From Acidobacteriota bacterium (lineage in GTDB: Bacteria > Acidobacteriota > CAIWXX01): a DNA stretch of 64,000 nt. Every line of letters begins with the position of its first letter. Within the stretch, counting starts at the first letter, position 1. The notes beneath the pieces are model-generated. The model made no database searches. It saw nothing but the letters and a program-made list of their open reading frames with translations, and was not told where the DNA came from. Shown here in pieces: positions 1-64,000 of this stretch. The translations under genes and the position numbers were made by a program. The stretch is taken from assembly GCA_040755995.1 (NCBI GenBank), contig JBFMAF010000010.1, positions 160,001-224,000 on the forward strand, read 5' to 3'.

Positions 1-803
1 GCCGGCAGCAGCTGGCGAGGGGTGCCAGACGCCCTCATGGCAACGGCCGTCGAGCGCCACGTGAGTGGAAGACAAACGAAGGCCGCCCAGGCCAGCGGCG
101 GGAGAGTTCCCGAGAGTAGGGCCGCCAAGAGGATGACATGGGCGACTGTCACGACGCAGGCGTACAGCCTGACCGTACTTGCCTGCCCTACCCTCACGCA
201 GATGTTCCGTTTGCCCACCAGGCGGTCCTGGAAGTAGTCGGGGATTTCGTTGAGTACCGCAATGCCGAACAGGAGGAGACCCGGTATCAGCGAGACCAGC
301 AACGGGAGCACGTCGATTCGTCTAGTCTGAACGTAGTAGCTCCCCAGTGTCATGAGAGGGCCGTAACAGCAGGCTATGGTGATCTCGCCGTATCCCCGGT
401 ACGCGAGCCTGAGCGGAGGTCCGAGGTAGAGGAACGCGCCGACGAATCCGGCAAGAGAGAACGCGATGATGGGCATTCCACACCTCAGGGCGAGCAGAGT
501 GGCAACCAGAAGCGCGCCCGAGAAGGCAATGACGCCAACCTGAAACGTGCGCACCGTCACAGGGACCGGTTCCAACTGGAACACCCTGTCTGTGCCAGCG
601 CGCCAGTCGAAGTACTCGTTGAAGGCCTCGACCCCGACCAGCACGAGCAGAATTCCGCCCAGACCCACAAGAAACAGGCCGGCATCGAATCGCCTCTCCG
701 CGTGGAAGGCGGCGGAGCTGCCCAGTGCGTAAGGCAACAGCCCGGCGAAGAGGAGGAACCGGTAGCGGAGGAGCCTCAGCAGCCCGGATAAAGCTCCACC
801 CAC
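1..803 (-). CDS. UbiA/MenA-family membrane prenyltransferase (3' end beyond window edge)
   Basis: Not in ORF track. Manual translation from GTG at 803: VGGALSGLLRLLRYRFLLFAGLLPYALG…VEAFNEYFDWRTGTD…YLGPPLRLAYRGYGE…VLNEIPDYFQDRLVGKRNI. It has both Asp-rich UbiA/MenA motifs and many TM segments, and overlaps the 3' end of the rSAM gene. Confidence 0.88.
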   Translation of the reverse strand, partial: MGGALSGLLRLLRYRFLLFAGLLPYALGSSAAFHAERRFDAGLFLVGLGGILLVLVGVEAFNEYFDWRAGTDRVFQLEPVPVTVRTFQVGVIAFSGALLVATLLALRCGMPIIAFSLAGFVGAFLYLGPPLRLAYRGYGEITIACCYGPLMTLGSYYVQTRRIDVLPLLVSLIPGLLLFGIAVLNEIPDYFQDRLVGKRNICVRVGQASTVRLYACVVTVAHVILLAALLSGTLPPLAWAAFVCLPLTWRSTAVAMRASGTPRQLLP

Positions 804-1771
804 TTGTTGGCCTCTCCCAGCAGCCTTGGATCTTCCACCACACGTTTGGCGAACGTCACGACCTCCGGCTCTCGCCACGCTCTCTTGTAACGCTGCCAGG
901 CCTCCGAGAGGGAGTGTCTTCTGAGGTCCGCGCAGACGAAGGGCAATGGACCGATGAGCTTGACCTTGCCATTCGGGATGACCAGCAGGCTCGCAGCGGG
1001 ACAGTCCAGCCGGTATCTGAGCTCCTCGACCACGTCATACGGGTAGTAGTAGATCTTCATCTTGCCGTCGTACTTCGTCTGCTTCTCCTTCAACACATCG
1101 AAGAACTTCTCGTACTCCGTCTCCGTTGGGCACAGCAGATCCCAGTTACGCGCGGCACGCCCTATGCGCATTATCTTGCCCGTGTAGAAACCGTATGTCC
1201 CCATTCTGTAAGCCATCTCGATGACATCACCCGTCTCATGGATGTTGAATTTGGAGGGAACGAAGACGATCTCTGTGGTCACACCAGCCGCCACGAGGTG
1301 GTCGCAGGCCTCAACGACCTTCTCCCAATCCCCATTCGGTCGCATCATTCGGAAGGTCTGCGGGGTTGAACCATCTACGCTCACCTGAACAGACCTGAAT
1401 CCCAGCGCTCCAATCCGGTTCGCCACCTGACGGTCGATCAGGAGGCCGTTGGTTTCCACCTTCAGGCTAGTCCCATGGGCTCGCAGGAACGAGCTGATCT
1501 CGAAGAAGCGCGGGTGGAGAAGCGGCTCCCCACCGGAGATGGCCACGTAAGGGATTCGCAGATCGACGATCTGCTTGAGAAAGAACGTAACCTCTTCGGG
1601 CGTGAGCTCGTCCGAGAACAGGTGGTCTCCCACTTCCTCGCAGCAGTGCAGGCAGGACAAGTTGCACGCGGAGTTCAACTGCCATGCTACGAACAGTGGG
1701 GCATCGAAGTCGCTGTAGCTGGTCCCTGCAATCGCCGCCGCGGGCGCAGCCTGGGTCGGATCGTGTGTCAT
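776..1771 (-). CDS. Radical SAM peptide maturase (MftC/PqqE-like) with Cys-poor twitch/SPASM-like C-terminus
   Basis: FDAPLFVAWQLNSACNLSCLHC (CxxxCxxC), SGGEPLL, VETNG, VQVSVDG motifs; C-terminal CPAASLLVIPNGKV. Confidence 0.9.
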   Translation of the reverse strand: MTHDPTQAAPAAAIAGTSYSDFDAPLFVAWQLNSACNLSCLHCCEEVGDHLFSDELTPEEVTFFLKQIVDLRIPYVAISGGEPLLHPRFFEISSFLRAHGTSLKVETNGLLIDRQVANRIGALGFRSVQVSVDGSTPQTFRMMRPNGDWEKVVEACDHLVAAGVTTEIVFVPSKFNIHETGDVIEMAYRMGTYGFYTGKIMRIGRAARNWDLLCPTETEYEKFFDVLKEKQTKYDGKMKIYYYPYDVVEELRYRLDCPAASLLVIPNGKVKLIGPLPFVCADLRRHSLSEAWQRYKRAWREPEVVTFAKRVVEDPRLLGEANKWVELYPGC

Positions 1772-2031
1772 TCCTGTGGCTCCTTCATCATGATGCCGTT
1801 GGTCTGCAGCTTCTGAACAAACTCCTGCACTTCTTCGCGAATTCCCACCGGTTCCTTCCGGTAGACCCGCGAGAGATCCGCAGCTACGGCGTCGACGCTT
1901 TTCCTTTCCTCGAGCAGTCGCAAGATGCGGGCGCCGGTCTCATTGGTCACGAACAACTTCTCGCTGAGCGTCTCGAACACAACAGCACCGAATTTCTCCT
2001 GGCGCACTCTCACGTGCTTTTCGAACTGCAT
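1768..2031 (-). CDS. PqqD/MftB-like RiPP recognition element (peptide chaperone), 87 aa
   Basis: RBS GAGGAGG before ATG 2031. VRVRQEKFGAVVF…LFVTNETGARILRLL…DLSRVY…EVQEFVQKLQTNGI fits the PqqD fold pattern; ATGA overlap with the rSAM gene. Confidence 0.87.
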   Translation of the reverse strand: MQFEKHVRVRQEKFGAVVFETLSEKLFVTNETGARILRLLEERKSVDAVAADLSRVYRKEPVGIREEVQEFVQKLQTNGIMMKEPQE

Positions 2032-2063
2032 GTCTCCTCCTCTTCGTATCGAGCCGTTTAGGC

Positions 2064-2128
2064 CAAGCCCGGGCTCCCGCTCGCATGTGAGAGGAAGGGG
2101 TTGATCACAGCCGGGGAGCCCGAGCTTG
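2064..2128 (-). other. Stem-loop between precursor gene and RRE gene
   Basis: caagcccgggctccc (2064-2078) pairs with gggagcccgagcttg (2114-2128), one mismatch; inner tgtga/tcaca pairing. Confidence 0.6.
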
Positions 2129-2141
2129 CACTCGGCGCGTA

Positions 2142-2288
2142 TCACGTGAACCTGATGTAGGGCTGGGCCATCACACGCCCGGACACGTCCTCAAGGGTCG
2201 GTTTCGTCCATTCCAACCCGTTGTCGCCTTCGGGCTCGGATCGCGTCTCTCTCGCCATCGCAACGCTCTCGCATGCTGCATTCTCCAA
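2142..2288 (-). CDS. Putative RiPP precursor peptide (48 aa from TTG 2288; 38 aa from ATG 2258)
   Basis: Strong RBS AAAGGAGGTG (2304-2295) 6 nt before the in-frame TTG. Sequence MENAACESVAMARETRSEPEGDNGLEWTKPTLEDVSGRVMAQPYIRFT has a WxxPxL RRE-binding-type motif and lies directly upstream of the RRE and rSAM genes. Confidence 0.8.
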   Translation of the reverse strand: MENAACESVAMARETRSEPEGDNGLEWTKPTLEDVSGRVMAQPYIRFT

Positions 2289-2317
2289 TTCGCTCACCTC
2301 CTTTCCGGCAATGGGAT

Positions 2318-2333
2318 GTGACCACCTGGTCAC
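2318..2333. promoter_or_regulatory. Palindromic operator GTGACCA-CC-TGGTCAC (candidate TetR site) upstream of precursor gene
   Basis: Perfect 7-bp inverted repeat; same TGACC-N4-GGTCA core as 3031-3044. Confidence 0.65.
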
Positions 2334-2350
2334 TTCGACGACAAAAAAAA

Positions 2351-2992
2351 TCACGCGGAAAGACCCTTCCTCAACACCTCCACGATGTCATCCACAAACT
2401 GCTCCAGTTCCGGCCTCTCCCTGTCCCAGATGCGGCCTGCCGAATCTAGAAAGGCAAGGGCATGTGCCTGCAGAAACCGGTCCATCACTGCATCCAACAG
2501 GAAGACTGCAGCCTTCATGTCGATGTCCTTGCGGATCTCGCCTCTCGCCCTCCCCTGCAGAAGTAAGGAGTGGAGGTACTCCGCCGAGAAGAGACGGATC
2601 TTCTGGAGCAGCTCTTCCCGAAACGGGGCTTCCCTCCCGTATACCATTCTGAGATAGATCCCGTAAATCAAGGGATGACGATCTATGAAGTCAACCCCTG
2701 CCAGAAGAGACTTCCGTATCCTCTCGAAGACCGGATCATCCTTGGTCTCGGCCTTGACCTGCTTGAGCGTCTTGCGCACGAGGTCGACCGCATGGTCGAA
2801 GGTATGGAGAAAGAGACTCCGCTTGTTGTTGAAATACTGGTAGATCGATCCCTTGGCTATCCCCAGGCGGGCTACGATCTCGTTGATGCTGGCGCGCTCA
2901 TAGCCCTTCTCGGAGAATTCCCGGATGGCGGTCTCCAGCACCCTGTTCCGCTTATCCTCGGGGAGATTGAAGAAGGTCTTCCTCGCTTCCAC
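2351..2992 (-). CDS. TetR/AcrR-family transcriptional regulator
   Basis: TFFNLPEDKRNRVLETAIREFSEKGYERASINEIVARLGIAKGSIYQYF HTH. Confidence 0.95.
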   Translation of the reverse strand: MEARKTFFNLPEDKRNRVLETAIREFSEKGYERASINEIVARLGIAKGSIYQYFNNKRSLFLHTFDHAVDLVRKTLKQVKAETKDDPVFERIRKSLLAGVDFIDRHPLIYGIYLRMVYGREAPFREELLQKIRLFSAEYLHSLLLQGRARGEIRKDIDMKAAVFLLDAVMDRFLQAHALAFLDSAGRIWDRERPELEQFVDDIVEVLRKGLSA

Positions 2993-3029
2993 GTGTCCTG
3001 CTCAGCGCATGCTCGAAGGGTCAGTCTTT

Positions 3030-3072
3030 GTGACCATGCGGTCATAATACAGCGCGATGAGACACACGTCAA
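3030..3072 (-). promoter_or_regulatory. Sigma70-type promoter for tetR (TTGACG-N17-TATTAT) overlapping a TGACC-ATGC-GGTCA operator
   Basis: -35 at 3072-3067, -10 at 3049-3044, palindrome at 3031-3044. Confidence 0.65.
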
Positions 3073-3671
3073 CCCGAACTCTCGCGTTTCCATGCCCCGA
3101 CGTGTTCGTTGTCCTCGGTGTTCCAAAGGTGCTGCGCCGCAACTACCTCATATGGGAAGAAGGCCAGGTACCCACGGTGGTTATCGAGGTGACTTCGGCA
3201 TCCTCGCGCGTGGAGGATCTCGGATCGAAGAAGGGCCTCTATGAACAGCTCGGCGTGCGCGAGTATTTCCTCTTCGACCCGCTCGGCGACTACCTCAAGC
3301 CGCAGCTACAGGGTTTCCGACTGACTCCGGATGGTTACATGCGTGTGCTTGGGACGGAGCTTGCTAGTGAAGTGCTGGGGCTGCGCTTGGTCACCGAGTC
3401 GGATGGGCTGAGGCTCTACGACATCCGGACCGGAGCGAAGCTGGAGAAGTACGAGGAGACGATGGAGCGCCTCAGGAGAGAGCGCGAGCGCGCGCAGCTG
3501 GAACAGGCGAGGGCCGACGAGGAGTCGCGGCGAGCCGAGGTGGAGAGAATGCGGGCTGACGAAGAGGCGCGGCGGGCTGAGGAGCAGAGGCTTCGGGCCG
3601 ATCATGCAGAAGCCGAGATCGTCAGGCTGCGAGCGGAGCTGGCCAGGTTGAGATCTGAACTGGGCCGCTGA
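3071..3671 (+). pseudogene. Uma2/DUF820-family endonuclease-like gene, 5'-truncated and probably frameshifted
   Basis: PDVFVV…WEEGQVPTVVIEVTS…DLGSKKGLYEQLGVREYFLFDP motifs plus a coiled-coil tail. The upstream NPNSRVS is in another frame and the usual N-terminus is absent. Confidence 0.6.
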
Positions 3672-3845
3672 GGCCCGCTCCCCACGCAGATCAAGGGAAC
3701 ATGCGCTAGCACGCTCTGTAATCAGCGACCTGGATGTGCGGAGGCGCGATCCAACGGGCAGGGTCCTCGGCGAGCCGAGCGACCAGCCACCTTGTCGTCA
3801 AATCGACAGATCCGCGGGGGTTCGCACCGGCGCATCAAGAGCCTA

Positions 3846-4808
3846 TCAGCGGATGTCGGCGAGGACATACTTGACAAACTCGCCCTCTCCTGCCTCAGCG
3901 AACCCCATGAAGGCCACCCTATTGCCACGCGCCGCCAGAGGCCAGAATCCATCGGCGGACATGCTCTTGCACTCTCCGCAATTCTCCCTCAACTTGCTCA
4001 AGATCTCGTCGATCAGGCCGTTCTTCCGGACGGAGCCCTCAGGCCCGTAGATGACCACGTCCCCATTCGGGCCCGGGTAGTGTCTCTCGGCGCAAAGGAA
4101 AGATCCGTCACTCATGAAGCCTAGTGATCGGCTGCCCTGCCCGTGAAACTGAAGCGTGGCTGCCCTGCGCACCCCGCCCGCGGGATCCAAATCCACAATC
4201 CGATCGCCGATTCTGTGGCGACCTCTAGGCGGAGGTAGCCCGGGAGAAAGCTCGGGCTCTAGCCAGTTCTCGATTCGACGGTACTCGATCCCTTCTTGAC
4301 CTCCGAGGAAATGCCCTTTACCCTCTGAGTCGACCCAGAAGTCCGTCACTTTGAACGCAGCGGTTTCCGTCCTGCTGATCAAGGTCCCGTCCTTTCTTCG
4401 GGCCTTGTAAACGACATTGTGGTCATCGAAGCAGGCCACAAGGTACCTGTTTCCATCTGCGCCGAAGGCCGGAAATAGGTCAAATGTGCCGTAGTCCTCT
4501 ATCCCCTTAATGCAGTCCGGGGCCGATCCTGTGGTCAGGTCCAGCAACTTCAGTCCGTGCGCAGAAGAACGGGCCGCGGACTCGAGTGCTATGCTTCGAA
4601 CGCTGTTCCCGGGACCTAAAACTCTGGCCACCGGGAAGCGTCCACTTATGGCCAACTCTGTTGGGGAAAGGAAGACGGCGTCCATAACCCCCCGCAAGAT
4701 CTCCCGCTCGTCGGCCACGCTGATGATGGTGACCTGCTGCGCCTGACTCGTCTGCGAGACAACACATGCAAGTGAAGCAATGAACACGCAGATAACGTAC
4801 TCCCTCAT
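3846..4808 (-). CDS. Hypothetical secreted protein
   Basis: RBS GGAGG before ATG 4808; signal-peptide-like MREYVICVFIASLACVVSQTSQA; no recognisable domain. Confidence 0.6.
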   Translation of the reverse strand: MREYVICVFIASLACVVSQTSQAQQVTIISVADEREILRGVMDAVFLSPTELAISGRFPVARVLGPGNSVRSIALESAARSSAHGLKLLDLTTGSAPDCIKGIEDYGTFDLFPAFGADGNRYLVACFDDHNVVYKARRKDGTLISRTETAAFKVTDFWVDSEGKGHFLGGQEGIEYRRIENWLEPELSPGLPPPRGRHRIGDRIVDLDPAGGVRRAATLQFHGQGSRSLGFMSDGSFLCAERHYPGPNGDVVIYGPEGSVRKNGLIDEILSKLRENCGECKSMSADGFWPLAARGNRVAFMGFAEAGEGEFVKYVLADIR

Positions 4809-4915
4809 CGAGGACTCCTCCCTGCCTACCTTGCTATACTGGGATACAATTCGCTTCATGATCCACGACCAGGCTGCAGAAACAAGTCATCTCGATCCAA
4901 ACCCATTCATAGCTG

Positions 4916-5167
4916 TCATTCGGCATCTTTCGGCGCACCCTCTTGATACATCGCCAATGAACATCGGGGGGGCCGGCAGAAACTCATTATGAGAGGACTG
5001 TGGCACGAGGTCGAGCAACAGTCATCACAGTTCCAGGATGTGTCACAACACCTCACTTGATAATACCTCAAGCCCTCTCCGCAGGGCGGCGGTTGATCCC
5101 CGGATAGGGAAGGCAGCGCCATGCCGACTAGCAAAACTGCAGCCGTAATAAGCGATTTCACAGTCAC
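4916..5167 (-). CDS. Small Cys-rich exported peptide/protein (83 aa)
   Basis: RBS AAGGAG before GTG 5167; hydrophobic signal-like segment followed by 9 Cys (C..CC..C..CC..C..C..C). Confidence 0.45.
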   Translation of the reverse strand: MTVKSLITAAVLLVGMALPSLSGDQPPPCGEGLRYYQVRCCDTSWNCDDCCSTSCHSPLIMSFCRPPRCSLAMYQEGAPKDAE

Positions 5168-5427
5168 GTGTAGTCTTCTCCTTGCGATACAGTCTGGCCA
5201 GAGATACTCGACAAGTGGGGGGGCGTCAAGGGTGCACCCGTTCGTCATGCCGTTACGCCATTACGTTGCACCCTGTACGCGTCGTTGCCCTCGCGCGCCC
5301 CCCTCTGCGTGCCTATGTGCCTACCAATCTGTCCCTGTGCCTGCTGCCTCTCTTCGTCCCTGCGTCCCCGGGGAACCGGGCTGAGTTGCGAGGCGTTGAG
5401 CTCGCCCTGAAGCTGGGGCAGCCTCGC

Positions 5428-6900
5428 TCAGAGCGCGGCGAGGCGGTAGAGCGAATCCAGCGTGAGGGTGACACGTTCGTACAGCCAGGTCGGGTAGATC
5501 CCGAACCAGATGATGAAGAACGTGCCGGCGGCGAGTACGAGCGTCAGAGAAAAGAACGCAGGGGCCGGCTTGATCTCGGCGGTCTCCGGCTTCATGTAGG
5601 CGAAGATCACCGGCCGTATGTAGTAGTAGAGCGACAGGGCCGAGTTCAGAACCGCGAAGACGACCAGATATGTATGCCCTGCCTGGAGCGCCGCCTTGAA
5701 TACGAAGAACTTCCCAAAAAAGCCGGCCGTCGGCGGAATCCCCGCGAGCGACAGCAGGCTCAGGGCCAGCACCGCGCCTATCACAGGGTTCTTGAAGCCC
5801 AACCCGCCGTACCGGTCTATGTCCACCAGCTCCTCGTCCTCCCGCACCAGCGCGATCACTGCCCCAAAGGCGGCGAAGTTCATCGCGGCGTACGCGACCA
5901 GATAAAACATCATCGCGGCCACACCGCCGGGGCTTCCCGCCACGAACGCCATGAGGACGTAGCCTACGTGCGCGATCGAAGAGTATGCGAGCATTCGCTT
6001 GATGTTGTTCTGCCGCAACGCGGCAAAGTTGCCTATCAGCATCGTGCACGCCGAGATGACGACAGCCATGTGGCGCCACTCGACCTCCAGCGACGGGAAC
6101 GCCGTGAGGAGTACGCGGGCCAGGGCGGCGAAGCCCGCCATCTTGGGCCCGACCGCCATGAACGCCGTGACCGGCGTCGGCGCTCCCTGGTAGACGTCGG
6201 GGGTCCACATGTGGAACGGGAAAGCCGAGATCTTGAACAGGAACCCCACAAGGAGCAGCGCAAGGCCGGGGCCTATGTACTGCGGGTGGTGCATCGTACC
6301 CCTGGCGATGCTGTCCGCCACCGCGGGGAGGAAGGTCGTGCCGGTCGCCCCGTATACCATAGCGATGCCAAACAGGAAGAACGACGTCGAGAACGCGCCC
6401 AGCAGGAAATACTTGACGGCGGCTTCGACCGAGTACACATTCTCGCGCTGGAAGCCCGCCATCGCGTAGAGGCCGACCGACAGGATTTCGATCCCGATGA
6501 AAATCACGAGCAGCTCCTTGCTCGTGACGATGCTCATCATGCCGACCACGGAGAACAGCAAGAGGGCAAAGAACTCCCCGTGCAATATCTTCTGTGCCGT
6601 GAGAAACGAAATCGACAACAACACGGCGGCGGCGGCCACGAGCAGGAACACGAACCGGAAGAAGAACCCGTATGAGTCCAACGTGAGCATGCTGTCGTAC
6701 GCCGTGCCCACGGTGCCGGTCAAGCGTAACAGGGCGTACAGCGCAACCAGGATGCCGGCCAGGGAGATGTACGGCGCGTAGCGCCGCGAGAACGCGGGGG
6801 CCATGGCCGCCAGCAGCATCACGGCGACGCCGGTCAGCAGAAGCGTCATCTCCGGACCGAGCGCCGCGAGGCTCACCAGCGGGGGCGAGATTGCGTTCAT
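5428..6900 (-). CDS. nuoN: NADH-quinone oxidoreductase subunit N
   Basis: EAAVKYFLLGAFS, FKISAFPFHMWTPDVYQGAPTP, IKRMLAYSSIAH; start MNAISPP at 6900. Confidence 0.95.
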   Translation of the reverse strand: MNAISPPLVSLAALGPEMTLLLTGVAVMLLAAMAPAFSRRYAPYISLAGILVALYALLRLTGTVGTAYDSMLTLDSYGFFFRFVFLLVAAAAVLLSISFLTAQKILHGEFFALLLFSVVGMMSIVTSKELLVIFIGIEILSVGLYAMAGFQRENVYSVEAAVKYFLLGAFSTSFFLFGIAMVYGATGTTFLPAVADSIARGTMHHPQYIGPGLALLLVGFLFKISAFPFHMWTPDVYQGAPTPVTAFMAVGPKMAGFAALARVLLTAFPSLEVEWRHMAVVISACTMLIGNFAALRQNNIKRMLAYSSIAHVGYVLMAFVAGSPGGVAAMMFYLVAYAAMNFAAFGAVIALVREDEELVDIDRYGGLGFKNPVIGAVLALSLLSLAGIPPTAGFFGKFFVFKAALQAGHTYLVVFAVLNSALSLYYYIRPVIFAYMKPETAEIKPAPAFFSLTLVLAAGTFFIIWFGIYPTWLYERVTLTLDSLYRLAAL

Positions 6901-8459
6901 TCTCGATCTCCGACGGCTGCCGTGGTGTGCGGGCCTGTCTCGATGCCGCGCTGTTCGACCTGGACGGGCCTGGACACGGTCGCGCCGTAAAGCAACTGCC
7001 TGGTCGATGCGTGCATGCACCTGGTGAACATCGGTGAGTAGATGCCCATGAGGAAAATGCAGATGATCAGTGGCACGAGTGTGAGCGTCTCGCGGGGGTT
7101 CAGGTCGGGGTGTTTCGAATGCTTTTCCGGTGCTACTCCATAGAGCATGCGCTGGAGGGCCCAGAGCATGTAGACGGCGCTCAGGATGACCCCGGTCGAC
7201 GCGATCACCGCAAACACCGCGCGGCTCTTGAAGGTTCCCATCAGAATCAGGAACTCGCCGACGAACCCATTGGTACCCGGGAGTCCGATGGAGGAGAGCG
7301 CGACGATCAGGAAGAAGGCGGAGTACACGGGCATGACCTTCCAGAGTCCGCCAAGGGCCGCGATCTCGCGCGTGTGCGCGCGCTCGTAGATCACGCCGAC
7401 GATTATGAACAGCGCTCCGGTGGAGACGCCGTGGTTCAGCATCTGATAGATGGCCCCCTCGACCGCCTCCTGATTGAGAGCGAAGATGCCCAGAACGACG
7501 AAGCCGAGGTGTGCGACGGAGCTGTACGCAACCAGCTTCTTGATGTCCTTTTGAATCATGGCCATGAGCGATCCATAGATGATCCCGACAAGCGCCATGA
7601 TCATGATGAAACCTGCGTACTCGTGCGTCGCGTGCGGGAAGAGCGGAAGATTGAAGCGCAGCATGCCGTAGGTGCCCATCTTCAGCAGGATCCCTGCCAG
7701 CAGCACGCTGCCTGCGGTGGGAGCCTCGACGTGCGCATCGGGAAGCCACGTGTGGAACGGGAAGAGCGGCACTTTGATTGCAAACGCGAGGAAGAAGGCC
7801 CAGAAGAGCCAGATCTGCTCGGTCGAGCTAATGTCCAGCGCGTAGAGCCGCAGGATGGAGAACGTCCCATGCCCCTCTTGGGCGGCATACAACTGGTACA
7901 AGTAGATGATGCCCACGAGCATGAGCACGCTGCCGACGAGCGTGTAGATGAAGAACTTGATCGACGCGTAAATCCGTCTCGGCCCGCCCCAGATCCCGAT
8001 CAAGAAGTACATCGGGATCAGCATGCCCTCCCAGAACAGGTAGAACAGAAGCAGGTCCAGGGACACGAAGACGCCGATCATGCCCGTCTCGAGCAGCAGC
8101 ATCATGAAGAAATATTCCCTGACCCGTTCGGTGATCGCAGAGAAAGACGCGAGCACTGAGAGGACCATGAGGAAGGTCGTCAGCAGCACCAGGAACAGCG
8201 AGATGCCGTCGATTCCGAGATCGTAGCTCGTGTTCAGCTGCGGGATCCAGGTGCGGGACTCGCAGAACTGGAAGCCCGGGCGCGTCGGATCGAACCCGAA
8301 GTACAGTTTGAGCGACAGCAGGAAGTCCAGCAAGGTGACGGCGAATGCAAACAGGCGGATCTGTCGAAGGCTCTGGCGTGGGATCAGGATCAGAAGAAAG
8401 GCGCCGAGCAGGGGTACGAACGTGACGGCGGAGAGGAGCGATCCTTGCAGCATGCCCAT
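6897..8459 (-). CDS. nuoM: NADH-quinone oxidoreductase subunit M
   Basis: AIKVPLFPFHTWLPDAHVEAPTAGS, KKLVAYSSVAHLG. Confidence 0.96.
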   Translation of the reverse strand: MGMLQGSLLSAVTFVPLLGAFLLILIPRQSLRQIRLFAFAVTLLDFLLSLKLYFGFDPTRPGFQFCESRTWIPQLNTSYDLGIDGISLFLVLLTTFLMVLSVLASFSAITERVREYFFMMLLLETGMIGVFVSLDLLLFYLFWEGMLIPMYFLIGIWGGPRRIYASIKFFIYTLVGSVLMLVGIIYLYQLYAAQEGHGTFSILRLYALDISSTEQIWLFWAFFLAFAIKVPLFPFHTWLPDAHVEAPTAGSVLLAGILLKMGTYGMLRFNLPLFPHATHEYAGFIMIMALVGIIYGSLMAMIQKDIKKLVAYSSVAHLGFVVLGIFALNQEAVEGAIYQMLNHGVSTGALFIIVGVIYERAHTREIAALGGLWKVMPVYSAFFLIVALSSIGLPGTNGFVGEFLILMGTFKSRAVFAVIASTGVILSAVYMLWALQRMLYGVAPEKHSKHPDLNPRETLTLVPLIICIFLMGIYSPMFTRCMHASTRQLLYGATVSRPVQVEQRGIETGPHTTAAVGDRE

Positions 8460-10345
8460 CAGAACACCCAGATCGACAGCAGCAACACGGCGCCAACGAG
8501 CATTGCGGCGGCGTATGCCTTGAGGTTGCCGGTCTGTATCCTGGCGAGAACCCGGCCGGTCTCCATCGCGCCTGCGGCAATGGAGTCGAGCGTGTGATCG
8601 ATGACGCCCAGGTCGAAGGCCGTGTAGACGCGATCGGAGCCGTTCTTGAGCGGGTCGACGATCGCGGCGTCATACCCCTCGTCCACGAAGTACTTGTTGA
8701 GCAGCACCTTGTAGAGCCGCCGGAATCTCTCGGCAAGGCGCTTCGGCGTATCCGGCTCCTTGATGTAATAGTGGTACGCGAGAAGCCAGCCGATAGCCAT
8801 CACCGCCACAGCCGCGGCGGCCAGCACCTTCGGCAAGGCCCCGTGCACCGCGGCGTGCTCGACCTCGCGATGAGCCCAGATCGAACCGCTGATGAAATGC
8901 GGCAGCGAACTGTACACCCAACCCGCCGCGATACTTCCCAGCGCCAGCAGCATCAGCGGCGTCGTCATGCTCCGCGGCGACTCGTGCGGATGCACAGCAG
9001 GATCGACGCGGCTGACTCCGAAGAAAGTCATGTTCAGCAGCCTGAACATGTAGAAAGACGTCATGGCCGCCGTGCTAATCCCTATCGCCCAGAGCCAGAC
9101 GTTCGTCTCGAACGCCTTCTCGAGTATCAAGTCCTTGCTGTAGAAGCCCGAAAGCCAGGGAAAGCCGGTGATCGCCAGCGTTGCCACTGCGAAGGTCCAC
9201 GTGGTGATCTTGAGCTTCTTGCCCAGACCTCCCATCCTGCGTATGTCCTGCTCGCCGGACATCGCGTGAATCACGCTGCCGGCGCCCAGGAAAAGCAGCG
9301 CCTTGAAGAATGCATGGGTGTACAGATGGAATATCGCCGCGTCGAACGCAGCGACGCCGCAGGCAAGGAACATGTAGCCCAGCTGGCTCACCGTGGAATA
9401 GGCGAGCACGCGCTTGATATCGTTCTGGACCAGCCCGATCGACGCGGCGAAGAAGGCCGTCATCGCACCCACCCAGGCCACCACGAGCAGCACCCAGGTA
9501 GTCCTCGCGTACAGGTCACCCATTCGCGCGATCATGTAGACGCCCGAGGTCACCATCGTCGCGGCATGGATCAGGGCCGAGACGGGCGTCGGGCCTTCCA
9601 TCGCGTCGGGCAGCCAGACGTAAAGCGGAATCTGCGCGGACTTGCCGGTGGCACCTATGAACAGGCACAGTGCGATGAGGTTCAGCAGCAGGCTCCCTTG
9701 CGGCACCTCCTGCACCTGCGCCAGGATGGGCTGTATGTTCAATGTGCCGAAGTTCGCATAGAGCAGCATCATGCCGGCCAGGAAGCCTGCGTCTCCCACC
9801 CGGTTGACTACGAACGCTTTCTTGCCCGCGTCCGATGCCGACTTACGCTCGTACCAGAACCCGATCAGGAGGTACGAACACAGCCCGACGCCCTCCCAGC
9901 CGATGAACAGGACCACGAGGTTCGAACCAAGCACGAGCATCAGCATGGCGAACGTGAAGAGGTTCAAGTACGTGAAGTACCGGGAGTAGTCCCGGTCGTG
10001 ATGCATGTACCCGACCGAGTACACGTGGATCAAGAAGCCCACGCCGGTGACGACCAGGCACATGATCAGGGAGAGCGAATCGAGGCGGAAGGCGAGGTCG
10101 ATCTGCATGCCGCCTGAGTCGATGAATCTGAACAGCGGCGGTCCATCCAGCGGAAGCGCGTGGAACCCGGGCAGCTGCACACCCAGCGTCATCAGCAGGT
10201 ACCCGACCGTGATCAGGAACGAGCCGAACACCGAGAGACACGCCAGCAGCGAGATCGCGGGCCGCGGCATCCTGAGGCCGAGCAGCGCGAGGATCAGTGC
10301 CGAGGCCGCGGGAAATAGCGGGATCAGCGCAACGTATTCGCTCAT
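8459..10345 (-). CDS. nuoL: NADH-quinone oxidoreductase subunit L
   Basis: GKSAQIPLYVWLPDAMEGPTPVSALIHAATMV, HAFFKALLFL. Confidence 0.96.
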   Translation of the reverse strand: MSEYVALIPLFPAASALILALLGLRMPRPAISLLACLSVFGSFLITVGYLLMTLGVQLPGFHALPLDGPPLFRFIDSGGMQIDLAFRLDSLSLIMCLVVTGVGFLIHVYSVGYMHHDRDYSRYFTYLNLFTFAMLMLVLGSNLVVLFIGWEGVGLCSYLLIGFWYERKSASDAGKKAFVVNRVGDAGFLAGMMLLYANFGTLNIQPILAQVQEVPQGSLLLNLIALCLFIGATGKSAQIPLYVWLPDAMEGPTPVSALIHAATMVTSGVYMIARMGDLYARTTWVLLVVAWVGAMTAFFAASIGLVQNDIKRVLAYSTVSQLGYMFLACGVAAFDAAIFHLYTHAFFKALLFLGAGSVIHAMSGEQDIRRMGGLGKKLKITTWTFAVATLAITGFPWLSGFYSKDLILEKAFETNVWLWAIGISTAAMTSFYMFRLLNMTFFGVSRVDPAVHPHESPRSMTTPLMLLALGSIAAGWVYSSLPHFISGSIWAHREVEHAAVHGALPKVLAAAAVAVMAIGWLLAYHYYIKEPDTPKRLAERFRRLYKVLLNKYFVDEGYDAAIVDPLKNGSDRVYTAFDLGVIDHTLDSIAAGAMETGRVLARIQTGNLKAYAAAMLVGAVLLLSIWVF

Positions 10346-10367
10346 GAGTATCTCAATTGACCGGCCA

Positions 10368-10670
10368 CTAGCCTTTCATCAGGTCCACCCGCTCGCTGTC
10401 CAGGTTCTCCTTGTGGTGGAAAAGGGCGATCATGATGGCGAGCCCAACGGCGGCTTCGGCCGCCGCCACGGTGATGACGAAGAACACGATGATCTGTCCC
10501 GCCACGTCGCCGAGCGATCGCGAGAATGCGATGAGGGCCAGGTTTGCGCCGTTGAGCTGCAGCTCGACGCACATGAAGAGCGTGATGAGATCCCGCCTGA
10601 AGAACACTCCGACGACACCGATCGTGAACAGAACGGCGCTCAGAATCAGGTACCAGTTCAGCGGGATCAT
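10368..10670 (-). CDS. nuoK: NADH-quinone oxidoreductase subunit K
   Basis: 100 aa; CVELQLN, VAAAEAAVGLAI. Confidence 0.95.
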   Translation of the reverse strand: MIPLNWYLILSAVLFTIGVVGVFFRRDLITLFMCVELQLNGANLALIAFSRSLGDVAGQIIVFFVITVAAAEAAVGLAIMIALFHHKENLDSERVDLMKG

Positions 10671-11158
10671 AGCTTCTTCTTCGCGAGCATCACCGCGCCC
10701 ACGATCGCGGCCAGTATCAGCACGGAGCTCAGCTCGAACGGGTAGATGTAGTGTGTGAAGAGCTGCGTCCCGATCTCCTCCACCGTCGTCTCCGGCGCCC
10801 GCGAAGCGGCCACCTGTCCCGCCGGGCTCCTTAGCGCCACTACCAGCTCGATGAATAGCATCAGTCCGAAAGCCACTGCGAACGGCAGGACTCGGGGCCT
10901 CTTCTGCGGTTGCTCTCGGGCCGTGAGGTTCAGCAGCATGATGACGAACAGGAAGAGGACCATGATCGCCCCGGCGTATACGATGACCTGGATCGCCGCT
11001 ATGAACGGCGATCCCAGGAGAACGTAGAGTCCCGCAAGAGCGAAGAAGGCCAGCACCAGGCAGAGGCAGCTGTTCACCGCGTTGCGCTGGAATAGCATGG
11101 CCACGGCCGAGGCGACGGCGATGGCGGCCAACAGAAAGAAGGCGGCTATCGCGATCAC
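10667..11158 (-). CDS. nuoJ: NADH-quinone oxidoreductase subunit J
   Basis: QVIVYAGAIMVLFLFVIMLLN, PFELSSVLIL; GTG start overlaps nuoH stop. Confidence 0.93.
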   Translation of the reverse strand: MIAIAAFFLLAAIAVASAVAMLFQRNAVNSCLCLVLAFFALAGLYVLLGSPFIAAIQVIVYAGAIMVLFLFVIMLLNLTAREQPQKRPRVLPFAVAFGLMLFIELVVALRSPAGQVAASRAPETTVEEIGTQLFTHYIYPFELSSVLILAAIVGAVMLAKKKL

Positions 11159-12213
11159 GCGGCCCTCAGCGAGATCCAGACGGCGGTGGCGAGGATATTG
11201 GCCATGGAGAGCGGGAACAAGAACTTCCATCCAAAGGCCATGAGCTGGTCATATCGAAGACGAGGCAGAGTAGCACGGAGCCACACGTACACGAAGAGCA
11301 GAAAGAGCACCTTCACAACGAACCATCCGAGGCCCACGATCCAGCCGTAGGATGTGCCTGGCGATGCACCCCAGCCGTTCCAGCCGCCGAGGAACAGCGT
11401 CGTGGCCAGGCATGATACACCGATCATATTGATGTATTCGCTCATGAAGAACATCGCGAACTTCATGGAGCTGTACTCGGTGTGGAAGCCGGCCACCAGC
11501 TCCTGCTCGGCCTCGGGGAAATCGAAAGGAGCGCGATTGGTTTCCGCCACGCCGCAGATGAAGTAGAGCAGGAATGCCAGAAACCCCATCGGAGCCTGAA
11601 AGATGAACCACCGCGGGACGAATCCCGCAAAATACCCGGACTGGGCGCTGACGATCGAGTTGAGGCTGAGCGACCCAGCCAGCATCAACACCGCCACAGT
11701 CGATAGGCCGAGGCTGAGCTCGTAACTCGCCATCTGCGCCGTAGACCGCAGCGCTCCGAGCAGCGCGTACTTGCTGTTGCTGCTCCACCCCGCCAGCACA
11801 ATGCCGTACACACCCATGGCCGTAGCCGAGAAGACGATCAGCAGGCCGATGTTCAAGTCGGTGAGCTGCAACGAAAGCGGGGTCTTCACCAAACCGAAGA
11901 GGGTGGTGTCGGGCCCGAACGGGATGACCGAGAACCCAAGGAATGCCGTCGTGATTCCAATGAGCGGCGCGATATAGTAGATGACCTTGTCGGCCTGCGG
12001 CGGCACGAAGTCCTCTTTGAACATCAGCTTGATGGCATCGGCAAAGGGCTGCAGTATTCCGTGCGGCCCCACGTACATCGGCCCGAGCCTGCTCTGGAAG
12101 TGCGCCACCGCCTTGCGCTCGAACCACACCATGAACGGAACACCAGTCATGACCACTGCGAAGACTGCCACGCACTTGACCGCGATGAGGAGAAACTCAA
12201 GAAAGCCCGTCAC
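11155..12213 (-). CDS. nuoH: NADH-quinone oxidoreductase subunit H
   Basis: ERK…RLGP…GILQPFADAIKL, AETNRAPFDFPEAEQELVAGF. Confidence 0.96.
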   Translation of the reverse strand: MTGFLEFLLIAVKCVAVFAVVMTGVPFMVWFERKAVAHFQSRLGPMYVGPHGILQPFADAIKLMFKEDFVPPQADKVIYYIAPLIGITTAFLGFSVIPFGPDTTLFGLVKTPLSLQLTDLNIGLLIVFSATAMGVYGIVLAGWSSNSKYALLGALRSTAQMASYELSLGLSTVAVLMLAGSLSLNSIVSAQSGYFAGFVPRWFIFQAPMGFLAFLLYFICGVAETNRAPFDFPEAEQELVAGFHTEYSSMKFAMFFMSEYINMIGVSCLATTLFLGGWNGWGASPGTSYGWIVGLGWFVVKVLFLLFVYVWLRATLPRLRYDQLMAFGWKFLFPLSMANILATAVWISLRAA

Positions 12214-12713
12214 GCCTTCGCCTCGCCTTGACTCTCAGCCTGCGCCCTCAATTCCTCGATCAGCCGATCGAGCTTCTCGATGTCCAGTCCCTCGTTGTAC
12301 GCTTCCTGATTGACCTGGATGACAGGTGCGGTCCCGCAGGAACCGAGGCATTCTACGGTGGAGAGGGTGAAATGTCCATCAGGCGTCGTCTCGCCTGGCT
12401 TGATACCCAGCCTGTTCTTGAGATGCTCCAGAAGCCGCTCGCCTCCCAGCAGCATACAGCTCACATTCGTGCACAACTGAAGGTGAAAGCGCCCGGCGGG
12501 CTTGAGCCTGAACATCGTGTAAAACGTGATGACCGCGTAAACCTCCACCGGCTCTACGCCCAGCAGGGCCGCGATCCACCGAATCGCCTCCTTGGTGATG
12601 TGCCCCTCCTGCTTCTGCACCAGATACAGCGTCGGGAGAAGCGCCGCGCGCTTCTGCGGATAGCGGCCGAGAATTCTGTCGAATTCCCTCTGGTTCTCAG
12701 CAGTGAATTGCAT
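12210..12713 (-). CDS. nuoE: NADH-quinone oxidoreductase subunit E (2Fe-2S)
   Basis: RYPQKRAALLP, TFYTMF, CTNVSC, VECLGSC. Confidence 0.93.
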   Translation of the reverse strand: MQFTAENQREFDRILGRYPQKRAALLPTLYLVQKQEGHITKEAIRWIAALLGVEPVEVYAVITFYTMFRLKPAGRFHLQLCTNVSCMLLGGERLLEHLKNRLGIKPGETTPDGHFTLSTVECLGSCGTAPVIQVNQEAYNEGLDIEKLDRLIEELRAQAESQGEAKA

Positions 12714-12746
12714 CTAGTAGTGCAGGGGTCCTTTCTCCCGAAAAAA

Positions 12747-13928
12747 TCAGCGGTCGATTTCACCCAGAACGATATCGAGGCTGCCGATGACGGCGACGAG
12801 GTCGGCCAGCATCGCCCCCTCGGCCATCTTCGACAGAGCCTGGAGGTTCACGAAGCTCGGGGGCCGGATGCGGCATCGGAACGGCTTCGCCGTTCCGTCG
12901 GATACGAGGTAGAACCCGATCTCTCCCTTGGGCGCCTCGACGGGCACGTACGCCTCGCCGGCAGGCGGCCTGACCCCGTTGCAGACGATGAGGAAGTGGT
13001 GGATCAGCGCCTCCATGCTGGTGTGCAGTGTGTTCCTGGGCGGCAGGACGACCTTCGGAGCGTCGGCGATGTATGCGCCGGAAGGGAGCTTCGCGAGCGT
13101 CTGCTCGACGATTCGCACGCTCTGCCGGATTTCGGCGATGCGCACCCGATACCGATCGTACACGTCGCCGTTGGCGCCTACCGGCACTTCGAAGTCGTAC
13201 TGCTCGTACCCGCTATACGGATTGGTCTTTCGGATATCCCACCCGACACCGCTCGCGCGCAGCGCCGGCCCGGAGAGGCCCAGGTTCATCGCGTCGGCCG
13301 CGGAGATCCGGCCGACGCCCACGGTGCGATTCAACCAGATCTTGTTGCGGGTCAGCAGGGTCTCGTACTCGTCCACTCTGGGCTTGAAATAGTCTATGAA
13401 GTCCTTCACGCGTTTGGTGAAGTCTGCTGGTATGTCGGCGGCAAGTCCTCCGATTCTGAAGTACGACACCGTCAGGCGCGCGCCGCAGACCTGTTCGAAG
13501 AGGTCCATGATCACCTCGCGCTCGCGGAAGCAGTACAGCAGCATGGACATCGCGCCGATGTCGATCGCGTGTGTGCCGAGCCAGACCAGGTGGGACGCGA
13601 TGCGCTGGAGCTCGGTCAACATCACGCGGACTGTTTGCGCCCGCGGCGGCACGTCGACACCAACCAGCTTTTCGGTCGACAGCATGAAGGCCAGGTTGTT
13701 GCTCATGGGCGCCAGGTAGTCGAGCCTGTCGGTCATGGTCATGGCCTGGATGTAGGTCTTGTTCTCCGCGGTCTTCTCTATGCCCGTATGGAGGTATCCG
13801 ATGTGCGGTGTCGCTCTCACGATCCGCTCGCCGTCAAGCTCCAGCACGATCCTCAACACGCCGTGGGTGGACGGGTGCTGCGGGCCCATGTTGACGGTCA
13901 TGGTTTCGGTGCGAATCAGGTCAGGCAT
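12747..13928 (-). CDS. nuoD: NADH-quinone oxidoreductase subunit D
   Basis: NMGPQHPSTHGVLR, GYLHTGIEK, DIVLGEIDR; lacks NiFe CxxC motifs. Confidence 0.97.
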   Translation of the reverse strand: MPDLIRTETMTVNMGPQHPSTHGVLRIVLELDGERIVRATPHIGYLHTGIEKTAENKTYIQAMTMTDRLDYLAPMSNNLAFMLSTEKLVGVDVPPRAQTVRVMLTELQRIASHLVWLGTHAIDIGAMSMLLYCFREREVIMDLFEQVCGARLTVSYFRIGGLAADIPADFTKRVKDFIDYFKPRVDEYETLLTRNKIWLNRTVGVGRISAADAMNLGLSGPALRASGVGWDIRKTNPYSGYEQYDFEVPVGANGDVYDRYRVRIAEIRQSVRIVEQTLAKLPSGAYIADAPKVVLPPRNTLHTSMEALIHHFLIVCNGVRPPAGEAYVPVEAPKGEIGFYLVSDGTAKPFRCRIRPPSFVNLQALSKMAEGAMLADLVAVIGSLDIVLGEIDR

Positions 13929-13935
13929 GGGCGCA

Positions 13936-14460
13936 TCAGAAAGGCGGGCCGCCTTCTTCCTTCGGCGTTTGATGGACGTCTTCGAAGAACCCCCGTTCAG
14001 GTTGGTACCCGAGCGGGAAGTCCTTCCGCAGCGGGTGCCCCTCGAAGCCGTCGTACATGAGTATCCTGCGCAAGTCCGGATGGCCGTCCGCCTTGAGGCC
14101 GAACATGTCGAACACCTCGCGCTCGTGCCAGTTGGCGGTCGCGAAGACGCCGGTTGCGGTCGGGTACGACTCGCCGTCCGCCAGCCTCAGGACCAGCAGC
14201 ACGCGCTCGCCGGACTGCACGCACGTGAGGTTGTATACGATCTCGAAGCGCGGCTCTCGCGGGTGGAAGTCGATCGCGAAGAGGTCCGACAGGAATTCGA
14301 ATCCGCACTCACGGGCTGCGCCAAGGAGCTCCACCAGCTTTTCCTTCCTCACTGCATACGCTTCGAAGGCCTTTCCTGCGACGGGCTGCAGTTCGGCGGC
14401 GAGCTCCGCTCCAACGCGTGCTGCGAGCCGGTCTCGGAAGGAGGTGGTCTTCTCGCTCAT
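13936..14460 (-). CDS. nuoC: NADH-quinone oxidoreductase subunit C
   Basis: [13 protein letters not shown]…[10 protein letters not shown]…[10 protein letters not shown]; start MSEKTT at 14460. Confidence 0.95.
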
Positions 14461-14954
14461 GCGACGAGTTTGCCCTTCGACTTGAGGATCTTCTCCTGGA
14501 GTCTGAATATGCCGTCCAGCAGCTGTTCCGGGCGCGGGGGGCAGCCCGGCACGTACACATCCACCGGAACGACGCGGTCGACGCCCTGGACTATGGCGTA
14601 GTTGTTGAATATTCCCCCGCACGAGGCGCACGCGCCCATCGAGATCACCCATTTCGGCTCGGACATCTGGTCATAGATCTGTCGCAGCACCGGAGCCATC
14701 TTCTGCGAGACGCGCCCCGCGACGATCATGAGATCCGCCTGGCGGGGCGAGGCCCGGAACACCTCCGAGCCGAAGCGTGCGATATCGAACCGGCCTGCGC
14801 CAGTGGCCATCATTTCGATCGCGCAGCAGGCCAATCCGAAAGTGACGGGCCATATCGAGCTCTTTCGGGCCCAGTTGATCACCTTGTCGGCTGATGTAAG
14901 CAGAACCTGGTCCTTGACCTCCTCAGCCAACTTATTCAAATCTCGTTCTTTCAT
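14457..14954 (-). CDS. nuoB: NADH-quinone oxidoreductase subunit B
   Basis: [34 protein letters not shown]. Confidence 0.97.
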
Positions 14955-15022
14955 TTCAACACTCTCCCGGGCGCAGCCCGGGACCGACTTTGTACTTCAT
15001 ATTTCAGACTTCACGCTTCTCG

Positions 15023-15394
15023 TCAGTCCCAGTTGAGTGCACCCTTCTTCCACACATAGAGGAAGCCGGTGAACACGATTCCCAGGTAGATAGCCATCTC
15101 CACGAAGACGAACAGGCCCAATGATGGCAGCCTGGCCATATCGGAGTAGATGACCGCCCAGGGATAGATGAAGACGGCCTCCATGTCGAAGAGTATGAAA
15201 AGCATTGTGATCAGGTAGAACTTCACCGAGAAGCGCAGCCGGGCGTCCCCCACCGGTTCCATGCCGCACTCGTATGGCATGTCCTTGCGGGAGGATCGCA
15301 CGCGCGGGCCGAAGAAGTTCGAAATCAGGATCGTGACCGTCCCGAAACCCAGCGCGATCGCGAACAGGACAACGAATGGTACCCAGGGACTCAT
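15023..15394 (-). CDS. nuoA: NADH-quinone oxidoreductase subunit A
   Basis: PYECG, FILFDMEAVFIYPWA, WKKGALNWD. Confidence 0.96.
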   Translation of the reverse strand: MSPWVPFVVLFAIALGFGTVTILISNFFGPRVRSSRKDMPYECGMEPVGDARLRFSVKFYLITMLFILFDMEAVFIYPWAVIYSDMARLPSLGLFVFVEMAIYLGIVFTGFLYVWKKGALNWD

Positions 15395-15583
15395 GACCTC
15401 TCCCGAATCAAGGACTTCTCCGGCGCATGCGTTTCGTCACAAAGACGCGCATTATACAACGGCTGTCCAGTCGTGAGATACACACCCGATTCCGCGGCAA
15501 ACCGGACGGCACTTTCCTTGCAGCGATGAACGTGGTTAGCTCTGCGCTGACAGTCCTGTTCACGTTCAGACGCCCTCCGGTCT

Positions 15584-16117
15584 TCAGAAGTCGATGCCGA
15601 TCTCGGCTGTGCGCCCCTGTCTGAAGGGGTGCTTGATCTCTCGCATTTCGGTGACGAGATCGGCGCGTTCCGTCACCGACTGGGGGCAGCCGCGGCCGGT
15701 GAGGACCAGATGGAGCGCCTCGGGGCGCTTGTCGAGCAGCCTCAGGATCTGCTCCTCCGTGATCAGCCCAAGCGTGCGTGCCACGAAGACCTCGTCGAGG
15801 ATCAGCACATCCTGCTGGCCCTTGGTCATGATCTGTTCGATGTCTTCCAGCGCCTTGGCGGCGGCCTTGCGGTGCTCCTCCATCGGCAGCTTGTCGTCGA
15901 TGATGCCTACGAACCCCCGGCCAGCCGGCCGCAGCTCGAACTCCGGCTTCAGCCTCTCGGCGCTCGTCAGCTCTCCGTACCGCCAGCTCCCTTTGACGAA
16001 TTGGATCATCGTCACCTTGAAGCCGTAGCCCACGGCGCGGAGCGACATGCCGAGGGCGGCGGTGGTCTTTCCTTTGCCGTCGCCGGTGAAGACGACGACC
16101 ATTCCCTTGCGGCTCAA
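15584..16117 (-). CDS. cobO: Cob(I)yrinic acid a,c-diamide adenosyltransferase (CobO/BtuR family)
   Basis: VFTGDGKGKTTAALG, QFVKG, ILDE, VLTGR, ADLVTEMREIKHPF; TTG start overlaps TlpA stop. Confidence 0.9.
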   Translation of the reverse strand: MSRKGMVVVFTGDGKGKTTAALGMSLRAVGYGFKVTMIQFVKGSWRYGELTSAERLKPEFELRPAGRGFVGIIDDKLPMEEHRKAAAKALEDIEQIMTKGQQDVLILDEVFVARTLGLITEEQILRLLDKRPEALHLVLTGRGCPQSVTERADLVTEMREIKHPFRQGRTAEIGIDF

Positions 16118-16650
16118 CAGGGCTCCTTCAACAGCGGCAGTACGGCCTCTTCGAACTCTGCTCTCGATCTCATCCCAAAGAGCTTGCCGACGACCTGGCC
16201 CTTGCGGTTCAAGACGATTGTCATGGGGATGCCCGGTTCGGTGTAGAACTGATCGCGAACGCTGTCGGCCAGAAAGACCGGGTAGTTGATGCCGAAGGAG
16301 TGTACGTAGGGTGTGACTTGACCTGCGGTGCCGGAGTCGACTGTGAAGCCGAGCACCTCGAGCCCCTGCCCCCTGTACTCTGTGTAGAGCGACGCGAGAT
16401 CGGGGATCTCGGCCTTGCACGGCCCGCACCAGGTCGCCCAGAAATTGATCAGCACCACCTTGCATCGCGTGGTAGAAAGGTCGAACTCATTGCCGCGAAG
16501 ATCCTTGAGCTTGACCGCCGGCGCCTGTGATGCGGCCGTCGCGGTCACCTGGTCAGTCCTGTCGGAACTGCAGGACATCGCGCCCAGCGAAAAAGCGATC
16601 AGTGCCACCAGGCAGGCGGCGGTCACGCGGCGCCCGGCGCTTGTCGCCAT
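16114..16650 (-). CDS. TlpA/ResA-family thiol-disulfide reductase (probable lipoprotein)
   Basis: INFWATWCGPCKAEIP; hydrophobic N-terminus ending GAMSC. Confidence 0.92.
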   Translation of the reverse strand: MATSAGRRVTAACLVALIAFSLGAMSCSSDRTDQVTATAASQAPAVKLKDLRGNEFDLSTTRCKVVLINFWATWCGPCKAEIPDLASLYTEYRGQGLEVLGFTVDSGTAGQVTPYVHSFGINYPVFLADSVRDQFYTEPGIPMTIVLNRKGQVVGKLFGMRSRAEFEEAVLPLLKEPC

Positions 16651-16684
16651 TGGGCCGCCGCCTACGGATCGCACTCGAGTCTCG

Positions 16685-17167
16685 TCAATGAACAGACTCG
16701 GGACGCTCCGGCGGGTCGACGGGCACCTCTGGTTTCTTCGGAAACATCTCTCCATGTCTGAGTATCTTCTCCTTGTCCCAGACCATCTCAATGCGATCCG
16801 TGACGACTCCCTGGGTATCCTTGGTCAGGTAGATGGCATCTTCCGGGCAGGCCTCTTCACAAAACCCGCAGAAGATGCAGCGGTACATGTGTATCTTGTA
16901 CACCTTTGCGTAGCGCTCGCCGTGCGAATAGCGAGCGGCATCGGTGTTCTCTGCCGCCTCCATATAGATCGCGTCGGCCGGGCACGCGATTGCGCAAAGC
17001 CCGCAGCAGACGCATCGTTCGAGCCCGTCCTCGTATCGTCGCAATCCATGCAGGGCGCGATACCGGTCGGAGTACGCCAGCTTCTCGATCGGATACTCGA
17101 CCGTGGTCGGCTTCTTGAAGAACTGCTTGAGGGTCACCCCCAAGCCCTTGAGCATCTCAGTAATCAT
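16685..17167 (-). CDS. nuoI: NADH-quinone oxidoreductase subunit I (2x4Fe-4S)
   Basis: LKGLGVTLKQFF…TVEYP, ERCVCCGLCAIACP, RCIFCGFCEEACP. Confidence 0.93.
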   Translation of the reverse strand: MITEMLKGLGVTLKQFFKKPTTVEYPIEKLAYSDRYRALHGLRRYEDGLERCVCCGLCAIACPADAIYMEAAENTDAARYSHGERYAKVYKIHMYRCIFCGFCEEACPEDAIYLTKDTQGVVTDRIEMVWDKEKILRHGEMFPKKPEVPVDPPERPESVH

Positions 17168-17327
17168 CGGTCTCCCTTTCAGCCCGTCGCGTCCGGCCAG
17201 CCCTCGCGTCCGTCTTCCGGGCTGTAAGATGTGAAGGATAACCGATCCTGCGGCGGACATTCAAGCACACCCGACGCTTGCCCTCCAGGGCAAGAAGTTG
17301 TATGTGTATTGCCGCTAGGAGGTAAGC

Positions 17328-19274
17328 ATGTCGAGGAAGGCATACACTCTGGTTCTTCTGTTCGTCGTGGCAGGGCTTGTGTCTGCACAGGAGATCGAGG
17401 TGCGGAGCCAAGTCAAGCAGGATCTGCAGCGCTTCAGCATGGAGCAACTGTTCAACACGCGCATTATTGGATCGGCCTGCTGGTCGTCCGACGGAGCGAC
17501 CGTCGCCTTCATCTCCAACATCTCAGGCCGCATGAACATATGGACAGTGCCCGCAGCGGGCGGGTGGCCTACCCAGCTTACGCTCTGCGATGAGAGGCAG
17601 AGCGAGCTGGCGTGGTCGCCGGACGGCAAGTTGATCGCGTATGTGCAGGACTACGGAGGCGACGAGCAGTGGGATGTCTATGTCGTCTCCACGGAGAACG
17701 GCGGGATCGTCAATGTGACCAATACGCGTGCGGTTTCGGAGATCAAGCCGATCTGGACGCCCGACGGAAGATCGATCGCGTTCGCGAGGAAGCCGAAAGA
17801 GAGCAGCTCGTATGAGATCTGCTATCGTGAGCTCGCCCAGCCCAAGCTCCTCGCGTTGACCTCCGGCACACCTCCCAACTTCACCAACGAGCCCGTGGCA
17901 TTCTCAGCGGACGGCAAGTTTCTCGTCTACAATCAGGTTCGAAACGACTGGAAGGACTCCAACGTTTATATCGTCGACATGGCGACGGCCAAGTCGAGGA
18001 ACCTCACGACACACAAGATCGAAGGAGTCAAGGGCGAAGCCCTGTATCTCGCCACGGGCATCTCGCCGGACGGAACGAAGGTCCTGATGACGTCCAACGC
18101 TGCCAGCGGTTACGCAAACGCCGCGCTGTTGGACGTGAACACCGGCAAGATCGACTGGCTGACGAAGGATCAGTGGGAGATCGAGAGCGGGAACTTCTCT
18201 CCGGATGGCCGCTACGTCACCTGGGTCGCGAATGTCAACGCGAACCTCGACGTGCACATCCGCGAGCTGGCCAGCGGGAACACGCAGGTGGTGCCGATGA
18301 AGAAAGGCATCAACAAACTGGCCGGCGCCCCCACGGCATTCTCCCGAGACGGGCGGAAGCTGCTCGTGTACCACGAGGGAGCCGATTCGCCCCGGGACGT
18401 CTGGGTCTACGATCTCGGCTCGGCGAAGGCGACACAGATCACTCGCTCGCTCATTGGCGGCCTGCGCGGATCGGATTTCGTGGAGCCCTACATCATCCGC
18501 TATCCTTCCTACGGCACTCTGACCGTCCCGGCACTGGTCTACGTTCCTTACAACCTCAGGAAGACGGCGAGCAGCCCGGCGGTGATCTTCCCGCACGGAG
18601 GTCCGGCCGATCAGGCGCTCAACGGCTTCAGTCGCATGATCCAGTTCCTGGTGAACAACGGCTACATCGTCATCGCGCCGAACTATCGCGGGAGCACCGG
18701 GTATGGCAAGGTGTTCGAGGACGAGAACAGGCTTGACCTGGGCGGCGGTGACATGACGGATGTGCACTATGCAGCGCAGTACGCCGTGAACACCGGGTAC
18801 GTCGATCCCAAGAAGCTGGTGGTTCTCGGCGCGAGCTACGGTGGGTACCTTGCGCTCATGTGCGCTGCGAAGGTGCCGCAGGACAACTGGGCCGCCTGCG
18901 TCGCCTACAGCCCTGTGGTGAACTGGTTCACCCAACTCCAGACCACCGACCCGGTACTGCGCCAGCACCTGCTGATGACGATGGGAGATCCGGCGAAGGA
19001 TCCGGAGGCCAAGAAGCGCTTCGAGGAACGCTCGCCCATAAACAGCACGCAGGCAATCAAGGCACCTCTGCTGATCGCGGTCGGGAGCAACGATGCGAGG
19101 TGCCCAAAGAGCGAGGCCGATCAGATCGTGAACGCCGTGAAGAGCCACGGAGGTACCGTCGAGTACAAGATCTACGACAACGAAGGGCACAAGATCTCCA
19201 AGCGCGAAAACCAGATCGACCTGATCAAACGCACCCTCGAATTTCTAGAGAAACACGCCAAAAACCGCACGTAG
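17328..19274 (+). CDS. S9-family peptidase with PD40/WD40 propeller, exported
   Basis: Signal peptide; WSPDG repeats; HGGP, GASYGG, NDARC, EGH catalytic motifs. Confidence 0.93.
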   Translation: MSRKAYTLVLLFVVAGLVSAQEIEVRSQVKQDLQRFSMEQLFNTRIIGSACWSSDGATVAFISNISGRMNIWTVPAAGGWPTQLTLCDERQSELAWSPDGKLIAYVQDYGGDEQWDVYVVSTENGGIVNVTNTRAVSEIKPIWTPDGRSIAFARKPKESSSYEICYRELAQPKLLALTSGTPPNFTNEPVAFSADGKFLVYNQVRNDWKDSNVYIVDMATAKSRNLTTHKIEGVKGEALYLATGISPDGTKVLMTSNAASGYANAALLDVNTGKIDWLTKDQWEIESGNFSPDGRYVTWVANVNANLDVHIRELASGNTQVVPMKKGINKLAGAPTAFSRDGRKLLVYHEGADSPRDVWVYDLGSAKATQITRSLIGGLRGSDFVEPYIIRYPSYGTLTVPALVYVPYNLRKTASSPAVIFPHGGPADQALNGFSRMIQFLVNNGYIVIAPNYRGSTGYGKVFEDENRLDLGGGDMTDVHYAAQYAVNTGYVDPKKLVVLGASYGGYLALMCAAKVPQDNWAACVAYSPVVNWFTQLQTTDPVLRQHLLMTMGDPAKDPEAKKRFEERSPINSTQAIKAPLLIAVGSNDARCPKSEADQIVNAVKSHGGTVEYKIYDNEGHKISKRENQIDLIKRTLEFLEKHAKNRT

Positions 19275-19296
19275 GGGCGGCCCCTCGTGGCCGCCC
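19271..19296 (+). repeat. GTAG-type REP-like palindrome
   Basis: GTAG foot followed by GGGCGGCC-cctcgt-GGCCGCCC, overlapping the peptidase stop codon. Confidence 0.45.
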
Positions 19297-19450
19297 TCTG
19301 GCGCGGCCGACATCGCGCGCGGGCGGCGCTAGATTGCTGCCCTCCTGCGATCGCAACCGGCGCGGACGGGGCGGCACCGGGGCCACCGGCCGCCGCTGGC
19401 CGGCCGCCATCGAGATCACCACGCAGGACGGCGGAAGAGTTGACGTGTAT

Positions 19451-20533
19451 CTATTCCGCCTTCATCCTCAGCGTCAGCAGGTTCCTGCCATCCTCGTACC
19501 GGTACTCTGTGGCGGAGCACCGGGCTCTGATGATCCGGGCGGCGATTTCGTTCCCCTCGGTTTGGTCGTCGAGCGGGTCATGCGGCGCCCCGGTGCTTTC
19601 GCAGCCGATCACGAGGCTGCCGTCCTTCTCGGAGTACGACAGGCTCAGCCGAATGTCCGTGAAATCGCGCTGGAGCAGTAGCAGCTCCTCCGTCATGTGC
19701 ACCACGTAGCCGGCGGTCTTCTTCGGAATTACGTGCTTGAGGCAGAAGGCCTCCATTTCGGATTGCACCGCGTAGAGATCATAGTCTGAGCCGGTTATGC
19801 GCTGGTCCAGACTGCGGACGCGGTTGATGAACGCGCGCGTCTTCTCCTTCTCCGGTGTATCGAAGACCTGTGCGGCAGTGCCTTCCTCGTAGATGATTCC
19901 CTCGTCCATGTAGAACACACGGCTCGAAATGTTGCGGGCGAACTCCATTTCGTGCGTGACGATAATCATGGTCATTCCTTCGCGGGCCAGCCGTCGTATC
20001 ACCGCCAGCACCTCGCTCACCATGGTGGGATCGAGCGCGGAGGTGGGTTCGTCGAACAGGAGGATCTCCGGGTCCATGGCCATGCAGCGGGCCATGGCCA
20101 CGCGTTGCTGCTGTCCGCCTGAAAGCTCGTCCGGGAAGCTGTCGGCCTTCTGGCCGAGCCCCACCAGCTTGAGCAGCTCCATCCCCTTCCTTTGCGCATC
20201 TGCCTTCGTCCGGCCTTGCAGCCTGATGGGGCCGAGTGTGAGGTTTTCGAGTGCCGTGAGGTGATGGTAGAGGTTGAACGACTGGAACACCATGCCCATC
20301 CTCTGGCGCATCTTGGGCACGTTGGTCCCTTTGGCCAGCAGCGGGATCCCGTCGATCTCGATCGAGCCGCCGGTGGGCGTCTCGAGCAGGTTAAGGCAAC
20401 GCAAGAAGGTGCTCTTGCCGGTCCCCGAGGGGCCGATGACAGCTATGATCTCGCCCTTTTCGATATCGGTGCTGATGTCCTTCAGGACAACCATGTCTCC
20501 GAAATGTTTCGAGAGGTTTCTCACCTTTATCAT
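19451..20533 (-). CDS. Polar amino-acid ABC transporter ATPase (GlnQ-like) with ~120-aa C-terminal extra domain
   Basis: GPSGTGKST, LSGGQQQR, LFDEPTSALDP, VTHEM; start MIKVRNL at 20533. Confidence 0.92.
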   Translation of the reverse strand: MIKVRNLSKHFGDMVVLKDISTDIEKGEIIAVIGPSGTGKSTFLRCLNLLETPTGGSIEIDGIPLLAKGTNVPKMRQRMGMVFQSFNLYHHLTALENLTLGPIRLQGRTKADAQRKGMELLKLVGLGQKADSFPDELSGGQQQRVAMARCMAMDPEILLFDEPTSALDPTMVSEVLAVIRRLAREGMTMIIVTHEMEFARNISSRVFYMDEGIIYEEGTAAQVFDTPEKEKTRAFINRVRSLDQRITGSDYDLYAVQSEMEAFCLKHVIPKKTAGYVVHMTEELLLLQRDFTDIRLSLSYSEKDGSLVIGCESTGAPHDPLDDQTEGNEIAARIIRARCSATEYRYEDGRNLLTLRMKAE

Positions 20534-22845
20534 CGGCTGGCTTCCGGTAGTGGATTCCTTTTTCTTTGTCTGGGGTCGACTGATATCTCGATCTTGCTGA
20601 GACCCCATGTGAGGAGCCAGGCGATCGAAAGGTAGATCATCGTGGCCGTGATCAGCGGGAAGAAGGCGTCGAACGTGCGGCTCCGTATGATGTCGCTCAC
20701 CTTCGTGATGTCCTGAACGGCGATGTAGCCGACGATGGAGGTCATCTTCACCATCGAGATGAACTCGCCCTTGTACACCGGCAGCAGGTGGCGCAGCGCC
20801 TGGGGGAGTACGATGTAGACGAAAGCCTGGAACTTCGTGAACCCCCCTGCTGTGCCGGCTTCCTTTTGGCCCCTGTCGATGCTCTGGATCGAGGTGCGGA
20901 ACATCTCTGAGACGTAGGCTCCGAAGTTCATCCCGAACGCGAAAACGGCCGCGATCGCGGGATTGATGTTCACTGATGCGAAGACGACGTAGTAGATAAT
21001 CATCAGGAGCACCAGCACCGGCGTGCCGCGCAGCAGCCAGATGTAGGTCGCGGCGAAGTCAGAGATGAAGAGGTTCCTGGACATGCGCATGTAGCAGATC
21101 AACGCACCCAGGATTGTCCCAAGGAGGGCTGAGAAGATGGATATGAGGATGGTGAGCTTGATACCGCCGATGATCAGGCGGTAGCGATGTTCGAGGACGA
21201 TGTTGCTGTAGAAGCGGTCGGCCACTCGCTTCAAGAAGGTCTCGGACGCCGGCACTGTTTCGACGGGTGCTGCATAGCTCGCGATACGGTCTTTCCGGGC
21301 GAGGAGGCTTGCCCCGGATTCGTAGTAGGGATCACTGAAATCGATCATCTTCTCGCGTTCCGCGGTTATGTACATCGAAGCCGTGATGATGTCGATCTTG
21401 CCGGTTGAGATCGAGGCAATGAGACTCCCGAACTGCAGGGGCACCGGTTCATAGGTGCGGCCAATGTAAGCGGCGAAGCGCCCGGAGAGCTCGATGTCGA
21501 ACCCTATCAGCTTGCCGTCATGGATCAGCCCGAACGGCATCCCCAGGTCGTTCACGACCCCCGCGCGCAAGACGCCGTTCGGATTGGCAGCCACTATGTC
21601 AGGCATCTCCAGGATGCCTTTGTTCATCCACCGGTTCACCATGTCGTCATAAACGCCGTTGGCGCGGATTAGCTTCAGAAAGGCGTTGAACTGCTCGCGG
21701 AGGGCATCGTTCTCGCTGTTGAAGCCCGCGCCGATCGGGATGGAAGAGAAATCCTTGGCCAGCACCCAGATGTTGGGATTCGTTCTCAACACGTCGGGGA
21801 CCGATGCCTGATCGTAGAACAGGACGTCGACCTTGTCGGTATTGAGGGCGACCACTTTGTCCGATACGTTCGCATACTGGAGTATCTGAGCATTCGGGTA
21901 CTTCTTTGTTGCGTAGGTATCATACACAGAGCCCACGAGCACGCCGATACGCTTGTCGCTGATATCTTCGATCCCCCGCATCTTCAGGGGGCCGTTGACT
22001 GCGGTGGCGCTCACACCGGCATTGACCACCACTGCGAGACCGCTGGGAAAATAGCTTTCGGAATAGAGGACCTGTTTGGCCCGTTCGGCCGTGATCGAAA
22101 GACCCGCGCCGATCATGTCGACCTTGCCCGCAATCAGCGCAGGCAGCATCCCGCCGAACTCCATGTCGGTGACCTCGAGCTTCTTGCCCAGCTTCCGGGC
22201 CACATAGGTGGCAAACTCGACGTCGAAGCCCACCACTTTCCGGCGAGCATCCACAAAAGCCATGGGCGCTGTGACAGCCGCGGTTCCGAATCTCAACACG
22301 CCGTTGCTGCCGGCGAGCGGGATATCGGGCATGGGTGCCGGCGCACCGCGGTCAGGAAGCCAGCGACGCAACATGTCGTCGTAGGTGCCGTCGGCCTTGA
22401 TCTCGGCGAGCACGCTGTCGATCGTTTGCTTCAGCGCCGTGTTGGACAGCTGCACGGCGAACCCGTAGCGGTCCTCTGCGACCAGCTCCTTGAGGATGAC
22501 CAGCCCTTCGTTCTGCGCTGCTATGTTTTTCAGGACCGGCAGGTCGTACACGGCAGCATCGGCCTTGCCCCCGCTCACAGCCAGCGCGCAATCGAGGGCG
22601 CTGTTGTAGTACTCCATCTTCGCGTCCGGAAAGCGCTTGAGCACAAACTGGTCGGCGGCGGTCCCTGTGGGCACTGCAAAGGTCGTGCCGCCGGAGAGCT
22701 CGCTGAAGCTGGCGATGCTTGATTCTTTCTTGCCGCAACCGATGAGTGGAGCAAGGACGACAACCAGCACCAGGAGTCGGCTTCTCTTCTTTCTGTCTAT
22801 TGAGACAACATCAGCAGCCATTCTCAAGACCCCGGGTACATTCAT
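20530..22845 (-). CDS. Amino-acid ABC transporter: tandem SBP_bac_3-type binding modules fused to permease
   Basis: Lipobox-like LIGC; two GFD(V/I)E…GK(V/I)D…ITAER segments; permease RGTPVLV…SIDRGQKEA…LPQA. Confidence 0.9.
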   Translation of the reverse strand: MNVPGVLRMAADVVSIDRKKRSRLLVLVVVLAPLIGCGKKESSIASFSELSGGTTFAVPTGTAADQFVLKRFPDAKMEYYNSALDCALAVSGGKADAAVYDLPVLKNIAAQNEGLVILKELVAEDRYGFAVQLSNTALKQTIDSVLAEIKADGTYDDMLRRWLPDRGAPAPMPDIPLAGSNGVLRFGTAAVTAPMAFVDARRKVVGFDVEFATYVARKLGKKLEVTDMEFGGMLPALIAGKVDMIGAGLSITAERAKQVLYSESYFPSGLAVVVNAGVSATAVNGPLKMRGIEDISDKRIGVLVGSVYDTYATKKYPNAQILQYANVSDKVVALNTDKVDVLFYDQASVPDVLRTNPNIWVLAKDFSSIPIGAGFNSENDALREQFNAFLKLIRANGVYDDMVNRWMNKGILEMPDIVAANPNGVLRAGVVNDLGMPFGLIHDGKLIGFDIELSGRFAAYIGRTYEPVPLQFGSLIASISTGKIDIITASMYITAEREKMIDFSDPYYESGASLLARKDRIASYAAPVETVPASETFLKRVADRFYSNIVLEHRYRLIIGGIKLTILISIFSALLGTILGALICYMRMSRNLFISDFAATYIWLLRGTPVLVLLMIIYYVVFASVNINPAIAAVFAFGMNFGAYVSEMFRTSIQSIDRGQKEAGTAGGFTKFQAFVYIVLPQALRHLLPVYKGEFISMVKMTSIVGYIAVQDITKVSDIIRSRTFDAFFPLITATMIYLSIAWLLTWGLSKIEISVDPRQRKRNPLPEASR

Positions 22846-23148
22846 GCCTGCACCCTCCTGGATGTGACCGGATACAGATGATCTTTTCCACAACACACAG
22901 CCAAGAGGGCGCCGACATCGTAAGGACATGCGACCTGGTTAGTCAAGCCGTCTGCTAAACAGCGCGACGCAAATCGCGCTGTATGCGGGTGGGGGTCTCG
23001 GGGGAAGCCTCGCACGACGGTGCGGCCGCAGATGCAAGGCCTGAGGCCATGCCCGCGAAAGCGGGCGCCCCCCGTGGCCGTCGGCCCGTTCCGTCACCGT
23101 TCGTCTGCTATCATGGTATGATCGAGGTGCATACGGCCGGAGGTGACT

Positions 23149-24426
23149 ATGAGCATGGTCAAGAGACTCGCCATTCTTGTGGGTGGGGGACCGGCGCCGG
23201 GGATTAACAGCGTGATCGGGAGCGCGACGATTCGGGGCGCGCTCTCGGGTGCCGAGGTGATCGGTATCCATGACGGCTTCAAGTACATCATGGAAGGCAA
23301 TATCGATCATGTGGAGACGCTGACGATCGACGACGTGAGCCGGATCCATTTCCGCGGCGGCTCGCACATCGGGATCAGCCGTGCCAATCCGACGAAGAAC
23401 GAGCGGCACCTTGAGAACTCGGTCATCTCGCTGCTCCGGCTTAACGTCGACAAGCTCATCACGATCGGCGGCGATGACACGGCGTTCTCCGCGTGCAAGC
23501 TGGAGGAGCGGAGCAAGGGGCGGATTCGGGTGGTACACGTCCCGAAGACGATCGATAACGACCTGGACCTTCCGCGCGACATCAACACATTCGGCTACGA
23601 AACGGCGCGGCACATCGGTGTTGAGATCGTCAAGAACCTGATGGTGGACGCGCGGACGACGTCGCGCTGGTACTTCGTCGTCACGATGGGCCGGAAGGCC
23701 GGCCATCTGGCGCTCGGTATCGGAAAGGCCGCCGGCGCGACGTTGTCGCTGATCCCGGAGGAGTTCGCCGGGAGAGTGCGGATGAAGAAGGTGGTGGATA
23801 CGCTGGTCGGAGCGATCATCAAGCGGCTGAGCTACGGCCGGCAGGATGGAGTGGCGGTGCTGGCGGAGGGGCTGGTGGAGGCGATGGATGCAGAGGACCT
23901 CCGCGAGCTCGAAGGTGTCGAACGCGACACACACGGCAACATCCGGATCGCAGAGATCAACTTCGGCGAGATTCTCAAAGCGAAGGTGCTGGAAGGGCTG
24001 AAGCGCTTCAACCTGAAGACGACTATCATCACGAAAAACATCGGCTACGAGCTCCGCTGCGCCGATCCGATTCCTTACGACATGGAGTACGCCCGCGACC
24101 TCGGGTACTGCGCGGCGAAGTACTTGGACGAGGGCGGTAACGCCGTGATGATCACGATTCAAGAGGGGCTCTTCAAGCCGCTGCTCTTCTCGGAGATGCT
24201 CGATCCGAAGACCGGCAAGACGCGTGTGCGCATGGTGGACACCGATTCGGAGCGCTACAAGATCTCGCGCCGGTACATGATCCGGCTGCGGCGGGACGAT
24301 TTCGAGGACCCGCATGAGCTGGCGAAATTCGCGGCGACAGCAGGGATCTCGATCGACGAGTTCCGCGCCGAGTTCGAGCACCTGGTGGAGGACGAGCCGC
24401 CGCCCATCCACCTGGCCTTAAGATGA
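23149..24426 (+). CDS. pfp: Phosphofructokinase, probably PPi-dependent
   Basis: GGGPAPGIN, GGDDT (Asp at the PPi-type position), PKTIDND, MGRKAG, GYELR. Confidence 0.88.
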   Translation: MSMVKRLAILVGGGPAPGINSVIGSATIRGALSGAEVIGIHDGFKYIMEGNIDHVETLTIDDVSRIHFRGGSHIGISRANPTKNERHLENSVISLLRLNVDKLITIGGDDTAFSACKLEERSKGRIRVVHVPKTIDNDLDLPRDINTFGYETARHIGVEIVKNLMVDARTTSRWYFVVTMGRKAGHLALGIGKAAGATLSLIPEEFAGRVRMKKVVDTLVGAIIKRLSYGRQDGVAVLAEGLVEAMDAEDLRELEGVERDTHGNIRIAEINFGEILKAKVLEGLKRFNLKTTIITKNIGYELRCADPIPYDMEYARDLGYCAAKYLDEGGNAVMITIQEGLFKPLLFSEMLDPKTGKTRVRMVDTDSERYKISRRYMIRLRRDDFEDPHELAKFAATAGISIDEFRAEFEHLVEDEPPPIHLALR

Positions 24427-24482
24427 TTGGTCCACGGTTCAAAGTTCAAGGTTCCCGGTTCCCGGAGCTCTAGCGTGATCGC

Positions 24483-24517
24483 TTCTCCGTTTCCCCGATT
24501 CTCCGTTTCCCCGATTC
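24483..24517 (+). repeat. Short tandem repeat (ttctccgtttccccga x2), preceded by a ggttcaa-type heptamer run
   Basis: Read directly from sequence. Confidence 0.7.
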
Positions 24518-24551
24518 GATCGCGCCCTGATGCAGCCCCCCGGATGCAACT

Positions 24552-25064
24552 ATGCTTGAGCGAATAGTCTCGGGCGGCCAGACCGGTGTCGACCGGGCCG
24601 CGCTGGACGCGGCGATGGAGGCCGGGTTTCAGCATGGCGGATGGGTTCCACTAGGGCGGCTGGCGGAGGACGGTAGAGTGCCAGACCGGTACAAGATGCG
24701 CGAAGTAGCGGTTTCGGCTTATCCAGTGCGCACCGAACGAAACGTTATGGACTCCGACGGCACGCTGCTCATCACACTCGATGAGCTCGACGGCGGCACT
24801 GCGCTTACTGCGCAGCTCGCCGAGAAGCACGGGAAGCCTCTCTACATCGTGCGCCGCGGTTGGACTCAGGAGACGATCGATCGTGTCCGCGAATGGATCG
24901 TCGAGAAACAGATTCGAACGCTCAATGTCGCCGGCCCGCGCGAGTCGCGGTCGCCAGGCGTGCACGCCTTTGCGCTTTCTTTTCTCCGGCCGCTGTTGAT
25001 CGCGCTTCGGCCCCGCGCGTCTGGTGCGGCCCCGAGGGACCCAAAGGAGGTAGCCTCGTTTTGA
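24552..25064 (+). CDS. Putative molybdenum carrier protein (SLOG superfamily)
   Basis: IVSGGQTGVDRAALDAA…GGWVPLGRLAEDG…RTERNVMDSDGTL…LNVAGPRES. Confidence 0.88.
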   Translation: MLERIVSGGQTGVDRAALDAAMEAGFQHGGWVPLGRLAEDGRVPDRYKMREVAVSAYPVRTERNVMDSDGTLLITLDELDGGTALTAQLAEKHGKPLYIVRRGWTQETIDRVREWIVEKQIRTLNVAGPRESRSPGVHAFALSFLRPLLIALRPRASGAAPRDPKEVASF

Positions 25065-25089
25065 AAAGCGCGCGGCAGTGTCGCATAAT
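25061..25089 (+). promoter_or_regulatory. Sigma70-type promoter for tRNA-Ser
   Basis: TTGAAA-N17-CATAAT 12 nt upstream of the tRNA. Confidence 0.6.
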
Positions 25090-25101
25090 AGTGGGCGAAC
25101 C

Positions 25102-25190
25102 GGAGGGATGGCCGAGCGGTCTAAGGCGGTGGTCTTGAAAACCACTGTGCGCTAGTCGCACCGCGGGTTCGAATCCTGCTCCCTCCGCCA
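25102..25190 (+). tRNA. tRNA-Ser(TGA)
   Basis: Acceptor GGAGGGA/TCCCTCC, discriminator G + CCA, anticodon loop CT-TGA-AA, long variable arm, GGTTCGAATCC. Confidence 0.97.
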
Positions 25191-25688
25191 ACCTTTCAAT
25201 CACTTCTGACCACTTCGCGATCGGCACCTCGCCCACAGAGACGATGATCATGCATGGTCTTTGAAACAGGACCGAGAGACCTTTCCTGACCACGGACAGA
25301 AGATCAACCCGAGTGCGAGGGACTGCTACGGTAAGCCGTCATGCATGCCGCCGTCCTACTCGACGGCTCGGCCCCTGCCTTCCTTCTGATTCTCCAGGCG
25401 CGGTCTCCACCTTCGCGGCGTACGTTCGCCCTCCTCCGACTCTCCTCAAGATCCGTCTCGCGGGTAGAAGCCTGCACCCATCTCGTCCGGGCGTATTGGT
25501 GGGCCGTGGCGGTTGCGCCTTGTAGAGGAAGACAGCTTGCCTTCCGTTGCCTGAGGCCAAGAAGCAGAGTCCCATGTCCACTACTTGCTGGGTTTCGTGT
25601 TGACGGTGCCGCATCGCTTGGCTAGACTTGTGCCATCGAAGCGGGCTGGGAGAGCGTTGTTCCTCCCTGCCCTCAGTTCTGGAGAACG

Positions 25689-28339
25689 ATGATCGGCACC
25701 AGTCTTGGCCCGTATGAGATCGTGAGCCGGCTCGGTGCCGGTGGCATGGGTGAGGTATGGCGCCCCCGCGACACGCGACTCGGCCGGGATGTCGCGATCA
25801 AGGTGCTGCCGGCGCACCTGTCGGCCAGCCCCGAGATCCGCGCGCGATTCGAACGCGAGGCACGCGCGATCTCAAAGCTCAATCACCCACACATTTGCAC
25901 TCTCCACGACATCGGCAGGCAGGAAGAAATCGACTACATCGTGATGGAGCTGCTGGAGGGAGAGACGCTCGCCCACCGCCTCGAGAAAGGACCGTTGCCG
26001 ATCGCAGAGGTGCTGAAGGTTGGGACTCAGATCGCCGACGCCGTGGGTGCCGCGCATCGCAGCGGCGTCGTGCACCGCGACTTGAAACCCGCGAACGTCA
26101 TGTTGACGAAGGGCGGGGTGAAGCTGATGGACTTCGGCCTGGCTCGCAGCACCGAGATTGCACCGGTGACCCGCGCCGTGGCCGAATCGCCGACTGTAAG
26201 CCGGCCGCTGACAGCGGAAGGCACAATCGTCGGCACGTTCCAGTACATGGCGCCGGAGCAGTTGGAGGGGAAGACGGCGGACGCACGGTGTGACCTGTGG
26301 GCGCTCGGGTGCGTGCTGTACGAAATGACGACAGGGAAGCGCGCGTTCGAGGGGAAGAGCCAGGCGAGCCTGATCGCGGCGATCCTCAAGGAGACGCCGC
26401 GTCCGGTATCGGAGCTGCAGCCTCTCGCGCCGCCGGCGCTCGAGAGGATCGTGAACCGCTGTATGGAGAAGGACCCGGACGAGCGCTTTCAGTCCGCGCG
26501 CGACCTCGCCTTCGATCTTCATGGTGTTGCGGAATCCTCGTCGAGCAGCATTGGCGAAGGGACTCGAGCCGTCGCGGCCCCGCCTGCCCGCCGACGCTGG
26601 ATCTGGATGGCGATCACCCTGGCCTCCGTGGGCGTAGCGGTTGTTGCCCTGATCTGGCGCGGCCCCGCGGATGGGGTCGGCCATCGACGGGCAACGTTCG
26701 CAGACCTCGCCCTCCCGGCCGGTGTCCGGACCGGCAGTCCGGCCCTCGTCTCGAGCGACGGCCGGCAGGTTCGTCTCTTGGGCGCCGATCGAACCGGTAC
26801 ACACTACTGGCTGAGGGACCTCGACTCGGGCGGCATCCATGAGCTGCCGCTCCTCGACCTCAGCGCTCCCCTGGCCTGGTCGGCGGACGGGCGCCGCATC
26901 GTGTCCTGGTTTCCCGACAACCTGCTGAAGGAGCTCGACGTGGAGAGCCAGGTGACGAGGACGCTGGGCCCGTTTCCCAATGTCCCCGGCCGTTTCAGCC
27001 CGATCGAAGGAACGCTGAACCGGGCGGGCGATATGCTCGTGGCCAGATGGGGCCTGGTCCATGTGCCCGCCTCGGGAGGTGCTCCGACGGTCGTGGCCTC
27101 GCCCGATGCCGCGCGCGGGGAGGTGTTCTACCATGCGCCTGGGTTCCTCCCCGACGGACGCCACTACCTGTTCAGCGTTCTCGGCCTGACCGGTGAACAG
27201 TCCGCAGTGTACGCGGGCACCCTCGGTTCGTCGGCCCGCAAACGCGTCCTCGGCTCGATCTCGTGGGCGGCCTTCGCACAAGGGTATCTGCTGTTCCGAC
27301 GAGACACGACGCTGTTTGCCCAGCCGTTCGATCCGGAAGGCCTGCAGCTTTCGGGAGAGCCCGCTCCTCTCGCAGACGACCTGTGGGTGAGCCCGTGGGG
27401 GTTCGCTACTGCGTGGGTCTCCGGCGAAACGTTGGTGTACCTGGCCGGGCCGCCATGGCGATCCCAGCTCACCTGGTTCGACCGCAGCGGACGAGAATCC
27501 GGCCGGCTGGGCGACCCCGCCGAGATCGTCACGTTCGACCTCTCCCCGGGGGGAACCGCGTGGTCGCGTCAATCGGCTTCCCCGGCAGCCTCTGGCTCGT
27601 CGATTCGTCGCACGGCTCCTGGATGCGCTTGACCGGCGGCGAGGAGGACACCGATCCGCGCTTCAGAGACGACGGCCAGGCCGTGCTGTACGGCGGCGGT
27701 CTGCCAGGCCGGCGCTGCCTTTTCCGTGTCAGCCTCGACGGCGGGGCGCGCGTTGCCGTCATGTGGGCGCCGCAGCCGGGGGCGGGAGAGTGGCCGCCGG
27801 GTATGTTCCTTGACGATTGGTCACGCGACGGCCGAGCGGCCCTGTACCACCCCGGATTGGGCGGCAGCCTGTGGAGTGCCCCGGTCACCAACGATGGCGA
27901 GCCGCGGCGGGTTGTGGAATGCACAGGATGCCGGACCGACCAGGCGCGCTTCTCCCCCGACGGGCGCTGGATCGCCTTCCACTCGGATGAGACCAATCGG
28001 GCGGAGGTGTACGTCGTCCCCTTCTCCCCGACAGGCGAGCGCTGGCAAATCTCGACAAGGGGCGGCGTCCAGCCACTCTGGCGCAGGGACGGCCGCGAGC
28101 TGTTCTACCTCGACCGAGATGGGAACCTCATGTCTGTGGAGGTACACACCGAGCGGACGTTCGCAGCAGGAACGCCGCGCCTTCTGTTTCGCACCGCCTT
28201 GGGTTTCCCGGACTTTAGTGTCGAGGATTACGGTGTGACCGCCGACGGGCAGCGATTCCTCTTCAAGATGCCGGTCGCAGCAGGCGTCGATTATACACTC
28301 AAGTTGGTACTCGACTGGCCGGCCCTTGTGAAGCAGTAG
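25689..28339 (+). pseudogene. Ser/Thr protein kinase-TM-PD40 beta-propeller, split by a -1 frameshift at the C4G6 run (~27544-27553)
   Basis: LGAGGMGEV, VAIK, HRDLKPAN, DFGLA, YMAPE. The propeller continues in ORF 27263-28339 (GNRVVASIG…FSPDGRWIAF…LVLDWPALVKQ). Confidence 0.8.
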
Positions 28340-28409
28340 TCGCTGGAGCCGAAATTCTCAGGTGGACGCCGCACGTCCATGAACTCCGGCCATGTGAGCG
28401 ATTCCTGCC

Positions 28410-28500
28410 TGTCCCCCCAGACATAACGCGGATTGCAGCAGTCGTCCCCGGCCATCAAGGTCTTGGTGCGGATCAACTTGAGCGCGACTCGCTTGACCAC
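28410..28500 (-). pseudogene. Possible C-terminal remnant of an ATC-hydrolase-like gene
   Basis: LKLIRTKTLMAGDDCCNPRY resembles the LxRTxT(L/I)xxGxxxC(D/N)FR family motif; no intact upstream ORF. Confidence 0.35.
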
Positions 28501-28557
28501 TTCCCGGCGTGAAGAGATCTGCCGAGGCGTAGAGCCTCCCCCTGTTGCTGGTGAGGT

Positions 28558-28884
28558 TCAGAACGCCACGACCAGCCCGGCGCTCGCGTCGAACTGCAGC
28601 ATCCCCCAGCCAGAGATGCGTATGGTGCTGCCCTGACCGCCGAAGCCACCCGCGGCGGCCGCGCCCGAGAAGATGCCCAGGGCCCGGGCTTCCAGCATGC
28701 AGTAGTTAAGCGCATGCAGAAACCTCGATTCCGAAATCCATTTCCGCCGGTCTACCAGTTCGTTGTGCATGATCGCGATCTGGCCTGTGGGCCCCCCGAA
28801 ACTGATGAAGCCGAGCTTCAGCCAGAAGCGAAGTGCCTGGCCCAGCGTGGGCCGGGGCGGTGACGTCGTTCCAGTTGTATTCAT
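28558..28884 (-). pseudogene. chrA: Truncated chromate transporter ChrA (N-terminal ~64 aa only)
   Basis: [45 protein letters not shown]; similarity stops before the expected LPGP. Confidence 0.8.
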
Positions 28885-29837
28885 TTCCTTCCCAATTTCC
28901 TCTGCGTGGTGGTTGTTTGTAGCGTGTCATAGAGCGCGTCGAACAGCGTGAAACCGCGCTCCAGGATATCCTGATCGTTCATCGGACTCGCTCCCCAGCC
29001 CTGCAGTACGCGTTGAAGTCCTATGCCTTCCAGCCGGCCGTATTTCTCATCCTCGAGGTCGGTGTCGTGAACGATCTCGGCCACTACCCGCAGCGCAGGG
29101 TCTTGAATCCCGAACCTCCTGACGAGCGTTTCGAAAGTGCAACCGCCGTTCTCGTGACTGAATTGGGCGTTCGGCATGTCAAACCCTATCGCATCCGGAT
29201 GCTCTGTCCGATTCGTGCTGAACACGAAGCGCGCATTGCGATCGATGAAGTTCCGGATGAGCCACGCGCTTGCAACTCGATCGATCTCCGGCCGCTCGCG
29301 TGTAACCCACGTCCGTCCGGCGTACCTGGCGGCCTGGCGCGCCTGCCTGGCGCGCTTCTCGGGATACAGCAGGCGGCGGGCACGCTCCAGCTGAGCCGAT
29401 GCCCGCCGGCCTTCCGGGCATCGGAAGTAGTCAATGGACCAGATGCCCTGTAGGCGCCTCTGGAACGCGGCCAGCTCCGCTACCAGAGTCTGCTGAGACT
29501 TCCCGGTCCGCCCCCGCGTCCATGCAGCCAGTTCCGCGGACAGCGCGCGATAGTCCGCGGAGCGCCCGCAGTTGAACATCGCCTCTGCATCGGCTCGGGC
29601 CAACCCCTCGATCTCCGCCGCGTGGACCATGTATGCCTCGCATCCCCGGTCCTCGAGCTCCTTGGACAGCCAGAGGAACCGTTCCCGGCAGTCCGGCCGG
29701 TCGGGCAGAATGTGGGCTGAGGTCTTGAGCTGAACCGCTCCGATCTTCTTGAGGCGGCGCCAGAGATGAACCCGCTCGGCGTTTTTCCGCGCCGGAAGAG
29801 TGTACAACAGCAACAGCCAGGTGCCCTTCTCTCCCAT
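28881..29837 (-). CDS. chrB: Chromate resistance protein ChrB
   Basis: WLLLLYTLP…[34 protein letters not shown]…FSH…CTFE; adjacent to chrA. Confidence 0.9.
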
Positions 29838-29844
29838 GTTGCCT

Positions 29845-29873
29845 ATCTTACACTAATGTAACATATGTTTCAA
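29845..29873 (-). promoter_or_regulatory. chrB promoter TTGAAA-N17-TAAGAT with palindromes (TTACA-N4-TGTAA; AACATATGTT), likely leaderless
   Basis: -35 at 29873-29868, -10 at 29850-29845; ATG follows the -10 by 7 nt. Confidence 0.55.
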
Positions 29874-30219
29874 CCCGCCGCTTGCCACCCGCCTCCCGAT
29901 TGCCACCGCCGTGTTCGCCCGCCGCACCCCCTGTCGTGCAGAAAAACTGCAGGAGACCGCTCCCGGGATGGAGCGCTGAGCGTCCACCTTCACATGGGGC
30001 TGCGCCTCTGATAGACTTCCCGGCGTGGATGAATTTGACCTGCCAGGTATGCTCGCGTTTCGAGACGCCGCCAGACAGCGCTGCCTGACCCGTTTCCTCT
30101 CGACCGTCAAAGCGTAAGCAACAGGACGCATTCCACAGCGGTGAAGGCTCAGTTGCGGCGAGCCGCGATGGGCCGGAGTTCGTAAGATTTCGCGCTTGCG
30201 CGAGGAAGGATGGAAACGC

Positions 30220-30540
30220 GTGGGGAACAAACTGTACATCGGCAACTTGCCGTTCCAGGTGGGCGAGGAGGAATTGCGGCAACTCATGGAGCAGGCCGGT
30301 GCGGTCCAGTCGGTTCGCGTCGTGCGCGACGCCGCCACCGGCCGTGCGAGGGGCTTCGCGTTTGTAGAGATGGGCAGCGACGAGGAAGCCCAGAAGGCCA
30401 TCACGCAGCTGAACGGCCAGAGCCTTCAGGGACGTTCGCTGACCGTCAACGAAGCTCGCTCCTCCGGCGACAGGCCTCGAGACGGAGGCCGTGGGCCGCG
30501 CGAGTTCGGCGGTGGCAGCGGCGGGCGGCAGCGTTGGTAG
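30220..30540 (+). CDS. RRM RNA-binding protein
   Basis: KLYIGNL (RNP2), RGFAFVEM (RNP1), Gly/Arg-rich tail; GTG start. Confidence 0.95.
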   Translation: MGNKLYIGNLPFQVGEEELRQLMEQAGAVQSVRVVRDAATGRARGFAFVEMGSDEEAQKAITQLNGQSLQGRSLTVNEARSSGDRPRDGGRGPREFGGGSGGRQRW

Positions 30541-30592
30541 GGTACGGGTTCCAAGAACACCGAGAACTGTCATCGTCTCAAGAGGATCAACA

Positions 30593-31672
30593 ATGAAAAG
30601 AACTTTTGCAGTGTGTCTCATCGTGGCCTGGGCAGTTGGATTCGGATGCGGGAAGGGTGACTCACAGGCCGTCACACCGGCCGGCTCACCCGCGGCACAA
30701 AAGGATGCACAACAGGGCGCTCAGCCTGGTGCCGCTCCCGCCACCCCGCAGGCCATGCCGTCCGAGAAGCCGAAGCCCGTGCCTGCAGAGCTTCCTGCGG
30801 TTGTGGCCAAAGTCAACGGCGAGGACATCAAGAGAACCGATCTCGAGGAGGCCGTTCGCGACGCCGAACGGCGTGCGGGCTCCCCGGTGCCCGCCGAAAA
30901 CCGCGACCAGATCTACCGTGGAGTTCTGGACAGTCTCGTTGGTTACAGGTTGTTGCTGCAGGAGAGCCGGACGCGGAAGATCCCGGTGACCGATGCCGAC
31001 GTGAGCGCGAAGATCGCGGAGATCAAGGGACAGTTCCCGAACGAGCAGGCGTTCACGCAGGCGCTTGCGGGGGAGGGGATGACGCCGGAAGCGATGCAGA
31101 GCAGGATCCGCCAGGACCTCTCGGTCATGAAGCTGATCGATGCGGAGGTCACACCCAAGGTATCCGTTCAGGACGCCGATGTGACGGGGTTCTACGATCA
31201 GAACAGGGACCGCTTCAAGGAAGGCGAGGCGGTTCACGCGAGCCACATACTAATAAGGGTCCAGGAGAATGCGGATGCCGCCGCAAAGAAACAGGCGCGC
31301 GACAAGATCGACGCTATCCTGGTTCAGCTCAAAGGCGGAGCGGACTTCGCCGTCCTGGCGAAAAAGGACTCGCAAGACCCCGGCAGCGCTCCCAACGGCG
31401 GGGACCTCGGCTTCTTCGTGAGAGGCCAGATGGTGCCGGCGTTCGAGAATGTGGCGTTTTCGCTGAAGCCAGGCGAGCTCAGCAATGTCGTCGAGACGCC
31501 GTTCGGGTACCACATCATCAAGGTCGCCGAACACCGGCCGGAGCGGACTGTGCCCATGCTGGAGGTGTCTGATCGCATCCGCGAGTTCCTCGCCGGGCAA
31601 CAGCGGGAAGCCAAGACGAAGGAGCTGATCGACGGCCTGAAGACCAAGGCCACGGTCGAGATCCTGATCTAG
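30593..31672 (+). CDS. Parvulin-type peptidyl-prolyl isomerase (PrsA/SurA-like lipoprotein)
   Basis: HASHILI…SQDPGSAPNGGDLG…MVPAFE…VETPFGYHII. Confidence 0.92.
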   Translation: MKRTFAVCLIVAWAVGFGCGKGDSQAVTPAGSPAAQKDAQQGAQPGAAPATPQAMPSEKPKPVPAELPAVVAKVNGEDIKRTDLEEAVRDAERRAGSPVPAENRDQIYRGVLDSLVGYRLLLQESRTRKIPVTDADVSAKIAEIKGQFPNEQAFTQALAGEGMTPEAMQSRIRQDLSVMKLIDAEVTPKVSVQDADVTGFYDQNRDRFKEGEAVHASHILIRVQENADAAAKKQARDKIDAILVQLKGGADFAVLAKKDSQDPGSAPNGGDLGFFVRGQMVPAFENVAFSLKPGELSNVVETPFGYHIIKVAEHRPERTVPMLEVSDRIREFLAGQQREAKTKELIDGLKTKATVEILI

Positions 31673-31690
31673 CGAGGCTGCGCCTCGGGC

Positions 31691-31756
31691 CATACAGCGC
31701 GTCACGCATTGCGTCCACTCGTCCAATCCATCGTGGACTTATGACGCGTTGTATAG
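31691..31756. repeat. Inverted-repeat-bounded short element, copy A
   Basis: atacagcgcgtca…gtggactta tgacgcgttgtatag; near-copy at 52874-52936. Confidence 0.65.
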
Positions 31757-34735
31757 CGCTGCAGGCAGGATTCCGTGCTGGCGGGCGAAGATGATCGCCC
31801 GGCAAAGGGCCGGTGTCAGCGGCGCCTCGAGGTTCAGGAAGCCTGACTTCACTGCAGCGTCCAAGTCATTCCGCATGAGGTTATAGGCCCAGAGATAGCG
31901 CCGCTGCACCGAGGCTTCGATCGACAGGTCGTCGTAGAAGGCCTCGGGGGAGATCGTACCGAGCAGCAATGACGCGACCCTGCCTGCCTCGCCGGGTGCC
32001 GTCCGGACCGAATGCAGAATGGATTCGTATCGGGCCGCCTGGCCGCGCTCCTGGAACAGCAATGCCAGCTCGAGGAAGTCGTACGGATGCTCGCGCGGGT
32101 CTTGCCCGGCGAGCGAGGATTCCATGGTTCGTAGAGCCTCTGCTTCCTCACCCTTCAACTGGTGCACCAGGACTTCCAGGTCGCGGGCGAGACGAGCCGG
32201 CAGGGTATCTCCGATGAGGATTTCGCTAAGCTGGGCTCTGGTAGCGAGCGCGTCCTCGGACCTTCCGGCTGTCGCCAGCACCAGTCCCCTGGCCGAGATG
32301 CCGTCGAGAACGAACCGCACGTTCACGCCGCGGAACTCCCTCTCCATCGTCTCGCACGCGCGCAGTGCTCTCTCGGTGTCGCCCAGCTTCATGGAGGTGA
32401 TTGCGAGCGCGTACAGAGCGATACGGCGGGTCTTGCCGATTCGCGGGTAAGACAGCAGGAAGGCCTCCAGCTCTTTCTGTCGACTCGCATCATCCGGTGG
32501 GCACTCCCCGGCCAGCGTCAGCGCGGCCCGCTCCGCCACGGGCGATTCCGGAAAAAGCTCGACTATGAGGCGGAGCACCTGCCGGAGGGCAGAGGTGTGG
32601 TGGAGATGGCCGAAGCTCTCGGCCAGGGTGTACAACTCCCTGGCGACTCTGTACCTCTCATCTGCGTCCGTTGCCGAACGCGCGATCTCCTGCAGCCTTT
32701 GGAACGCGTCGTCGAGTTCCCCCTTCAGCCTGAGGGCGGTCGCCGTATTGAGCCGCGCCATGCTCTTGTAGTACTGGTCTGCGGACGAGTCGGCGACCTC
32801 GCGGAATCGCGCCAGTGCGTCGTCGTACCGGCCCAGGCTCATGGAGCACAGGCCGGCTTTGAACAGCGCTTCGCCACCCATCGCCGTGCCGGCGTGGTCT
32901 CGCACGATCCGGTGGTATTCCTCGGCTGCGGCCTCGTATTCGCCGCGTTCGTAGAAGCGGTCGCCCGGAGCCGTGGCCGCGAGCAGCGCCGGAACCCTCT
33001 CCTGCAGCACTCGCAGGTTATCGACTCGAAGGATGCCGTCGTAGGTCGCGAGGCGCACGCGCGAGATCTCGGCGGGGCTAAGCGGGAATGGATCGACGAA
33101 GCTCGCCAGCTTCTCGCCGTCGGCGGACATTTCGACGAGGTTGCTCAGACGAGTGACGACGATCCGGTAGACGCGGCCGATTTCGACGGGAGGCGACCTG
33201 ACCAGGCGCACCTCGAGATTCGCTCGATCCAGAGCCGTCATCTGGTTGTCCCCGCCGAATCCGAAGTAATATCCTGTGAAGTCCCTGTCGCCGTCGATGA
33301 AGACGGCGATCTCGTTCTTGCCGCTCCCCTTGAGGACCGTCGCGTCGAACTCTATCTCGACATTTCCTCTGAACGGCTCTGCCAGGCTGATGCTGACATG
33401 CCCTGTGCCCGCGCCGACGAGACCGCCGTCGAGGAGCTTCCACTCCCCGGCATCCACGCGATAGCCGGGCCCGATGTGGGCCCGCTCGAAATCATCTGAC
33501 AGCACCAAGTTCCAGGCAGGATGGGATCGGCGAAGCTCGCGCACGACGAATCCCACGACCAGTACGAGAGCGATCAGGCCCGCGATGACGGCAACCTCCT
33601 TGTGGCGGCGAATCCGTTTTCCGACGCGATACGTAATCGAGGACGGCCGGGCAAGGATGGGTTCGCCGCGCAGATATCGCGCGAGGTCCTGGCGGAGAGC
33701 CTCGGCCGTTTCGTATCTCCGTTGTTTCTCCTTCGCCATCGCCTTCAGGCAGATGATCTCGAGATCCCTGGGCGCCGCCGGGTTGTGCCTGCGCGGGGGC
33801 TGCGGGTCGCGCTGGAGAACCTGGAGGATAACCGATGTCTCGGTGTCTTCGGAAAAAGGGGGCTGCCCGGCCAGGATCTCGTAGAGAGTGGCGCCGAGGC
33901 TGTACACGTCGGTTCTCTCGTCGACCTGATGACTCGTGCCTGCCGCCTGCTCGGGAGACATGTAATGAGGCGTACCGAGCACCTGGCCGGTTCTGGTCAA
34001 CGAGCTCGCCTGCTCGACCTGTGTAGCCAGCCCGAAGTCTGTGACGTGAGGCTCGCCGTTCGTATCGACGAGGATGTTGGCCGGCTTCAGGTCCCGATGG
34101 ATGACTCCGTGCGCGTGCGCGTGGGCCACCGCTGCGGCGACCTTCTCGACGATTGCGACTGCGCCGGCTAGATCCAAGCTTCTACTCCGCAGGGCCTGGT
34201 CCAGCGTCTGGCCTTCGATGTAGGCCATCGTGAAGTACGGCCGGCCCTCGTGCTCGCCCGAGTCCATGATGGGTACGATGTTGGGATGCCTGAGCTGCGC
34301 GGCTGATTCGGCCTCTCGCATGAAACGCCGCACTGCCTCGGTTCCCGCGAACTGCCCGGCCGTCATCACCTTCAACGCAACGTGCCTTCGCAGCGTCTCC
34401 TGGTACGCCTTGTAGACGACCCCCATGCCACCCCGGCCGAGCTCCTCCAGGATTCGGTATGGACCGATCCTGCCCGGCGCACCCGGCGCCGGGACTCTAG
34501 ACGGCGGTTCACTCCCGGCGGAGGTCACCGGCGGAGTGTGCGGACCGGCCGCGATTTCCTCAGGACTTAGTGTCGAAACGGCGCGACCTGGAGTCGACGG
34601 CGGGCGGCAACGTGCACAGAATGAATCGACGCTGTCATCCGGCAGGTTCACGCCGCATTCGAGACAGACTCCTGGCCTGGTGGTCTGTTGTCCGCTCCTC
34701 ATCGTCCCCTTATCCGGCAGGCCCTCAGGCTTCAC
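31739..34735 (-). CDS. Membrane Ser/Thr kinase with N-terminal Zn-ribbon, extracytoplasmic beta-sandwich and TPR repeats
   Basis: CLEC…CARC; LGRGGMGVV, HRDLKPAN, DFGLA, YMSPEQ; TM segment; TPR-like helices; start codon uncertain. Confidence 0.88.
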   Translation of the reverse strand: MKPEGLPDKGTMRSGQQTTRPGVCLECGVNLPDDSVDSFCARCRPPSTPGRAVSTLSPEEIAAGPHTPPVTSAGSEPPSRVPAPGAPGRIGPYRILEELGRGGMGVVYKAYQETLRRHVALKVMTAGQFAGTEAVRRFMREAESAAQLRHPNIVPIMDSGEHEGRPYFTMAYIEGQTLDQALRSRSLDLAGAVAIVEKVAAAVAHAHAHGVIHRDLKPANILVDTNGEPHVTDFGLATQVEQASSLTRTGQVLGTPHYMSPEQAAGTSHQVDERTDVYSLGATLYEILAGQPPFSEDTETSVILQVLQRDPQPPRRHNPAAPRDLEIICLKAMAKEKQRRYETAEALRQDLARYLRGEPILARPSSITYRVGKRIRRHKEVAVIAGLIALVLVVGFVVRELRRSHPAWNLVLSDDFERAHIGPGYRVDAGEWKLLDGGLVGAGTGHVSISLAEPFRGNVEIEFDATVLKGSGKNEIAVFIDGDRDFTGYYFGFGGDNQMTALDRANLEVRLVRSPPVEIGRVYRIVVTRLSNLVEMSADGEKLASFVDPFPLSPAEISRVRLATYDGILRVDNLRVLQERVPALLAATAPGDRFYERGEYEAAAEEYHRIVRDHAGTAMGGEALFKAGLCSMSLGRYDDALARFREVADSSADQYYKSMARLNTATALRLKGELDDAFQRLQEIARSATDADERYRVARELYTLAESFGHLHHTSALRQVLRLIVELFPESPVAERAALTLAGECPPDDASRQKELEAFLLSYPRIGKTRRIALYALAITSMKLGDTERALRACETMEREFRGVNVRFVLDGISARGLVLATAGRSEDALATRAQLSEILIGDTLPARLARDLEVLVHQLKGEEAEALRTMESSLAGQDPREHPYDFLELALLFQERGQAARYESILHSVRTAPGEAGRVASLLLGTISPEAFYDDLSIEASVQRRYLWAYNLMRNDLDAAVKSGFLNLEAPLTPALCRAIIFARQHGILPAALYNAS

Positions 34736-35040
34736 GCCTCTTCTCGGTTCAGGCCCGGGGGCCGTGTCTACACTAGTAAGTATAGAGGCGATGGCTTCAC
34801 ACCGCCACTCTGTGCCCTGAGATCGCTTCGAGTGAGCATCCGAAGCAGATCATGACGAGGCGAGCGTCGCATCGTCGCGGAACCAGGTATCCCGCACGGT
34901 CGCTGATGTGCACACATCATTATCGTCACCCGGGTCGGGCTGTTGCCGATGGCGCCGGTCACCGGGAAATCCGTGTCGATTTTTCGGTGGAAGCTGTGAT
35001 CTAACGGCATTATCTTATGAATGAGCGAAAGGAGAATGGG

Positions 35041-36111
35041 ATGCATACAAGCCCGAGCACACAGGAGATGGAGAAGGCGTTCCGCGAGCGGGACGGTTCC
35101 TATGACGGGGTCTTTCTCATTGGGGTCAAGACGACTGGCGTCTTCTGCCGGCCTTCGTGCCGATCGCGAATGCCGCTCGCGCAGAACATCGAATTCTTCC
35201 AGACGACGCGCGAGGCTCTGTTTGCGGGCTACCGGCCCTGCCTGCGGTGCAGACCCATGGAGGCAGGCGGATCTCTGCCCGATTGGGCAACATCGTTGTT
35301 GGAGAAGATAGAGAGAAACCCGTCCCTCCGGCTGAGAGACGCCGACCTGGAGGCGCTCGGAGTCGAGCCCGCGCGAGTGCGGCGGCTGTTTGCGAAACGA
35401 TTCGGGATGACATTCCAGGCGTACTGCCGCGCCCGCCGGCTGGGTAAGGCATTCGATGAGATCAAGAACGGAAGGGGCTTGGACGATGCCGTTCTGGATC
35501 ATGGGTATGAGTCGCACAGCGGTTTCAGAGAGGCCTTCCTCAAGCAGTTCGGCAAGCCACCCGGCAAAGTACGAGATGGGGACTATCTACGGGCCGCATG
35601 GATAGAGACACCGCTCGGCCCGATGATTGCAGGCGCTACCGACGGTGGGATATGCCTCCTCGAGTTCGTCGATCGTCGAGCTCTCGAGGCCCAGCTCGAG
35701 ACGCTTGCGAGCCGCTTCCGCCTTCCGCTCGTGCCGGGAGAGACCGAGAGCATGAAGACGCTTCGCGACGAGATCGCAGGTTACTTCGAGGGACGCCTCA
35801 AACGATTCTCCGTTTCGCTCCAGTTCCCAGGCACCGACTTCCAGGTGAAAGTGTGGCAGGCGCTCACGCGGATTCCGTACGGCGAGACCAGGAGCTATGA
35901 AGACATCGCGCGGGAGCTCGGAGTACGCGGCGCATCCAGGGCGGTCGGGCACGCCAACGGCCAGAACCGCATCGCCATCGTTATCCCGTGCCATCGGGTC
36001 GTGAACAAGAACGGCGAGCTCGGAGGCTACGGCGGCGGGCTGTGGCGAAAGAAGTTGCTGCTCGAGCTCGAGCGGGGCAGCCCGATTGGGAATCTGCGCC
36101 AAGCGCAGTAG
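35041..36111 (+). CDS. ada: Bifunctional Ada regulator / O6-methylguanine-DNA methyltransferase
   Basis: TTGVFCRPSC…GYRPCLRC Zn site, AraC HTH, IPCHRV active site; alternative start at 35017. Confidence 0.93.
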   Translation: MHTSPSTQEMEKAFRERDGSYDGVFLIGVKTTGVFCRPSCRSRMPLAQNIEFFQTTREALFAGYRPCLRCRPMEAGGSLPDWATSLLEKIERNPSLRLRDADLEALGVEPARVRRLFAKRFGMTFQAYCRARRLGKAFDEIKNGRGLDDAVLDHGYESHSGFREAFLKQFGKPPGKVRDGDYLRAAWIETPLGPMIAGATDGGICLLEFVDRRALEAQLETLASRFRLPLVPGETESMKTLRDEIAGYFEGRLKRFSVSLQFPGTDFQVKVWQALTRIPYGETRSYEDIARELGVRGASRAVGHANGQNRIAIVIPCHRVVNKNGELGGYGGGLWRKKLLLELERGSPIGNLRQAQ

Positions 36112-36131
36112 CGGTGCACGAGGCCCTATCG

Positions 36132-37340
36132 CTACTCTACCGTCAACTTGTACAGCGCGATCCAGAGCTCGTAGTGGGGCGTGGGGGTCGAGCTGTAGAT
36201 GGCGTAGGCGACTGCGAGAGTGGAACTGGCTGGGTTCCAGGCGACGCCGGGTTGCTCGAGGTTGACCGAGTAGTCATCTGCGGCGGCCGGGACAGGGTCG
36301 CCGGCAGGTACACCTCGCTCGTCCAACAGCTGGATGTAGCAGTTGACGTAGCCGTTGAGATAGCAGGCGGCGAATTTTTCGGAGCCGCCGAGCGGAATGA
36401 TATTGAGGAACCCGGGTGTCTGCGCGCTGCTCGGGTATTTCCTGGGAGCGCCCTTGGGCTTGCCGGTCGAAAGGAGCGCCTGCGTGAATCCGACGGACTT
36501 GTTCTGGTTGACCCAGTGCCCGTAGACCGCAAGTCCGGATTCACCAAGGAACCCGCCGTAGGTTCTCATACTGTTGTCAAATGGCGAGTATTTCTTCTCG
36601 TAAGCAATACCGGCCCCGGGTGTTCCCAGGTCGCTCGGGACGGGAACTCCCACGGCGCGTGACTGCTCGGACTTGAGGTCGCGGCCCAGCGCGAGATAAC
36701 CGCCGGGCGCAGCCGTCACGCTGTCCACCACGAAATTGACCGGCGATTGAGTCAAAGGCACCGGCTCGGTCGCGAAGCGGCCGGATTCATCGAGCTGAGC
36801 GATATCGCTGGTGTCAGCGGAGTAGTATGCCAGGACGGCCCCAGTTGCGTCCCCTGCGACCAGGGCCGGGCCGTATCCACTGTAACGAGCGACCGCCAGT
36901 CCACCGATCACTCTGAGATTCGAGTCCAGCGCGCGGACAACCAGAAGGCTGTCGGATTCCCGAGTGCCCACTACGAGCACTCGCCCGCCTGCGGTCTGAC
37001 CTGCGACGAATCGCAGATATGGATAGAGTTTCGCGGTGATCAGGTTCTTGCGCACGGGCGTGGCAGGTTTACCATCCGGTTTCATCACGCGCCCGTAAGG
37101 GATGAGCGACTGGTAGTTCGAGCTGGACGCGTACCCCCAGACCGCGGCGAAGTTCCCACTCTGCAGAGGCACCAGGTGCGGGGCGATGTTGATCCCCTTC
37201 GGATCGCTTACTCTCGCACGAGCCACCAGTGTCTGCGCGTGAATCGGCTGAGACAACACGGCCATGCATAGACACATCGCCAGGCCGCTCAGGGCGTATC
37301 GTGCGACATCACGTCGTCTTGGCTCCAGTCGAACGTCCAC
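36132..37340 (-). CDS. Hypothetical secreted beta-rich protein
   Basis: RBS AAAGGAG before GTG 37340; signal-like segment ending PIHA; no recognised domain. Confidence 0.6.
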   Translation of the reverse strand: MDVRLEPRRRDVARYALSGLAMCLCMAVLSQPIHAQTLVARARVSDPKGINIAPHLVPLQSGNFAAVWGYASSSNYQSLIPYGRVMKPDGKPATPVRKNLITAKLYPYLRFVAGQTAGGRVLVVGTRESDSLLVVRALDSNLRVIGGLAVARYSGYGPALVAGDATGAVLAYYSADTSDIAQLDESGRFATEPVPLTQSPVNFVVDSVTAAPGGYLALGRDLKSEQSRAVGVPVPSDLGTPGAGIAYEKKYSPFDNSMRTYGGFLGESGLAVYGHWVNQNKSVGFTQALLSTGKPKGAPRKYPSSAQTPGFLNIIPLGGSEKFAACYLNGYVNCYIQLLDERGVPAGDPVPAAADDYSVNLEQPGVAWNPASSTLAVAYAIYSSTPTPHYELWIALYKLTVE

Positions 37341-37408
37341 GTGAGCTCTCCTTTCTTCGCGGCAAGGGAATCGCCGCCTCTCCACGTCATCCCGTCTACG
37401 CGTCTCCC

Positions 37409-38371
37409 CTACTTGCCCTTCGTCTCGCCCGGTTTGAAGATGTAGCTGTCCTTCTTGAGCTGCTCGATGTACTTGTCGATCTCGCCTTCCCGCTTTTCAT
37501 CCCTGAGTCTCAGCTCAATCGACTCCCTCACGTCGTCGAATTGCCGCAATGAGGCCTCCTGTCGTCCTTCGAGCTTGACGATTCGGCTGCCCTTCTCAGT
37601 CGTGAGCACCGGCGCGATCTGTCCGGGCGAAAGACCTTTCACGGCATCACTCAGGTCAGGGGCCAGATCCTTCTCTGCGATCCATCCGAGGTCTCCTCCC
37701 TGCGCTTTGCTCGGCGACTCCGAAACGGCTTGCGCAACTACGGAGAAATCTTCCCCGCCTGTGGTGACGCGTGCAAGCGTCTCGCCGGCTATGCTAGACG
37801 CCGCCTGCTGTCCCCTTCCCTCGGCCATCACGAAGATCTCCTTCAAGTTCACCTTCGCCTCGACCTGGAATTCATCGGGGTGGCTGGTGTAGTAGTCCAC
37901 CAACTCGGCCTCGGTCACCCGGATCTTGCTCTCCACCTCGCTCCCGATCAGCTTGTGCTTCAGGAGCTGCTCGCGCGCCCGCACCTTCCAACTCTCCAGG
38001 GTGAATCCCTCGGACGCGAGTGCCCGCTCGAGCTCCTCGTCAGTCTTGAGATTGTTCTCCTTCTTCAGGTTCTCGAGAATCTCGTTGATCTCGCTCTCGA
38101 CGTTGAACTCCTTGTCGCGGGCTTCCTGGAGAAGAAGCCGGTCTTCGATCATGGAGTCAAGCAGCTTGGTCTTGGCCTCGTTGAATTTCGTGTCGAGCTC
38201 GTCGCCCGAGTACCGCGTGGCCAGCGCTTTTCGGAGGCCCGCCTCGGCCTCCTGATACTCCGATCGCGTGATGGCATCGTTGTTCACGACTGCCACGATC
38301 TCCTCGACGATTCGCCCTTGGGCGTTGCACAGACAGGGCAGCAACATCAATACCACGATACATTCCTTCAT
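37409..38371 (-). CDS. SurA-like peptidyl-prolyl isomerase
   Basis: IVEEIVAVVNNDAIT (SurA_N), SESPSKAQGGDLGW. Confidence 0.88.
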   Translation of the reverse strand: MKECIVVLMLLPCLCNAQGRIVEEIVAVVNNDAITRSEYQEAEAGLRKALATRYSGDELDTKFNEAKTKLLDSMIEDRLLLQEARDKEFNVESEINEILENLKKENNLKTDEELERALASEGFTLESWKVRAREQLLKHKLIGSEVESKIRVTEAELVDYYTSHPDEFQVEAKVNLKEIFVMAEGRGQQAASSIAGETLARVTTGGEDFSVVAQAVSESPSKAQGGDLGWIAEKDLAPDLSDAVKGLSPGQIAPVLTTEKGSRIVKLEGRQEASLRQFDDVRESIELRLRDEKREGEIDKYIEQLKKDSYIFKPGETKGK

Positions 38372-39261
38372 TGGGTCTTCTCCTCCTGATAGTCGAACCC
38401 CAAGTTCTTCTGGATTATCCTGAGATGGAGCTCGCTCCGCCTCTCCTTCAACCACTCCTGCACACGCGCCTTGATCTTCGTCTCGAGGAGATCCCTCGTG
38501 ATATCGCCCCTGGCGGCTTCGAGGGACAAGGTGCTCTGAGGGAGCCTGGCTTCGAGCATGAAAACATGGAACCCGAATTTCGTCTGAACGACCGGGCTGA
38601 TCTCGCCCGGCTTGAGTCCGATGATCGCATCCTCGATCTCGGGCGGGAGCTGTCCCGGACGCCGCGTGCCCATGTCGCCGCCGAGCGACGCGCTCAGCCC
38701 CTTGCTCTGTTGCCTGGCTCGTTCCGCAAAGGCCTCCGTCCCCTTCCCGACCAGCTCGCGCCGCACCTTCTCCGCCTCCGCCTGATCATGCACCAGAATC
38801 TCGCGCGCATGGAACCCTTCAGGCAGACTGTACTGCTCCAAGTGGCTACGGTAATAGTCGGCCACCTCCTGGTCGCCGACACTCACCCCGCGGGCCAGGT
38901 ACAGGTTGATGAACTTGTCGATGAGCAGATCCTGCTTGAGCTTCTCGAGCCACGGCTGGCCGGGCGCGTACTGCTGATCCTTCTGCTGGAGACGTGCCAG
39001 CACGGCCTCGAGGTCCCCTGGTCTCAGCTCGATCCTCTTCTCCTGGATTGATACCGCGTAGATTTTCTCATCAATGTACTTGTCCAGCAGGCGACTGAGC
39101 ACTTCGGAGGAGCTCTTGAGAGGTTCCTCCGATCCCAACCGCACCTTCAGGTATTGCTCGAACTCCGGCATGTAGTAGCGTTGGGCCCCGAGAACGAATA
39201 TGGCCCTCTCCGTCCTGCAGCAGGCCGCAACCACGAGAAGCGCGATCCAGAAACGTCTCAT
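38368..39261 (-). CDS. Parvulin-type peptidyl-prolyl isomerase
   Basis: HAREILV…GGDMG…GEISPVVQTKFGFHVF. Confidence 0.87.
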   Translation of the reverse strand: MRRFWIALLVVAACCRTERAIFVLGAQRYYMPEFEQYLKVRLGSEEPLKSSSEVLSRLLDKYIDEKIYAVSIQEKRIELRPGDLEAVLARLQQKDQQYAPGQPWLEKLKQDLLIDKFINLYLARGVSVGDQEVADYYRSHLEQYSLPEGFHAREILVHDQAEAEKVRRELVGKGTEAFAERARQQSKGLSASLGGDMGTRRPGQLPPEIEDAIIGLKPGEISPVVQTKFGFHVFMLEARLPQSTLSLEAARGDITRDLLETKIKARVQEWLKERRSELHLRIIQKNLGFDYQEEKTQ

Positions 39262-39547
39262 CTCACCTAACAGTATTACCCTACCGGGGGCAGAGAGGCA
39301 ATTCGCCCGCGATCATGAGGCATCGTTCTCGCACTTGTCGGACATCTGATTGTCTCTCTGGAGCACGGCGAGGGCTACGCCAACGGCAACATTCCAGGTT
39401 GTCGGCTCAGTGAAACCGCGCAGGCCAGGTCAAACCCCGGAAATCGTGGATGCACCCCCGCCCGATGACGGGCTACTACGCGCGCTGCTACTATGTTAGG
39501 ATATCGTCGTACGACGGCCGGACTCATTCCGGTGATGGTGATGAGAG

Positions 39548-41128
39548 ATGAGGAAGCTGGTTGTAGTGTGCATCGCCCTGGCGCTGGCCGGATGCCATAG
39601 GGGCACGAAGCAGGACCAAACAACGGAGGCTCCACCCATCCCGCGCTCCTTCACGATGCTATTCGAGGAGCCCGGCGCGATCGATCCGGCATTCGTCGAG
39701 GACGCGTACGCGGGCAACATCGTCTCTCAGGTCTTCGACGGGCTGGTCGCAGTCGACGAGAATCTGAACATCGTGCCGGAGATCGCGCAGTCATGGCAGG
39801 TGTCTCCGGACAGGCACACGTTGACATTCGAGATCCGGGCCGACGCCCGTTTCCACAACGGCCGCACCATCACGGCCGACGATTTCGTTTACAGTTTTAC
39901 CAGGCTCGTCGAGCCAGGGGCGGACAAGCAGAGCATCGGCGCCGAGTATCTCCGTGACGTCGTTGGGGTCGATGAATTCATGGCGGGTCGCGCAAGCTCG
40001 GTACGCGGCCTGCAAGCCGAGGATGCGTTGCACCTCCGAATCGAGCTCAAGGTGCCGAACTCGACGCTTCTCGCGGCGATGGCGATGCCGAACTTCAAGG
40101 TGGTCCCGCGCGAGGCGGTCGGGCCGGACTTCGCGTCGAAGCCGGTCGGCTCGGGGCCGTTCGAGTTCGAGTCGTGGGAGAGGGGCAGGCAGATCACCCT
40201 CAAGGCGAACAAAGGATACTACCGAGGGACGCCGAAGCTGGACAGAATTGCGTTTCTGCTGATGCGGCCGACGAGCACGCGTGAGGAATTGGGGATGTTC
40301 CTGGACGGCCGCCTGCAGTTCCTGCAGGCCGTGGGCGAAGACGCGTCCTTTCTCGCGAACCGGCACTACAATGTGATCCGGCAGACGGAGCTCTCGGTGC
40401 ACTTCCTCGGCTTCAACTGCACGACACCGCCGTTCGACGACGCCCGCGTGCGAAGGGCGGTGGCCCACTCGATTCGCTACGACCGGCTCTCGGTCATCGA
40501 ACCTCTCACTTACGCGCCTGCCGGCGGCGTCATCCCGCCGGGCTTGGCGGGATACTCGCCCAAGGAGCGCCCCTATCGCTATGACCCGGTGACGGCTGTC
40601 CGCCTGCTGGCGGAAGCCGGCTATTCGACGGGCCAGCTCGACAGGGACATCGACTACCCGTCCAGCACCGGTGTCACGGGCGTCGGCCGGCAGACGGACA
40701 TTCTGATCGAAGAGGATCTTGCCAAGATCGGTCTGCGGCTGAGGGAGAGGTACGTACCGTGGTTCGAGTTCAACCGGATGGTGAACGAGGGCAAGCTGCC
40801 CGTGTTCCGTTTGTCCTGGGCCGCCGACGTGCCGGACACATCCTCGGTCTTGTACTCGTTGTTCTTCTCTCGGGCGATCAACAACATGTTCCGATATCGA
40901 AGTTCCGATATCGATCGGCTGCTCCAGCGTGCGATGGGCGAATTCGATGAACCCGGACGGTCCGAGGCTTATGCAAAGGCCGAGGCGGCGATACTTCATG
41001 ACGCTCCACTCATCCCGCTGGACTTCGGCTGCTTCAACTATGCATTCCAGCCGTACGTGCGCGGCGTGCGCCTCAACGCATACGGGATTGCGGACATGGC
41101 GCTGGAGCGGATCTGGTACGAGCGCTGA
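39548..41128 (+). CDS. ABC transporter substrate-binding lipoprotein, family 5 (peptide/nickel)
   Basis: LAGC lipobox; VFDGLV…IAQSW…FHNG…DFVYSF; PVGSGPF. Confidence 0.92.
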   Translation: MRKLVVVCIALALAGCHRGTKQDQTTEAPPIPRSFTMLFEEPGAIDPAFVEDAYAGNIVSQVFDGLVAVDENLNIVPEIAQSWQVSPDRHTLTFEIRADARFHNGRTITADDFVYSFTRLVEPGADKQSIGAEYLRDVVGVDEFMAGRASSVRGLQAEDALHLRIELKVPNSTLLAAMAMPNFKVVPREAVGPDFASKPVGSGPFEFESWERGRQITLKANKGYYRGTPKLDRIAFLLMRPTSTREELGMFLDGRLQFLQAVGEDASFLANRHYNVIRQTELSVHFLGFNCTTPPFDDARVRRAVAHSIRYDRLSVIEPLTYAPAGGVIPPGLAGYSPKERPYRYDPVTAVRLLAEAGYSTGQLDRDIDYPSSTGVTGVGRQTDILIEEDLAKIGLRLRERYVPWFEFNRMVNEGKLPVFRLSWAADVPDTSSVLYSLFFSRAINNMFRYRSSDIDRLLQRAMGEFDEPGRSEAYAKAEAAILHDAPLIPLDFGCFNYAFQPYVRGVRLNAYGIADMALERIWYER

Positions 41129-41298
41129 ACCGACGCAGCCCGACCTCCGGCGCGCAGACTGGCCGTCTTCCTCGCTGCCGCCTCCTGCCGCTGGCTGATT
41201 TGATATAATCCACCGGCGATGAGGAAGCCTCGGTCGTTTCTTGCGGTGCGACACCCCACCGCGCTTCGGGCCCCCAGCTAAACCGGAGACAAGGACCT

Positions 41299-42564
41299 AT
41301 GCAGAATGCTGTTGCTATCATACTCGGCGGCGGGAAGGGAACGCGGCTCCATCCCCTTACGAAGGACCGATCAAAGCCCGCGGTGCCGATAGGTGGCAAG
41401 TACCGGCTGATCGACATTCCAATAAGCAACTGCCTCAATTCGAACATCAACCGGATCTACGTCGTGACGCAGTACCTGTCCTCCAGCCTGCACAGGCACA
41501 TCAACCAGACGTTCAAGTTCGACTACTTTGGCGCCGGTTTCGTGGAGATACTGGCCGCCGAGCAGACCGCCGAGACGATGGACTGGTACCGGGGTACAGC
41601 CGACGCCGTGCGCCGCAACCTGAAGCACATCTTCGGAAGCCGCAGCGACTACGTACTGATTCTGGGCGGCGACCAGCTGTACCGCATGGATTTCCAGGAA
41701 GTGATCCGCTATCACGCCGAGAAGAAGGCGGACATCACAGTCGCCGTGCTGCCGGTGGAGGAGTCGCGGACCTCGGGGCTGGGCATCCTCAAGCCCGACG
41801 CCGACCTCCGTATCGTCGACTTCCTGGAGAAGCCTGATGCGTCGATGTTGGATGGATTCGAGACCGTTCACCCGGCGTTCGAGAAGGCGTCCGGCCGCAG
41901 GTACCTCGCCAGCATGGGCATCTACCTTTTCAGCCACGATGTGCTTGTCGAGCTGCTGACGAGCATGGTGGAGGATGATTTCGGGACGCACATCATCCCT
42001 GCGTCGCTCGCGAAGTACAAGGTGTTTGGCTTTCCGTTCAACGACTACTGGGAGGACATCGGGACGATCCGCACGTTCTTCAAGGCCAACCTGGACCTGG
42101 CGATTCCGGACCCGCCGTTCAGTTTCTATCGGGTTACCGCCCCGATTTACAGCCACCCAAGGTTCTTGCCCTGTTCCAAGTTCATAGACTGCGACATGCG
42201 CGAGACGCTGCTGGCTGAGGGCTGCCTGGTTCGCAGGGCCCGCATACTTCACTCGGTAATCGGCATCCGGTCGATCATTGGAGAGGGGTCCACGATCGAG
42301 CACACTCTGATGATGGGGGCCGACTACTACGAGAGCCCGGCCGATCGCGAGGCGAATCACAGGCGAGGTATCCCGGACGTAGGCATAGGGCAAGACTGCA
42401 ACATCAGCAACGCGATCATCGACAAGAACGCGCGCATCGGCAAGAACGTGGTTATCTCGAACCCAAGGAAGCTCGATTCATTCGACGGAAGGAACTACTA
42501 CATCCGCGATTCGGTCGTTATCATTCCGAAGAACGCAATAATAGACGACGGCACCGAGATCTGA
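41299..42564 (+). CDS. glgC: Glucose-1-phosphate adenylyltransferase
   Basis: GGGKGTRLHPLTKDRSKPAVP, GTADAVR, FLEKP, YWEDIGTI. Confidence 0.97.
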   Translation: MQNAVAIILGGGKGTRLHPLTKDRSKPAVPIGGKYRLIDIPISNCLNSNINRIYVVTQYLSSSLHRHINQTFKFDYFGAGFVEILAAEQTAETMDWYRGTADAVRRNLKHIFGSRSDYVLILGGDQLYRMDFQEVIRYHAEKKADITVAVLPVEESRTSGLGILKPDADLRIVDFLEKPDASMLDGFETVHPAFEKASGRRYLASMGIYLFSHDVLVELLTSMVEDDFGTHIIPASLAKYKVFGFPFNDYWEDIGTIRTFFKANLDLAIPDPPFSFYRVTAPIYSHPRFLPCSKFIDCDMRETLLAEGCLVRRARILHSVIGIRSIIGEGSTIEHTLMMGADYYESPADREANHRRGIPDVGIGQDCNISNAIIDKNARIGKNVVISNPRKLDSFDGRNYYIRDSVVIIPKNAIIDDGTEI

Positions 42565-42778
42565 GACGATCCTGCACGGACTCCGGACCCAACTGCGTTG
42601 TGGAGTGGACGCGGGGACGCGGGGACGCGGCGAGGGGGCGAAAAGGCGCTGCCGCTCTCGTCTGATCGACATCGCGCCGCCGCAATGGCGTGCCGACGGG
42701 ATCAGCCACAGCTCGGATTGCGCGCGATCCGACCTTTTGATAGATTGTATGAAGAAGATGTGCCGAGGAGAGACAAAC

Positions 42779-43783
42779 ATGAGATTAGTTGACATGGTGC
42801 TGATGATTGCGCTGTCTGTTCCCACCATGGCGTGGGGGCAGACAGGTGATGTTGCCGCCGGGCCCAAGCCCGTGATCTACTGCGCGCAGCCTAAGTTCGA
42901 CTTCGGGAATCTTATCCAGGGCAAGTCCGTCGAACACACGTTCGTGCTTCAGAACAAGGGTGACGCGACTCTGAAGATCATGAGCGTGAACCCGAGCTGC
43001 GGTTGCACGGCGGCCCTTGTTTCGCAGAACGCGGTCGAGCCCGGGCAGACCAGTGAGATCAAGGCCAAGTTCGACTCGGGCCGGTTCCGGGGCCCCGTTC
43101 ACAAGACCATCAGCGTGAGCAGCAACGATCCAGCGTCGCCGCAGATCACTCTGGAGCTCACAGGCACCGTCGTTCGTCTCTACGAGACCGTACCGGATGG
43201 TGGTGTGAGCTTCGGGGATGTGAACAAGAGTTCCAGTTTCGAAACTCAGGTAACCGTGCGCGGCATGGAAGGCCGGAAGCCTGTTGTATCATCGGTGGCG
43301 GTCGAGAACGACTCGTCGTTCGATGCGACCTTCGCGAAGAAGCCGAACAGCGACGAATACCTGGTGACGTTGAGACTCAAGCCGGAGAGCCAGCCGCACC
43401 GGGTCACCGGCAACCTCGTTATCAACCTCAATGACCCCGACAATCCTAAGCTGGTTGTTCCCCTGATCGGCCAGATCGTCGGCGATCTCGTGTTCTTCCC
43501 GCCGCAGATCAACTTCGGCAGACTCAAGCCGCTGGACAACATGAGGGGCAAGGTCCTGGTGACGATCTACAATCCTGCCGTCAAGGTCGAAGCGGTCGAG
43601 ACGGAACCGCCTGTGTTTGTCGCCACCGTGAGCTCCGGCACGAAGCCTCGCACGGAGATCACGATCCAGATCAAAGAGGGGGCGCCCGCGGGAGATGTGA
43701 AGGGCACGGTCAAGATCCACACGACGAGCAAGGAGCAGCCGCTCATCACAATCCCCTTGTCCGGCACGATCGTTGCCCAGTAG
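42779..43783 (+). CDS. DUF1573-domain exported protein (Ig-like repeats)
   Basis: FDFG…HTFVLQNKGDATLKI…PSCGCT…VEPGQ. Confidence 0.85.
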   Translation: MRLVDMVLMIALSVPTMAWGQTGDVAAGPKPVIYCAQPKFDFGNLIQGKSVEHTFVLQNKGDATLKIMSVNPSCGCTAALVSQNAVEPGQTSEIKAKFDSGRFRGPVHKTISVSSNDPASPQITLELTGTVVRLYETVPDGGVSFGDVNKSSSFETQVTVRGMEGRKPVVSSVAVENDSSFDATFAKKPNSDEYLVTLRLKPESQPHRVTGNLVINLNDPDNPKLVVPLIGQIVGDLVFFPPQINFGRLKPLDNMRGKVLVTIYNPAVKVEAVETEPPVFVATVSSGTKPRTEITIQIKEGAPAGDVKGTVKIHTTSKEQPLITIPLSGTIVAQ

Positions 43784-44026
43784 CACGGCTTTCTCGACGC
43801 CGGCCTGCCCGCGAGGATCCGGCCATTCGAGGGAACGGGCGAGGGGGCTGAGAGAGGACCTGCGAGACTGCCGCTCGGGCGGCCGCCCAGCCTCTGTGCC
43901 CGCCTGATTGCCCGGGTGAGACGCAGTAGGCGGGTCTCCGTCTCGCCTGCCCCCATCTCAGCCGGCCCCGCGCACCGTCACGAGAGAGACCCGATTGCTG
44001 CCGCGCGGCGTGTCGCGAGCACGGCG

Positions 44027-44446
44027 CTAAGCGGGCAGCCCGTCCAGAGCGTAGTCGGCCACCTCCGGGCTGTCGCGATCGTCCGCATTCAACGTCGCCG
44101 GCGCGTCGCCCGTGCCCTTGCGGCCCAGCATCAGCATCCCTTGCATGATGACCTCAGTTATGTACGCTGTGCCGCCGTTTCTGTCCTTGTAGTTGCGGGT
44201 CGACAGGCGCCCCTGGACGAAAACCTGCTTCCCCTTGTGCAGGTAGGCCCGCACTGTCTCGGCGATGGGCCCGTAGGCGACGATCCTATGCCATTCGGTC
44301 CTGGTCTCTACGCCGCCGGCCTGGTTTTTCCAGCGCATGTTGGTAGCGAGCGTGAAGTTGGCTGCAACCCGCCCGCTCGGAAGCTGCTTCACGTCCGGCT
44401 CCCTGCCGACGTTTCCGATCAGCATCACCACATTCAAGCCATTCAT
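44027..44446 (-). CDS. ssb: Single-stranded DNA-binding protein (short, atypical C-terminus)
   Basis: NVVMLIGNVGREPD…TEWHRIV…KGKQVFVQGRL; ends LDGLPA. Confidence 0.9.
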   Translation of the reverse strand: MNGLNVVMLIGNVGREPDVKQLPSGRVAANFTLATNMRWKNQAGGVETRTEWHRIVAYGPIAETVRAYLHKGKQVFVQGRLSTRNYKDRNGGTAYITEVIMQGMLMLGRKGTGDAPATLNADDRDSPEVADYALDGLPA

Positions 44447-44458
44447 CTCATGCCTCCT

Positions 44459-45490
44459 TTACTCGCCGCACGCCTTCGGCCGGGGCTCGCTGTTGCTCTC
44501 CCTCATGGCGGCGGCAATCTGTTGAACGACCGTTGGGTTGGCACGCAGAAACTTCCTCGCGTTCTCCCTCCCGTTTCCCAGCCGTGTTCCGTTCCAGGCG
44601 TACCAGAACCCGCTTTTCTCGATGACCCCGGACTCGACACCCCGATCCAGTAGATCGCTCTCGATCGAGAACCCCTCCCCAAAGAGCAGCTCGACTTCAG
44701 CCTCTCGGAACGGCGGCGCGAGCTTGTTCTTGACCACCTTGATGCGAGTTCGATTCCCGACCATCGACTCCCCGTCCTTGATCGCCTGGCCGCGCCTCAC
44801 CTCGATGCGCAACGAGGCGTAGAACTTCAGCGCGCGACCACCTGTGGTGGTCTCGGGATTGCCGAACATCTGGCCGATCTTCTCGCGCAGCTGATTTATG
44901 AAGATCAGGCACGTGTTGCTCCTCGCCACGACGGCCGTGAGCTTCCGCATCGCCTGACTCATGAGCCTCGCCTGCAGCCCTACTTGCGCGTCGCCCATCT
45001 CGCCTTCGAGCTCCGCCCGTGGCGCAAGCGCCGCAACCGAGTCCACCACACAGACGTCGACCCCCTGGCTTCGCACCAGGATGTCCACGATCTCGAGCGC
45101 CTGTTCACCACAGTCAGGCTGCGAGAGCAGCAGGTTTTCGCAATCGACGCCGAGGCGTCTGGCATAGTCCGGCGCCAACGCATGCTCGGCGTCCACAAAG
45201 ACGCAGACGCCCTTGCCGGCCTGTGATTGTGCGACAACGTGAAGGGCCAGGGTCGTCTTGCCGGATGATTCCTGACCGAACACCTCGACGATTCGCCCGC
45301 GCGGAAACCCGCCGACGCCGATGGCCTCGTCAATCGACAAGACTCCTGTGGGAATGACGTCAACGGGATCGAAAGCGGACTGCTGCCCAAGCCGCATGAT
45401 CGAGCCCTTGCCGAACTGCTTCTCTATCTGCGCCATCGCCGCTTCGAACGATCTCGTTCTGAGCTCCATTTCCTTTTCTGAAATCACCAT
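44459..45490 (-). CDS. recA: Recombinase A
   Basis: [46 protein letters not shown]. Confidence 0.97.
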
Positions 45491-45568
45491 CTGTTTGTCT
45501 CTCCGTTGCTGAGCGGCCGTTCAGCCTGCTCTCATTCGAGTCGGGTCTCACGGCGCGCCCGAAGCCTG

Positions 45569-45595
45569 GAGGCCCGCCCGCTACGGGCGGGCCTC
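45569..45595. other. Perfect 12-bp hairpin between comEA and recA (no U-tract)
   Basis: gaggcccgcccg-cta-cgggcgggcctc. Confidence 0.6.
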
Positions 45596-45622
45596 GAGAA
45601 CCCTCTACTTCCCGTTCCGGCC

Positions 45623-45952
45623 CTATTTCGCCGGCGCCGGTGCCGCCGCAGGAGAAACGCAAATCTGACTCTTTATCTCAAGGTAGATCTTCTCCCCGAT
45701 GCCCGAGACCTTCATGAGCTCTTCTGTGGTCTTGAATGCGCCGTTCTTGTTGCGGTAGTCCACGATCTTCTGGGCGATCTTCTCCCCGATGCGCGGAAGC
45801 GTGGCCAGTTCAGGAACGCCCGCCGAGTTGATGTTGACCTTGCCATCGGGCGCTTTCGCGGCGTCGGCCGTGAGGGCCACAGGTGCCAGGAATGCGATCA
45901 CGAACGCGATGAGCCCTGCCAGAGCCGTGATGCGGAGAACTGTTCCAAACAT
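45623..45952 (-). CDS. comEA: ComEA-family helix-hairpin-helix DNA receptor, exported
   Basis: Signal peptide; KVNINSA…LATLPRIGEKIAQKIVDYR…LMKVSGIG. Confidence 0.9.
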   Translation of the reverse strand: MFGTVLRITALAGLIAFVIAFLAPVALTADAAKAPDGKVNINSAGVPELATLPRIGEKIAQKIVDYRNKNGAFKTTEELMKVSGIGEKIYLEIKSQICVSPAAAPAPAK

Positions 45953-46061
45953 GATTCTGTCCTTTCTTTGAAAAATGGTTCAACGTACCTCGTGCCCTAA
46001 CCTCTTGCCTCCAGCTCTATCTCCTGCTCTTTCCATCACCTCCTTTCATCCGAATACCTTC

Positions 46062-46076
46062 GCGGGAACCATGCCA
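46062..46076 (-). promoter_or_regulatory. Candidate sigma54 promoter (TGGCA-TGGTTCCC-GC) for comEA-recA-ssb
   Basis: GG-N10-GC spacing with TGGCA at -24; -12 element imperfect. Confidence 0.4.
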
Positions 46077-46140
46077 GGGCGGCAGGGTGCCAAGCGACTG
46101 ATTCCACGGGGCCACTCCCCTCGGACCCTTTCGGCGGCGC

Positions 46141-46243
46141 GTCAACACCAGTTGTCATCGCCCCACGGAGTCAGCGAACCTGCTTCCTTTTCAATGGGTT
46201 GAGCGGGCGTCAACGACCGTTGACACGGTCAACATCAGTTGAC
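46141..46243. promoter_or_regulatory. Three GTCAAC-N4-GTTGAC palindromes
   Basis: 46141-46156 (one mismatch), 46209-46224 and 46228-46243 (perfect). Confidence 0.65.
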
Positions 46244-46284
46244 TTTCCCCGGTGCAGGCAATATCTTGATAGGCGAATACTGCT

Positions 46285-47997
46285 ATGAGATATGTGGGAG
46301 TGCGGCCTGAGAGCCGGAGAAGCTCGGTCTCTCCAGTCTGCAATCAATGGGATGCGGGCAAGTGGAACCCTCAACGGTACCGCATCGGGGCGTTCTTGGC
46401 GAGGCATGCAGCCGCGGGGCTCGCGGTCCTGGTCCTGGGCGCACCTGCCTGGTCCGGAGTGCTTTCGCCTCCCGTGCTGGTCGTGCCGCCGGAGAACCTT
46501 ACAGGACGGGCGGAATACGACTGGATCGGACAGAGCGTTGCCCGATACCTGTCTCACAGCCTGCTCCCTCTTCTGCACGTGGCTGCGATATCCTCCGACG
46601 CCCGTGCGTCGGGCTACGATTCGATCGACATTCCCGAGACAAGCGCAATCACTCGCGCGACGCTGATACGGCTCGCCACGGCACTGAGGGCTCCGTCGGC
46701 TCTATTCGGCCACTATGATCTGGTTGAGGACGGCAGCCTCGAGGTGACGGTGTACCCGTTCGATGTCGAACGGATGTCGTTGGGACGGGGAATCGCCGTC
46801 AAGGGGAAGCTGGAGGAGCTGATCTCGATCGAGAATACGATCGGATTCAGCCTGGTGAGCGACTACTTCGTCGACCCGGATCACCTCAAGGCACAGATTC
46901 TGGGGCGCGATGCGCAGACGCCAATCGAGGCCTATGAGTACTTCGTCAAGAGCTTCGGCCAATCGGATCCCGAGAAGAGGCAGCGCTACTTGCTCAAGGC
47001 CGTCTCGCTCTACCCTCACTACGACGAAGCGATCCTCGAGGAGGCGCGCATCTTGTATCTGCGCCGTGACTACGTGGGTGTCGTAAGGCTGCTTGGCAAC
47101 TCGAGCGCGGCGTTCGCCGACCGTTTTGCGTACGTGAAAGGAATGGCCTACTACTCGCAGTCCTCTTATGCCGATGCCGCGGCTGCCTTCAAGACGCTGG
47201 TCGGGAAATCTGGACTCGGGGATGCGGCGTTAAACAACTACGCCGCCTCGTGTTCGGAGCTGGGCAGGCAGGATGAGGCGTCCTTCTACCTCCGTGGCGC
47301 GATCCAACAGGCTTCCAGCCAGGCGATACTCCGCTACAACCTCGGCATTGTCTACAAGAGAGCCGGGCGCACCGATGAGGCGATGGCTGCTCTAAAGGAG
47401 GCGGCGCGGATCGATCCCGGCGATTGGGATGCGCAGGTGCTGCTTGCCGACCTGCTCGCCCAGCAGGGACTGAAGGAGGAGGCGGAGGCCGTGCGCGCGC
47501 TTGCCGACAAGCGTTCGCATGCCGATCCTCCCCCGGAGATGCCATCCGAGCCGAAGGCTCTTTTCAGGTGCCGGCTGCTGCCGTTGCCCGATGAGCCCGA
47601 TTCACGGCCGGTAAGCCTGCCCTCGTCTGCTCCCCGCGAAGACGTGGTCAGCTTTCATCTGGCCCGCGGGAGCGAGTACTGTAAGCGGGAGATGTGGGTG
47701 GAGGCATCCGAGGAGCTCAGGAAGGTGCTGTATCTGAACCCATACCTCGGGCAGGCACGCTACCTCCTCGCCACGGCCTACATGGGCCTGGGTGACCTGG
47801 AGCATGCGCTCGTGGAAGCGAAGATGAGCCTTTGGAGCAACGAGAGTGCTGACGCGCACGCGCTGGCTGCGCATATCCTGAAGCGGATGGGGCGCGCTGG
47901 CGAGGCGAGGGCCGAAGCCGAAAAGGCGCTGCAGCTGGATCCCGCGCAGTCAGAGGCGCTGGAGCTGCTGGATGTGCCACAGGGAGGCGGAAAGTGA
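46285..47997 (+). CDS. Tetratricopeptide-repeat protein, probably exported
   Basis: Multiple TPR-like helices (YNLGIVY…EAARIDP; YLLATAY); true start probably downstream. Confidence 0.8.
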   Translation: MRYVGVRPESRRSSVSPVCNQWDAGKWNPQRYRIGAFLARHAAAGLAVLVLGAPAWSGVLSPPVLVVPPENLTGRAEYDWIGQSVARYLSHSLLPLLHVAAISSDARASGYDSIDIPETSAITRATLIRLATALRAPSALFGHYDLVEDGSLEVTVYPFDVERMSLGRGIAVKGKLEELISIENTIGFSLVSDYFVDPDHLKAQILGRDAQTPIEAYEYFVKSFGQSDPEKRQRYLLKAVSLYPHYDEAILEEARILYLRRDYVGVVRLLGNSSAAFADRFAYVKGMAYYSQSSYADAAAAFKTLVGKSGLGDAALNNYAASCSELGRQDEASFYLRGAIQQASSQAILRYNLGIVYKRAGRTDEAMAALKEAARIDPGDWDAQVLLADLLAQQGLKEEAEAVRALADKRSHADPPPEMPSEPKALFRCRLLPLPDEPDSRPVSLPSSAPREDVVSFHLARGSEYCKREMWVEASEELRKVLYLNPYLGQARYLLATAYMGLGDLEHALVEAKMSLWSNESADAHALAAHILKRMGRAGEARAEAEKALQLDPAQSEALELLDVPQGGGK

Positions 47998-48166
47998 ATG
48001 CCCGAAATCCACACCTTGCGGTTCGGATTTCGGCAATGCGAAATGCAAACTGCAAAGTGCAGAATGCAAGTTTCAGATTGCGAGTGCCTCGTGAGTGCGC
48101 TGGTTGGGCAGGGAGCCCGTTGCGACCTCTGAGCCAAGAGGCGGCGTGGCACGAGAAGAGGAGAAC

Positions 48167-49495
48167 ATGGCAAATCGATTCCCAAGAGGCCCGATGCGGG
48201 CCTTGACCCTGACCCTGGCCGGCACAATCGCATCGCTGTTTGCGGCAACTCTCCCTTTGTCGGCGGACATCATGGTCGCCGATGTGGCCGAGATCATCCA
48301 GCCGGTGACGGCCAGGTATATTGTCAACGCGATCGATCGGGCCGAGCAGCGCAATGCGCCGCTGCTGATCATCCGTTTGGACACCCCTGGCGGGCTCATG
48401 GATTCCATGCGTGCAATCGTGCAGCGGATGCTCGACTCCAAGGTCCCGATCGTTGTGTTTGTGAATCCGAGCGGTGCTCGAGCCGCCTCGGCCGGCTTCC
48501 TCATCACCATCTCCGCCGATGTTGCGGCCATGTCTCCCGGCACCAACATGGGAGCTGCGCACCCGGTGGGCGGCATGGGAGAGAAGCTGGACGAGATCAT
48601 GTCCAAGAAGGTCGAGGAGGACACGACTGCGTGGATCAAGTCGATCGTGGAGAAACGAGGCCGCAACGTCCAGCTCGCGGACAAGGCGGTGCGGGAGAGC
48701 AAGTCGTACACGGAGCGCGAGGCGGTCGAAGGCAAGCTTGCGGAGTACATCTGCAAAGATGTGGACGATCTGGTCACTCAGCTCAACGGCAAGACCGTGC
48801 GCCTGTTCGGCGGTCGTGAGGTGACGTTGCGTCTGTCGGGCCAGGCCGTGCACTGGATTCCGATGAGCGCGAAGGAGAAAGTGCTCAACTTCCTCGCTCA
48901 CCCGAACGTCGCCTACCTGCTTTTCATGGCCGCCCTGATCGGCCTATACTTCGAGTTCGCCAACCCCGGCGTAATCTTCCCGGGGGTGGCAGGAGGGATC
49001 TGCCTCGTGCTTGCCCTATTCGCGTTCGACATCCTGCCGATCTCGATCGCCGGGCTCGTGCTGATCCTGCTGGCCTTCGCGCTGTTCGTCGCGGAGGTGA
49101 AGATACAGAGCTTCGGCTTGTTGGGGATTGCCGGGGTCATCTCGCTGATCCTGGGCTCGATGATGCTGATCGACATGCCGGAGGCCTCGCTGCGAGTGCC
49201 GATCGGGCTGATCATCTGGGTCTCGCTGGGGATATCGGCCATCGTGATCTTCCTGCTGCGACTCGCGGTGAAGGCGATGAGGAGCAGGACCGTGACCGGG
49301 GAGGAGGGGCTGGTGGGTGAGATTGGAGAGGCGGCGATGGACCTGCACCCGGACGGCGCGAGCCCCGAGGGAAAGGTCCGCGTGCATGGAGAGTATTGGA
49401 ACGCCGTGACCGTGGAGGGTGACATCCCCCGCGGCACGCGTGTTGAGGTCGTCAATGTCCATGGCTTGCGCGTGAAGGTGAAGCGCAAGAACTGA
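48167..49495 (+). CDS. nfeD: NfeD-family membrane-bound ClpP-class protease
   Basis: [26 protein letters not shown]-terminal OB fold [12 protein letters not shown]. Confidence 0.93.
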
Positions 49496-49512
49496 AGGAA
49501 AGGAGATCTACT

Positions 49513-50256
49513 ATGCCCGGTGGAGCAACGATTCTCGTTGGTATTGTCATCCTGTACCTGCTGAGTTCCATCAAAATCCTCTCGGAATACGAGAGGGGTG
49601 TCATTTTCAGGCTGGGGCGTCTGCTGCCGAAGGACAAGGGGCCCGGCCTGATCTTCGTGTTCGCTCCGATCGACCGCATTGTGCGGGTGAGCCTTCGGAC
49701 GATCGTAATGGACGTACCGCCTCAAGATATCATCACTCGGGACAACGTGTCGGTGAAGGTGAACGCCGTGGTCTATTTCCGCGTGATGATGCCCTTCAAG
49801 GCCATCGTGGAGGTCGAGAATTACATGTACGCGACCTCTCAGCTCGCCCAGACCACCTTGCGGAGCGTGCTGGGCCAGGCGGAGCTCGACGAGCTGCTGG
49901 CCGAACGCGAGAGGCTCAACGTCCGGTTGCAATCGATCCTCGACCAGCACACCGACCCCTGGGGCATCAAGGTGTCCTCGGTGGAGGTCAAACACGTGGA
50001 TCTCCCGACCGAAATGCAGCGCGCGATGGCGAAGCAGGCCGAGGCGGAGCGCGAGAAGCGCGCCAAGATCATCCACGCCGAGGGCGAGTTCACGGCGTCG
50101 CAGAAGTTGATGGAGGCCGCGGATGTGATCTCCAAGAACCCGACCACCATCCAGCTCCGGTACCTCCAAACCCTGACCGAGATCGCCACCGAGAAGAACT
50201 CGACCATCGTCTTCCCGCTGCCGATTGACATGCTGAAAGGGATCTTCCTCAAGTAG
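49513..50256 (+). CDS. SPFH/band-7 (slipin/stomatin) protein
   Basis: [40 protein letters not shown]. Confidence 0.95.
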
Positions 50257-50391
50257 GGGGAGCGAGGCGCGGGTCGGACAACGGTTCGACGACAGGTGTG
50301 GACGACCGCAGAGCCGCCGTTTTGTGGTAGGATGGGTCAGCCGACAGGGAGCTTCATCTGACGCAGGCGTATCTGAAGTGCGAGGCAGGAC

Positions 50392-50967
50392 ATGACTGAC
50401 TGGAGTGAGACCGGGTATCACGAAATCCGGTTGGAACAGCGCCAGCTGGCGGTGGTGTTCTTCATCGCCGCGGGGATCGGGATCGTGCTATTCCTTCTCG
50501 GGGTAATGGTGGGGAGGAAGAGCGCCGGAGCCAGCTCGCCGGTGCCCGCGACGGTGGAGAAGGTGGAGGCGGCGCAGCCCAAGCCGATGGAGAAGGAGCC
50601 CGCGGCGAGCTTCTTCGAGAAGACGGGAAAGCCCGAGGTTCCTGAGACCGGCAAGCGGCCGGCGGAGGATGTGGCTTCCGCAGCGCCTTCTGCACCTCCC
50701 ACAGCCGATGTGAAGCCCCAGCCGGCGAAGAGTACGGGACACACCTATTCCCTGCAGGCCGGCGCGTTCAGCACCGAGGCGAACGCGAAGAAGGCGGCGC
50801 AGGAGATGGAAAAGGCCGGCTACCCGATCCGCATATTGGCGCCGGGCGACAAGGACAAGAAGAAGCTCTACCGCGTCTTCGTAGGCGAGTTCGCGACCCG
50901 CGACGAGGTGATGGCAGCCAAGAAGCGGATGGAAGAGATGGGATTCAAGAATCTAGTGCCGAAGTAG
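50392..50967 (+). CDS. SPOR-domain membrane protein (DedD/FtsN-like)
   Basis: TM segment, Pro/Lys linker, YSLQAGAFS…YRVFVGEF. Confidence 0.88.
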   Translation: MTDWSETGYHEIRLEQRQLAVVFFIAAGIGIVLFLLGVMVGRKSAGASSPVPATVEKVEAAQPKPMEKEPAASFFEKTGKPEVPETGKRPAEDVASAAPSAPPTADVKPQPAKSTGHTYSLQAGAFSTEANAKKAAQEMEKAGYPIRILAPGDKDKKKLYRVFVGEFATRDEVMAAKKRMEEMGFKNLVPK

Positions 50968-51126
50968 GAGCCTCGCGGAACCGATGTACCGAAGTGCTAC
51001 CGGCTTGGGTCGAATCGAATCACCGCCGGCAAGGGCCGGCCGCCGCATCCGCCGCGTCGCGGAGAGCATCGAAGCAGCCGCGGCCCACGGGCGACTCGCC
51101 CCGCTGCGCCGTCGTGGAAGGATCAC

Positions 51127-52866
51127 GTGATGGCAGGAATCGGAGCCGAGCGTGCTGCGCCTCTCCCCGACGCAACCCTGCTGAAGTTCCTCGTCGAGCA
51201 GGGCCTCGTCCGCCGTGAAGATGCCGAGCGGGTTCGTGGCGAGGAGGAGACGCATGGGGGCGGGATCTTCTTCAACCTGCTCAAGCTCAAGCTCGTCACA
51301 GCTCCGAAGTTGTTCAACTTTGTCGAGGAGAAGCTGGGGCTGCTTTACACCCTGGCCGAGGACAAGGCGCTGGATTCGACCCTTCTCGAGCTGATTCCCG
51401 CCAATATCGCGCAGTTCTACAAGATCGTTCCGCTGCGGCTGGACGACAACACCCTGACGATCGCGGCGGCGGCTGTGAGCTCCTTCCAGTTGATTCCGGC
51501 GCTGGAGGAGATCACCGGGTACAAGATCCGTATCATGGTCGCGCATCCCGTGACGTTGAGCCGGGCGCTTGATCGCTACTACAGCCCGAAGGCGGATCCC
51601 GGCGTTTTCGAGTCGGGCTCCGGTGAACGCGTCTTCGTGATCAAGGACGAAGAGAAGCAGGTGCGGCCGGTGAATCCCCAGCTGCTCACCGACGGCTCCG
51701 CCCCGGCTGACTGGCTGAGGACGATCCTGGCCGAGGCGGTCATCAAGAAGAGCCGCCACCTGTACTTCCGCCATGCCGAGCAGAGCGTGAACGTTGTCTT
51801 CGTGAGGGAGGGGGAGCCGGAGGTAGAGTTTCGCCTGGCGCCTGCCCTGTATCAGTCCATCGCCACGTTCATTGATCATCTGACAAGCGTCGGAGCGTTC
51901 GACGTAGAGGCGCCGTACGAGCGCCGGATGAGGGCCAAGGTCAACGAGCGCATCATGAACGTGCAAGTCTGCTCGGCGCCGATCGCAGACGGCCGCACGA
52001 TCTCGATCGAGCTCTACGATCAGAAGAGTTTCGAGCACCTGTTCGAGGGCCTCTTCAACACGCGGATCGGCGAGGACGTGTTCATTCGCAAGGTCATCGA
52101 GCACAGAAAAGGGCTGCTGCTGACAGCTGCGTCGCCCACGGCGTCGAGAAAGCTCGTCCTTTACAGCCTCATGGGCGATGCGCTCAAGAAACCTCCCAGC
52201 GTCTTCACGCTCGAGGAGTCGATCTACTACGCCCTGCCGGGTGTCCATCAGATATCGTTCGCGGGGGCCGAGCCGAAGGTTTTCTCGCGACAGCTCGAAA
52301 CGGCTCTCCGGCAGCGCCCCGACCTTCTGATCATCGATGCGATACACGACGCGGCCGCAATGGAGCTGGCGCTTCTGAGCAGCAGCCGGTGTGCCGTGGT
52401 GGCCGCTCTCACCTCTCCGGACGTGTACTCCACGCTGCGATGGCTCGATCTGAACGGGTTCCGATCCGCTCTGAAAGCGCGACTCATCCCGGCATTCCTG
52501 CAGGTGGCGGCTCTGGGCAGGGTCTGCAGGCATTGCCGCGCCGACTACACGCTGAGCGAGGAAGAGGTCGCCCGTTGCGCGCTGGGCGAGTACCGGCGAT
52601 TCGTGTTCTACCACAATGCCGGGTGTCCGGCCTGCAGGGAAGGCGGGCTGCAGCAGGAGGAGCTGATCTGCGAGCTGGTGCCGGTCGACGAGCACACGCT
52701 GGAGCTCGCGGAGAAGGTGGGCAAGGACACGACCGGGCGCGCCACGCCGAGGACAGTGTACACACACCCGCCTTTCCCCACACTCTTGCAGAAGGGAGTG
52801 TCGCTGGCGGCAGCCGGCAAGGTGGATATCAAGGACGTGCTCGACAAGTGCGCCTTTCTTGTCTGA
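51127..52866 (+). CDS. PilB/GspE-family protein with degenerate ATPase motifs
   Basis: T2SSE_N-like domain, FTLEESIYY, LRQRPD, CRHC…GCPAC Zn motif; Walker A/B and His box altered; start 51127 or 51129 region. Confidence 0.8.
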   Translation: MMAGIGAERAAPLPDATLLKFLVEQGLVRREDAERVRGEEETHGGGIFFNLLKLKLVTAPKLFNFVEEKLGLLYTLAEDKALDSTLLELIPANIAQFYKIVPLRLDDNTLTIAAAAVSSFQLIPALEEITGYKIRIMVAHPVTLSRALDRYYSPKADPGVFESGSGERVFVIKDEEKQVRPVNPQLLTDGSAPADWLRTILAEAVIKKSRHLYFRHAEQSVNVVFVREGEPEVEFRLAPALYQSIATFIDHLTSVGAFDVEAPYERRMRAKVNERIMNVQVCSAPIADGRTISIELYDQKSFEHLFEGLFNTRIGEDVFIRKVIEHRKGLLLTAASPTASRKLVLYSLMGDALKKPPSVFTLEESIYYALPGVHQISFAGAEPKVFSRQLETALRQRPDLLIIDAIHDAAAMELALLSSSRCAVVAALTSPDVYSTLRWLDLNGFRSALKARLIPAFLQVAALGRVCRHCRADYTLSEEEVARCALGEYRRFVFYHNAGCPACREGGLQQEELICELVPVDEHTLELAEKVGKDTTGRATPRTVYTHPPFPTLLQKGVSLAAAGKVDIKDVLDKCAFLV

Positions 52867-52873
52867 ACGATAG

Positions 52874-52936
52874 CTATACAGCGCGTCACGGTCTCGACGT
52901 GTTGAATCTGTTGTGGACTTAGGACGCGCTGTATAG
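52874..52936. repeat. Inverted-repeat-bounded short element, copy B
   Basis: Perfect 14-bp IR ctatacagcgcgtc / gacgcgctgtatag. Confidence 0.7.
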
Positions 52937-54442
52937 TTGGCACCAAGAGTGGACGCGCTGAGCTCGCGGACATCCGCTTGGATCTCGGTCTCCATGGGAG
53001 CGCTCTCCGGCGCGCTGATGGCGGCGTCGATGCCGCCTTTGCCTACGGGCCTCGTTGCCTTCGTCAGCCTCGTACCGCTGCTTGCAGCCGTCGCGCGTGC
53101 CCACCGGCCGGTCCACGCCGCTCTCTCGGGCCTCGCATGCGGCAGCGTGTTCTTCGCGGGCTGCACCTATTGGGTGGCGCTTGTGCTCACCAACTACGGC
53201 CGCGTGTCGATGCTCGTCGCAGTTCTTGTGACGATGCTGTTCGTGCTGTACCTGGCTCTTTTCCCGATGATTTTCGCCTGGGCGGTCCGTCGAGTGAAGG
53301 ACCGATGGGCTGCGATCTGGCTCGGGCTCGCTCCGTTCGTCTGGGTCGGAACGGAGCATCTGCGCACCTGGCTGTTCACCGGTTTTCCATGGTGTCTGCT
53401 CGGCTACAGCCAGGCGTCCCTCCTGCCCGTGGCGCAGGTGGCGAGTCTTGGCGGAGTATACGCAGTGTCGTTGCTGGCGGCCATGGTATCGGCAGGCCTC
53501 TTCGCCCTCTACAATCGCCAAGTCGGCCTCGGCGCGTGTGCAATCGCGGGGGTCGCCCTGTTCGCGGCCTGGGGCCGACTGCAGCTGTCTTCATACCCCG
53601 CGGCGGGGTCGTCTCTTCGCATAGGAGTCGTACAACCGTGCGCGCCGCCGGTGCTGGCGAGTCTCGAGGAGACGGCGGCATCGATGGATCGGCACGTACG
53701 GCTGACGCGAGAGATACCGAGTGCGGACCTGATCGTGTGGCCGGAGAATTCGCTGGTGCGCGACGTCAGCCAGTTCAGGTTCTTCCGCGAGAACATACGC
53801 GCCGCGGCCTCAGGCGCGCGTGCGCCGATTCTGGTGAACTCGATCGAGGAGGTCGGTCCGGACGTCTACAACAGTTCGGTTCTCGTCTCGCCGGCCAACG
53901 AAGAGTATCCGCGCTACGACAAGATGCACCTGGTGCCGTTTGGCGAGTACGTCCCGCTGAAGTCGGTATTGCGCTTCGCGGGGAAGGTGCTGCAGGAGGT
54001 GTCGGATTTCTCGCCTGGACAGCGGCGGGTGCTGTTCGAGGTTGCTGGCGCCCGTTTCGCATGCGCGATCTGCTACGAGATCATCTATCCGGGCGAAGTC
54101 GCCGCATTCGTGCGGGACGGCGCCGTGTTTCTTGTCACGCAATCGAATGACAGCTGGTACGGCAACACGGTGATGCCTCCGCAGCACAACGCGATGGCGG
54201 CGTTCCGCGCGATCGAGAACCGTCGCTACCTGGTGCGCGCGACCAACTCCGGGATCAGCAGCGTAGTTGACCCCGCCGGCCGCGTAGTGACCAGCACAAG
54301 ACTCGGCGATGCGACCGCATTCGCGGCGGAGGTCAGGCCGTCGCGCGAGTTCTCTCCGTACACCCGCTCGCACGACGCATTCGCGTGGGCGTGCCTGGCG
54401 CTTTCTCTCGCCGCCCTCGCAGCCACCTTCCTGCGGTTGTGA
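52937..54442 (+). CDS. lnt: Apolipoprotein N-acyltransferase
   Basis: TGFPW, VWPEN, YDKMHLVPFGEY, ICYEI, SNDSWY; start uncertain. Confidence 0.95.
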   Translation: MAPRVDALSSRTSAWISVSMGALSGALMAASMPPLPTGLVAFVSLVPLLAAVARAHRPVHAALSGLACGSVFFAGCTYWVALVLTNYGRVSMLVAVLVTMLFVLYLALFPMIFAWAVRRVKDRWAAIWLGLAPFVWVGTEHLRTWLFTGFPWCLLGYSQASLLPVAQVASLGGVYAVSLLAAMVSAGLFALYNRQVGLGACAIAGVALFAAWGRLQLSSYPAAGSSLRIGVVQPCAPPVLASLEETAASMDRHVRLTREIPSADLIVWPENSLVRDVSQFRFFRENIRAAASGARAPILVNSIEEVGPDVYNSSVLVSPANEEYPRYDKMHLVPFGEYVPLKSVLRFAGKVLQEVSDFSPGQRRVLFEVAGARFACAICYEIIYPGEVAAFVRDGAVFLVTQSNDSWYGNTVMPPQHNAMAAFRAIENRRYLVRATNSGISSVVDPAGRVVTSTRLGDATAFAAEVRPSREFSPYTRSHDAFAWACLALSLAALAATFLRL

Positions 54443-54608
54443 ACGGGGGAGTCGCTGCTGCCGGGGGCGCGCGGGCCTGCGCGAGCGTCTCTCGGCCGTC
54501 TTGCGATGATAGCAGTCTATGAGGCCTATGGGAATCGGATCTCCCTTAGTCGCGCTATCCGCGAAAGGCGCCTGGTCCGAGGCGGCGAACCCAGAGCAGG
54601 TGGCAAAG

Positions 54609-54645
54609 TTGACATCATGGTGTCATCAGACTAACATTATGATGT
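54609..54645 (+). promoter_or_regulatory. vapBC promoter TTGACA-N17-TAACAT with two ACATCATGATGT-like operators
   Basis: -35 at 54609-54614, -10 at 54632-54637; palindromes at 54610-54625 and 54634-54645. Confidence 0.7.
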
Positions 54646-54660
54646 AGTAGGAGAGGGGAT

Positions 54661-54900
54661 ATGGTTCGCACACAGGTTCTCCTGCGGCCGGAGCAGCATC
54701 GGGCTCTCAAGGAAATGGGCCACCGGAAGGGCATCTCGATGGCCGAGGTTCTGCGGATCCTCGTGGACGAGGCTCTTCATGAGGAGGAGTCCCCGTCGCG
54801 CGGAGAAGATCCGCTCGGCGTCGCCGGGAAGTACAGTAGCGGACGGCGCGATATTTCGGTTCGGCACGACGAGTATCTCGAGGCGGACTTCCGGAAATGA
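54661..54900 (+). CDS. vapB: Ribbon-helix-helix (CopG-like) antitoxin
   Basis: MVRTQVLL…GISMAEVLRILVD…DISVRHDEYL; ATGA overlap with the PIN gene. Confidence 0.88.
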   Translation: MVRTQVLLRPEQHRALKEMGHRKGISMAEVLRILVDEALHEEESPSRGEDPLGVAGKYSSGRRDISVRHDEYLEADFRK

Positions 54901-55340
54901 GGGTCTTCGCCGATACATCAGGGTTGTACGCGGTGCTCGACCGGGACGACCGGTTCCATGACGACGCTGTGGAGGTCTGGAGAGGGGTCGTCAAAGGAGG
55001 CCGCAAGATGCTCACATCCTCCTACGTCCTCGTCGAATGCAGTGCATTGGTCCAGAGACGGCTGGGGATGGATGCCCTCCGCGATCTTCTCTCCGTGATG
55101 ACGCGCGTGGTGAAGGTGCGGCCGGTTAGCGCACGGACGCACCAGGTTGCCGTGAGGCTGCTCCTGCAGGAGAACCGGCGGGACCTGAGCCTGGTGGACT
55201 GCGTCAGTTTCGGCGTGATGCATGACCTCGGCCTGCGGCACGCATTCGCGTTCGACCCCCATTTCGAGCGATTCGGGTTCATTCAGCTCAGGGCTTCGGC
55301 ACTCCGCTCCGCTTCCGGACCTCGTGCCCCGTCGCCTTGA
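54897..55340 (+). CDS. vapC: PIN-domain toxin
   Basis: VFADTS, VLVE, SLVDCVSF, AFDPHF. Confidence 0.9.
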   Translation: MRVFADTSGLYAVLDRDDRFHDDAVEVWRGVVKGGRKMLTSSYVLVECSALVQRRLGMDALRDLLSVMTRVVKVRPVSARTHQVAVRLLLQENRRDLSLVDCVSFGVMHDLGLRHAFAFDPHFERFGFIQLRASALRSASGPRAPSP

Positions 55341-55364
55341 ACCCACCTGCTGCCGGATTGAGCG

Positions 55365-55500
55365 CCTTTTTCTTCATGTACTTCCAGTTGTGAGGTTTTC
55401 CTTCCACCATCCATTCAACGGCCGTGGCGAGACGTTTTTGCGTGTCGCCGCCGTTCTTGCCTCCGTAGTCCATTCAACATGCTCCCGCTTATGACTCGGT
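55365..55500 (-). pseudogene. Frameshifted C-terminal remnant of a YdeI/OmpD-associated-family gene
   Basis: PSHKREHVEWTTEARTAATR | KRLATAVEWMVEGKPHNWKYMKK across two frames. Confidence 0.6.
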
Positions 55501-55524
55501 GGGCTCCTGAGCCCGCCGAGCCGA

Positions 55525-58500
55525 TTATCTGTCTAGCGCCTCGCGCACCTTTTCGGCCAGTGAAGTCACCGTGAACGGTTTCTGAATGAAAAGCACGCCT
55601 TCTTCCACGATGCCGTGGCCCGCGACAATGTCGGCGGTGTACCCGGACATAAACAGGCATTTCATGTCCGGCTTCACGGGACTGAGTGATTCCGCCAGTT
55701 CCCTGCCGTTCATCTCCGGCATCACCACGTCGGTGACGAGCAGGTGGATGGGTCCAGGGTATTCACCGGCCAGGCGAATCGCTTCAACAGGCTTGGAGGC
55801 GGCAAGCACCGTGTAGCCCAGCCGTTCAAGAGTTCTCCTGGCAATGTTCAGAATCGCCGCCTCGTCCTCGACGATCAGGATGGTCTCCGATCCCCCGAGT
55901 GGCACTCGCGCCAGGCTCGGTGCCTGCTCCAGGACGGGCTCGGCCTCGTACCGAGGCAGGTAGATCTTGAAAGTCGTACCTTGGCCGGGCTCGCTGTACA
56001 CGTTGATGAGGCCGCCGTTTTGCTTGACGATGCCATAGACAGTTGCAAGGCCCAGGCCCGTCCCCTTGCCTACCTCTTTGGTTGTGAAGAACGGTTCGAA
56101 GAGGCGTCCAAGGGTGTCCTTGTCCATCCCCCGGCCGGAGTCGGTTACGGCCAGCATGACGTACTGGCCTGCGGCACAATCCACGCGCGACCGAGCGTAG
56201 GCCTCATCGAAGACCACGTTGGCCGTCTCGATGGTCATCCTGCCCACCCCGCCAATCGCATCACGGGCGTTGACGGCCAGGTTGGCCAGGACCTGGTCGA
56301 TCTGGGAGGGATCGATCTTCACGCTCCAGAGGTCAAGACCCGGCATCCAGGCCAATTCGATATCCTCGCCGATGAGCCGTCGGAGCAGCTTGAGCGTGCC
56401 TGAGACGGTGTCGTTCAGATCCAGCGTTCTGGGGCTGACGATCTGCTTTCGAGCGAAGGCCAGCAGCTGGCGCGTGAGGTCCGCGGAGCGCCGTGCGGCT
56501 TGTTGGATCTGATCGAGACTCTCACGCAGGGGGCTGTGCGGACCAGCCCCTTCGAGCGCCAGCTCGGTATTTCCCAGGATGGCCTGTAGCATGTTGTTGA
56601 AGTCGTGTGCCACGCCGCCGGCCAGCCTCCCCACGGCCTCCATCTTCTGTGCATGGAGCAGCTGCGCCTGTAGTTTCTTCCTCTCCTCCTCCGCCCGCCT
56701 GCGCTCGGTGATGTCCTCGGTCGTTCCTTCGTAGTACAGAACAGTCCGGTCCGGCCCACGGACGACTCTCGCGTTTTCGCTTACGAAGATGCTGGAGCCA
56801 TCACGCTTGGTCCACACACTGATCCTTCCTCTGATCTCGCCTTCCCGTTCGATCTCTTCCTTGAAGGCGCAACGGGGATAGTCCGGGTCGTAGCCATCCC
56901 GTTCGAGGTTGCGTGCGGCGAGCTCGTCGAAAGAAGAGTAGCCCAGCATCTGGATCAGAGCCCGATTGGCTGCCAGAATACGGCCGTCGGGTGTCGTGCG
57001 ATAGACACCCACTTGGGCATTCTCGAAAAGAGTCCGATATTGTTCCTCGCTTTCCCGCAGCGCCTCCTGCGCCCGCTTGCGCTCGGTGACGTCACGCGAC
57101 ACGCCATAGATGCCCACCATGGCGCCCCTGGCGTCCCGAATCGCCTTCATGCGGTTCTCCATCCAGACGGTGGAACCGTCCTTTCGGTAGTACTCCAGCT
57201 CGATCGCAACAGACCGATCTGCATCGGCGACACTTTCCTCTTCGCGCTGAAGCTCTTCGATGAACAGCCTCTGGGCCCGCTCGAGAGATTCGGGTGAGAT
57301 GATCTCCTCCAGCGACTGCTTCTTCCGCTCCTCGGGCGTAAACCCAAGCACCTTCTCGACGGAGGGGCTCACGTAGGTCGTATGGAAATCCAGGTCCGCG
57401 GTCCATACGACGTCCGCCATCCTCTCGGCCAGGAACTTGAACTTCTCTTCGCTTTCTTTGAGCGCCTCCGCCGCCCGCCTGTTCTCGGTGATGTCATCCC
57501 CGGAGGAAAGTGTGCCGATGATAGCACCGCTGTCGTCTCTGACAATCGCGTTGTGCCAGGCGATGAGCCGCTCCTCTCCGCCCCGCGTCACCACGTCGTT
57601 CTCCACGTATTCGTCTAACTCCAGCTGTCCAGCCATGATCCGCGCGAAGACACTTCTCACCCGGTCGCGGACGCGGTCGGGGATGAAGTGCTCGAACCAG
57701 TTCTTCGCGAGGACATCCTTCTCGGCACATCCGAGGATTTCGCACGCCTTCCGGTTCACCGACACCACGTTGGCGTCGGCGTCGAGAGCGACGATCATGA
57801 CCCCGGCGACGTCGAGATACTGCTGCGCTCTCTGCGTCTCCTTCCGCAGCCGATTCTGCGCGGCGCGCTCCTGCGTCTGATCGCGAAAGACGAGCACCAC
57901 GCCGGTGATCCTGCCATGCTCGCCGCGAATGGGCGCGCCGCTGTCGGCGATGGGCCGCTCGCTGCCGTCGCGCGCGATGAGCAATGAGTGGTTGGCCAGG
58001 CCCACAACTATGCCTTCGCGCAGGACGCGATCAACGGGGTCTTCGACAGTCTGGCGTGTGTCTTCGTTGATGATGTGGAAGACTTCGTCGAGCGGCCGGC
58101 CTCGCGCCTCGCTCTCGCGCCAGCCGGTGAGAGTCTCGGCCACATGGTTCAACATCTCGACACGGCCGTCGGCGCCGGTGGTGATAACGCCGTCCCCCAC
58201 GCTCATCAATGTGGCGCGGTAGCGCTCCTCGCTCCGGCGCCGCGCCGCCTCGGCCTCGAACAACTCGCGGTAGTGCGCCCGCTGGCTCGCCTGCCAGACA
58301 AAGCCCACTGCGGTGGTCGCAGCTGCGAGAAGCGACAGGATCAGTGCAAAGATGAGGGCCGTCCGGAAGCGCCAGGCGGCGAACGCCTCCGTCTTGTCCA
58401 CCTTGGCCACCATGAACCAGGGCGAATCTGGAATGGCCTTCAGAACCGAGACCACCTCGACCCCCCGATAGTCCTCCCCCTCTACAACCCCTTCCTTGCC

Positions 58501-59247
58501 CAACACCGCCATGACCGCGGGCACCTCTGTCTGGCTCAACGGTATGCGCAGCTTGAGCGCGGTGTTCTTCTGGTGGCGCAGGTCGTTCAAGAACAGGACG
58601 GCGTCTCCATGCCGTCGGACGAGCAGCGTCTCGGCGGTGCGGCTGGGTGTGGGCCAGGACTGGATCAAGGGGTAGAGAAACTGACCGGCATCGCACCTTA
58701 GAATGACCGCGCCGATGGGCACGGATGCATCCCCATTCCTGGCGAACAACGAGGCGATGGCATCGATATGGGGCGGCTGATCGCCGGGGCCGTCGTGCAG
58801 GTCGGAGAGCATGGGCCGTCGTTGGCGGAAAGCCTCAGCAAGTGCCCGCATCGTATCCTCATGCAGTCGGCCGCGATGATCGCCGAGGCTCAAGCGCACT
58901 TGCCCGCCTGCATCAACCAGCAAGACATCTCCGTAGTGCTCGCGGTCACGCGAGGAGCGGAACCGGGCCAGTATCCCTTCGGTCGTGTCAGCCTGCGGGG
59001 CCGCCAGCCATCGGGCGACTGCTTCATTGGAGAACGGGCTTTCCATGATCACCGCGGCATCGTCCAGCCGCTCGGCCCGCCACTGGGCGATCTGGTCCAC
59101 CTTCGACTGTGCGATGGCAATGAGGGTTCTTTCAGCCTCCTGTCGCAGCTGCCGATCCTGGGCCCGGTAGAACCATCCGCCCCCGGCCAGCAGAACCAGC
59201 ATCGTCAACGCAAAGACAACCGCCAGCCATCGCGGAAACTGGTTCAT
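55525..59247 (-). CDS. Hybrid sensor histidine kinase (Cache-like sensor, 4 PAS, HisKA/HATPase, receiver)
   Basis: Two TM segments; PAS/PAC repeats; [19 protein letters not shown]…GTGLGL; VEDE…TDVVMP…KPF. Confidence 0.93.
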
Positions 59248-59651
59248 GTCGATGTACCTCACGCTTGAGCAGCCCACGACCGCCGTCGTATCCAGGAGAG
59301 TGATGCCCTGCAACGAAGAGAGTAGCCAATCGGTCCGGCCGCTGTCAAGCGGCCCGGCTTGCGAGGTCGCGGTGCAGAGGGGTTGACGCTGTGGCATGGC
59401 TACACTAGAGTGCGAGTAGAATCGTCCGTTGCTGACGATCCTGGCTTTGCAGGGAGTGTCCATGAACCCCATTCTTGGCCGGTGCGTTCGATCGCAGCCG
59501 ACCGTCCGTCGCATGCAGCTCCGTCGGCACGTATGATGCGATGGCGAAGGAATTCGCCGCCTGAGCCGTTATACTCGGTGTGAAGGCGACGGCACTTTGT
59601 GCGATCGATTGCGAAGAGCTCATCGAGCACCAGAGCCCGCGAGGTTGCAGC

Positions 59652-60212
59652 TTGCCCGACGTACAACTTGCTGCTCCTGACGAGCCGACCGATGCCGAGC
59701 TCATAGAGCGCGCCTCCGCTGGCGATGAGCAGGCGTTCGCGAGCATAGTCCGCCGGCACCAGGGCCTCGTTCTGTCAATCGCGTACCGGTTCCTGGGGGA
59801 GAAATCGTTGGCTGAGGACGTCGCGCAGGAAGTCTTCTTGCGCCTCTGGCGATCGGCCCGCAAGTATCGACCCGATACCGCCCTTGGAGCTTACGTGCGA
59901 AAGATCGCCGTGAACTACTGCCTCGACCTCAAGCGCAAGGAGAAAATACACGTGCCTGCGCCGGATGACAGGTGGCCCTCAGCATGGGATGCTCGCAGTG
60001 AAATGGAGGCGACGGAGCGACGGAAAGCGATCGAGGCCGCAATACAGGCGCTGCCTGCATCCCAACGGATGGCCGTCGGCCTGTTCCACATGGAGGGGCT
60101 CGCCGTCAAGGAAGTGGCAGACCTCTTGGAGACCTCGCCCAAGGCTGTGGAGTCTCTGCTGTCGAGAGCACGCACGAATCTCCGCGCGCGTCTCTCGGCG
60201 GTGTTGCGATGA
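59652..60212 (+). CDS. ECF RNA polymerase sigma factor
   Basis: AEDVAQEVFLRLW…IAVNYCLD…EVADLL…VESLLSRAR; start uncertain (59580 possible). Confidence 0.92.
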   Translation: MPDVQLAAPDEPTDAELIERASAGDEQAFASIVRRHQGLVLSIAYRFLGEKSLAEDVAQEVFLRLWRSARKYRPDTALGAYVRKIAVNYCLDLKRKEKIHVPAPDDRWPSAWDARSEMEATERRKAIEAAIQALPASQRMAVGLFHMEGLAVKEVADLLETSPKAVESLLSRARTNLRARLSAVLR

Positions 60213-60332
60213 AGCCCGGACTGGAGAAGACCGCTTGTGCCGCAGGTTGGACGCACGCCGTGCGACCCTGCCCACCCCCGCACCCGACCGAAGGATTCCG
60301 CGGGTACGCCCGTTAGTGAAAGTGTGAGGACT

Positions 60333-60773
60333 ATGATGCGGTGCGCGATCGCTCGGAGCCGAATCGCGCGGCTGAACTGCGAACATGATCTCGCCGGCCG
60401 TCCGTGGCTCTCCGGTCATCTCGATCGCTGCCCGAACTGCGCCGAAGTCTGGCGGGCCCATCTGCGACTTCTCTCCGAGCTGAGCGCCGCCTCGCCGTTG
60501 CCGGACTTCAACGACCTGGCGCCGCGAGTCCTTGCCCGGCTCGACGCGCGACCGGGTGTCCACACCCGCTACTGGGAGTGGGCCGCGGCGGCGGCCATGG
60601 TCCTCGCGGCTCTGGTCGTAGGGTACTTCATCGGCATGCAGAGCGCCGAGCTAGTGGCGTCGCGGGGGGCCGAAGCGACCTATCAGGACGTCCTCTTCGT
60701 CACGCCGTCCGATTCCGCCGAGACGGCCTATGATTCCCTCGTTGCGGACCCAATCGAAAGGAGGGTGCCGTGA
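60333..60773 (+). CDS. Zinc-finger (HxxxCxxC) membrane anti-sigma factor
   Basis: HLDRCPNC plus single TM, directly after the ECF gene. Confidence 0.82.
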   Translation: MMRCAIARSRIARLNCEHDLAGRPWLSGHLDRCPNCAEVWRAHLRLLSELSAASPLPDFNDLAPRVLARLDARPGVHTRYWEWAAAAAMVLAALVVGYFIGMQSAELVASRGAEATYQDVLFVTPSDSAETAYDSLVADPIERRVP

Positions 60774-61192
60774 GACGAATCTGGCGCAACGCCCTGCTGA
60801 TAGCGTCCCTCTGCCTGAACGTGGGGTTCCTGTCGGCATTCATCATACACATCGTCTGGCGCAGCCACACTCACTCGAGGCCGGATTTCGATCCGCCGGC
60901 GCAGGCCAAGGACCAATTCGACGCCAACTTCTCCACATTCAGAGACAGCATGGCGTCGCTGAATGAGGAGCTCGGCACGGAGAAGGCCAGGCTCGTCGAC
61001 ATCCTGGCCTCCCCGAATCCGTCACAAGAGGCCGTTCAGGCACAGCAAGACAAGATCACGGCTGTGAATGCCCGCATCACCAAGGCTTTCGCCGAACATC
61101 TCCTGAGACAGAAACGCCTTCTCACGCCCGAGGAACAGCGCCAGTTCTTCGACTTCATCAGGAGTCGCACGCGGGGCCGCGATCACCGGTAG
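60770..61192 (+). CDS. Periplasmic heavy-metal-sensor / Spy-CpxP-like protein
   Basis: LIASLCLNVG N-terminus; helical; LLTPEEQ motif. Confidence 0.82.
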   Translation: MRRIWRNALLIASLCLNVGFLSAFIIHIVWRSHTHSRPDFDPPAQAKDQFDANFSTFRDSMASLNEELGTEKARLVDILASPNPSQEAVQAQQDKITAVNARITKAFAEHLLRQKRLLTPEEQRQFFDFIRSRTRGRDHR

Positions 61193-61218
61193 CCATACCC
61201 AATCGAGGAGCATCGCCC

Positions 61219-62580
61219 ATGCAACGAACAACCAGGCAACTCGCGCGCGCCATTCTGGCTCTCTCTCTGATTTCTGGCGATTCCCCCGGGCAAGAGGCCC
61301 CTGCGTTGAGCCACCCGCTTTCCCTCAACGAGTGCGTGCGCATCGCCGTCGAGAAGAACCCCAGTGCTGCTTCTGCGCTGCACTCCGGCAGCGCGGCATT
61401 GGCTAATGTGGGCATCAGCCGCGCAGCTTATTGGCCCACCTTGGGAATCAACGGCTCACTCTCGCAGTCCCTCTTGCGGCGCCAGAACGAATCCAGCGAC
61501 TCGACATACAACGGCATCACCTCTTCGGCCGCAACCTTCTCAGGGCAGTACGATCTCTGGGACTCGGGCCGGCGCAAGGCGGCACTCGAGGAAGCACGGA
61601 CGAGCTACCAGGCGAGCGATGCGCGCTACGCGACCACCCTTCAGGATCTGGCGCTCTCGGTCGAGTCCGCCTATTTCTCGGTCCAGGGCGCCGAATGGGT
61701 GCTCGCCGTTGCGCAGGACACCCTGAAGCAAGCCGACTTCCATCTCGACATGGCAAGAACGCGCAACGAAGTAGGGCTTGCACCTCGATCAGACGTTCTG
61801 AAGGCGACGACGGCTCAGGCTGACGCGAGGCTCGGCGTGATTCAGGCCGAAAGCCTCGTCGCCAGCACACGCTCCAACCTGGCCATCCTCATGGGCTTTT
61901 CCGCTGACACGTCCGTGCAGGTGCTTCCCGCGGAGCGGGACGTCGCATTGCCCGAGCTGCCCGACTGGGCGTCCGGCTGGCAGCAGGCTCAGACCAGCCT
62001 TCCCGAGCTCCGAGCCGCCGAGCAGACGGCGGAATCGTTCCGCTTCTCCTACCTGGGCGCCAAGGCCGCTTATCGTCCGACGGTCACGGCGAGCGGCAGC
62101 GCAGGCATACTCGGCGCAGATGACTGGCCTGATCAGGATGAGTGGAGGCTCGGAGTGAGTCTCAACATTCCCGTCTTCACTGGGTACGAGAACAAGTACC
62201 GTGTGCTGCAAGCGCGGGAGGCATGGCAGAGCGCCCGAGCAGACGTACAGAGCACCTTGTTGACTGCTGAGAGGAATGCATACGAAGCACGGATCGCCCT
62301 TTCGCAAGCACTGCAGTCGGTAGTCGCGGCCAATGCCTACGTGGCCAGCGCTCAGGAGAACTCGGACGTCGCAGAAGGCCAGTACCAGAACGGCCTGGGA
62401 TCAATGCTGGACGTGGTGGACGCAACAACCTCGCTTGCAACAGCCAAACTGCGGCTCATCTCCGCCCGCCTTTCGGTCGCAACGGCGCGGGCGGCGTGGG
62501 AGCGAGCCACTGGAAAGAATCTCTTGGGAGGGATCGCCATTCCTTCCACCTCCGCTCAACTCACGGATGGAGACAAGTAA
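61219..62580 (+). CDS. TolC-family outer-membrane efflux protein
   Basis: LSLNECVRIAVEKNP, two OEP repeats, YQNGLGSMLDVVDA. Confidence 0.92.
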   Translation: MQRTTRQLARAILALSLISGDSPGQEAPALSHPLSLNECVRIAVEKNPSAASALHSGSAALANVGISRAAYWPTLGINGSLSQSLLRRQNESSDSTYNGITSSAATFSGQYDLWDSGRRKAALEEARTSYQASDARYATTLQDLALSVESAYFSVQGAEWVLAVAQDTLKQADFHLDMARTRNEVGLAPRSDVLKATTAQADARLGVIQAESLVASTRSNLAILMGFSADTSVQVLPAERDVALPELPDWASGWQQAQTSLPELRAAEQTAESFRFSYLGAKAAYRPTVTASGSAGILGADDWPDQDEWRLGVSLNIPVFTGYENKYRVLQAREAWQSARADVQSTLLTAERNAYEARIALSQALQSVVAANAYVASAQENSDVAEGQYQNGLGSMLDVVDATTSLATAKLRLISARLSVATARAAWERATGKNLLGGIAIPSTSAQLTDGDK

Positions 62581-62582
62581 CC

Positions 62583-63650
62583 ATGACTGCCAATTCCACG
62601 AAAGCAATCGCGGCCATCATCATCGGCTTGTTGCCGGTTGCCTGCAACAGGCCTGGTGGGAATCAAGCAGGGACACAAGGCTCCGTCGTTCCCGCCAAGA
62701 TGATGGACCTGCCTGCCCAGGTCATTGCCACCGGCACGGTCAACCCACGGGTCGGAGCCCAGGTGAAGGTGGGTCCGAGGGTCTCGGGCCGCCTCGAACA
62801 CCTCAACGTGCAAGTCGGGGACCGGGTCAAGAAGGGACAGATCCTGGCAGTGCTCGAACAGAAGGACCTGCGGGCCAACGTGAGCAAAGCCGAGGCGGCG
62901 CTGAGGGACGCCGGAGCAGCGGCCCGGTATGCCGAGGCCAACTACGAGCGAATGAAGAACCTCCTGCCGAAGGGCTACATCTCCCAGGACGCGGTCGACG
63001 CGGCACTAAAGGGGCGCGACAGCGCGCTGGCCCAGGTCAAGAACGCCCAGGCGACGCTGGAGTATGCCGAAGTGCAGCTCTCGTATGCCACCGTCACAGC
63101 TCCGATCGACGGCATCGTGGGGTCCGTGTCGACGCAGGAGGGAGAGACGGTCGCATCGAGCTTCAGCGCGCCCACATTTGTGACCGTCATCGATCTGGGC
63201 CGTCTTGAGGTGGATGCCTACGTGGACGAGGTGGACATTGGCGGCGTGAAGATCGGCCAGAAGGCGACCTTCACGGTGGACGCGTTCCCCGACCAGGTCT
63301 TCGACGGGGTCGTGGAGGCCATCTATCCTCAGGCAATCATCCAGGACAACGTGGTGAACTATGACGTGATCATCAACATCACAGAGTCGTACGAAGGGCT
63401 GTTGAGACCTCAGATGACGGCCACAGTCACCATCAACCTCGACTCGCTGAAAGGCGCACTGGTGATCCCGGTGAAAGCGGTTCGGCACGAGGCTGGCAAG
63501 GCGTTCGTGATGGTTCCATCCGGCGAGGGCTTCACGCAACGTCCTGTCACGCTGGGCAGGGAATCGGGCGACTTCGTACAAGTCAAGGCCGGTCTCTCGC
63601 AGGGTGACAAGGTACTGGTCGCGAGCAACGGACAGGGCGCCGAGTCGTAG
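62583..63650 (+). CDS. Periplasmic adaptor subunit (MacA-like)
   Basis: ATGTVNP…VGPRVSGRL…VGDRVKKGQIL…APIDG…VDEVDIG. Confidence 0.92.
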   Translation: MTANSTKAIAAIIIGLLPVACNRPGGNQAGTQGSVVPAKMMDLPAQVIATGTVNPRVGAQVKVGPRVSGRLEHLNVQVGDRVKKGQILAVLEQKDLRANVSKAEAALRDAGAAARYAEANYERMKNLLPKGYISQDAVDAALKGRDSALAQVKNAQATLEYAEVQLSYATVTAPIDGIVGSVSTQEGETVASSFSAPTFVTVIDLGRLEVDAYVDEVDIGGVKIGQKATFTVDAFPDQVFDGVVEAIYPQAIIQDNVVNYDVIINITESYEGLLRPQMTATVTINLDSLKGALVIPVKAVRHEAGKAFVMVPSGEGFTQRPVTLGRESGDFVQVKAGLSQGDKVLVASNGQGAES

Positions 63651-63652
63651 AC

Positions 63653-64000
63653 ATGATCGAGCTCACAGCGATCCAGAAGACGTATCACACGGGAGGTGTC
63701 GACACCCCGATCCTCCACGGAATCGACCTCGCCGTCGAAGAAGGTGAGTTCGTGGCCCTCATGGGACCCTCGGGCACGGGCAAGAGCACGCTCATGAACA
63801 TCGTCGGGCTGCTCGATCGTCCCAGCGGCGGCACTTACAAGCTAGCCGGACAGGACCTTACGGAGCTGGATGACCGCCAACTGAGCGCGATCAGGAACAG
63901 GCGCATCGGATTCGTTTTCCAGCTCTTTCATCTGCTCCCGCGAGTGAGCGTTCTGCAAAACGTGCTGCTCCCCTTCCTCTACACCGAACCGTACCCGCCT
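63653..64000 (+). CDS. MacB/LolD-like ABC ATPase (partial, runs off window)
   Basis: MIELTAIQKTY…GEFVALMGPSGTGKSTLMNIVGLLD…RNRRIGFVFQ. Confidence 0.92.
   Translation, partial: MIELTAIQKTYHTGGVDTPILHGIDLAVEEGEFVALMGPSGTGKSTLMNIVGLLDRPSGGTYKLAGQDLTELDDRQLSAIRNRRIGFVFQLFHLLPRVSVLQNVLLPFLYTEPYPP

Follow-up and report, generated by a model that had tools for sequence, protein, structure and literature searches.

What is made by a locus that couples a short peptide, a RiPP recognition element (RRE) and a radical SAM enzyme to a UbiA prenyltransferase? The locus lies at the left edge of the window, by which we mean the whole 64,000-nt stretch analysed from the source genome (G000). A sequence-only reading had described five co-oriented minus-strand genes, the last three overlapping, and this layout is present: tetR (2992-2351), the peptide gene (2288-2142), RRE (2031-1768), radical SAM (1771-776) and UbiA (from 803), with overlaps of 4 nt (ATGA) between RRE and radical SAM and 28 nt between radical SAM and UbiA. 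Pfam matches above cut-off in the window are TetR_N, PqqD, Radical_SAM and UbiA. Further pathway genes had been predicted past the left edge, but none is there: UbiA closes the cassette, and the next two genes (1268 and 844 aa) lack both counterparts at other loci and any NCBIfam match at 1e-15.

The 48-aa precursor peptide (2142..2288, minus strand) has the strong ribosome-binding site called earlier, AGGAGGT, followed 7 nt later by a TTG start. It combines a variable N-terminus, a WxxPxL leader motif (2210-2193, minus strand) and an invariant C-terminal core, MAQPYIRFT-stop (2171-2142, minus strand); the window peptide itself ends in WTKPTLEDVSGRVMAQPYIRFT. With its IRFT ending and no Glu in MAQPYIRFT, it does lack the PqqA and MftA cores, as claimed, and an NCBIfam search with it gave no match. 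The small ORF ending in AQPYIRF(T) that was expected near homologous radical SAM and RRE genes proved to be conserved: the core occurs in 124 of 153 loci, and peptide and RRE occur together in all 110 loci where the upstream DNA suffices. The same core recurs from archaea through to proteobacteria, while its codons vary synonymously at all eight degenerate positions; an invariant core over varying synonymous codons is the signature once used to predict mycofactocin, according to a passage of PMC3023750. Some cassettes hold two or three radical SAM paralogues with an unchanged core, and a divergent archaeal copy has the core MAQPYKTSTLLI, an MFS-type transporter gene alongside and no cassette-type UbiA.

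The RRE (1768..2031, minus strand, 87 aa) is a stand-alone PqqD-fold protein (PF05402, 50.4 bits vs. a cut-off of 23.4) that stays under every NCBIfam cut-off, with MftB nearest (30.4 vs. 33 bits) and PqqD at 32.3 vs. 46. The radical SAM maturase (776..1771, minus strand, 331 aa) matches the Radical_SAM Pfam family with an intact CxxxCxxC motif, whose C36, C40 and C43 are invariant in 160 sequences. In the same alignment, C280 is the sole conserved cysteine of the C-terminal domain (95%) and is replaced in some paralogues; the window protein gave no match to the SPASM Pfam domain. The enzyme thus has the motif and barrel of a SPASM/Twitch maturase and lacks the C-terminal cysteines for auxiliary Fe-S clusters. 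Its structure model (pLDDT 88.7) has SkfB (TM 0.68) and PqqE as best solved folds, and matches SuiB too. The best NCBIfam match is MftC, at 123.8 bits vs. a cut-off of 265; PqqE scores 73.9 vs. 381. The earlier description as MftB/MftC-like therefore stands in that MftC is the best match, and fails in that both cut-offs are missed and the SPASM cysteines are missing. As to characterised systems, every curated cut-off for PQQ and mycofactocin is missed, no named sister family scored above cut-off in 20 representatives, the ESM Atlas matches carry automatic names only, and a plasmid search returned distant radical SAM proteins (24-29% identity among the ten matches listed).

UbiA (289 aa, minus strand) occupies 1..803 and continues 67 bases past the left edge (G000:C10:159934). 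It is MenA/UBIAD1-like, with PF01040 above cut-off, and its closest solved relative is UBIAD1. The predicted protein has the UbiA fold and two Asp-rich motifs, N56-x3-D60-x5-D66 and N179-x3-D183-x3-D187, conserved at 98-100% in 108 sequences (283-aa query numbering); it misses the MenA cut-off (TIGR00751, 78.9 vs. 102.15 bits), and all PRK06080 models fall far under theirs. The MenA-like gene is kept in 135 of 138 loci, so the synteny on which the sequence-only reading depended is real, and it often overlaps the radical SAM gene. Identity is 38-65% among cassettes and ~30% to orphan MenAs of the same genomes. A polyprenyl diphosphate synthase, best matched by the heptaprenyl synthase HepT, is a recurring fifth gene at other loci. 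The archaeal locus L020 adds a geranylgeranyl-reductase-like gene, just under cut-off, and at L047 the synthase directly follows the radical SAM gene, the cassette UbiA not being found in that 1.2 Mb assembly.

The regulator had been read as part of the system, a claim that does not survive comparison. TetR (2351..2992, minus strand; PF00440, 59 bits; MftR, 44.5 vs. a cut-off of 224.9) occurs in 2 of 154 loci, the window being one of them, its only orthologue being that of L005 (71% identical), and is a local accessory repressor. The twin operators claimed with it are present as predicted sites, two TGACC-N4-GGTCA palindromes at 3031..3044 and 2319..2332, the latter ahead of the peptide gene. 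The pattern by itself is common (16 copies in the source genome), but L005 has both sites at the same places, and the one other match among 153 loci, in L070, lies inside a gene. The first site directly follows the -10 box of a putative sigma-70-type promoter ahead of tetR, TTGACG-N17-TATTAT (3044..3072, minus strand), whose 10/12 matches count for little alone since 0.6 such matches are expected in shuffles. Between the peptide and RRE genes, a stem-loop (2064..2128, minus strand; 15-nt arms, 93%) folds with z = -3.86, none of 200 shuffles being equally stable; it probably stabilises or attenuates the transcript, leaving the peptide in excess.

The cassette core is thus four genes, peptide, RRE, radical SAM and UbiA, with TetR outside it. 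With a PqqD-fold RRE accompanying a short peptide whose leader varies and whose core is conserved, the product is predicted to be an RRE-dependent RiPP. Judged from sequence, it is apparently an undescribed class: a literature search found no description of a peptide, RRE, radical SAM and UbiA system. Cassette loci, every one labelled metagenome-assembled, come from two archaeal groups and numerous bacterial phyla; no cultured host was seen among 73 genome-locus titles or named matches, and the hosts look mostly anaerobic by gene content.

Respiratory complexes recur beside the cassette. Among loci of at least 9 kb, 37 of 75 have a quinone-linked complex (Nqr-like, Nuo, Frd, ETF-QO, NrfD or NapC) next to it and 38 have none; 24 of 75 have the polyprenyl synthase. 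Random source-genome windows give 2.4% and 0.5%, respectively, a background that overstates the enrichment because the queries were drawn from the same loci, only one genome was sampled, and loci are related or duplicated. Counted over 153 loci, the partners are Nqr-like (27), NapC-like (8), Nuo (4), Sdh/Frd (4), NrfD (4) and ETF-QO (3), the Nqr-like count leaving out six AsrB/hydrogenase-gamma-type proteins (32 loci in the NqrF cluster with them). These six types are scattered across separate clades of a quick UbiA tree built on 55 rows, all of them genome loci whose UbiA is near-complete. The cassette sits between nqrE and nqrF in L043, L051, L149, L150, L151 and L153, directly follows nuoM-nuoN in L107, and lies behind frdCAB and a TRAP transporter in the betaproteobacterial L070 and L074. 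The acceptor of the Nqr-like complexes is itself a prediction, as most subunits fall under curated cut-offs. Nqr was dropped as an obligatory partner: PF03116, which also covers RnfD, is found in 28 of 52 cassette genomes and not in the source genome. In the window, a complex I (nuo) operon (5428..15394, minus strand) lies outside the cassette, ~2.4 kb upstream of tetR on the same strand, and is a candidate user of the product.

Other recurring neighbours are a response regulator, at 28 loci, and a membrane histidine kinase, at 25 if the window's flank is included; Hdr/Mvh and molybdopterin enzymes also occur. No conserved exporter or immunity gene was found among the neighbours, and no conserved protease or methyltransferase in a scan of 118 proteins (6 cluster representatives and 112 of the 141 neighbours or fragments selected).

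Men and futalosine genes are mostly not found in the hosts. The source genome (99.84% complete) encodes two nuo operons and cytochrome bd, and in it MqnA/D, MqnE, MqnC, MenB, MenD and a 4-hydroxybenzoate UbiA were all not found; among relatives that do not carry the cassette, 34 of 40 have MqnA/D. Across cassette genomes, for most of which completeness is not established, MenB is above cut-off in 0 of 52 and MqnA/D matches in 4 of 51. The genomes of L070 and L074 have a ubiquinone-type UbiA, and MenB, MenD and MqnA/D were not found in them, a combination that would leave a slot for a low-potential carrier. Several observations temper this picture. The source genome keeps an orphan MenA above cut-off and MenG, with which menaquinone could be built from a scavenged precursor. 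In G002, a 98% complete genome from the same family, complex I and cytochrome bd are present while the cassette and Men/Mqn genes are both missing, so a genome can lack a quinone pathway without needing the cassette; G047 carries it alongside a probable futalosine cluster. Mutual exclusion of cassette and futalosine genes within one order (sampled around G055) was rejected, with MqnA/D in 1 of 6 vs. 22 of 145 genomes (p = 1). MenG/UbiE, present in 5 of the 5 genomes first tested, was likewise dropped as a partner: it occurs in 24 of 52 cassette genomes and in 97 of 151 genomes of the order sample (1 of 6 vs. 96 of 145), and its neighbours are unrelated. The gene beside the orphan MenA, presumably a CPBP-like protease, was discarded as a pathway member, having no match in 153 loci.

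From the neighbours and the source genome's missing quinone pathways we read the product as a respiratory electron carrier: the cassette probably makes a ribosomally derived, polyprenylated, lipid-soluble membrane carrier that does the job of menaquinone. The earlier proposal of a new peptide-derived product is upheld insofar as the unit is conserved, apparently undescribed and neither PQQ nor mycofactocin, with a membrane-anchored redox compound most likely; TetR drops out. Leader binding is established RRE behaviour, and here the RRE would grip the WxxPxL leader and the radical SAM enzyme would act on the core, MAQPY(IRFT). On the model of PqqE, which joins Glu to Tyr, the enzyme would most likely take a hydrogen from a Met, Gln or Pro sp3 carbon and couple that carbon to the Tyr ring; that the core stays the same where a cassette has two or three paralogues suggests several radical steps. 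A small aromatic head group would then be released, by radical fragmentation or by housekeeping proteases encoded elsewhere, and the MenA-like enzyme would C-prenylate it, the polyprenyl synthase supplying the long chain. The finished carrier would shuttle electrons between Nqr-like or Nuo dehydrogenases on one side and Frd, NrfD, NapC or cytochrome bd on the other. As a head group, a low-potential N- or S-heterocycle and a true quinone are equally plausible. Against a carrier, a single radical SAM enzyme plus a single prenyltransferase, no protease or oxidase being linked, is a short route to a redox-active ring.

The product might instead be a prenylated lipopeptide with no part in electron transport, either a ComX-like signal that the nearby membrane histidine kinase reads or a peptide accessory to respiratory complexes. 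The recurring kinase and response regulator would suit a signal, no linked protease is there to excise a small head group, and the divergent MAQPYKTSTLLI copy adjoins a transporter gene without a cassette-type UbiA. Pheromone peptides diversify, however, whereas archaea and proteobacteria share this core unchanged; most loci, and the window's immediate flank with them, lack the kinase pair, no conserved exporter was found, and the long-chain synthase and the cassettes inside nqr operons better fit a carrier. We regard a lipopeptide as unlikely, though deserving of some weight. Rather improbable is a soluble or enzyme-bound cofactor in the style of PQQ or mycofactocin, bearing a short prenyl group and serving a dedicated dehydrogenase family. 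The cassette shares its logic and nearest relatives with those two pathways, and Hdr/Mvh and molybdopterin enzymes lie nearby, but six unrelated quinone-type complexes recur in place of any single dehydrogenase family, and HepT, a long-chain enzyme, is the nearest match to the linked synthase.

Could the cassette be a third route to a known quinone, demethylmenaquinone or menaquinone, with no new molecule involved? Its prenyltransferase belongs to the MenA branch, Men/futalosine genes are nearly absent from cassette genomes, and menaquinone-containing organisms without a known pathway are on record in a passage of PMC13386864. Yet MenG does not track the cassette, the TIGR00751 cut-off is missed, and a naphthalene ring would be hard to reach from MAQPYIRFT with one radical enzyme, which makes this route highly unlikely in our estimate. 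We give very little credence to UbiA being a salvage MenA merely co-transcribed with an unrelated RiPP. Orphan MenA genes do exist in cassette genomes, and the missing UbiA of L047 would fit, but its retention in 135 of 138 loci, its frequent overlap with the radical SAM gene and its greater identity within cassettes than to orphan MenAs mark it as a family of its own.

Among known systems, mycofactocin (mftABCDEF, MftR) is similar in its short precursor with an invariant C-terminus, stand-alone RRE, radical SAM enzyme, TetR and lack of an exporter, and its redox product was predicted from the same kind of evidence, as a passage of PMC3023750 recounts. The cassette core is not the Cys-Gly-Val-Tyr that ends the mycofactocin precursor (same paper), the MftB, MftC and MftR cut-offs are missed, and the auxiliary clusters that MftC uses, in a passage of PMC10114670, are predicted to be lacking. 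A prenyltransferase stands where mycofactocin has a peptidase, an oxidase and a glycosyltransferase, and the neighbours are membrane complexes, not nicotinoproteins; MftD, MftE and MftF are not among the recurring or immediate neighbours. PQQ (pqqABCDE) shares the PqqD-fold RRE, the PqqE-like fold and a core Tyr, and the Met-x3-Tyr of the cassette core matches the Glu-x3-Tyr spacing of PqqA. Unlike the Glu-Tyr pair of the PQQ precursor (PMC10114670), the cassette core has no Glu; the PqqD and PqqE scores fall short as given above, and the product is predicted to be lipidated. No PqqB, PqqC or PqqF was found among recurring neighbours.

Menaquinone biosynthesis (Men, futalosine; MenA/UBIAD1) has in common a MenA-branch prenyltransferase, a long-chain polyprenyl synthase and the same partner complexes, but the cassette head group would derive from a ribosomal peptide, not chorismate, Men/Mqn genes are mostly not found with the cassette, and MenG is uncorrelated. 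Caldariellaquinone, which originates from tyrosine, and methanophenazine are likewise unusual prenylated carriers outside the Men/Mqn/Ubi routes. A divergent family member matched at 1e-45 in only 1 of 401 genomes sampled from the archaeal phylum around the Bathyarchaeota genome G237, too few to identify the cassette with the caldariellaquinone pathway; no link to methanogens was seen. Caldariellaquinone biosynthesis is listed as uncharacterised in a passage of PMC13386864. ComX/ComQ and other prenylated RiPPs also have a prenylated ribosomal peptide product, often with a membrane kinase nearby, but the cassette prenyltransferase has the UbiA fold, would act after a radical SAM step and serves an invariant core.

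ComX/ComQ-type systems use soluble non-UbiA prenyltransferases and variable peptides. To our knowledge, the described pathways to the common respiratory quinones all begin with small metabolites, and we know of only two peptide-derived redox cofactors, PQQ and mycofactocin, neither lipid-anchored. Many lineages have no quinone pathway, according to a passage of PMC13386864 on a 2026 survey that took in 26,264 genomes, and the survey suggests that more carriers remain to be discovered. The cassette is a concrete four-gene candidate for such missing carriers and makes the question testable, because four genes can be expressed in a laboratory strain. More tentatively, a new carrier type made through an auxiliary-cluster-free radical SAM enzyme and UbiA may replace menaquinone in scattered bacteria and archaea, travelling as a portable 2.3-kb cassette and giving proteobacteria a low-potential carrier for fumarate respiration. 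If so, a respiratory carrier would be made from the tail of a tiny protein, by a route for which we found no description in the literature, and RiPP biosynthesis would gain a UbiA enzyme as well as a radical SAM family that modifies peptides without SPASM clusters.

All five genes at the left end of the window, with their overlaps, the ribosome-binding site and the twin operators (TGACC-N4-GGTCA), lie where the sequence-only reading had placed them. The precursor peptide (48 residues, minus strand) most likely starts at a TTG codon at 2288, 7 nt after AGGAGGT; the UbiA prenyltransferase gene, on the same strand, runs from 803 to 67 bases past the window edge. TetR, PqqD, Radical_SAM and UbiA domains scored above cut-off in a Pfam scan of the cassette proteins. 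The system had been read as distinct from characterised ones, and neither TetR, peptide, RRE, radical SAM enzyme nor UbiA reached any NCBIfam family. Footprinting supports the twin operators, since L005, the sole other locus with this TetR, keeps both at identical positions. The expectation of further pathway genes past the left edge was not borne out: the genes after UbiA have no counterpart in related loci. Their products are a membrane protein of 1268 aa and a protein of 844 aa (9547-15530 of L001, the extended window locus), neither with an NCBIfam match at 1e-15; a resemblance to DUF2339 is possible. Three genes occupy the stretch between the nuo operon and tetR (window 3057-5248). One encodes a Uma2-domain protein whose tail is coiled, another a 337-aa protein without a family match, and the third is a 110-aa Cys-rich ORF.

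At E ≤ 1e-40, 1,381 proteins are related to the radical SAM enzyme; self apart, the 120 best matches listed share 60-77% identity with it. Retrieval with an alignment of 34 gave 153 loci, 73 from genomes and 80 from metagenomes, duplicates included. As anticipated, a small ORF ending in MAQPYIRFT and an RRE accompany the enzyme in all 110 loci with >700 bases upstream, and UbiA is syntenic in 135 of the 138 with >300 bases downstream; two of the three exceptions have a complete second cassette elsewhere in the genome. Where the core is missing (29 loci), the enzyme is always within 600 bases of a contig end; at L098, the reading frame continues past the core without a stop. Leaders vary except for W-x-x-P-x-L-x-D-V-S, and synonymous codons vary all along the core, which indicates selection on the peptide.

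By record title, bacterial hosts include Planctomycetota, Omnitrophota, Elusimicrobia, Lentisphaerae, Nitrospirota, Nitrospinota, Thermodesulfobacteriota, Aminicenantia, WOR-3, and Beta- and Gammaproteobacteria, and archaeal hosts include Hadarchaeota and Bathyarchaeota; these labels may be wrong, and all but one unlabelled record are marked as metagenome-assembled or uncultured. Few genomes carry the cassette (1 of 401 from the phylum of G000, the window's genome, and 6 of 151 from the order sampled around G055), a sparse distribution that fits lateral spread. Some genomes hold two copies (L066 and L216 in G084; L033 and L034 in G239; L012 and L036); in G084 and G239 one of the two is rearranged or incomplete. 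In a Hadarchaeota locus (L020:2498-2599), the peptide gene is inverted between UbiA and a polyprenyl synthase, adjoined by a geranylgeranyl-reductase-like gene.

Searches of full-text literature outside subscription journals and supplements found neither a description of the cassette nor the exact core MAQPYIRFT. UbiA together with "RiPP recognition element" returned PMC13608877 alone, on an unrelated topic in its retrieved portion, and the retrieved main text of PMC7470986 and PMC9062424 does not mention UbiA. The cassette is real and widespread, and as a RiPP system it appears to be undescribed.

The predicted structure of the radical SAM enzyme resembles SkfB and PqqE in fold. Auxiliary clusters define SPASM and Twitch maturases and are used by MftC, according to the retrieved part of PMC10114670, whereas the C-terminal domain of the cassette enzyme has a single conserved cysteine, itself not strictly invariant, and therefore cannot hold such clusters. 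In the wider clade (P0254, P0266, P0271-P0299) this domain is cysteine-poor in many members, and no member scanned passes any NCBIfam cut-off. Two radical SAM copies occur in seven loci and three in another seven, with the core unchanged, which suggests at least two radical steps. In a divergent archaeal copy the leader spacing matches that of the cassette and the core is MAQPYKTSTLLI; no cassette-type UbiA was found for it. Judged on this one archaeal locus, MAQPY would be the deepest-conserved part of the core, pointing to Tyr and the residues preceding it. That locus (L211:7354-10972, contig C17 of G623) also encodes an RRE, a radical SAM enzyme of the same family, an MFS-like transporter and a further radical SAM enzyme, of SPASM type, whose gene is split across two frames; it may represent a RiPP that has been repurposed and is exported. 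The cassette prenyltransferase falls within the MenA/UBIAD1 branch and has both Asp-rich motifs, yet forms a family of its own.

Long loci (9 kb or more) number 75. A quinone-linked complex is encoded at 37 of them, against 2.4% of random 21-kb windows of G000, and a polyprenyl synthase at 24, against 0.5%; 44 have one or the other. This single-genome control is rough and biased towards an electron-carrier product, because the queries were drawn from the loci and related loci are not independent. The variety of partner complexes matters more than the enrichment ratio. An NqrA-F-like operon, whose best matches are Nqr subunits, NqrF alone scoring above its Nqr cut-off, is found at 27 loci, and the cassette is inserted between nqrE and nqrF in six. 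Complex I lies nearby at four loci, as it does in the window, fumarate reductase and a TRAP transporter precede the cassette in two betaproteobacterial loci, and the remaining quinone-linked neighbours are ETF-QO, NrfD and NapC-like genes. In a quick UbiA tree these contexts are distributed over separate clades. In the NqrA-F-like operons of L012, L015, L018, L151 and others, 4Fe-4S domains are present in the A subunit, whose score is intermediate between NqrA and RnfC, and most subunits fall below Nqr cut-offs. A respiratory neighbour is absent at half of the loci of 9 kb or more and no linked protease was found among cassette neighbours, both of which count against a carrier. Kinases (25 loci) and response regulators (28 loci) also recur; that the product is a lipopeptide signal or assembly factor is, in our estimate, unlikely, and an enzyme-bound cofactor is a doubtful candidate. 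That the cassette offers another way, besides the two established ones, to a menaquinone already known strikes us as quite improbable, and chance co-transcription as very improbable.

G000 (99.84% complete) has two nuo operons, cytochrome bd, and NrfD- and NapC-like genes; MqnA/D, MqnE, MqnC, MenB, MenD and 4-hydroxybenzoate UbiA were not found in it. MqnA/D is present in 34 of 40 cassette-free relatives including the unpublished genome G025 (33 of 39 without it). Host-pathway searches, which took in 50 of the 73 genome loci, found MenB above cut-off in none of 52 cassette genomes and one MqnA/D match each in 4 of 51, G047 alone of these having MqnE/C-like genes too. G000 has an orphan MenA above cut-off, plus MenG, so salvage could supply menaquinone, a point against a carrier. 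The orphan MenA (L158:1420-3029, contig C47 of G000) precedes a gene whose product is similar to CPBP/CAAX-type membrane proteases, and no DHNA pathway was found in G000. Complex I and cytochrome bd also occur in G002, a member of the family of G000 that keeps MenA-like and MenG genes; neither the cassette nor Men/Mqn genes were found there, which counts against a carrier. In the order sample, no exclusion between cassette and MqnA/D emerges because most genomes there lack MqnA/D anyway, and MenG tracks the cassette neither there nor among cassette genomes. In a survey of the order sample that covered MenG/UbiE and MqnA/D, the former occurs in 97 of these 151 genomes and the latter in 23, a hint that quinone salvage is common there or that a different head-group route exists.

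From the gene set and its context, we consider it reasonably probable that the RRE would guide radical modification of the Tyr-centred core, that a small aromatic head group would then be released and C-prenylated with a long chain, and that the product would serve as an electron carrier in the membrane. The context of the cassette points towards an electron carrier for respiration that is derived from the peptide.

Follow-up and report, generated by a model that had tools for sequence, protein, structure and literature searches.

In the 64,000-nucleotide window analysed here, a stretch of an Acidobacteriota genome, a short open reading frame lies in a tight minus-strand run comprising a tetR gene, the frame itself, a hairpin, a gene for a RiPP recognition element (RRE), a radical SAM gene and a UbiA-family gene that leaves the window. 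We asked whether the frame is a genuine precursor gene and, if so, what kind of molecule is made from it. The frame (positions 2142-2288, minus strand) reads TTG-ENAACESVAMARETRSEPEGDNGLEWTKPTLEDVSGRVMAQPYIRFT-stop, a predicted peptide of 48 aa. A first-pass annotation had preferred this TTG to a GTG at 2354, and we came to the same choice: a Shine-Dalgarno sequence, AAGGAGGTGA (2294-2303, minus strand), stands 5 nt upstream of the TTG, and the same AAGGAGGTGA precedes the 48-aa homologues in loci L002, L004 and L068. The GTG start was rejected, as it overlaps the tetR stop, spans a putative operator (see below) and would give 70 aa vs 47-48 aa in the nearest homologues. The WTKPTLED motif and the Y-x-x-F arrangement pointed out earlier are both present in the 48-aa peptide. 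The acidic N-terminal part, also pointed out, does exist here (net charge -5 before Trp) but is a local trait rather than a conserved one, the charge before Trp being net positive in 56/69 homologues and negative in 4/69.

We then turned to the conservation of the peptide. Relatives of the radical SAM enzyme at 60% identity or more numbered at least 120, and the locus sample consisted of 80 loci from GTDB genomes (78 family members and 2 weak matches) and the best 80 of 617 metagenome matches. A profile was built from the leader columns only, so that the core was not selected for, and run over 161 loci. It gave 122 matches within 16 residues of the stop, whose tails were MAQPYIRFT (118), MAQPFIRFT (2), TAQPYIRFT (1) or spurious (1); the remaining 39/161 loci, which gave no match, were mostly short contigs. 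The C-terminus, on which the earlier precursor assignment hinged, was thus conserved among homologous loci. The 9 core codons were written as 64 different DNA strings in 68 loci, and all three stop codons were used. Pairwise comparison of these codons yielded 10,492 synonymous vs 132 non-synonymous differences; because possession of the core was the criterion by which the 68 loci were picked, the scarcity of non-synonymous differences is in part a product of that choice, unlike the synonymous variation. The precursor ORF can certainly be taken as a real gene, conserved and under selection, with a conservation far beyond chance. No second precursor copy was found in this genome, the ESM Atlas gave no usable match for the peptide, and a PDB sequence search with the peptide profile returned nothing under E 0.5.

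A search with an HMM against 1.84 billion representatives returned 104 matches, 98 of them shorter than 200 aa, and Trp was exactly 22 residues from the end in 88. Counting from this Trp, Pro17 was present in all 88 in-register representatives, Ile19, Arg20 and Phe21 in 87 each, and position 22 was Thr in 87 and Ser in one. Tyr18 was found in 82/88, with Phe in 4/88; position 14 was Met in 84, rarely Thr, Ile or Val, and never Glu; positions 11-12 were free to vary. By these counts, the most fixed residues are Pro, Ile, Arg, Phe and the terminal Thr, Tyr being sometimes Phe. The core first proposed, SGRVMAQPYIRFT, proved too long, because its G and R positions vary freely; the homologue tails predict a core of at most (V/I)MAQPYIRFT, of which the near-invariant MAQPYIRFT spans 2145-2171 (minus strand), with the stop directly after. 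The core Tyr was Phe in 2/121 loci (L063 and L064), so that Tyr, proposed earlier as a site of crosslinking or prenylation, seems dispensable in some cases and is a candidate site at most. Since these two form their own enzyme clade (SH-aLRT 99, quick tree), they may make a variant product. Four other leader-bearing peptides, P0218, P0217, P0221 and P0222, carry altered tails (e.g. AKPYFYLRG), which may be frameshifts or true variant cores.

The residues preceding the core form a conserved segment, W-x-x-P-x-L-E-D-V-S-x-x-[VI] (2172-2210, minus strand), in register with PqqA from Trp and predicted to bind the RRE. From Trp onwards, WTKPTLEDVSGRVMAQPYIRFT aligns without gaps to Paraburkholderia PqqA, with 22 residues each and W, T, K, P, D8, Y18 and I19 identical. 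In this register, which was tested on three annotated PqqA sequences, Met14 falls on PqqA's Glu and Tyr18 on PqqA's Tyr. According to the accessible part of PMC10906245, PqqE crosslinks this Glu to this Tyr. Profile searches gave fainter signals: the paeninodin lasso precursor model matched weakly in 14/34 aligned homologues (best E 0.0016) and the PqqA model in 2/34 (E 0.075). The likeness of the leader appears real, weak by HMM and clearer by register. Together, the model matches and the ungapped register support the earlier proposal that the peptide is a precursor of the RiPP type with a leader predicted to bind an RRE.

A lasso-type product was one possibility, as the W/Y-x-x-P-x-L leader motif and a stand-alone RRE are shared with the paeninodin type. 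However, the core is devoid of an Asp or Glu for the macrolactam, and gene maps and scans showed neither a lasso cyclase nor a B2 protease among the neighbours. More broadly, an antimicrobial or other secreted natural-product RiPP would fit with the lasso-like leader and with the combination of an RRE and a radical SAM enzyme, a common bacteriocin layout according to the accessible part of PMC10114670. Yet the core is invariant and single-copy, no conserved transporter, immunity gene or leader peptidase goes with it, and the cassette is placed inside respiratory operons, all of which makes such a product extremely unlikely.

The gene that follows the precursor (1768-2031, minus strand) encodes an 87-aa PqqD-family RRE (PF05402, E 2.9e-13, over cut-off), which remained below the cut-offs of the PqqD (TIGR03859, 32 bits vs a cut-off of 46), MftB and lasso models. 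Then comes a 331-aa radical SAM enzyme (776-1771, minus strand), in which the CxxxCxxC motif and the partial TIM barrel of SPASM/twitch RiPP maturases are present. Its structural model (pLDDT 89.7) was closest to the RiPP maturase SkfB (Z 28.2, rmsd 2.8, 285 aligned) and also near SuiB and PqqE. The fold is SPASM/twitch-like without the conserved auxiliary-cluster cysteines: the SPASM Cys block of PqqE and MftC is missing from the alignment, the only invariant cysteines across 22 paralogues are the three of the SAM cluster, and 65/74 enzymes have 1-2 Cys in the C-terminal part. Auxiliary clusters were proposed as oxidants in SuiB and MftC (PMC10114670, accessible part). Among NCBIfam models, MftC scored best (124 bits vs a cut-off of 265), TIGR02109 (PqqE) reached 74 of 381 bits, and the ESM Atlas returned only unnamed clusters. 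C280 was considered as an epimerase-type H-donor and rejected: it is invariant in 35 close homologues, but is V, I, P or F in paralogues. Incidentally, we noticed a different system on Clostridium felsineum plasmid p330 (L198, 3049-5259), made up of a PqqD-family protein, a 51-aa peptide whose tail is hydrophobic and rich in aromatic residues, and a radical SAM enzyme that is 27% identical to the cassette enzyme and likewise without the SPASM cysteine block.

The last gene of the run (1-803, minus strand; PF01040, E 1.2e-24) encodes a MenA/UBIAD1-like membrane prenyltransferase. Its predicted GTG start at 803 overlaps the end of the radical SAM gene, and it ends about 66 nt past the window edge. 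The best models were those of MenA, with 78-81 bits vs 102 for TIGR00751, hence below cut-off. The best solved relative was UBIAD1 (E 3e-28), chlorophyll synthase being distant (3e-7). The sequences NEYFD..G.DR and NEIPD...DR..GK align with the UBIAD1 motifs, and we take these two acidic motifs to be diphosphate/Mg-binding. The prenyltransferases of the cassettes constitute their own subfamily, with the motifs RYRF, NEYFD and NEIPD. The cassette thus resembles menaquinone maturation: both acidic motifs are retained in its MenA-like membrane enzyme, whose gene frequently adjoins those of a polyprenyl synthase and of quinone-type reductases. In contrast with MenA proper, the cassette enzyme is below all MenA cut-offs, has altered motifs (NE for ND, NEIPD) and is always tied to the peptide, the RRE and the radical SAM enzyme; unlike in ordinary menaquinone maturation, men/mqn head-group genes were mostly not found in cassette genomes.

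How constant is this assembly? The next gene on the contig, a 1,268-aa ORF some 400 nt further on, recurs in no homologous locus; therefore, the cassette consists of four genes plus the regulator. Among the 92 loci of at least 6 kb, the MenA-like gene was present in 89, the peptide in 87 and the RRE in 86. Two layouts were seen, peptide-RRE-enzyme-MenA, and RRE-enzyme1-MenA-enzyme2-peptide-enzyme3, the latter in Pseudomonadota and in soil or peat-type contigs. The paralogues were placed by a quick version of a tree, in which the three proteobacterial ones formed three deep clades, the three copies of the archaeal L064 clustered with one another (support 94), and the L004/L006 and L034/L036/L040 pairs arose inside the single-enzyme clade. 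Repeated and independent duplications with an unchanged core suggest that several successive reactions are carried out or, possibly, a dosage effect.

These data bear on the possibility that a soluble cofactor akin to PQQ or mycofactocin arises from the peptide through the RRE and the radical SAM enzyme, the prenyltransferase having another substrate. The PqqA register and the rank of MftC among the NCBIfam models argue for it, as do L034 and L049, which have no MenA-like gene right after the radical SAM enzyme. But the frequency of the MenA-like gene in long loci, its overlap with the radical SAM gene here and the fact that the MenA-like enzymes are a subfamily of their own argue against it, and we consider it improbable. 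The product is likely to be a prenylated, peptide-derived molecule.

Comparison with known systems placed the cassette more precisely. PQQ synthesis involves PqqA, PqqD and PqqE, then PqqF/G, PqqB and PqqC. The cassette shares with it a short precursor, a stand-alone RRE and a radical SAM enzyme. It differs from it in that the precursor has M-x-x-x-Y and not PqqA's E-x-x-x-Y, the residues following Tyr are constant here but vary in PqqA, the enzyme is without SPASM cysteines, a prenyltransferase is added and many cassette hosts appear anaerobic. Neither pqqB nor pqqC was found among 165 neighbour proteins scanned. With mycofactocin, itself predicted from the pattern of an invariant C-terminus (PMC3023750, accessible part), the cassette has in common such a C-terminus, an RRE, a radical SAM enzyme whose top model is MftC, though below cut-off, a scattered distribution among phyla, in this genome a regulator of the TetR family, and a tailoring enzyme adding a tail. 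However, the core is MAQPYIRFT vs IDGMCGVY, SPASM domain clusters are lacking, a polyprenyl transferase stands instead of a glycosyltransferase, and none of MftD/E/F recurs among the neighbours. Prenylated RiPPs of the cyanobactin (ABBA) and ComQ types combine a peptide with a prenyltransferase, and their enzymes are soluble or isoprenyl-synthase-like. In contrast, a membrane enzyme of the UbiA superfamily is paired with a radical SAM enzyme here. By these scores and gene contents, the fixed four-gene pathway certainly falls outside the PQQ, mycofactocin, lasso and MenA families. By analogy, the cassette would work like PqqA/D/E and then MenA, and it is a member of neither pathway.

The cassette was found under host labels of Planctomycetota, Omnitrophota, Elusimicrobia, Lentisphaerae, Thermodesulfobacteriota, Nitrospirota, WOR-3, Bacillota and Pseudomonadota, and of three archaeal lineages; these labels are the depositors' record titles, nearly all marked as MAGs. 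The cassette enzyme was present in none of 40 relatives of this genome; the cassette is therefore patchy and probably mobile. Plasmids held no close relative, all being under 60% among the matches listed, the best of them at 22-34%. We found no description of the cassette, nor the string PYIRFT, in the literature covered, from which subscription journals were mostly absent. The terms YIRFT, UbiA and prenyl were absent from the searchable supplements of PMC9062424 and PMC7470986, and neither the accessible part of an Omnitrophota preprint nor that of PMC9902471 mentions the cassette.

What lies around the cassette pointed to respiration. A polyprenyl-diphosphate synthase was present in 24/158 loci, directly after the MenA-like gene in 13, and it also stood beside the cassette in Omnitrophota loci with no nqr operon in view. 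An Nqr-like operon was a further neighbour: NqrB was seen in 12 loci, and nqrE and nqrF flanked the cassette in 4. Hdr/Mvh-type genes were recurrent neighbours, the cassette of L005 lying among Hdr-type genes, and the cassette adjoined ETF and ETF-QO in L018, NapC/cytochrome b561/Coq10-like genes in L071 and L072, and MtrA/B-like genes in L078. Two-component genes were frequent too, a histidine kinase cluster occurring in 16 loci. Neither a protease, an exporter nor an immunity gene recurred in the neighbour clusters scanned, and no oxidase or hydroxylase was conserved with the cassette. In the window itself, a complex I operon (5431-15394, minus strand) with NuoA, C, D, E, H, J, K, L, M and N lies about 3 kb from the cassette; the direct adjacency of E to H and of H to J leaves nuoF, G and I outside the run. 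An S9-type peptidase with a TolB-like propeller is encoded 15 kb from the cassette (17328-19274, plus strand), a gene that is not beside homologous cassettes.

We looked at whether cassette and menaquinone pathways complement each other. This genome (99.84% complete) encodes complex I subunits and six NrfD-family genes. It gave no match for MqnA/D, MqnC or UbiD, and no MenB or MenD over cut-off. It has, however, a stand-alone MenA over cut-off (G000:C47; L164 1420-2367; L191), MenG/UbiE (G000:C3; L190 3656-4351) and long-chain polyprenyl synthases. With separate MenA and MenG, menaquinone could be made from scavenged naphthoate head groups, so a salvage-only menaquinone pathway is possible in this genome. 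A RiPP radical SAM C-methyltransferase (TIGR03975, over cut-off) is encoded about 3 kb from the stand-alone MenA. Among the relatives, all of them without the cassette enzyme, MqnA/D or MenB was found in 35/40 (a count that includes the unpublished G025), and the same-family G002 has neither Mqn nor cassette.

We extended the comparison to 50 cassette genomes, drawn from 75 candidate loci; most are incomplete MAGs, and kin are not independent. MenB was found in none, a single MqnA/D-family match in 5 and two such matches in none, and the cassette enzyme was the only UbiA-family match in 13/50, as checked by coordinates. In the class of G059, at least two MqnA/D-family matches were counted by hand in about 129/198 cassette-less genomes vs 0/3 cassette genomes. 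In its order, MqnC over cut-off was present in 13/151 genomes and the cassette in 7/151, with one overlap (G047 has both), which is about chance. This indicated that most of the apparent absence is lineage background, and strict complementarity with menaquinone pathways was unsupported within that order. In the same order, 19/24 NqrB-like genomes had neither cassette nor MqnC, in a test restricted to these two. An obligatory link of the cassette to the Nqr-like complex was likewise dismissed, given these 19/24 genomes and the existence of nqr regions without a cassette. Among 18 fetched nqr regions of the latter sort, a polyprenyl synthase follows nqrF in 6 (L173, L174, L176, L177, L179 and L181; genomes without cassette and MqnC), so the synthase link in that lineage may predate the cassette.

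A possibility was that the RiPP part makes a diffusible aromatic substitute for DHNA, used by MenA and then MenG to give a menaquinone analogue, that is, an alternative head-group pathway. In keeping with this, the genome has MenG and long-chain polyprenyl synthases and no head-group pathway, and the cassette enzyme scores best against MenA models. Yet ring-building or oxidising enzymes beyond the radical SAM enzyme are not conserved, and MenG is unlinked to the cassette in the loci read, a single methyltransferase neighbour being seen, in L061. We regard this pathway as quite unlikely.

Another possibility was a prenylated peptide or lipopeptide that is not redox-active, acting as a membrane-anchored signal, a regulator or an assembly factor of respiratory complexes, with the prenyl group possibly O-linked to the hydroxyl or carboxylate of the terminal Thr. 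This would agree with the lack of a conserved protease or oxidase, with a core that varies least at P, I, R, F and a terminal T/S, with chlorophyll synthase as a distant structural relative, and with the two-component genes that often adjoin. However, chlorophyll synthase is a far more remote relative of the enzyme than the aromatic C-prenylating MenA/UBIAD1 branch is. Moreover, signals usually diverge from one lineage to another, but from Pseudomonadota to archaea this core stays unchanged, and no exporter recurs. On balance, such a lipopeptide seems unlikely.

The reading that we favour is a membrane-bound redox cofactor or electron carrier that would derive from the peptide and be polyprenylated, and we give it about an even chance. 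We favour it because of the neighbours (Nqr-like, Hdr, ETF-QO, polyprenyl synthase, complex I) and of a genome without menaquinone head-group genes. Several points count against it. The formation of a quinone-like head is unexplained, as there is no conserved oxidase or hydroxylase and Tyr-to-Phe variants exist; in addition, there is no anti-correlation with MqnC in one order, the link between Nqr and polyprenyl synthase exists without the cassette, and this genome has a separate MenA and MenG.

For such a carrier, synthesis might proceed as follows. The leader, with its W-x-x-P-x-L-x-D-V motif, would be recognised by the RRE in the way that PqqA is bound by PqqD. Relying on its SAM cluster only, the radical SAM enzyme would then introduce at least one radical C-C bond or oxidation into M-A-Q-P-Y-I-R-F-T; the PqqA register designates Met14-Tyr18 as a candidate pair, and the conserved positions direct attention to Tyr18-Thr22 and to the free C-terminus. 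An unlinked housekeeping protease would release the modified fragment, and the MenA-like enzyme would equip its activated aromatic head with a long isoprenoid chain. Within the membrane, the product would finally serve as an electron carrier for enzymes of the Nqr-like, Hdr, ETF-QO, complex I or NrfD type, either alongside menaquinone or as its replacement. More speculatively, and with somewhat more doubt than belief, the cassette may define a new class of respiratory electron carrier, with a polyprenylated redox head group that is encoded ribosomally and independent of oxygen. This head group would substitute for menaquinone, or add to it, in uncultured anaerobes (bacteria and archaea), and would be built by an auxiliary-cluster-free radical SAM enzyme in successive reactions, split by duplication among two or three paralogues. 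To our knowledge, the peptide-derived redox cofactors are PQQ and mycofactocin, both soluble, and the lipid-soluble carriers that we know of have metabolite-derived head groups. A lipid-tailed cofactor from a ribosomal peptide would, if true, open another way of making respiratory carriers and could account for the working of quinone-type complexes in some apparently menaquinone-less anaerobes. Even if no carrier is made, the cassette would stand for an undescribed RiPP class, in which two of the enzymes are unusual: the radical SAM enzyme is directed by a peptide and has no auxiliary clusters, and the UbiA-superfamily member belongs to a peptide pathway.

Last, we considered how the cassette is controlled in this genome. 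The gene of the TetR-family regulator (2351-2992, minus strand) lies beside the cassette only here and in L004, whose TetR is 70% identical. A palindrome, TGACC-N4-GGTCA (2319-2332), precedes the precursor, 15 nt upstream of the peptide RBS. A second copy (3031-3044) overlaps the end of a sigma70-type tetR promoter, TTGACG-17-TATTAT (3031-3072, minus strand). The window thus holds 2 such sites vs 0.04 expected, and L004 is the only one of loci L002-L161 to have the site, in the same two places. This is good evidence suggesting that the palindromes are putative TetR operators, and TetR probably represses its own promoter and the cassette in this genome. A wider TetR regulon was not seen: there are 16 sites genome-wide vs 8.9 expected, 5 of them intergenic, including the two at this locus. 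Divergent from tetR is a Uma2-family gene (3057-3671, plus strand), and the upstream operator ends 12 nt before its ATG.

Between the precursor and the RRE gene, a strong stem-loop without a U-run (2064-2128, minus strand; z -4.4) probably stabilises the transcript or acts as an attenuator. Downstream of the peptide, such structures (z<=-2) were seen in 37/120 loci vs 6/118 coding controls. Hairpins are frequent in intergenic DNA, and because of this the finding lends weak support to the precursor being made in excess. Elsewhere in the window, we noted an OS_HP2 (seleno)protein-like domain (42605-43780, plus strand; 95 bits vs a cut-off of 100) and a short fragment (28561-28884, minus strand) matching only the start of a chromate efflux transporter.
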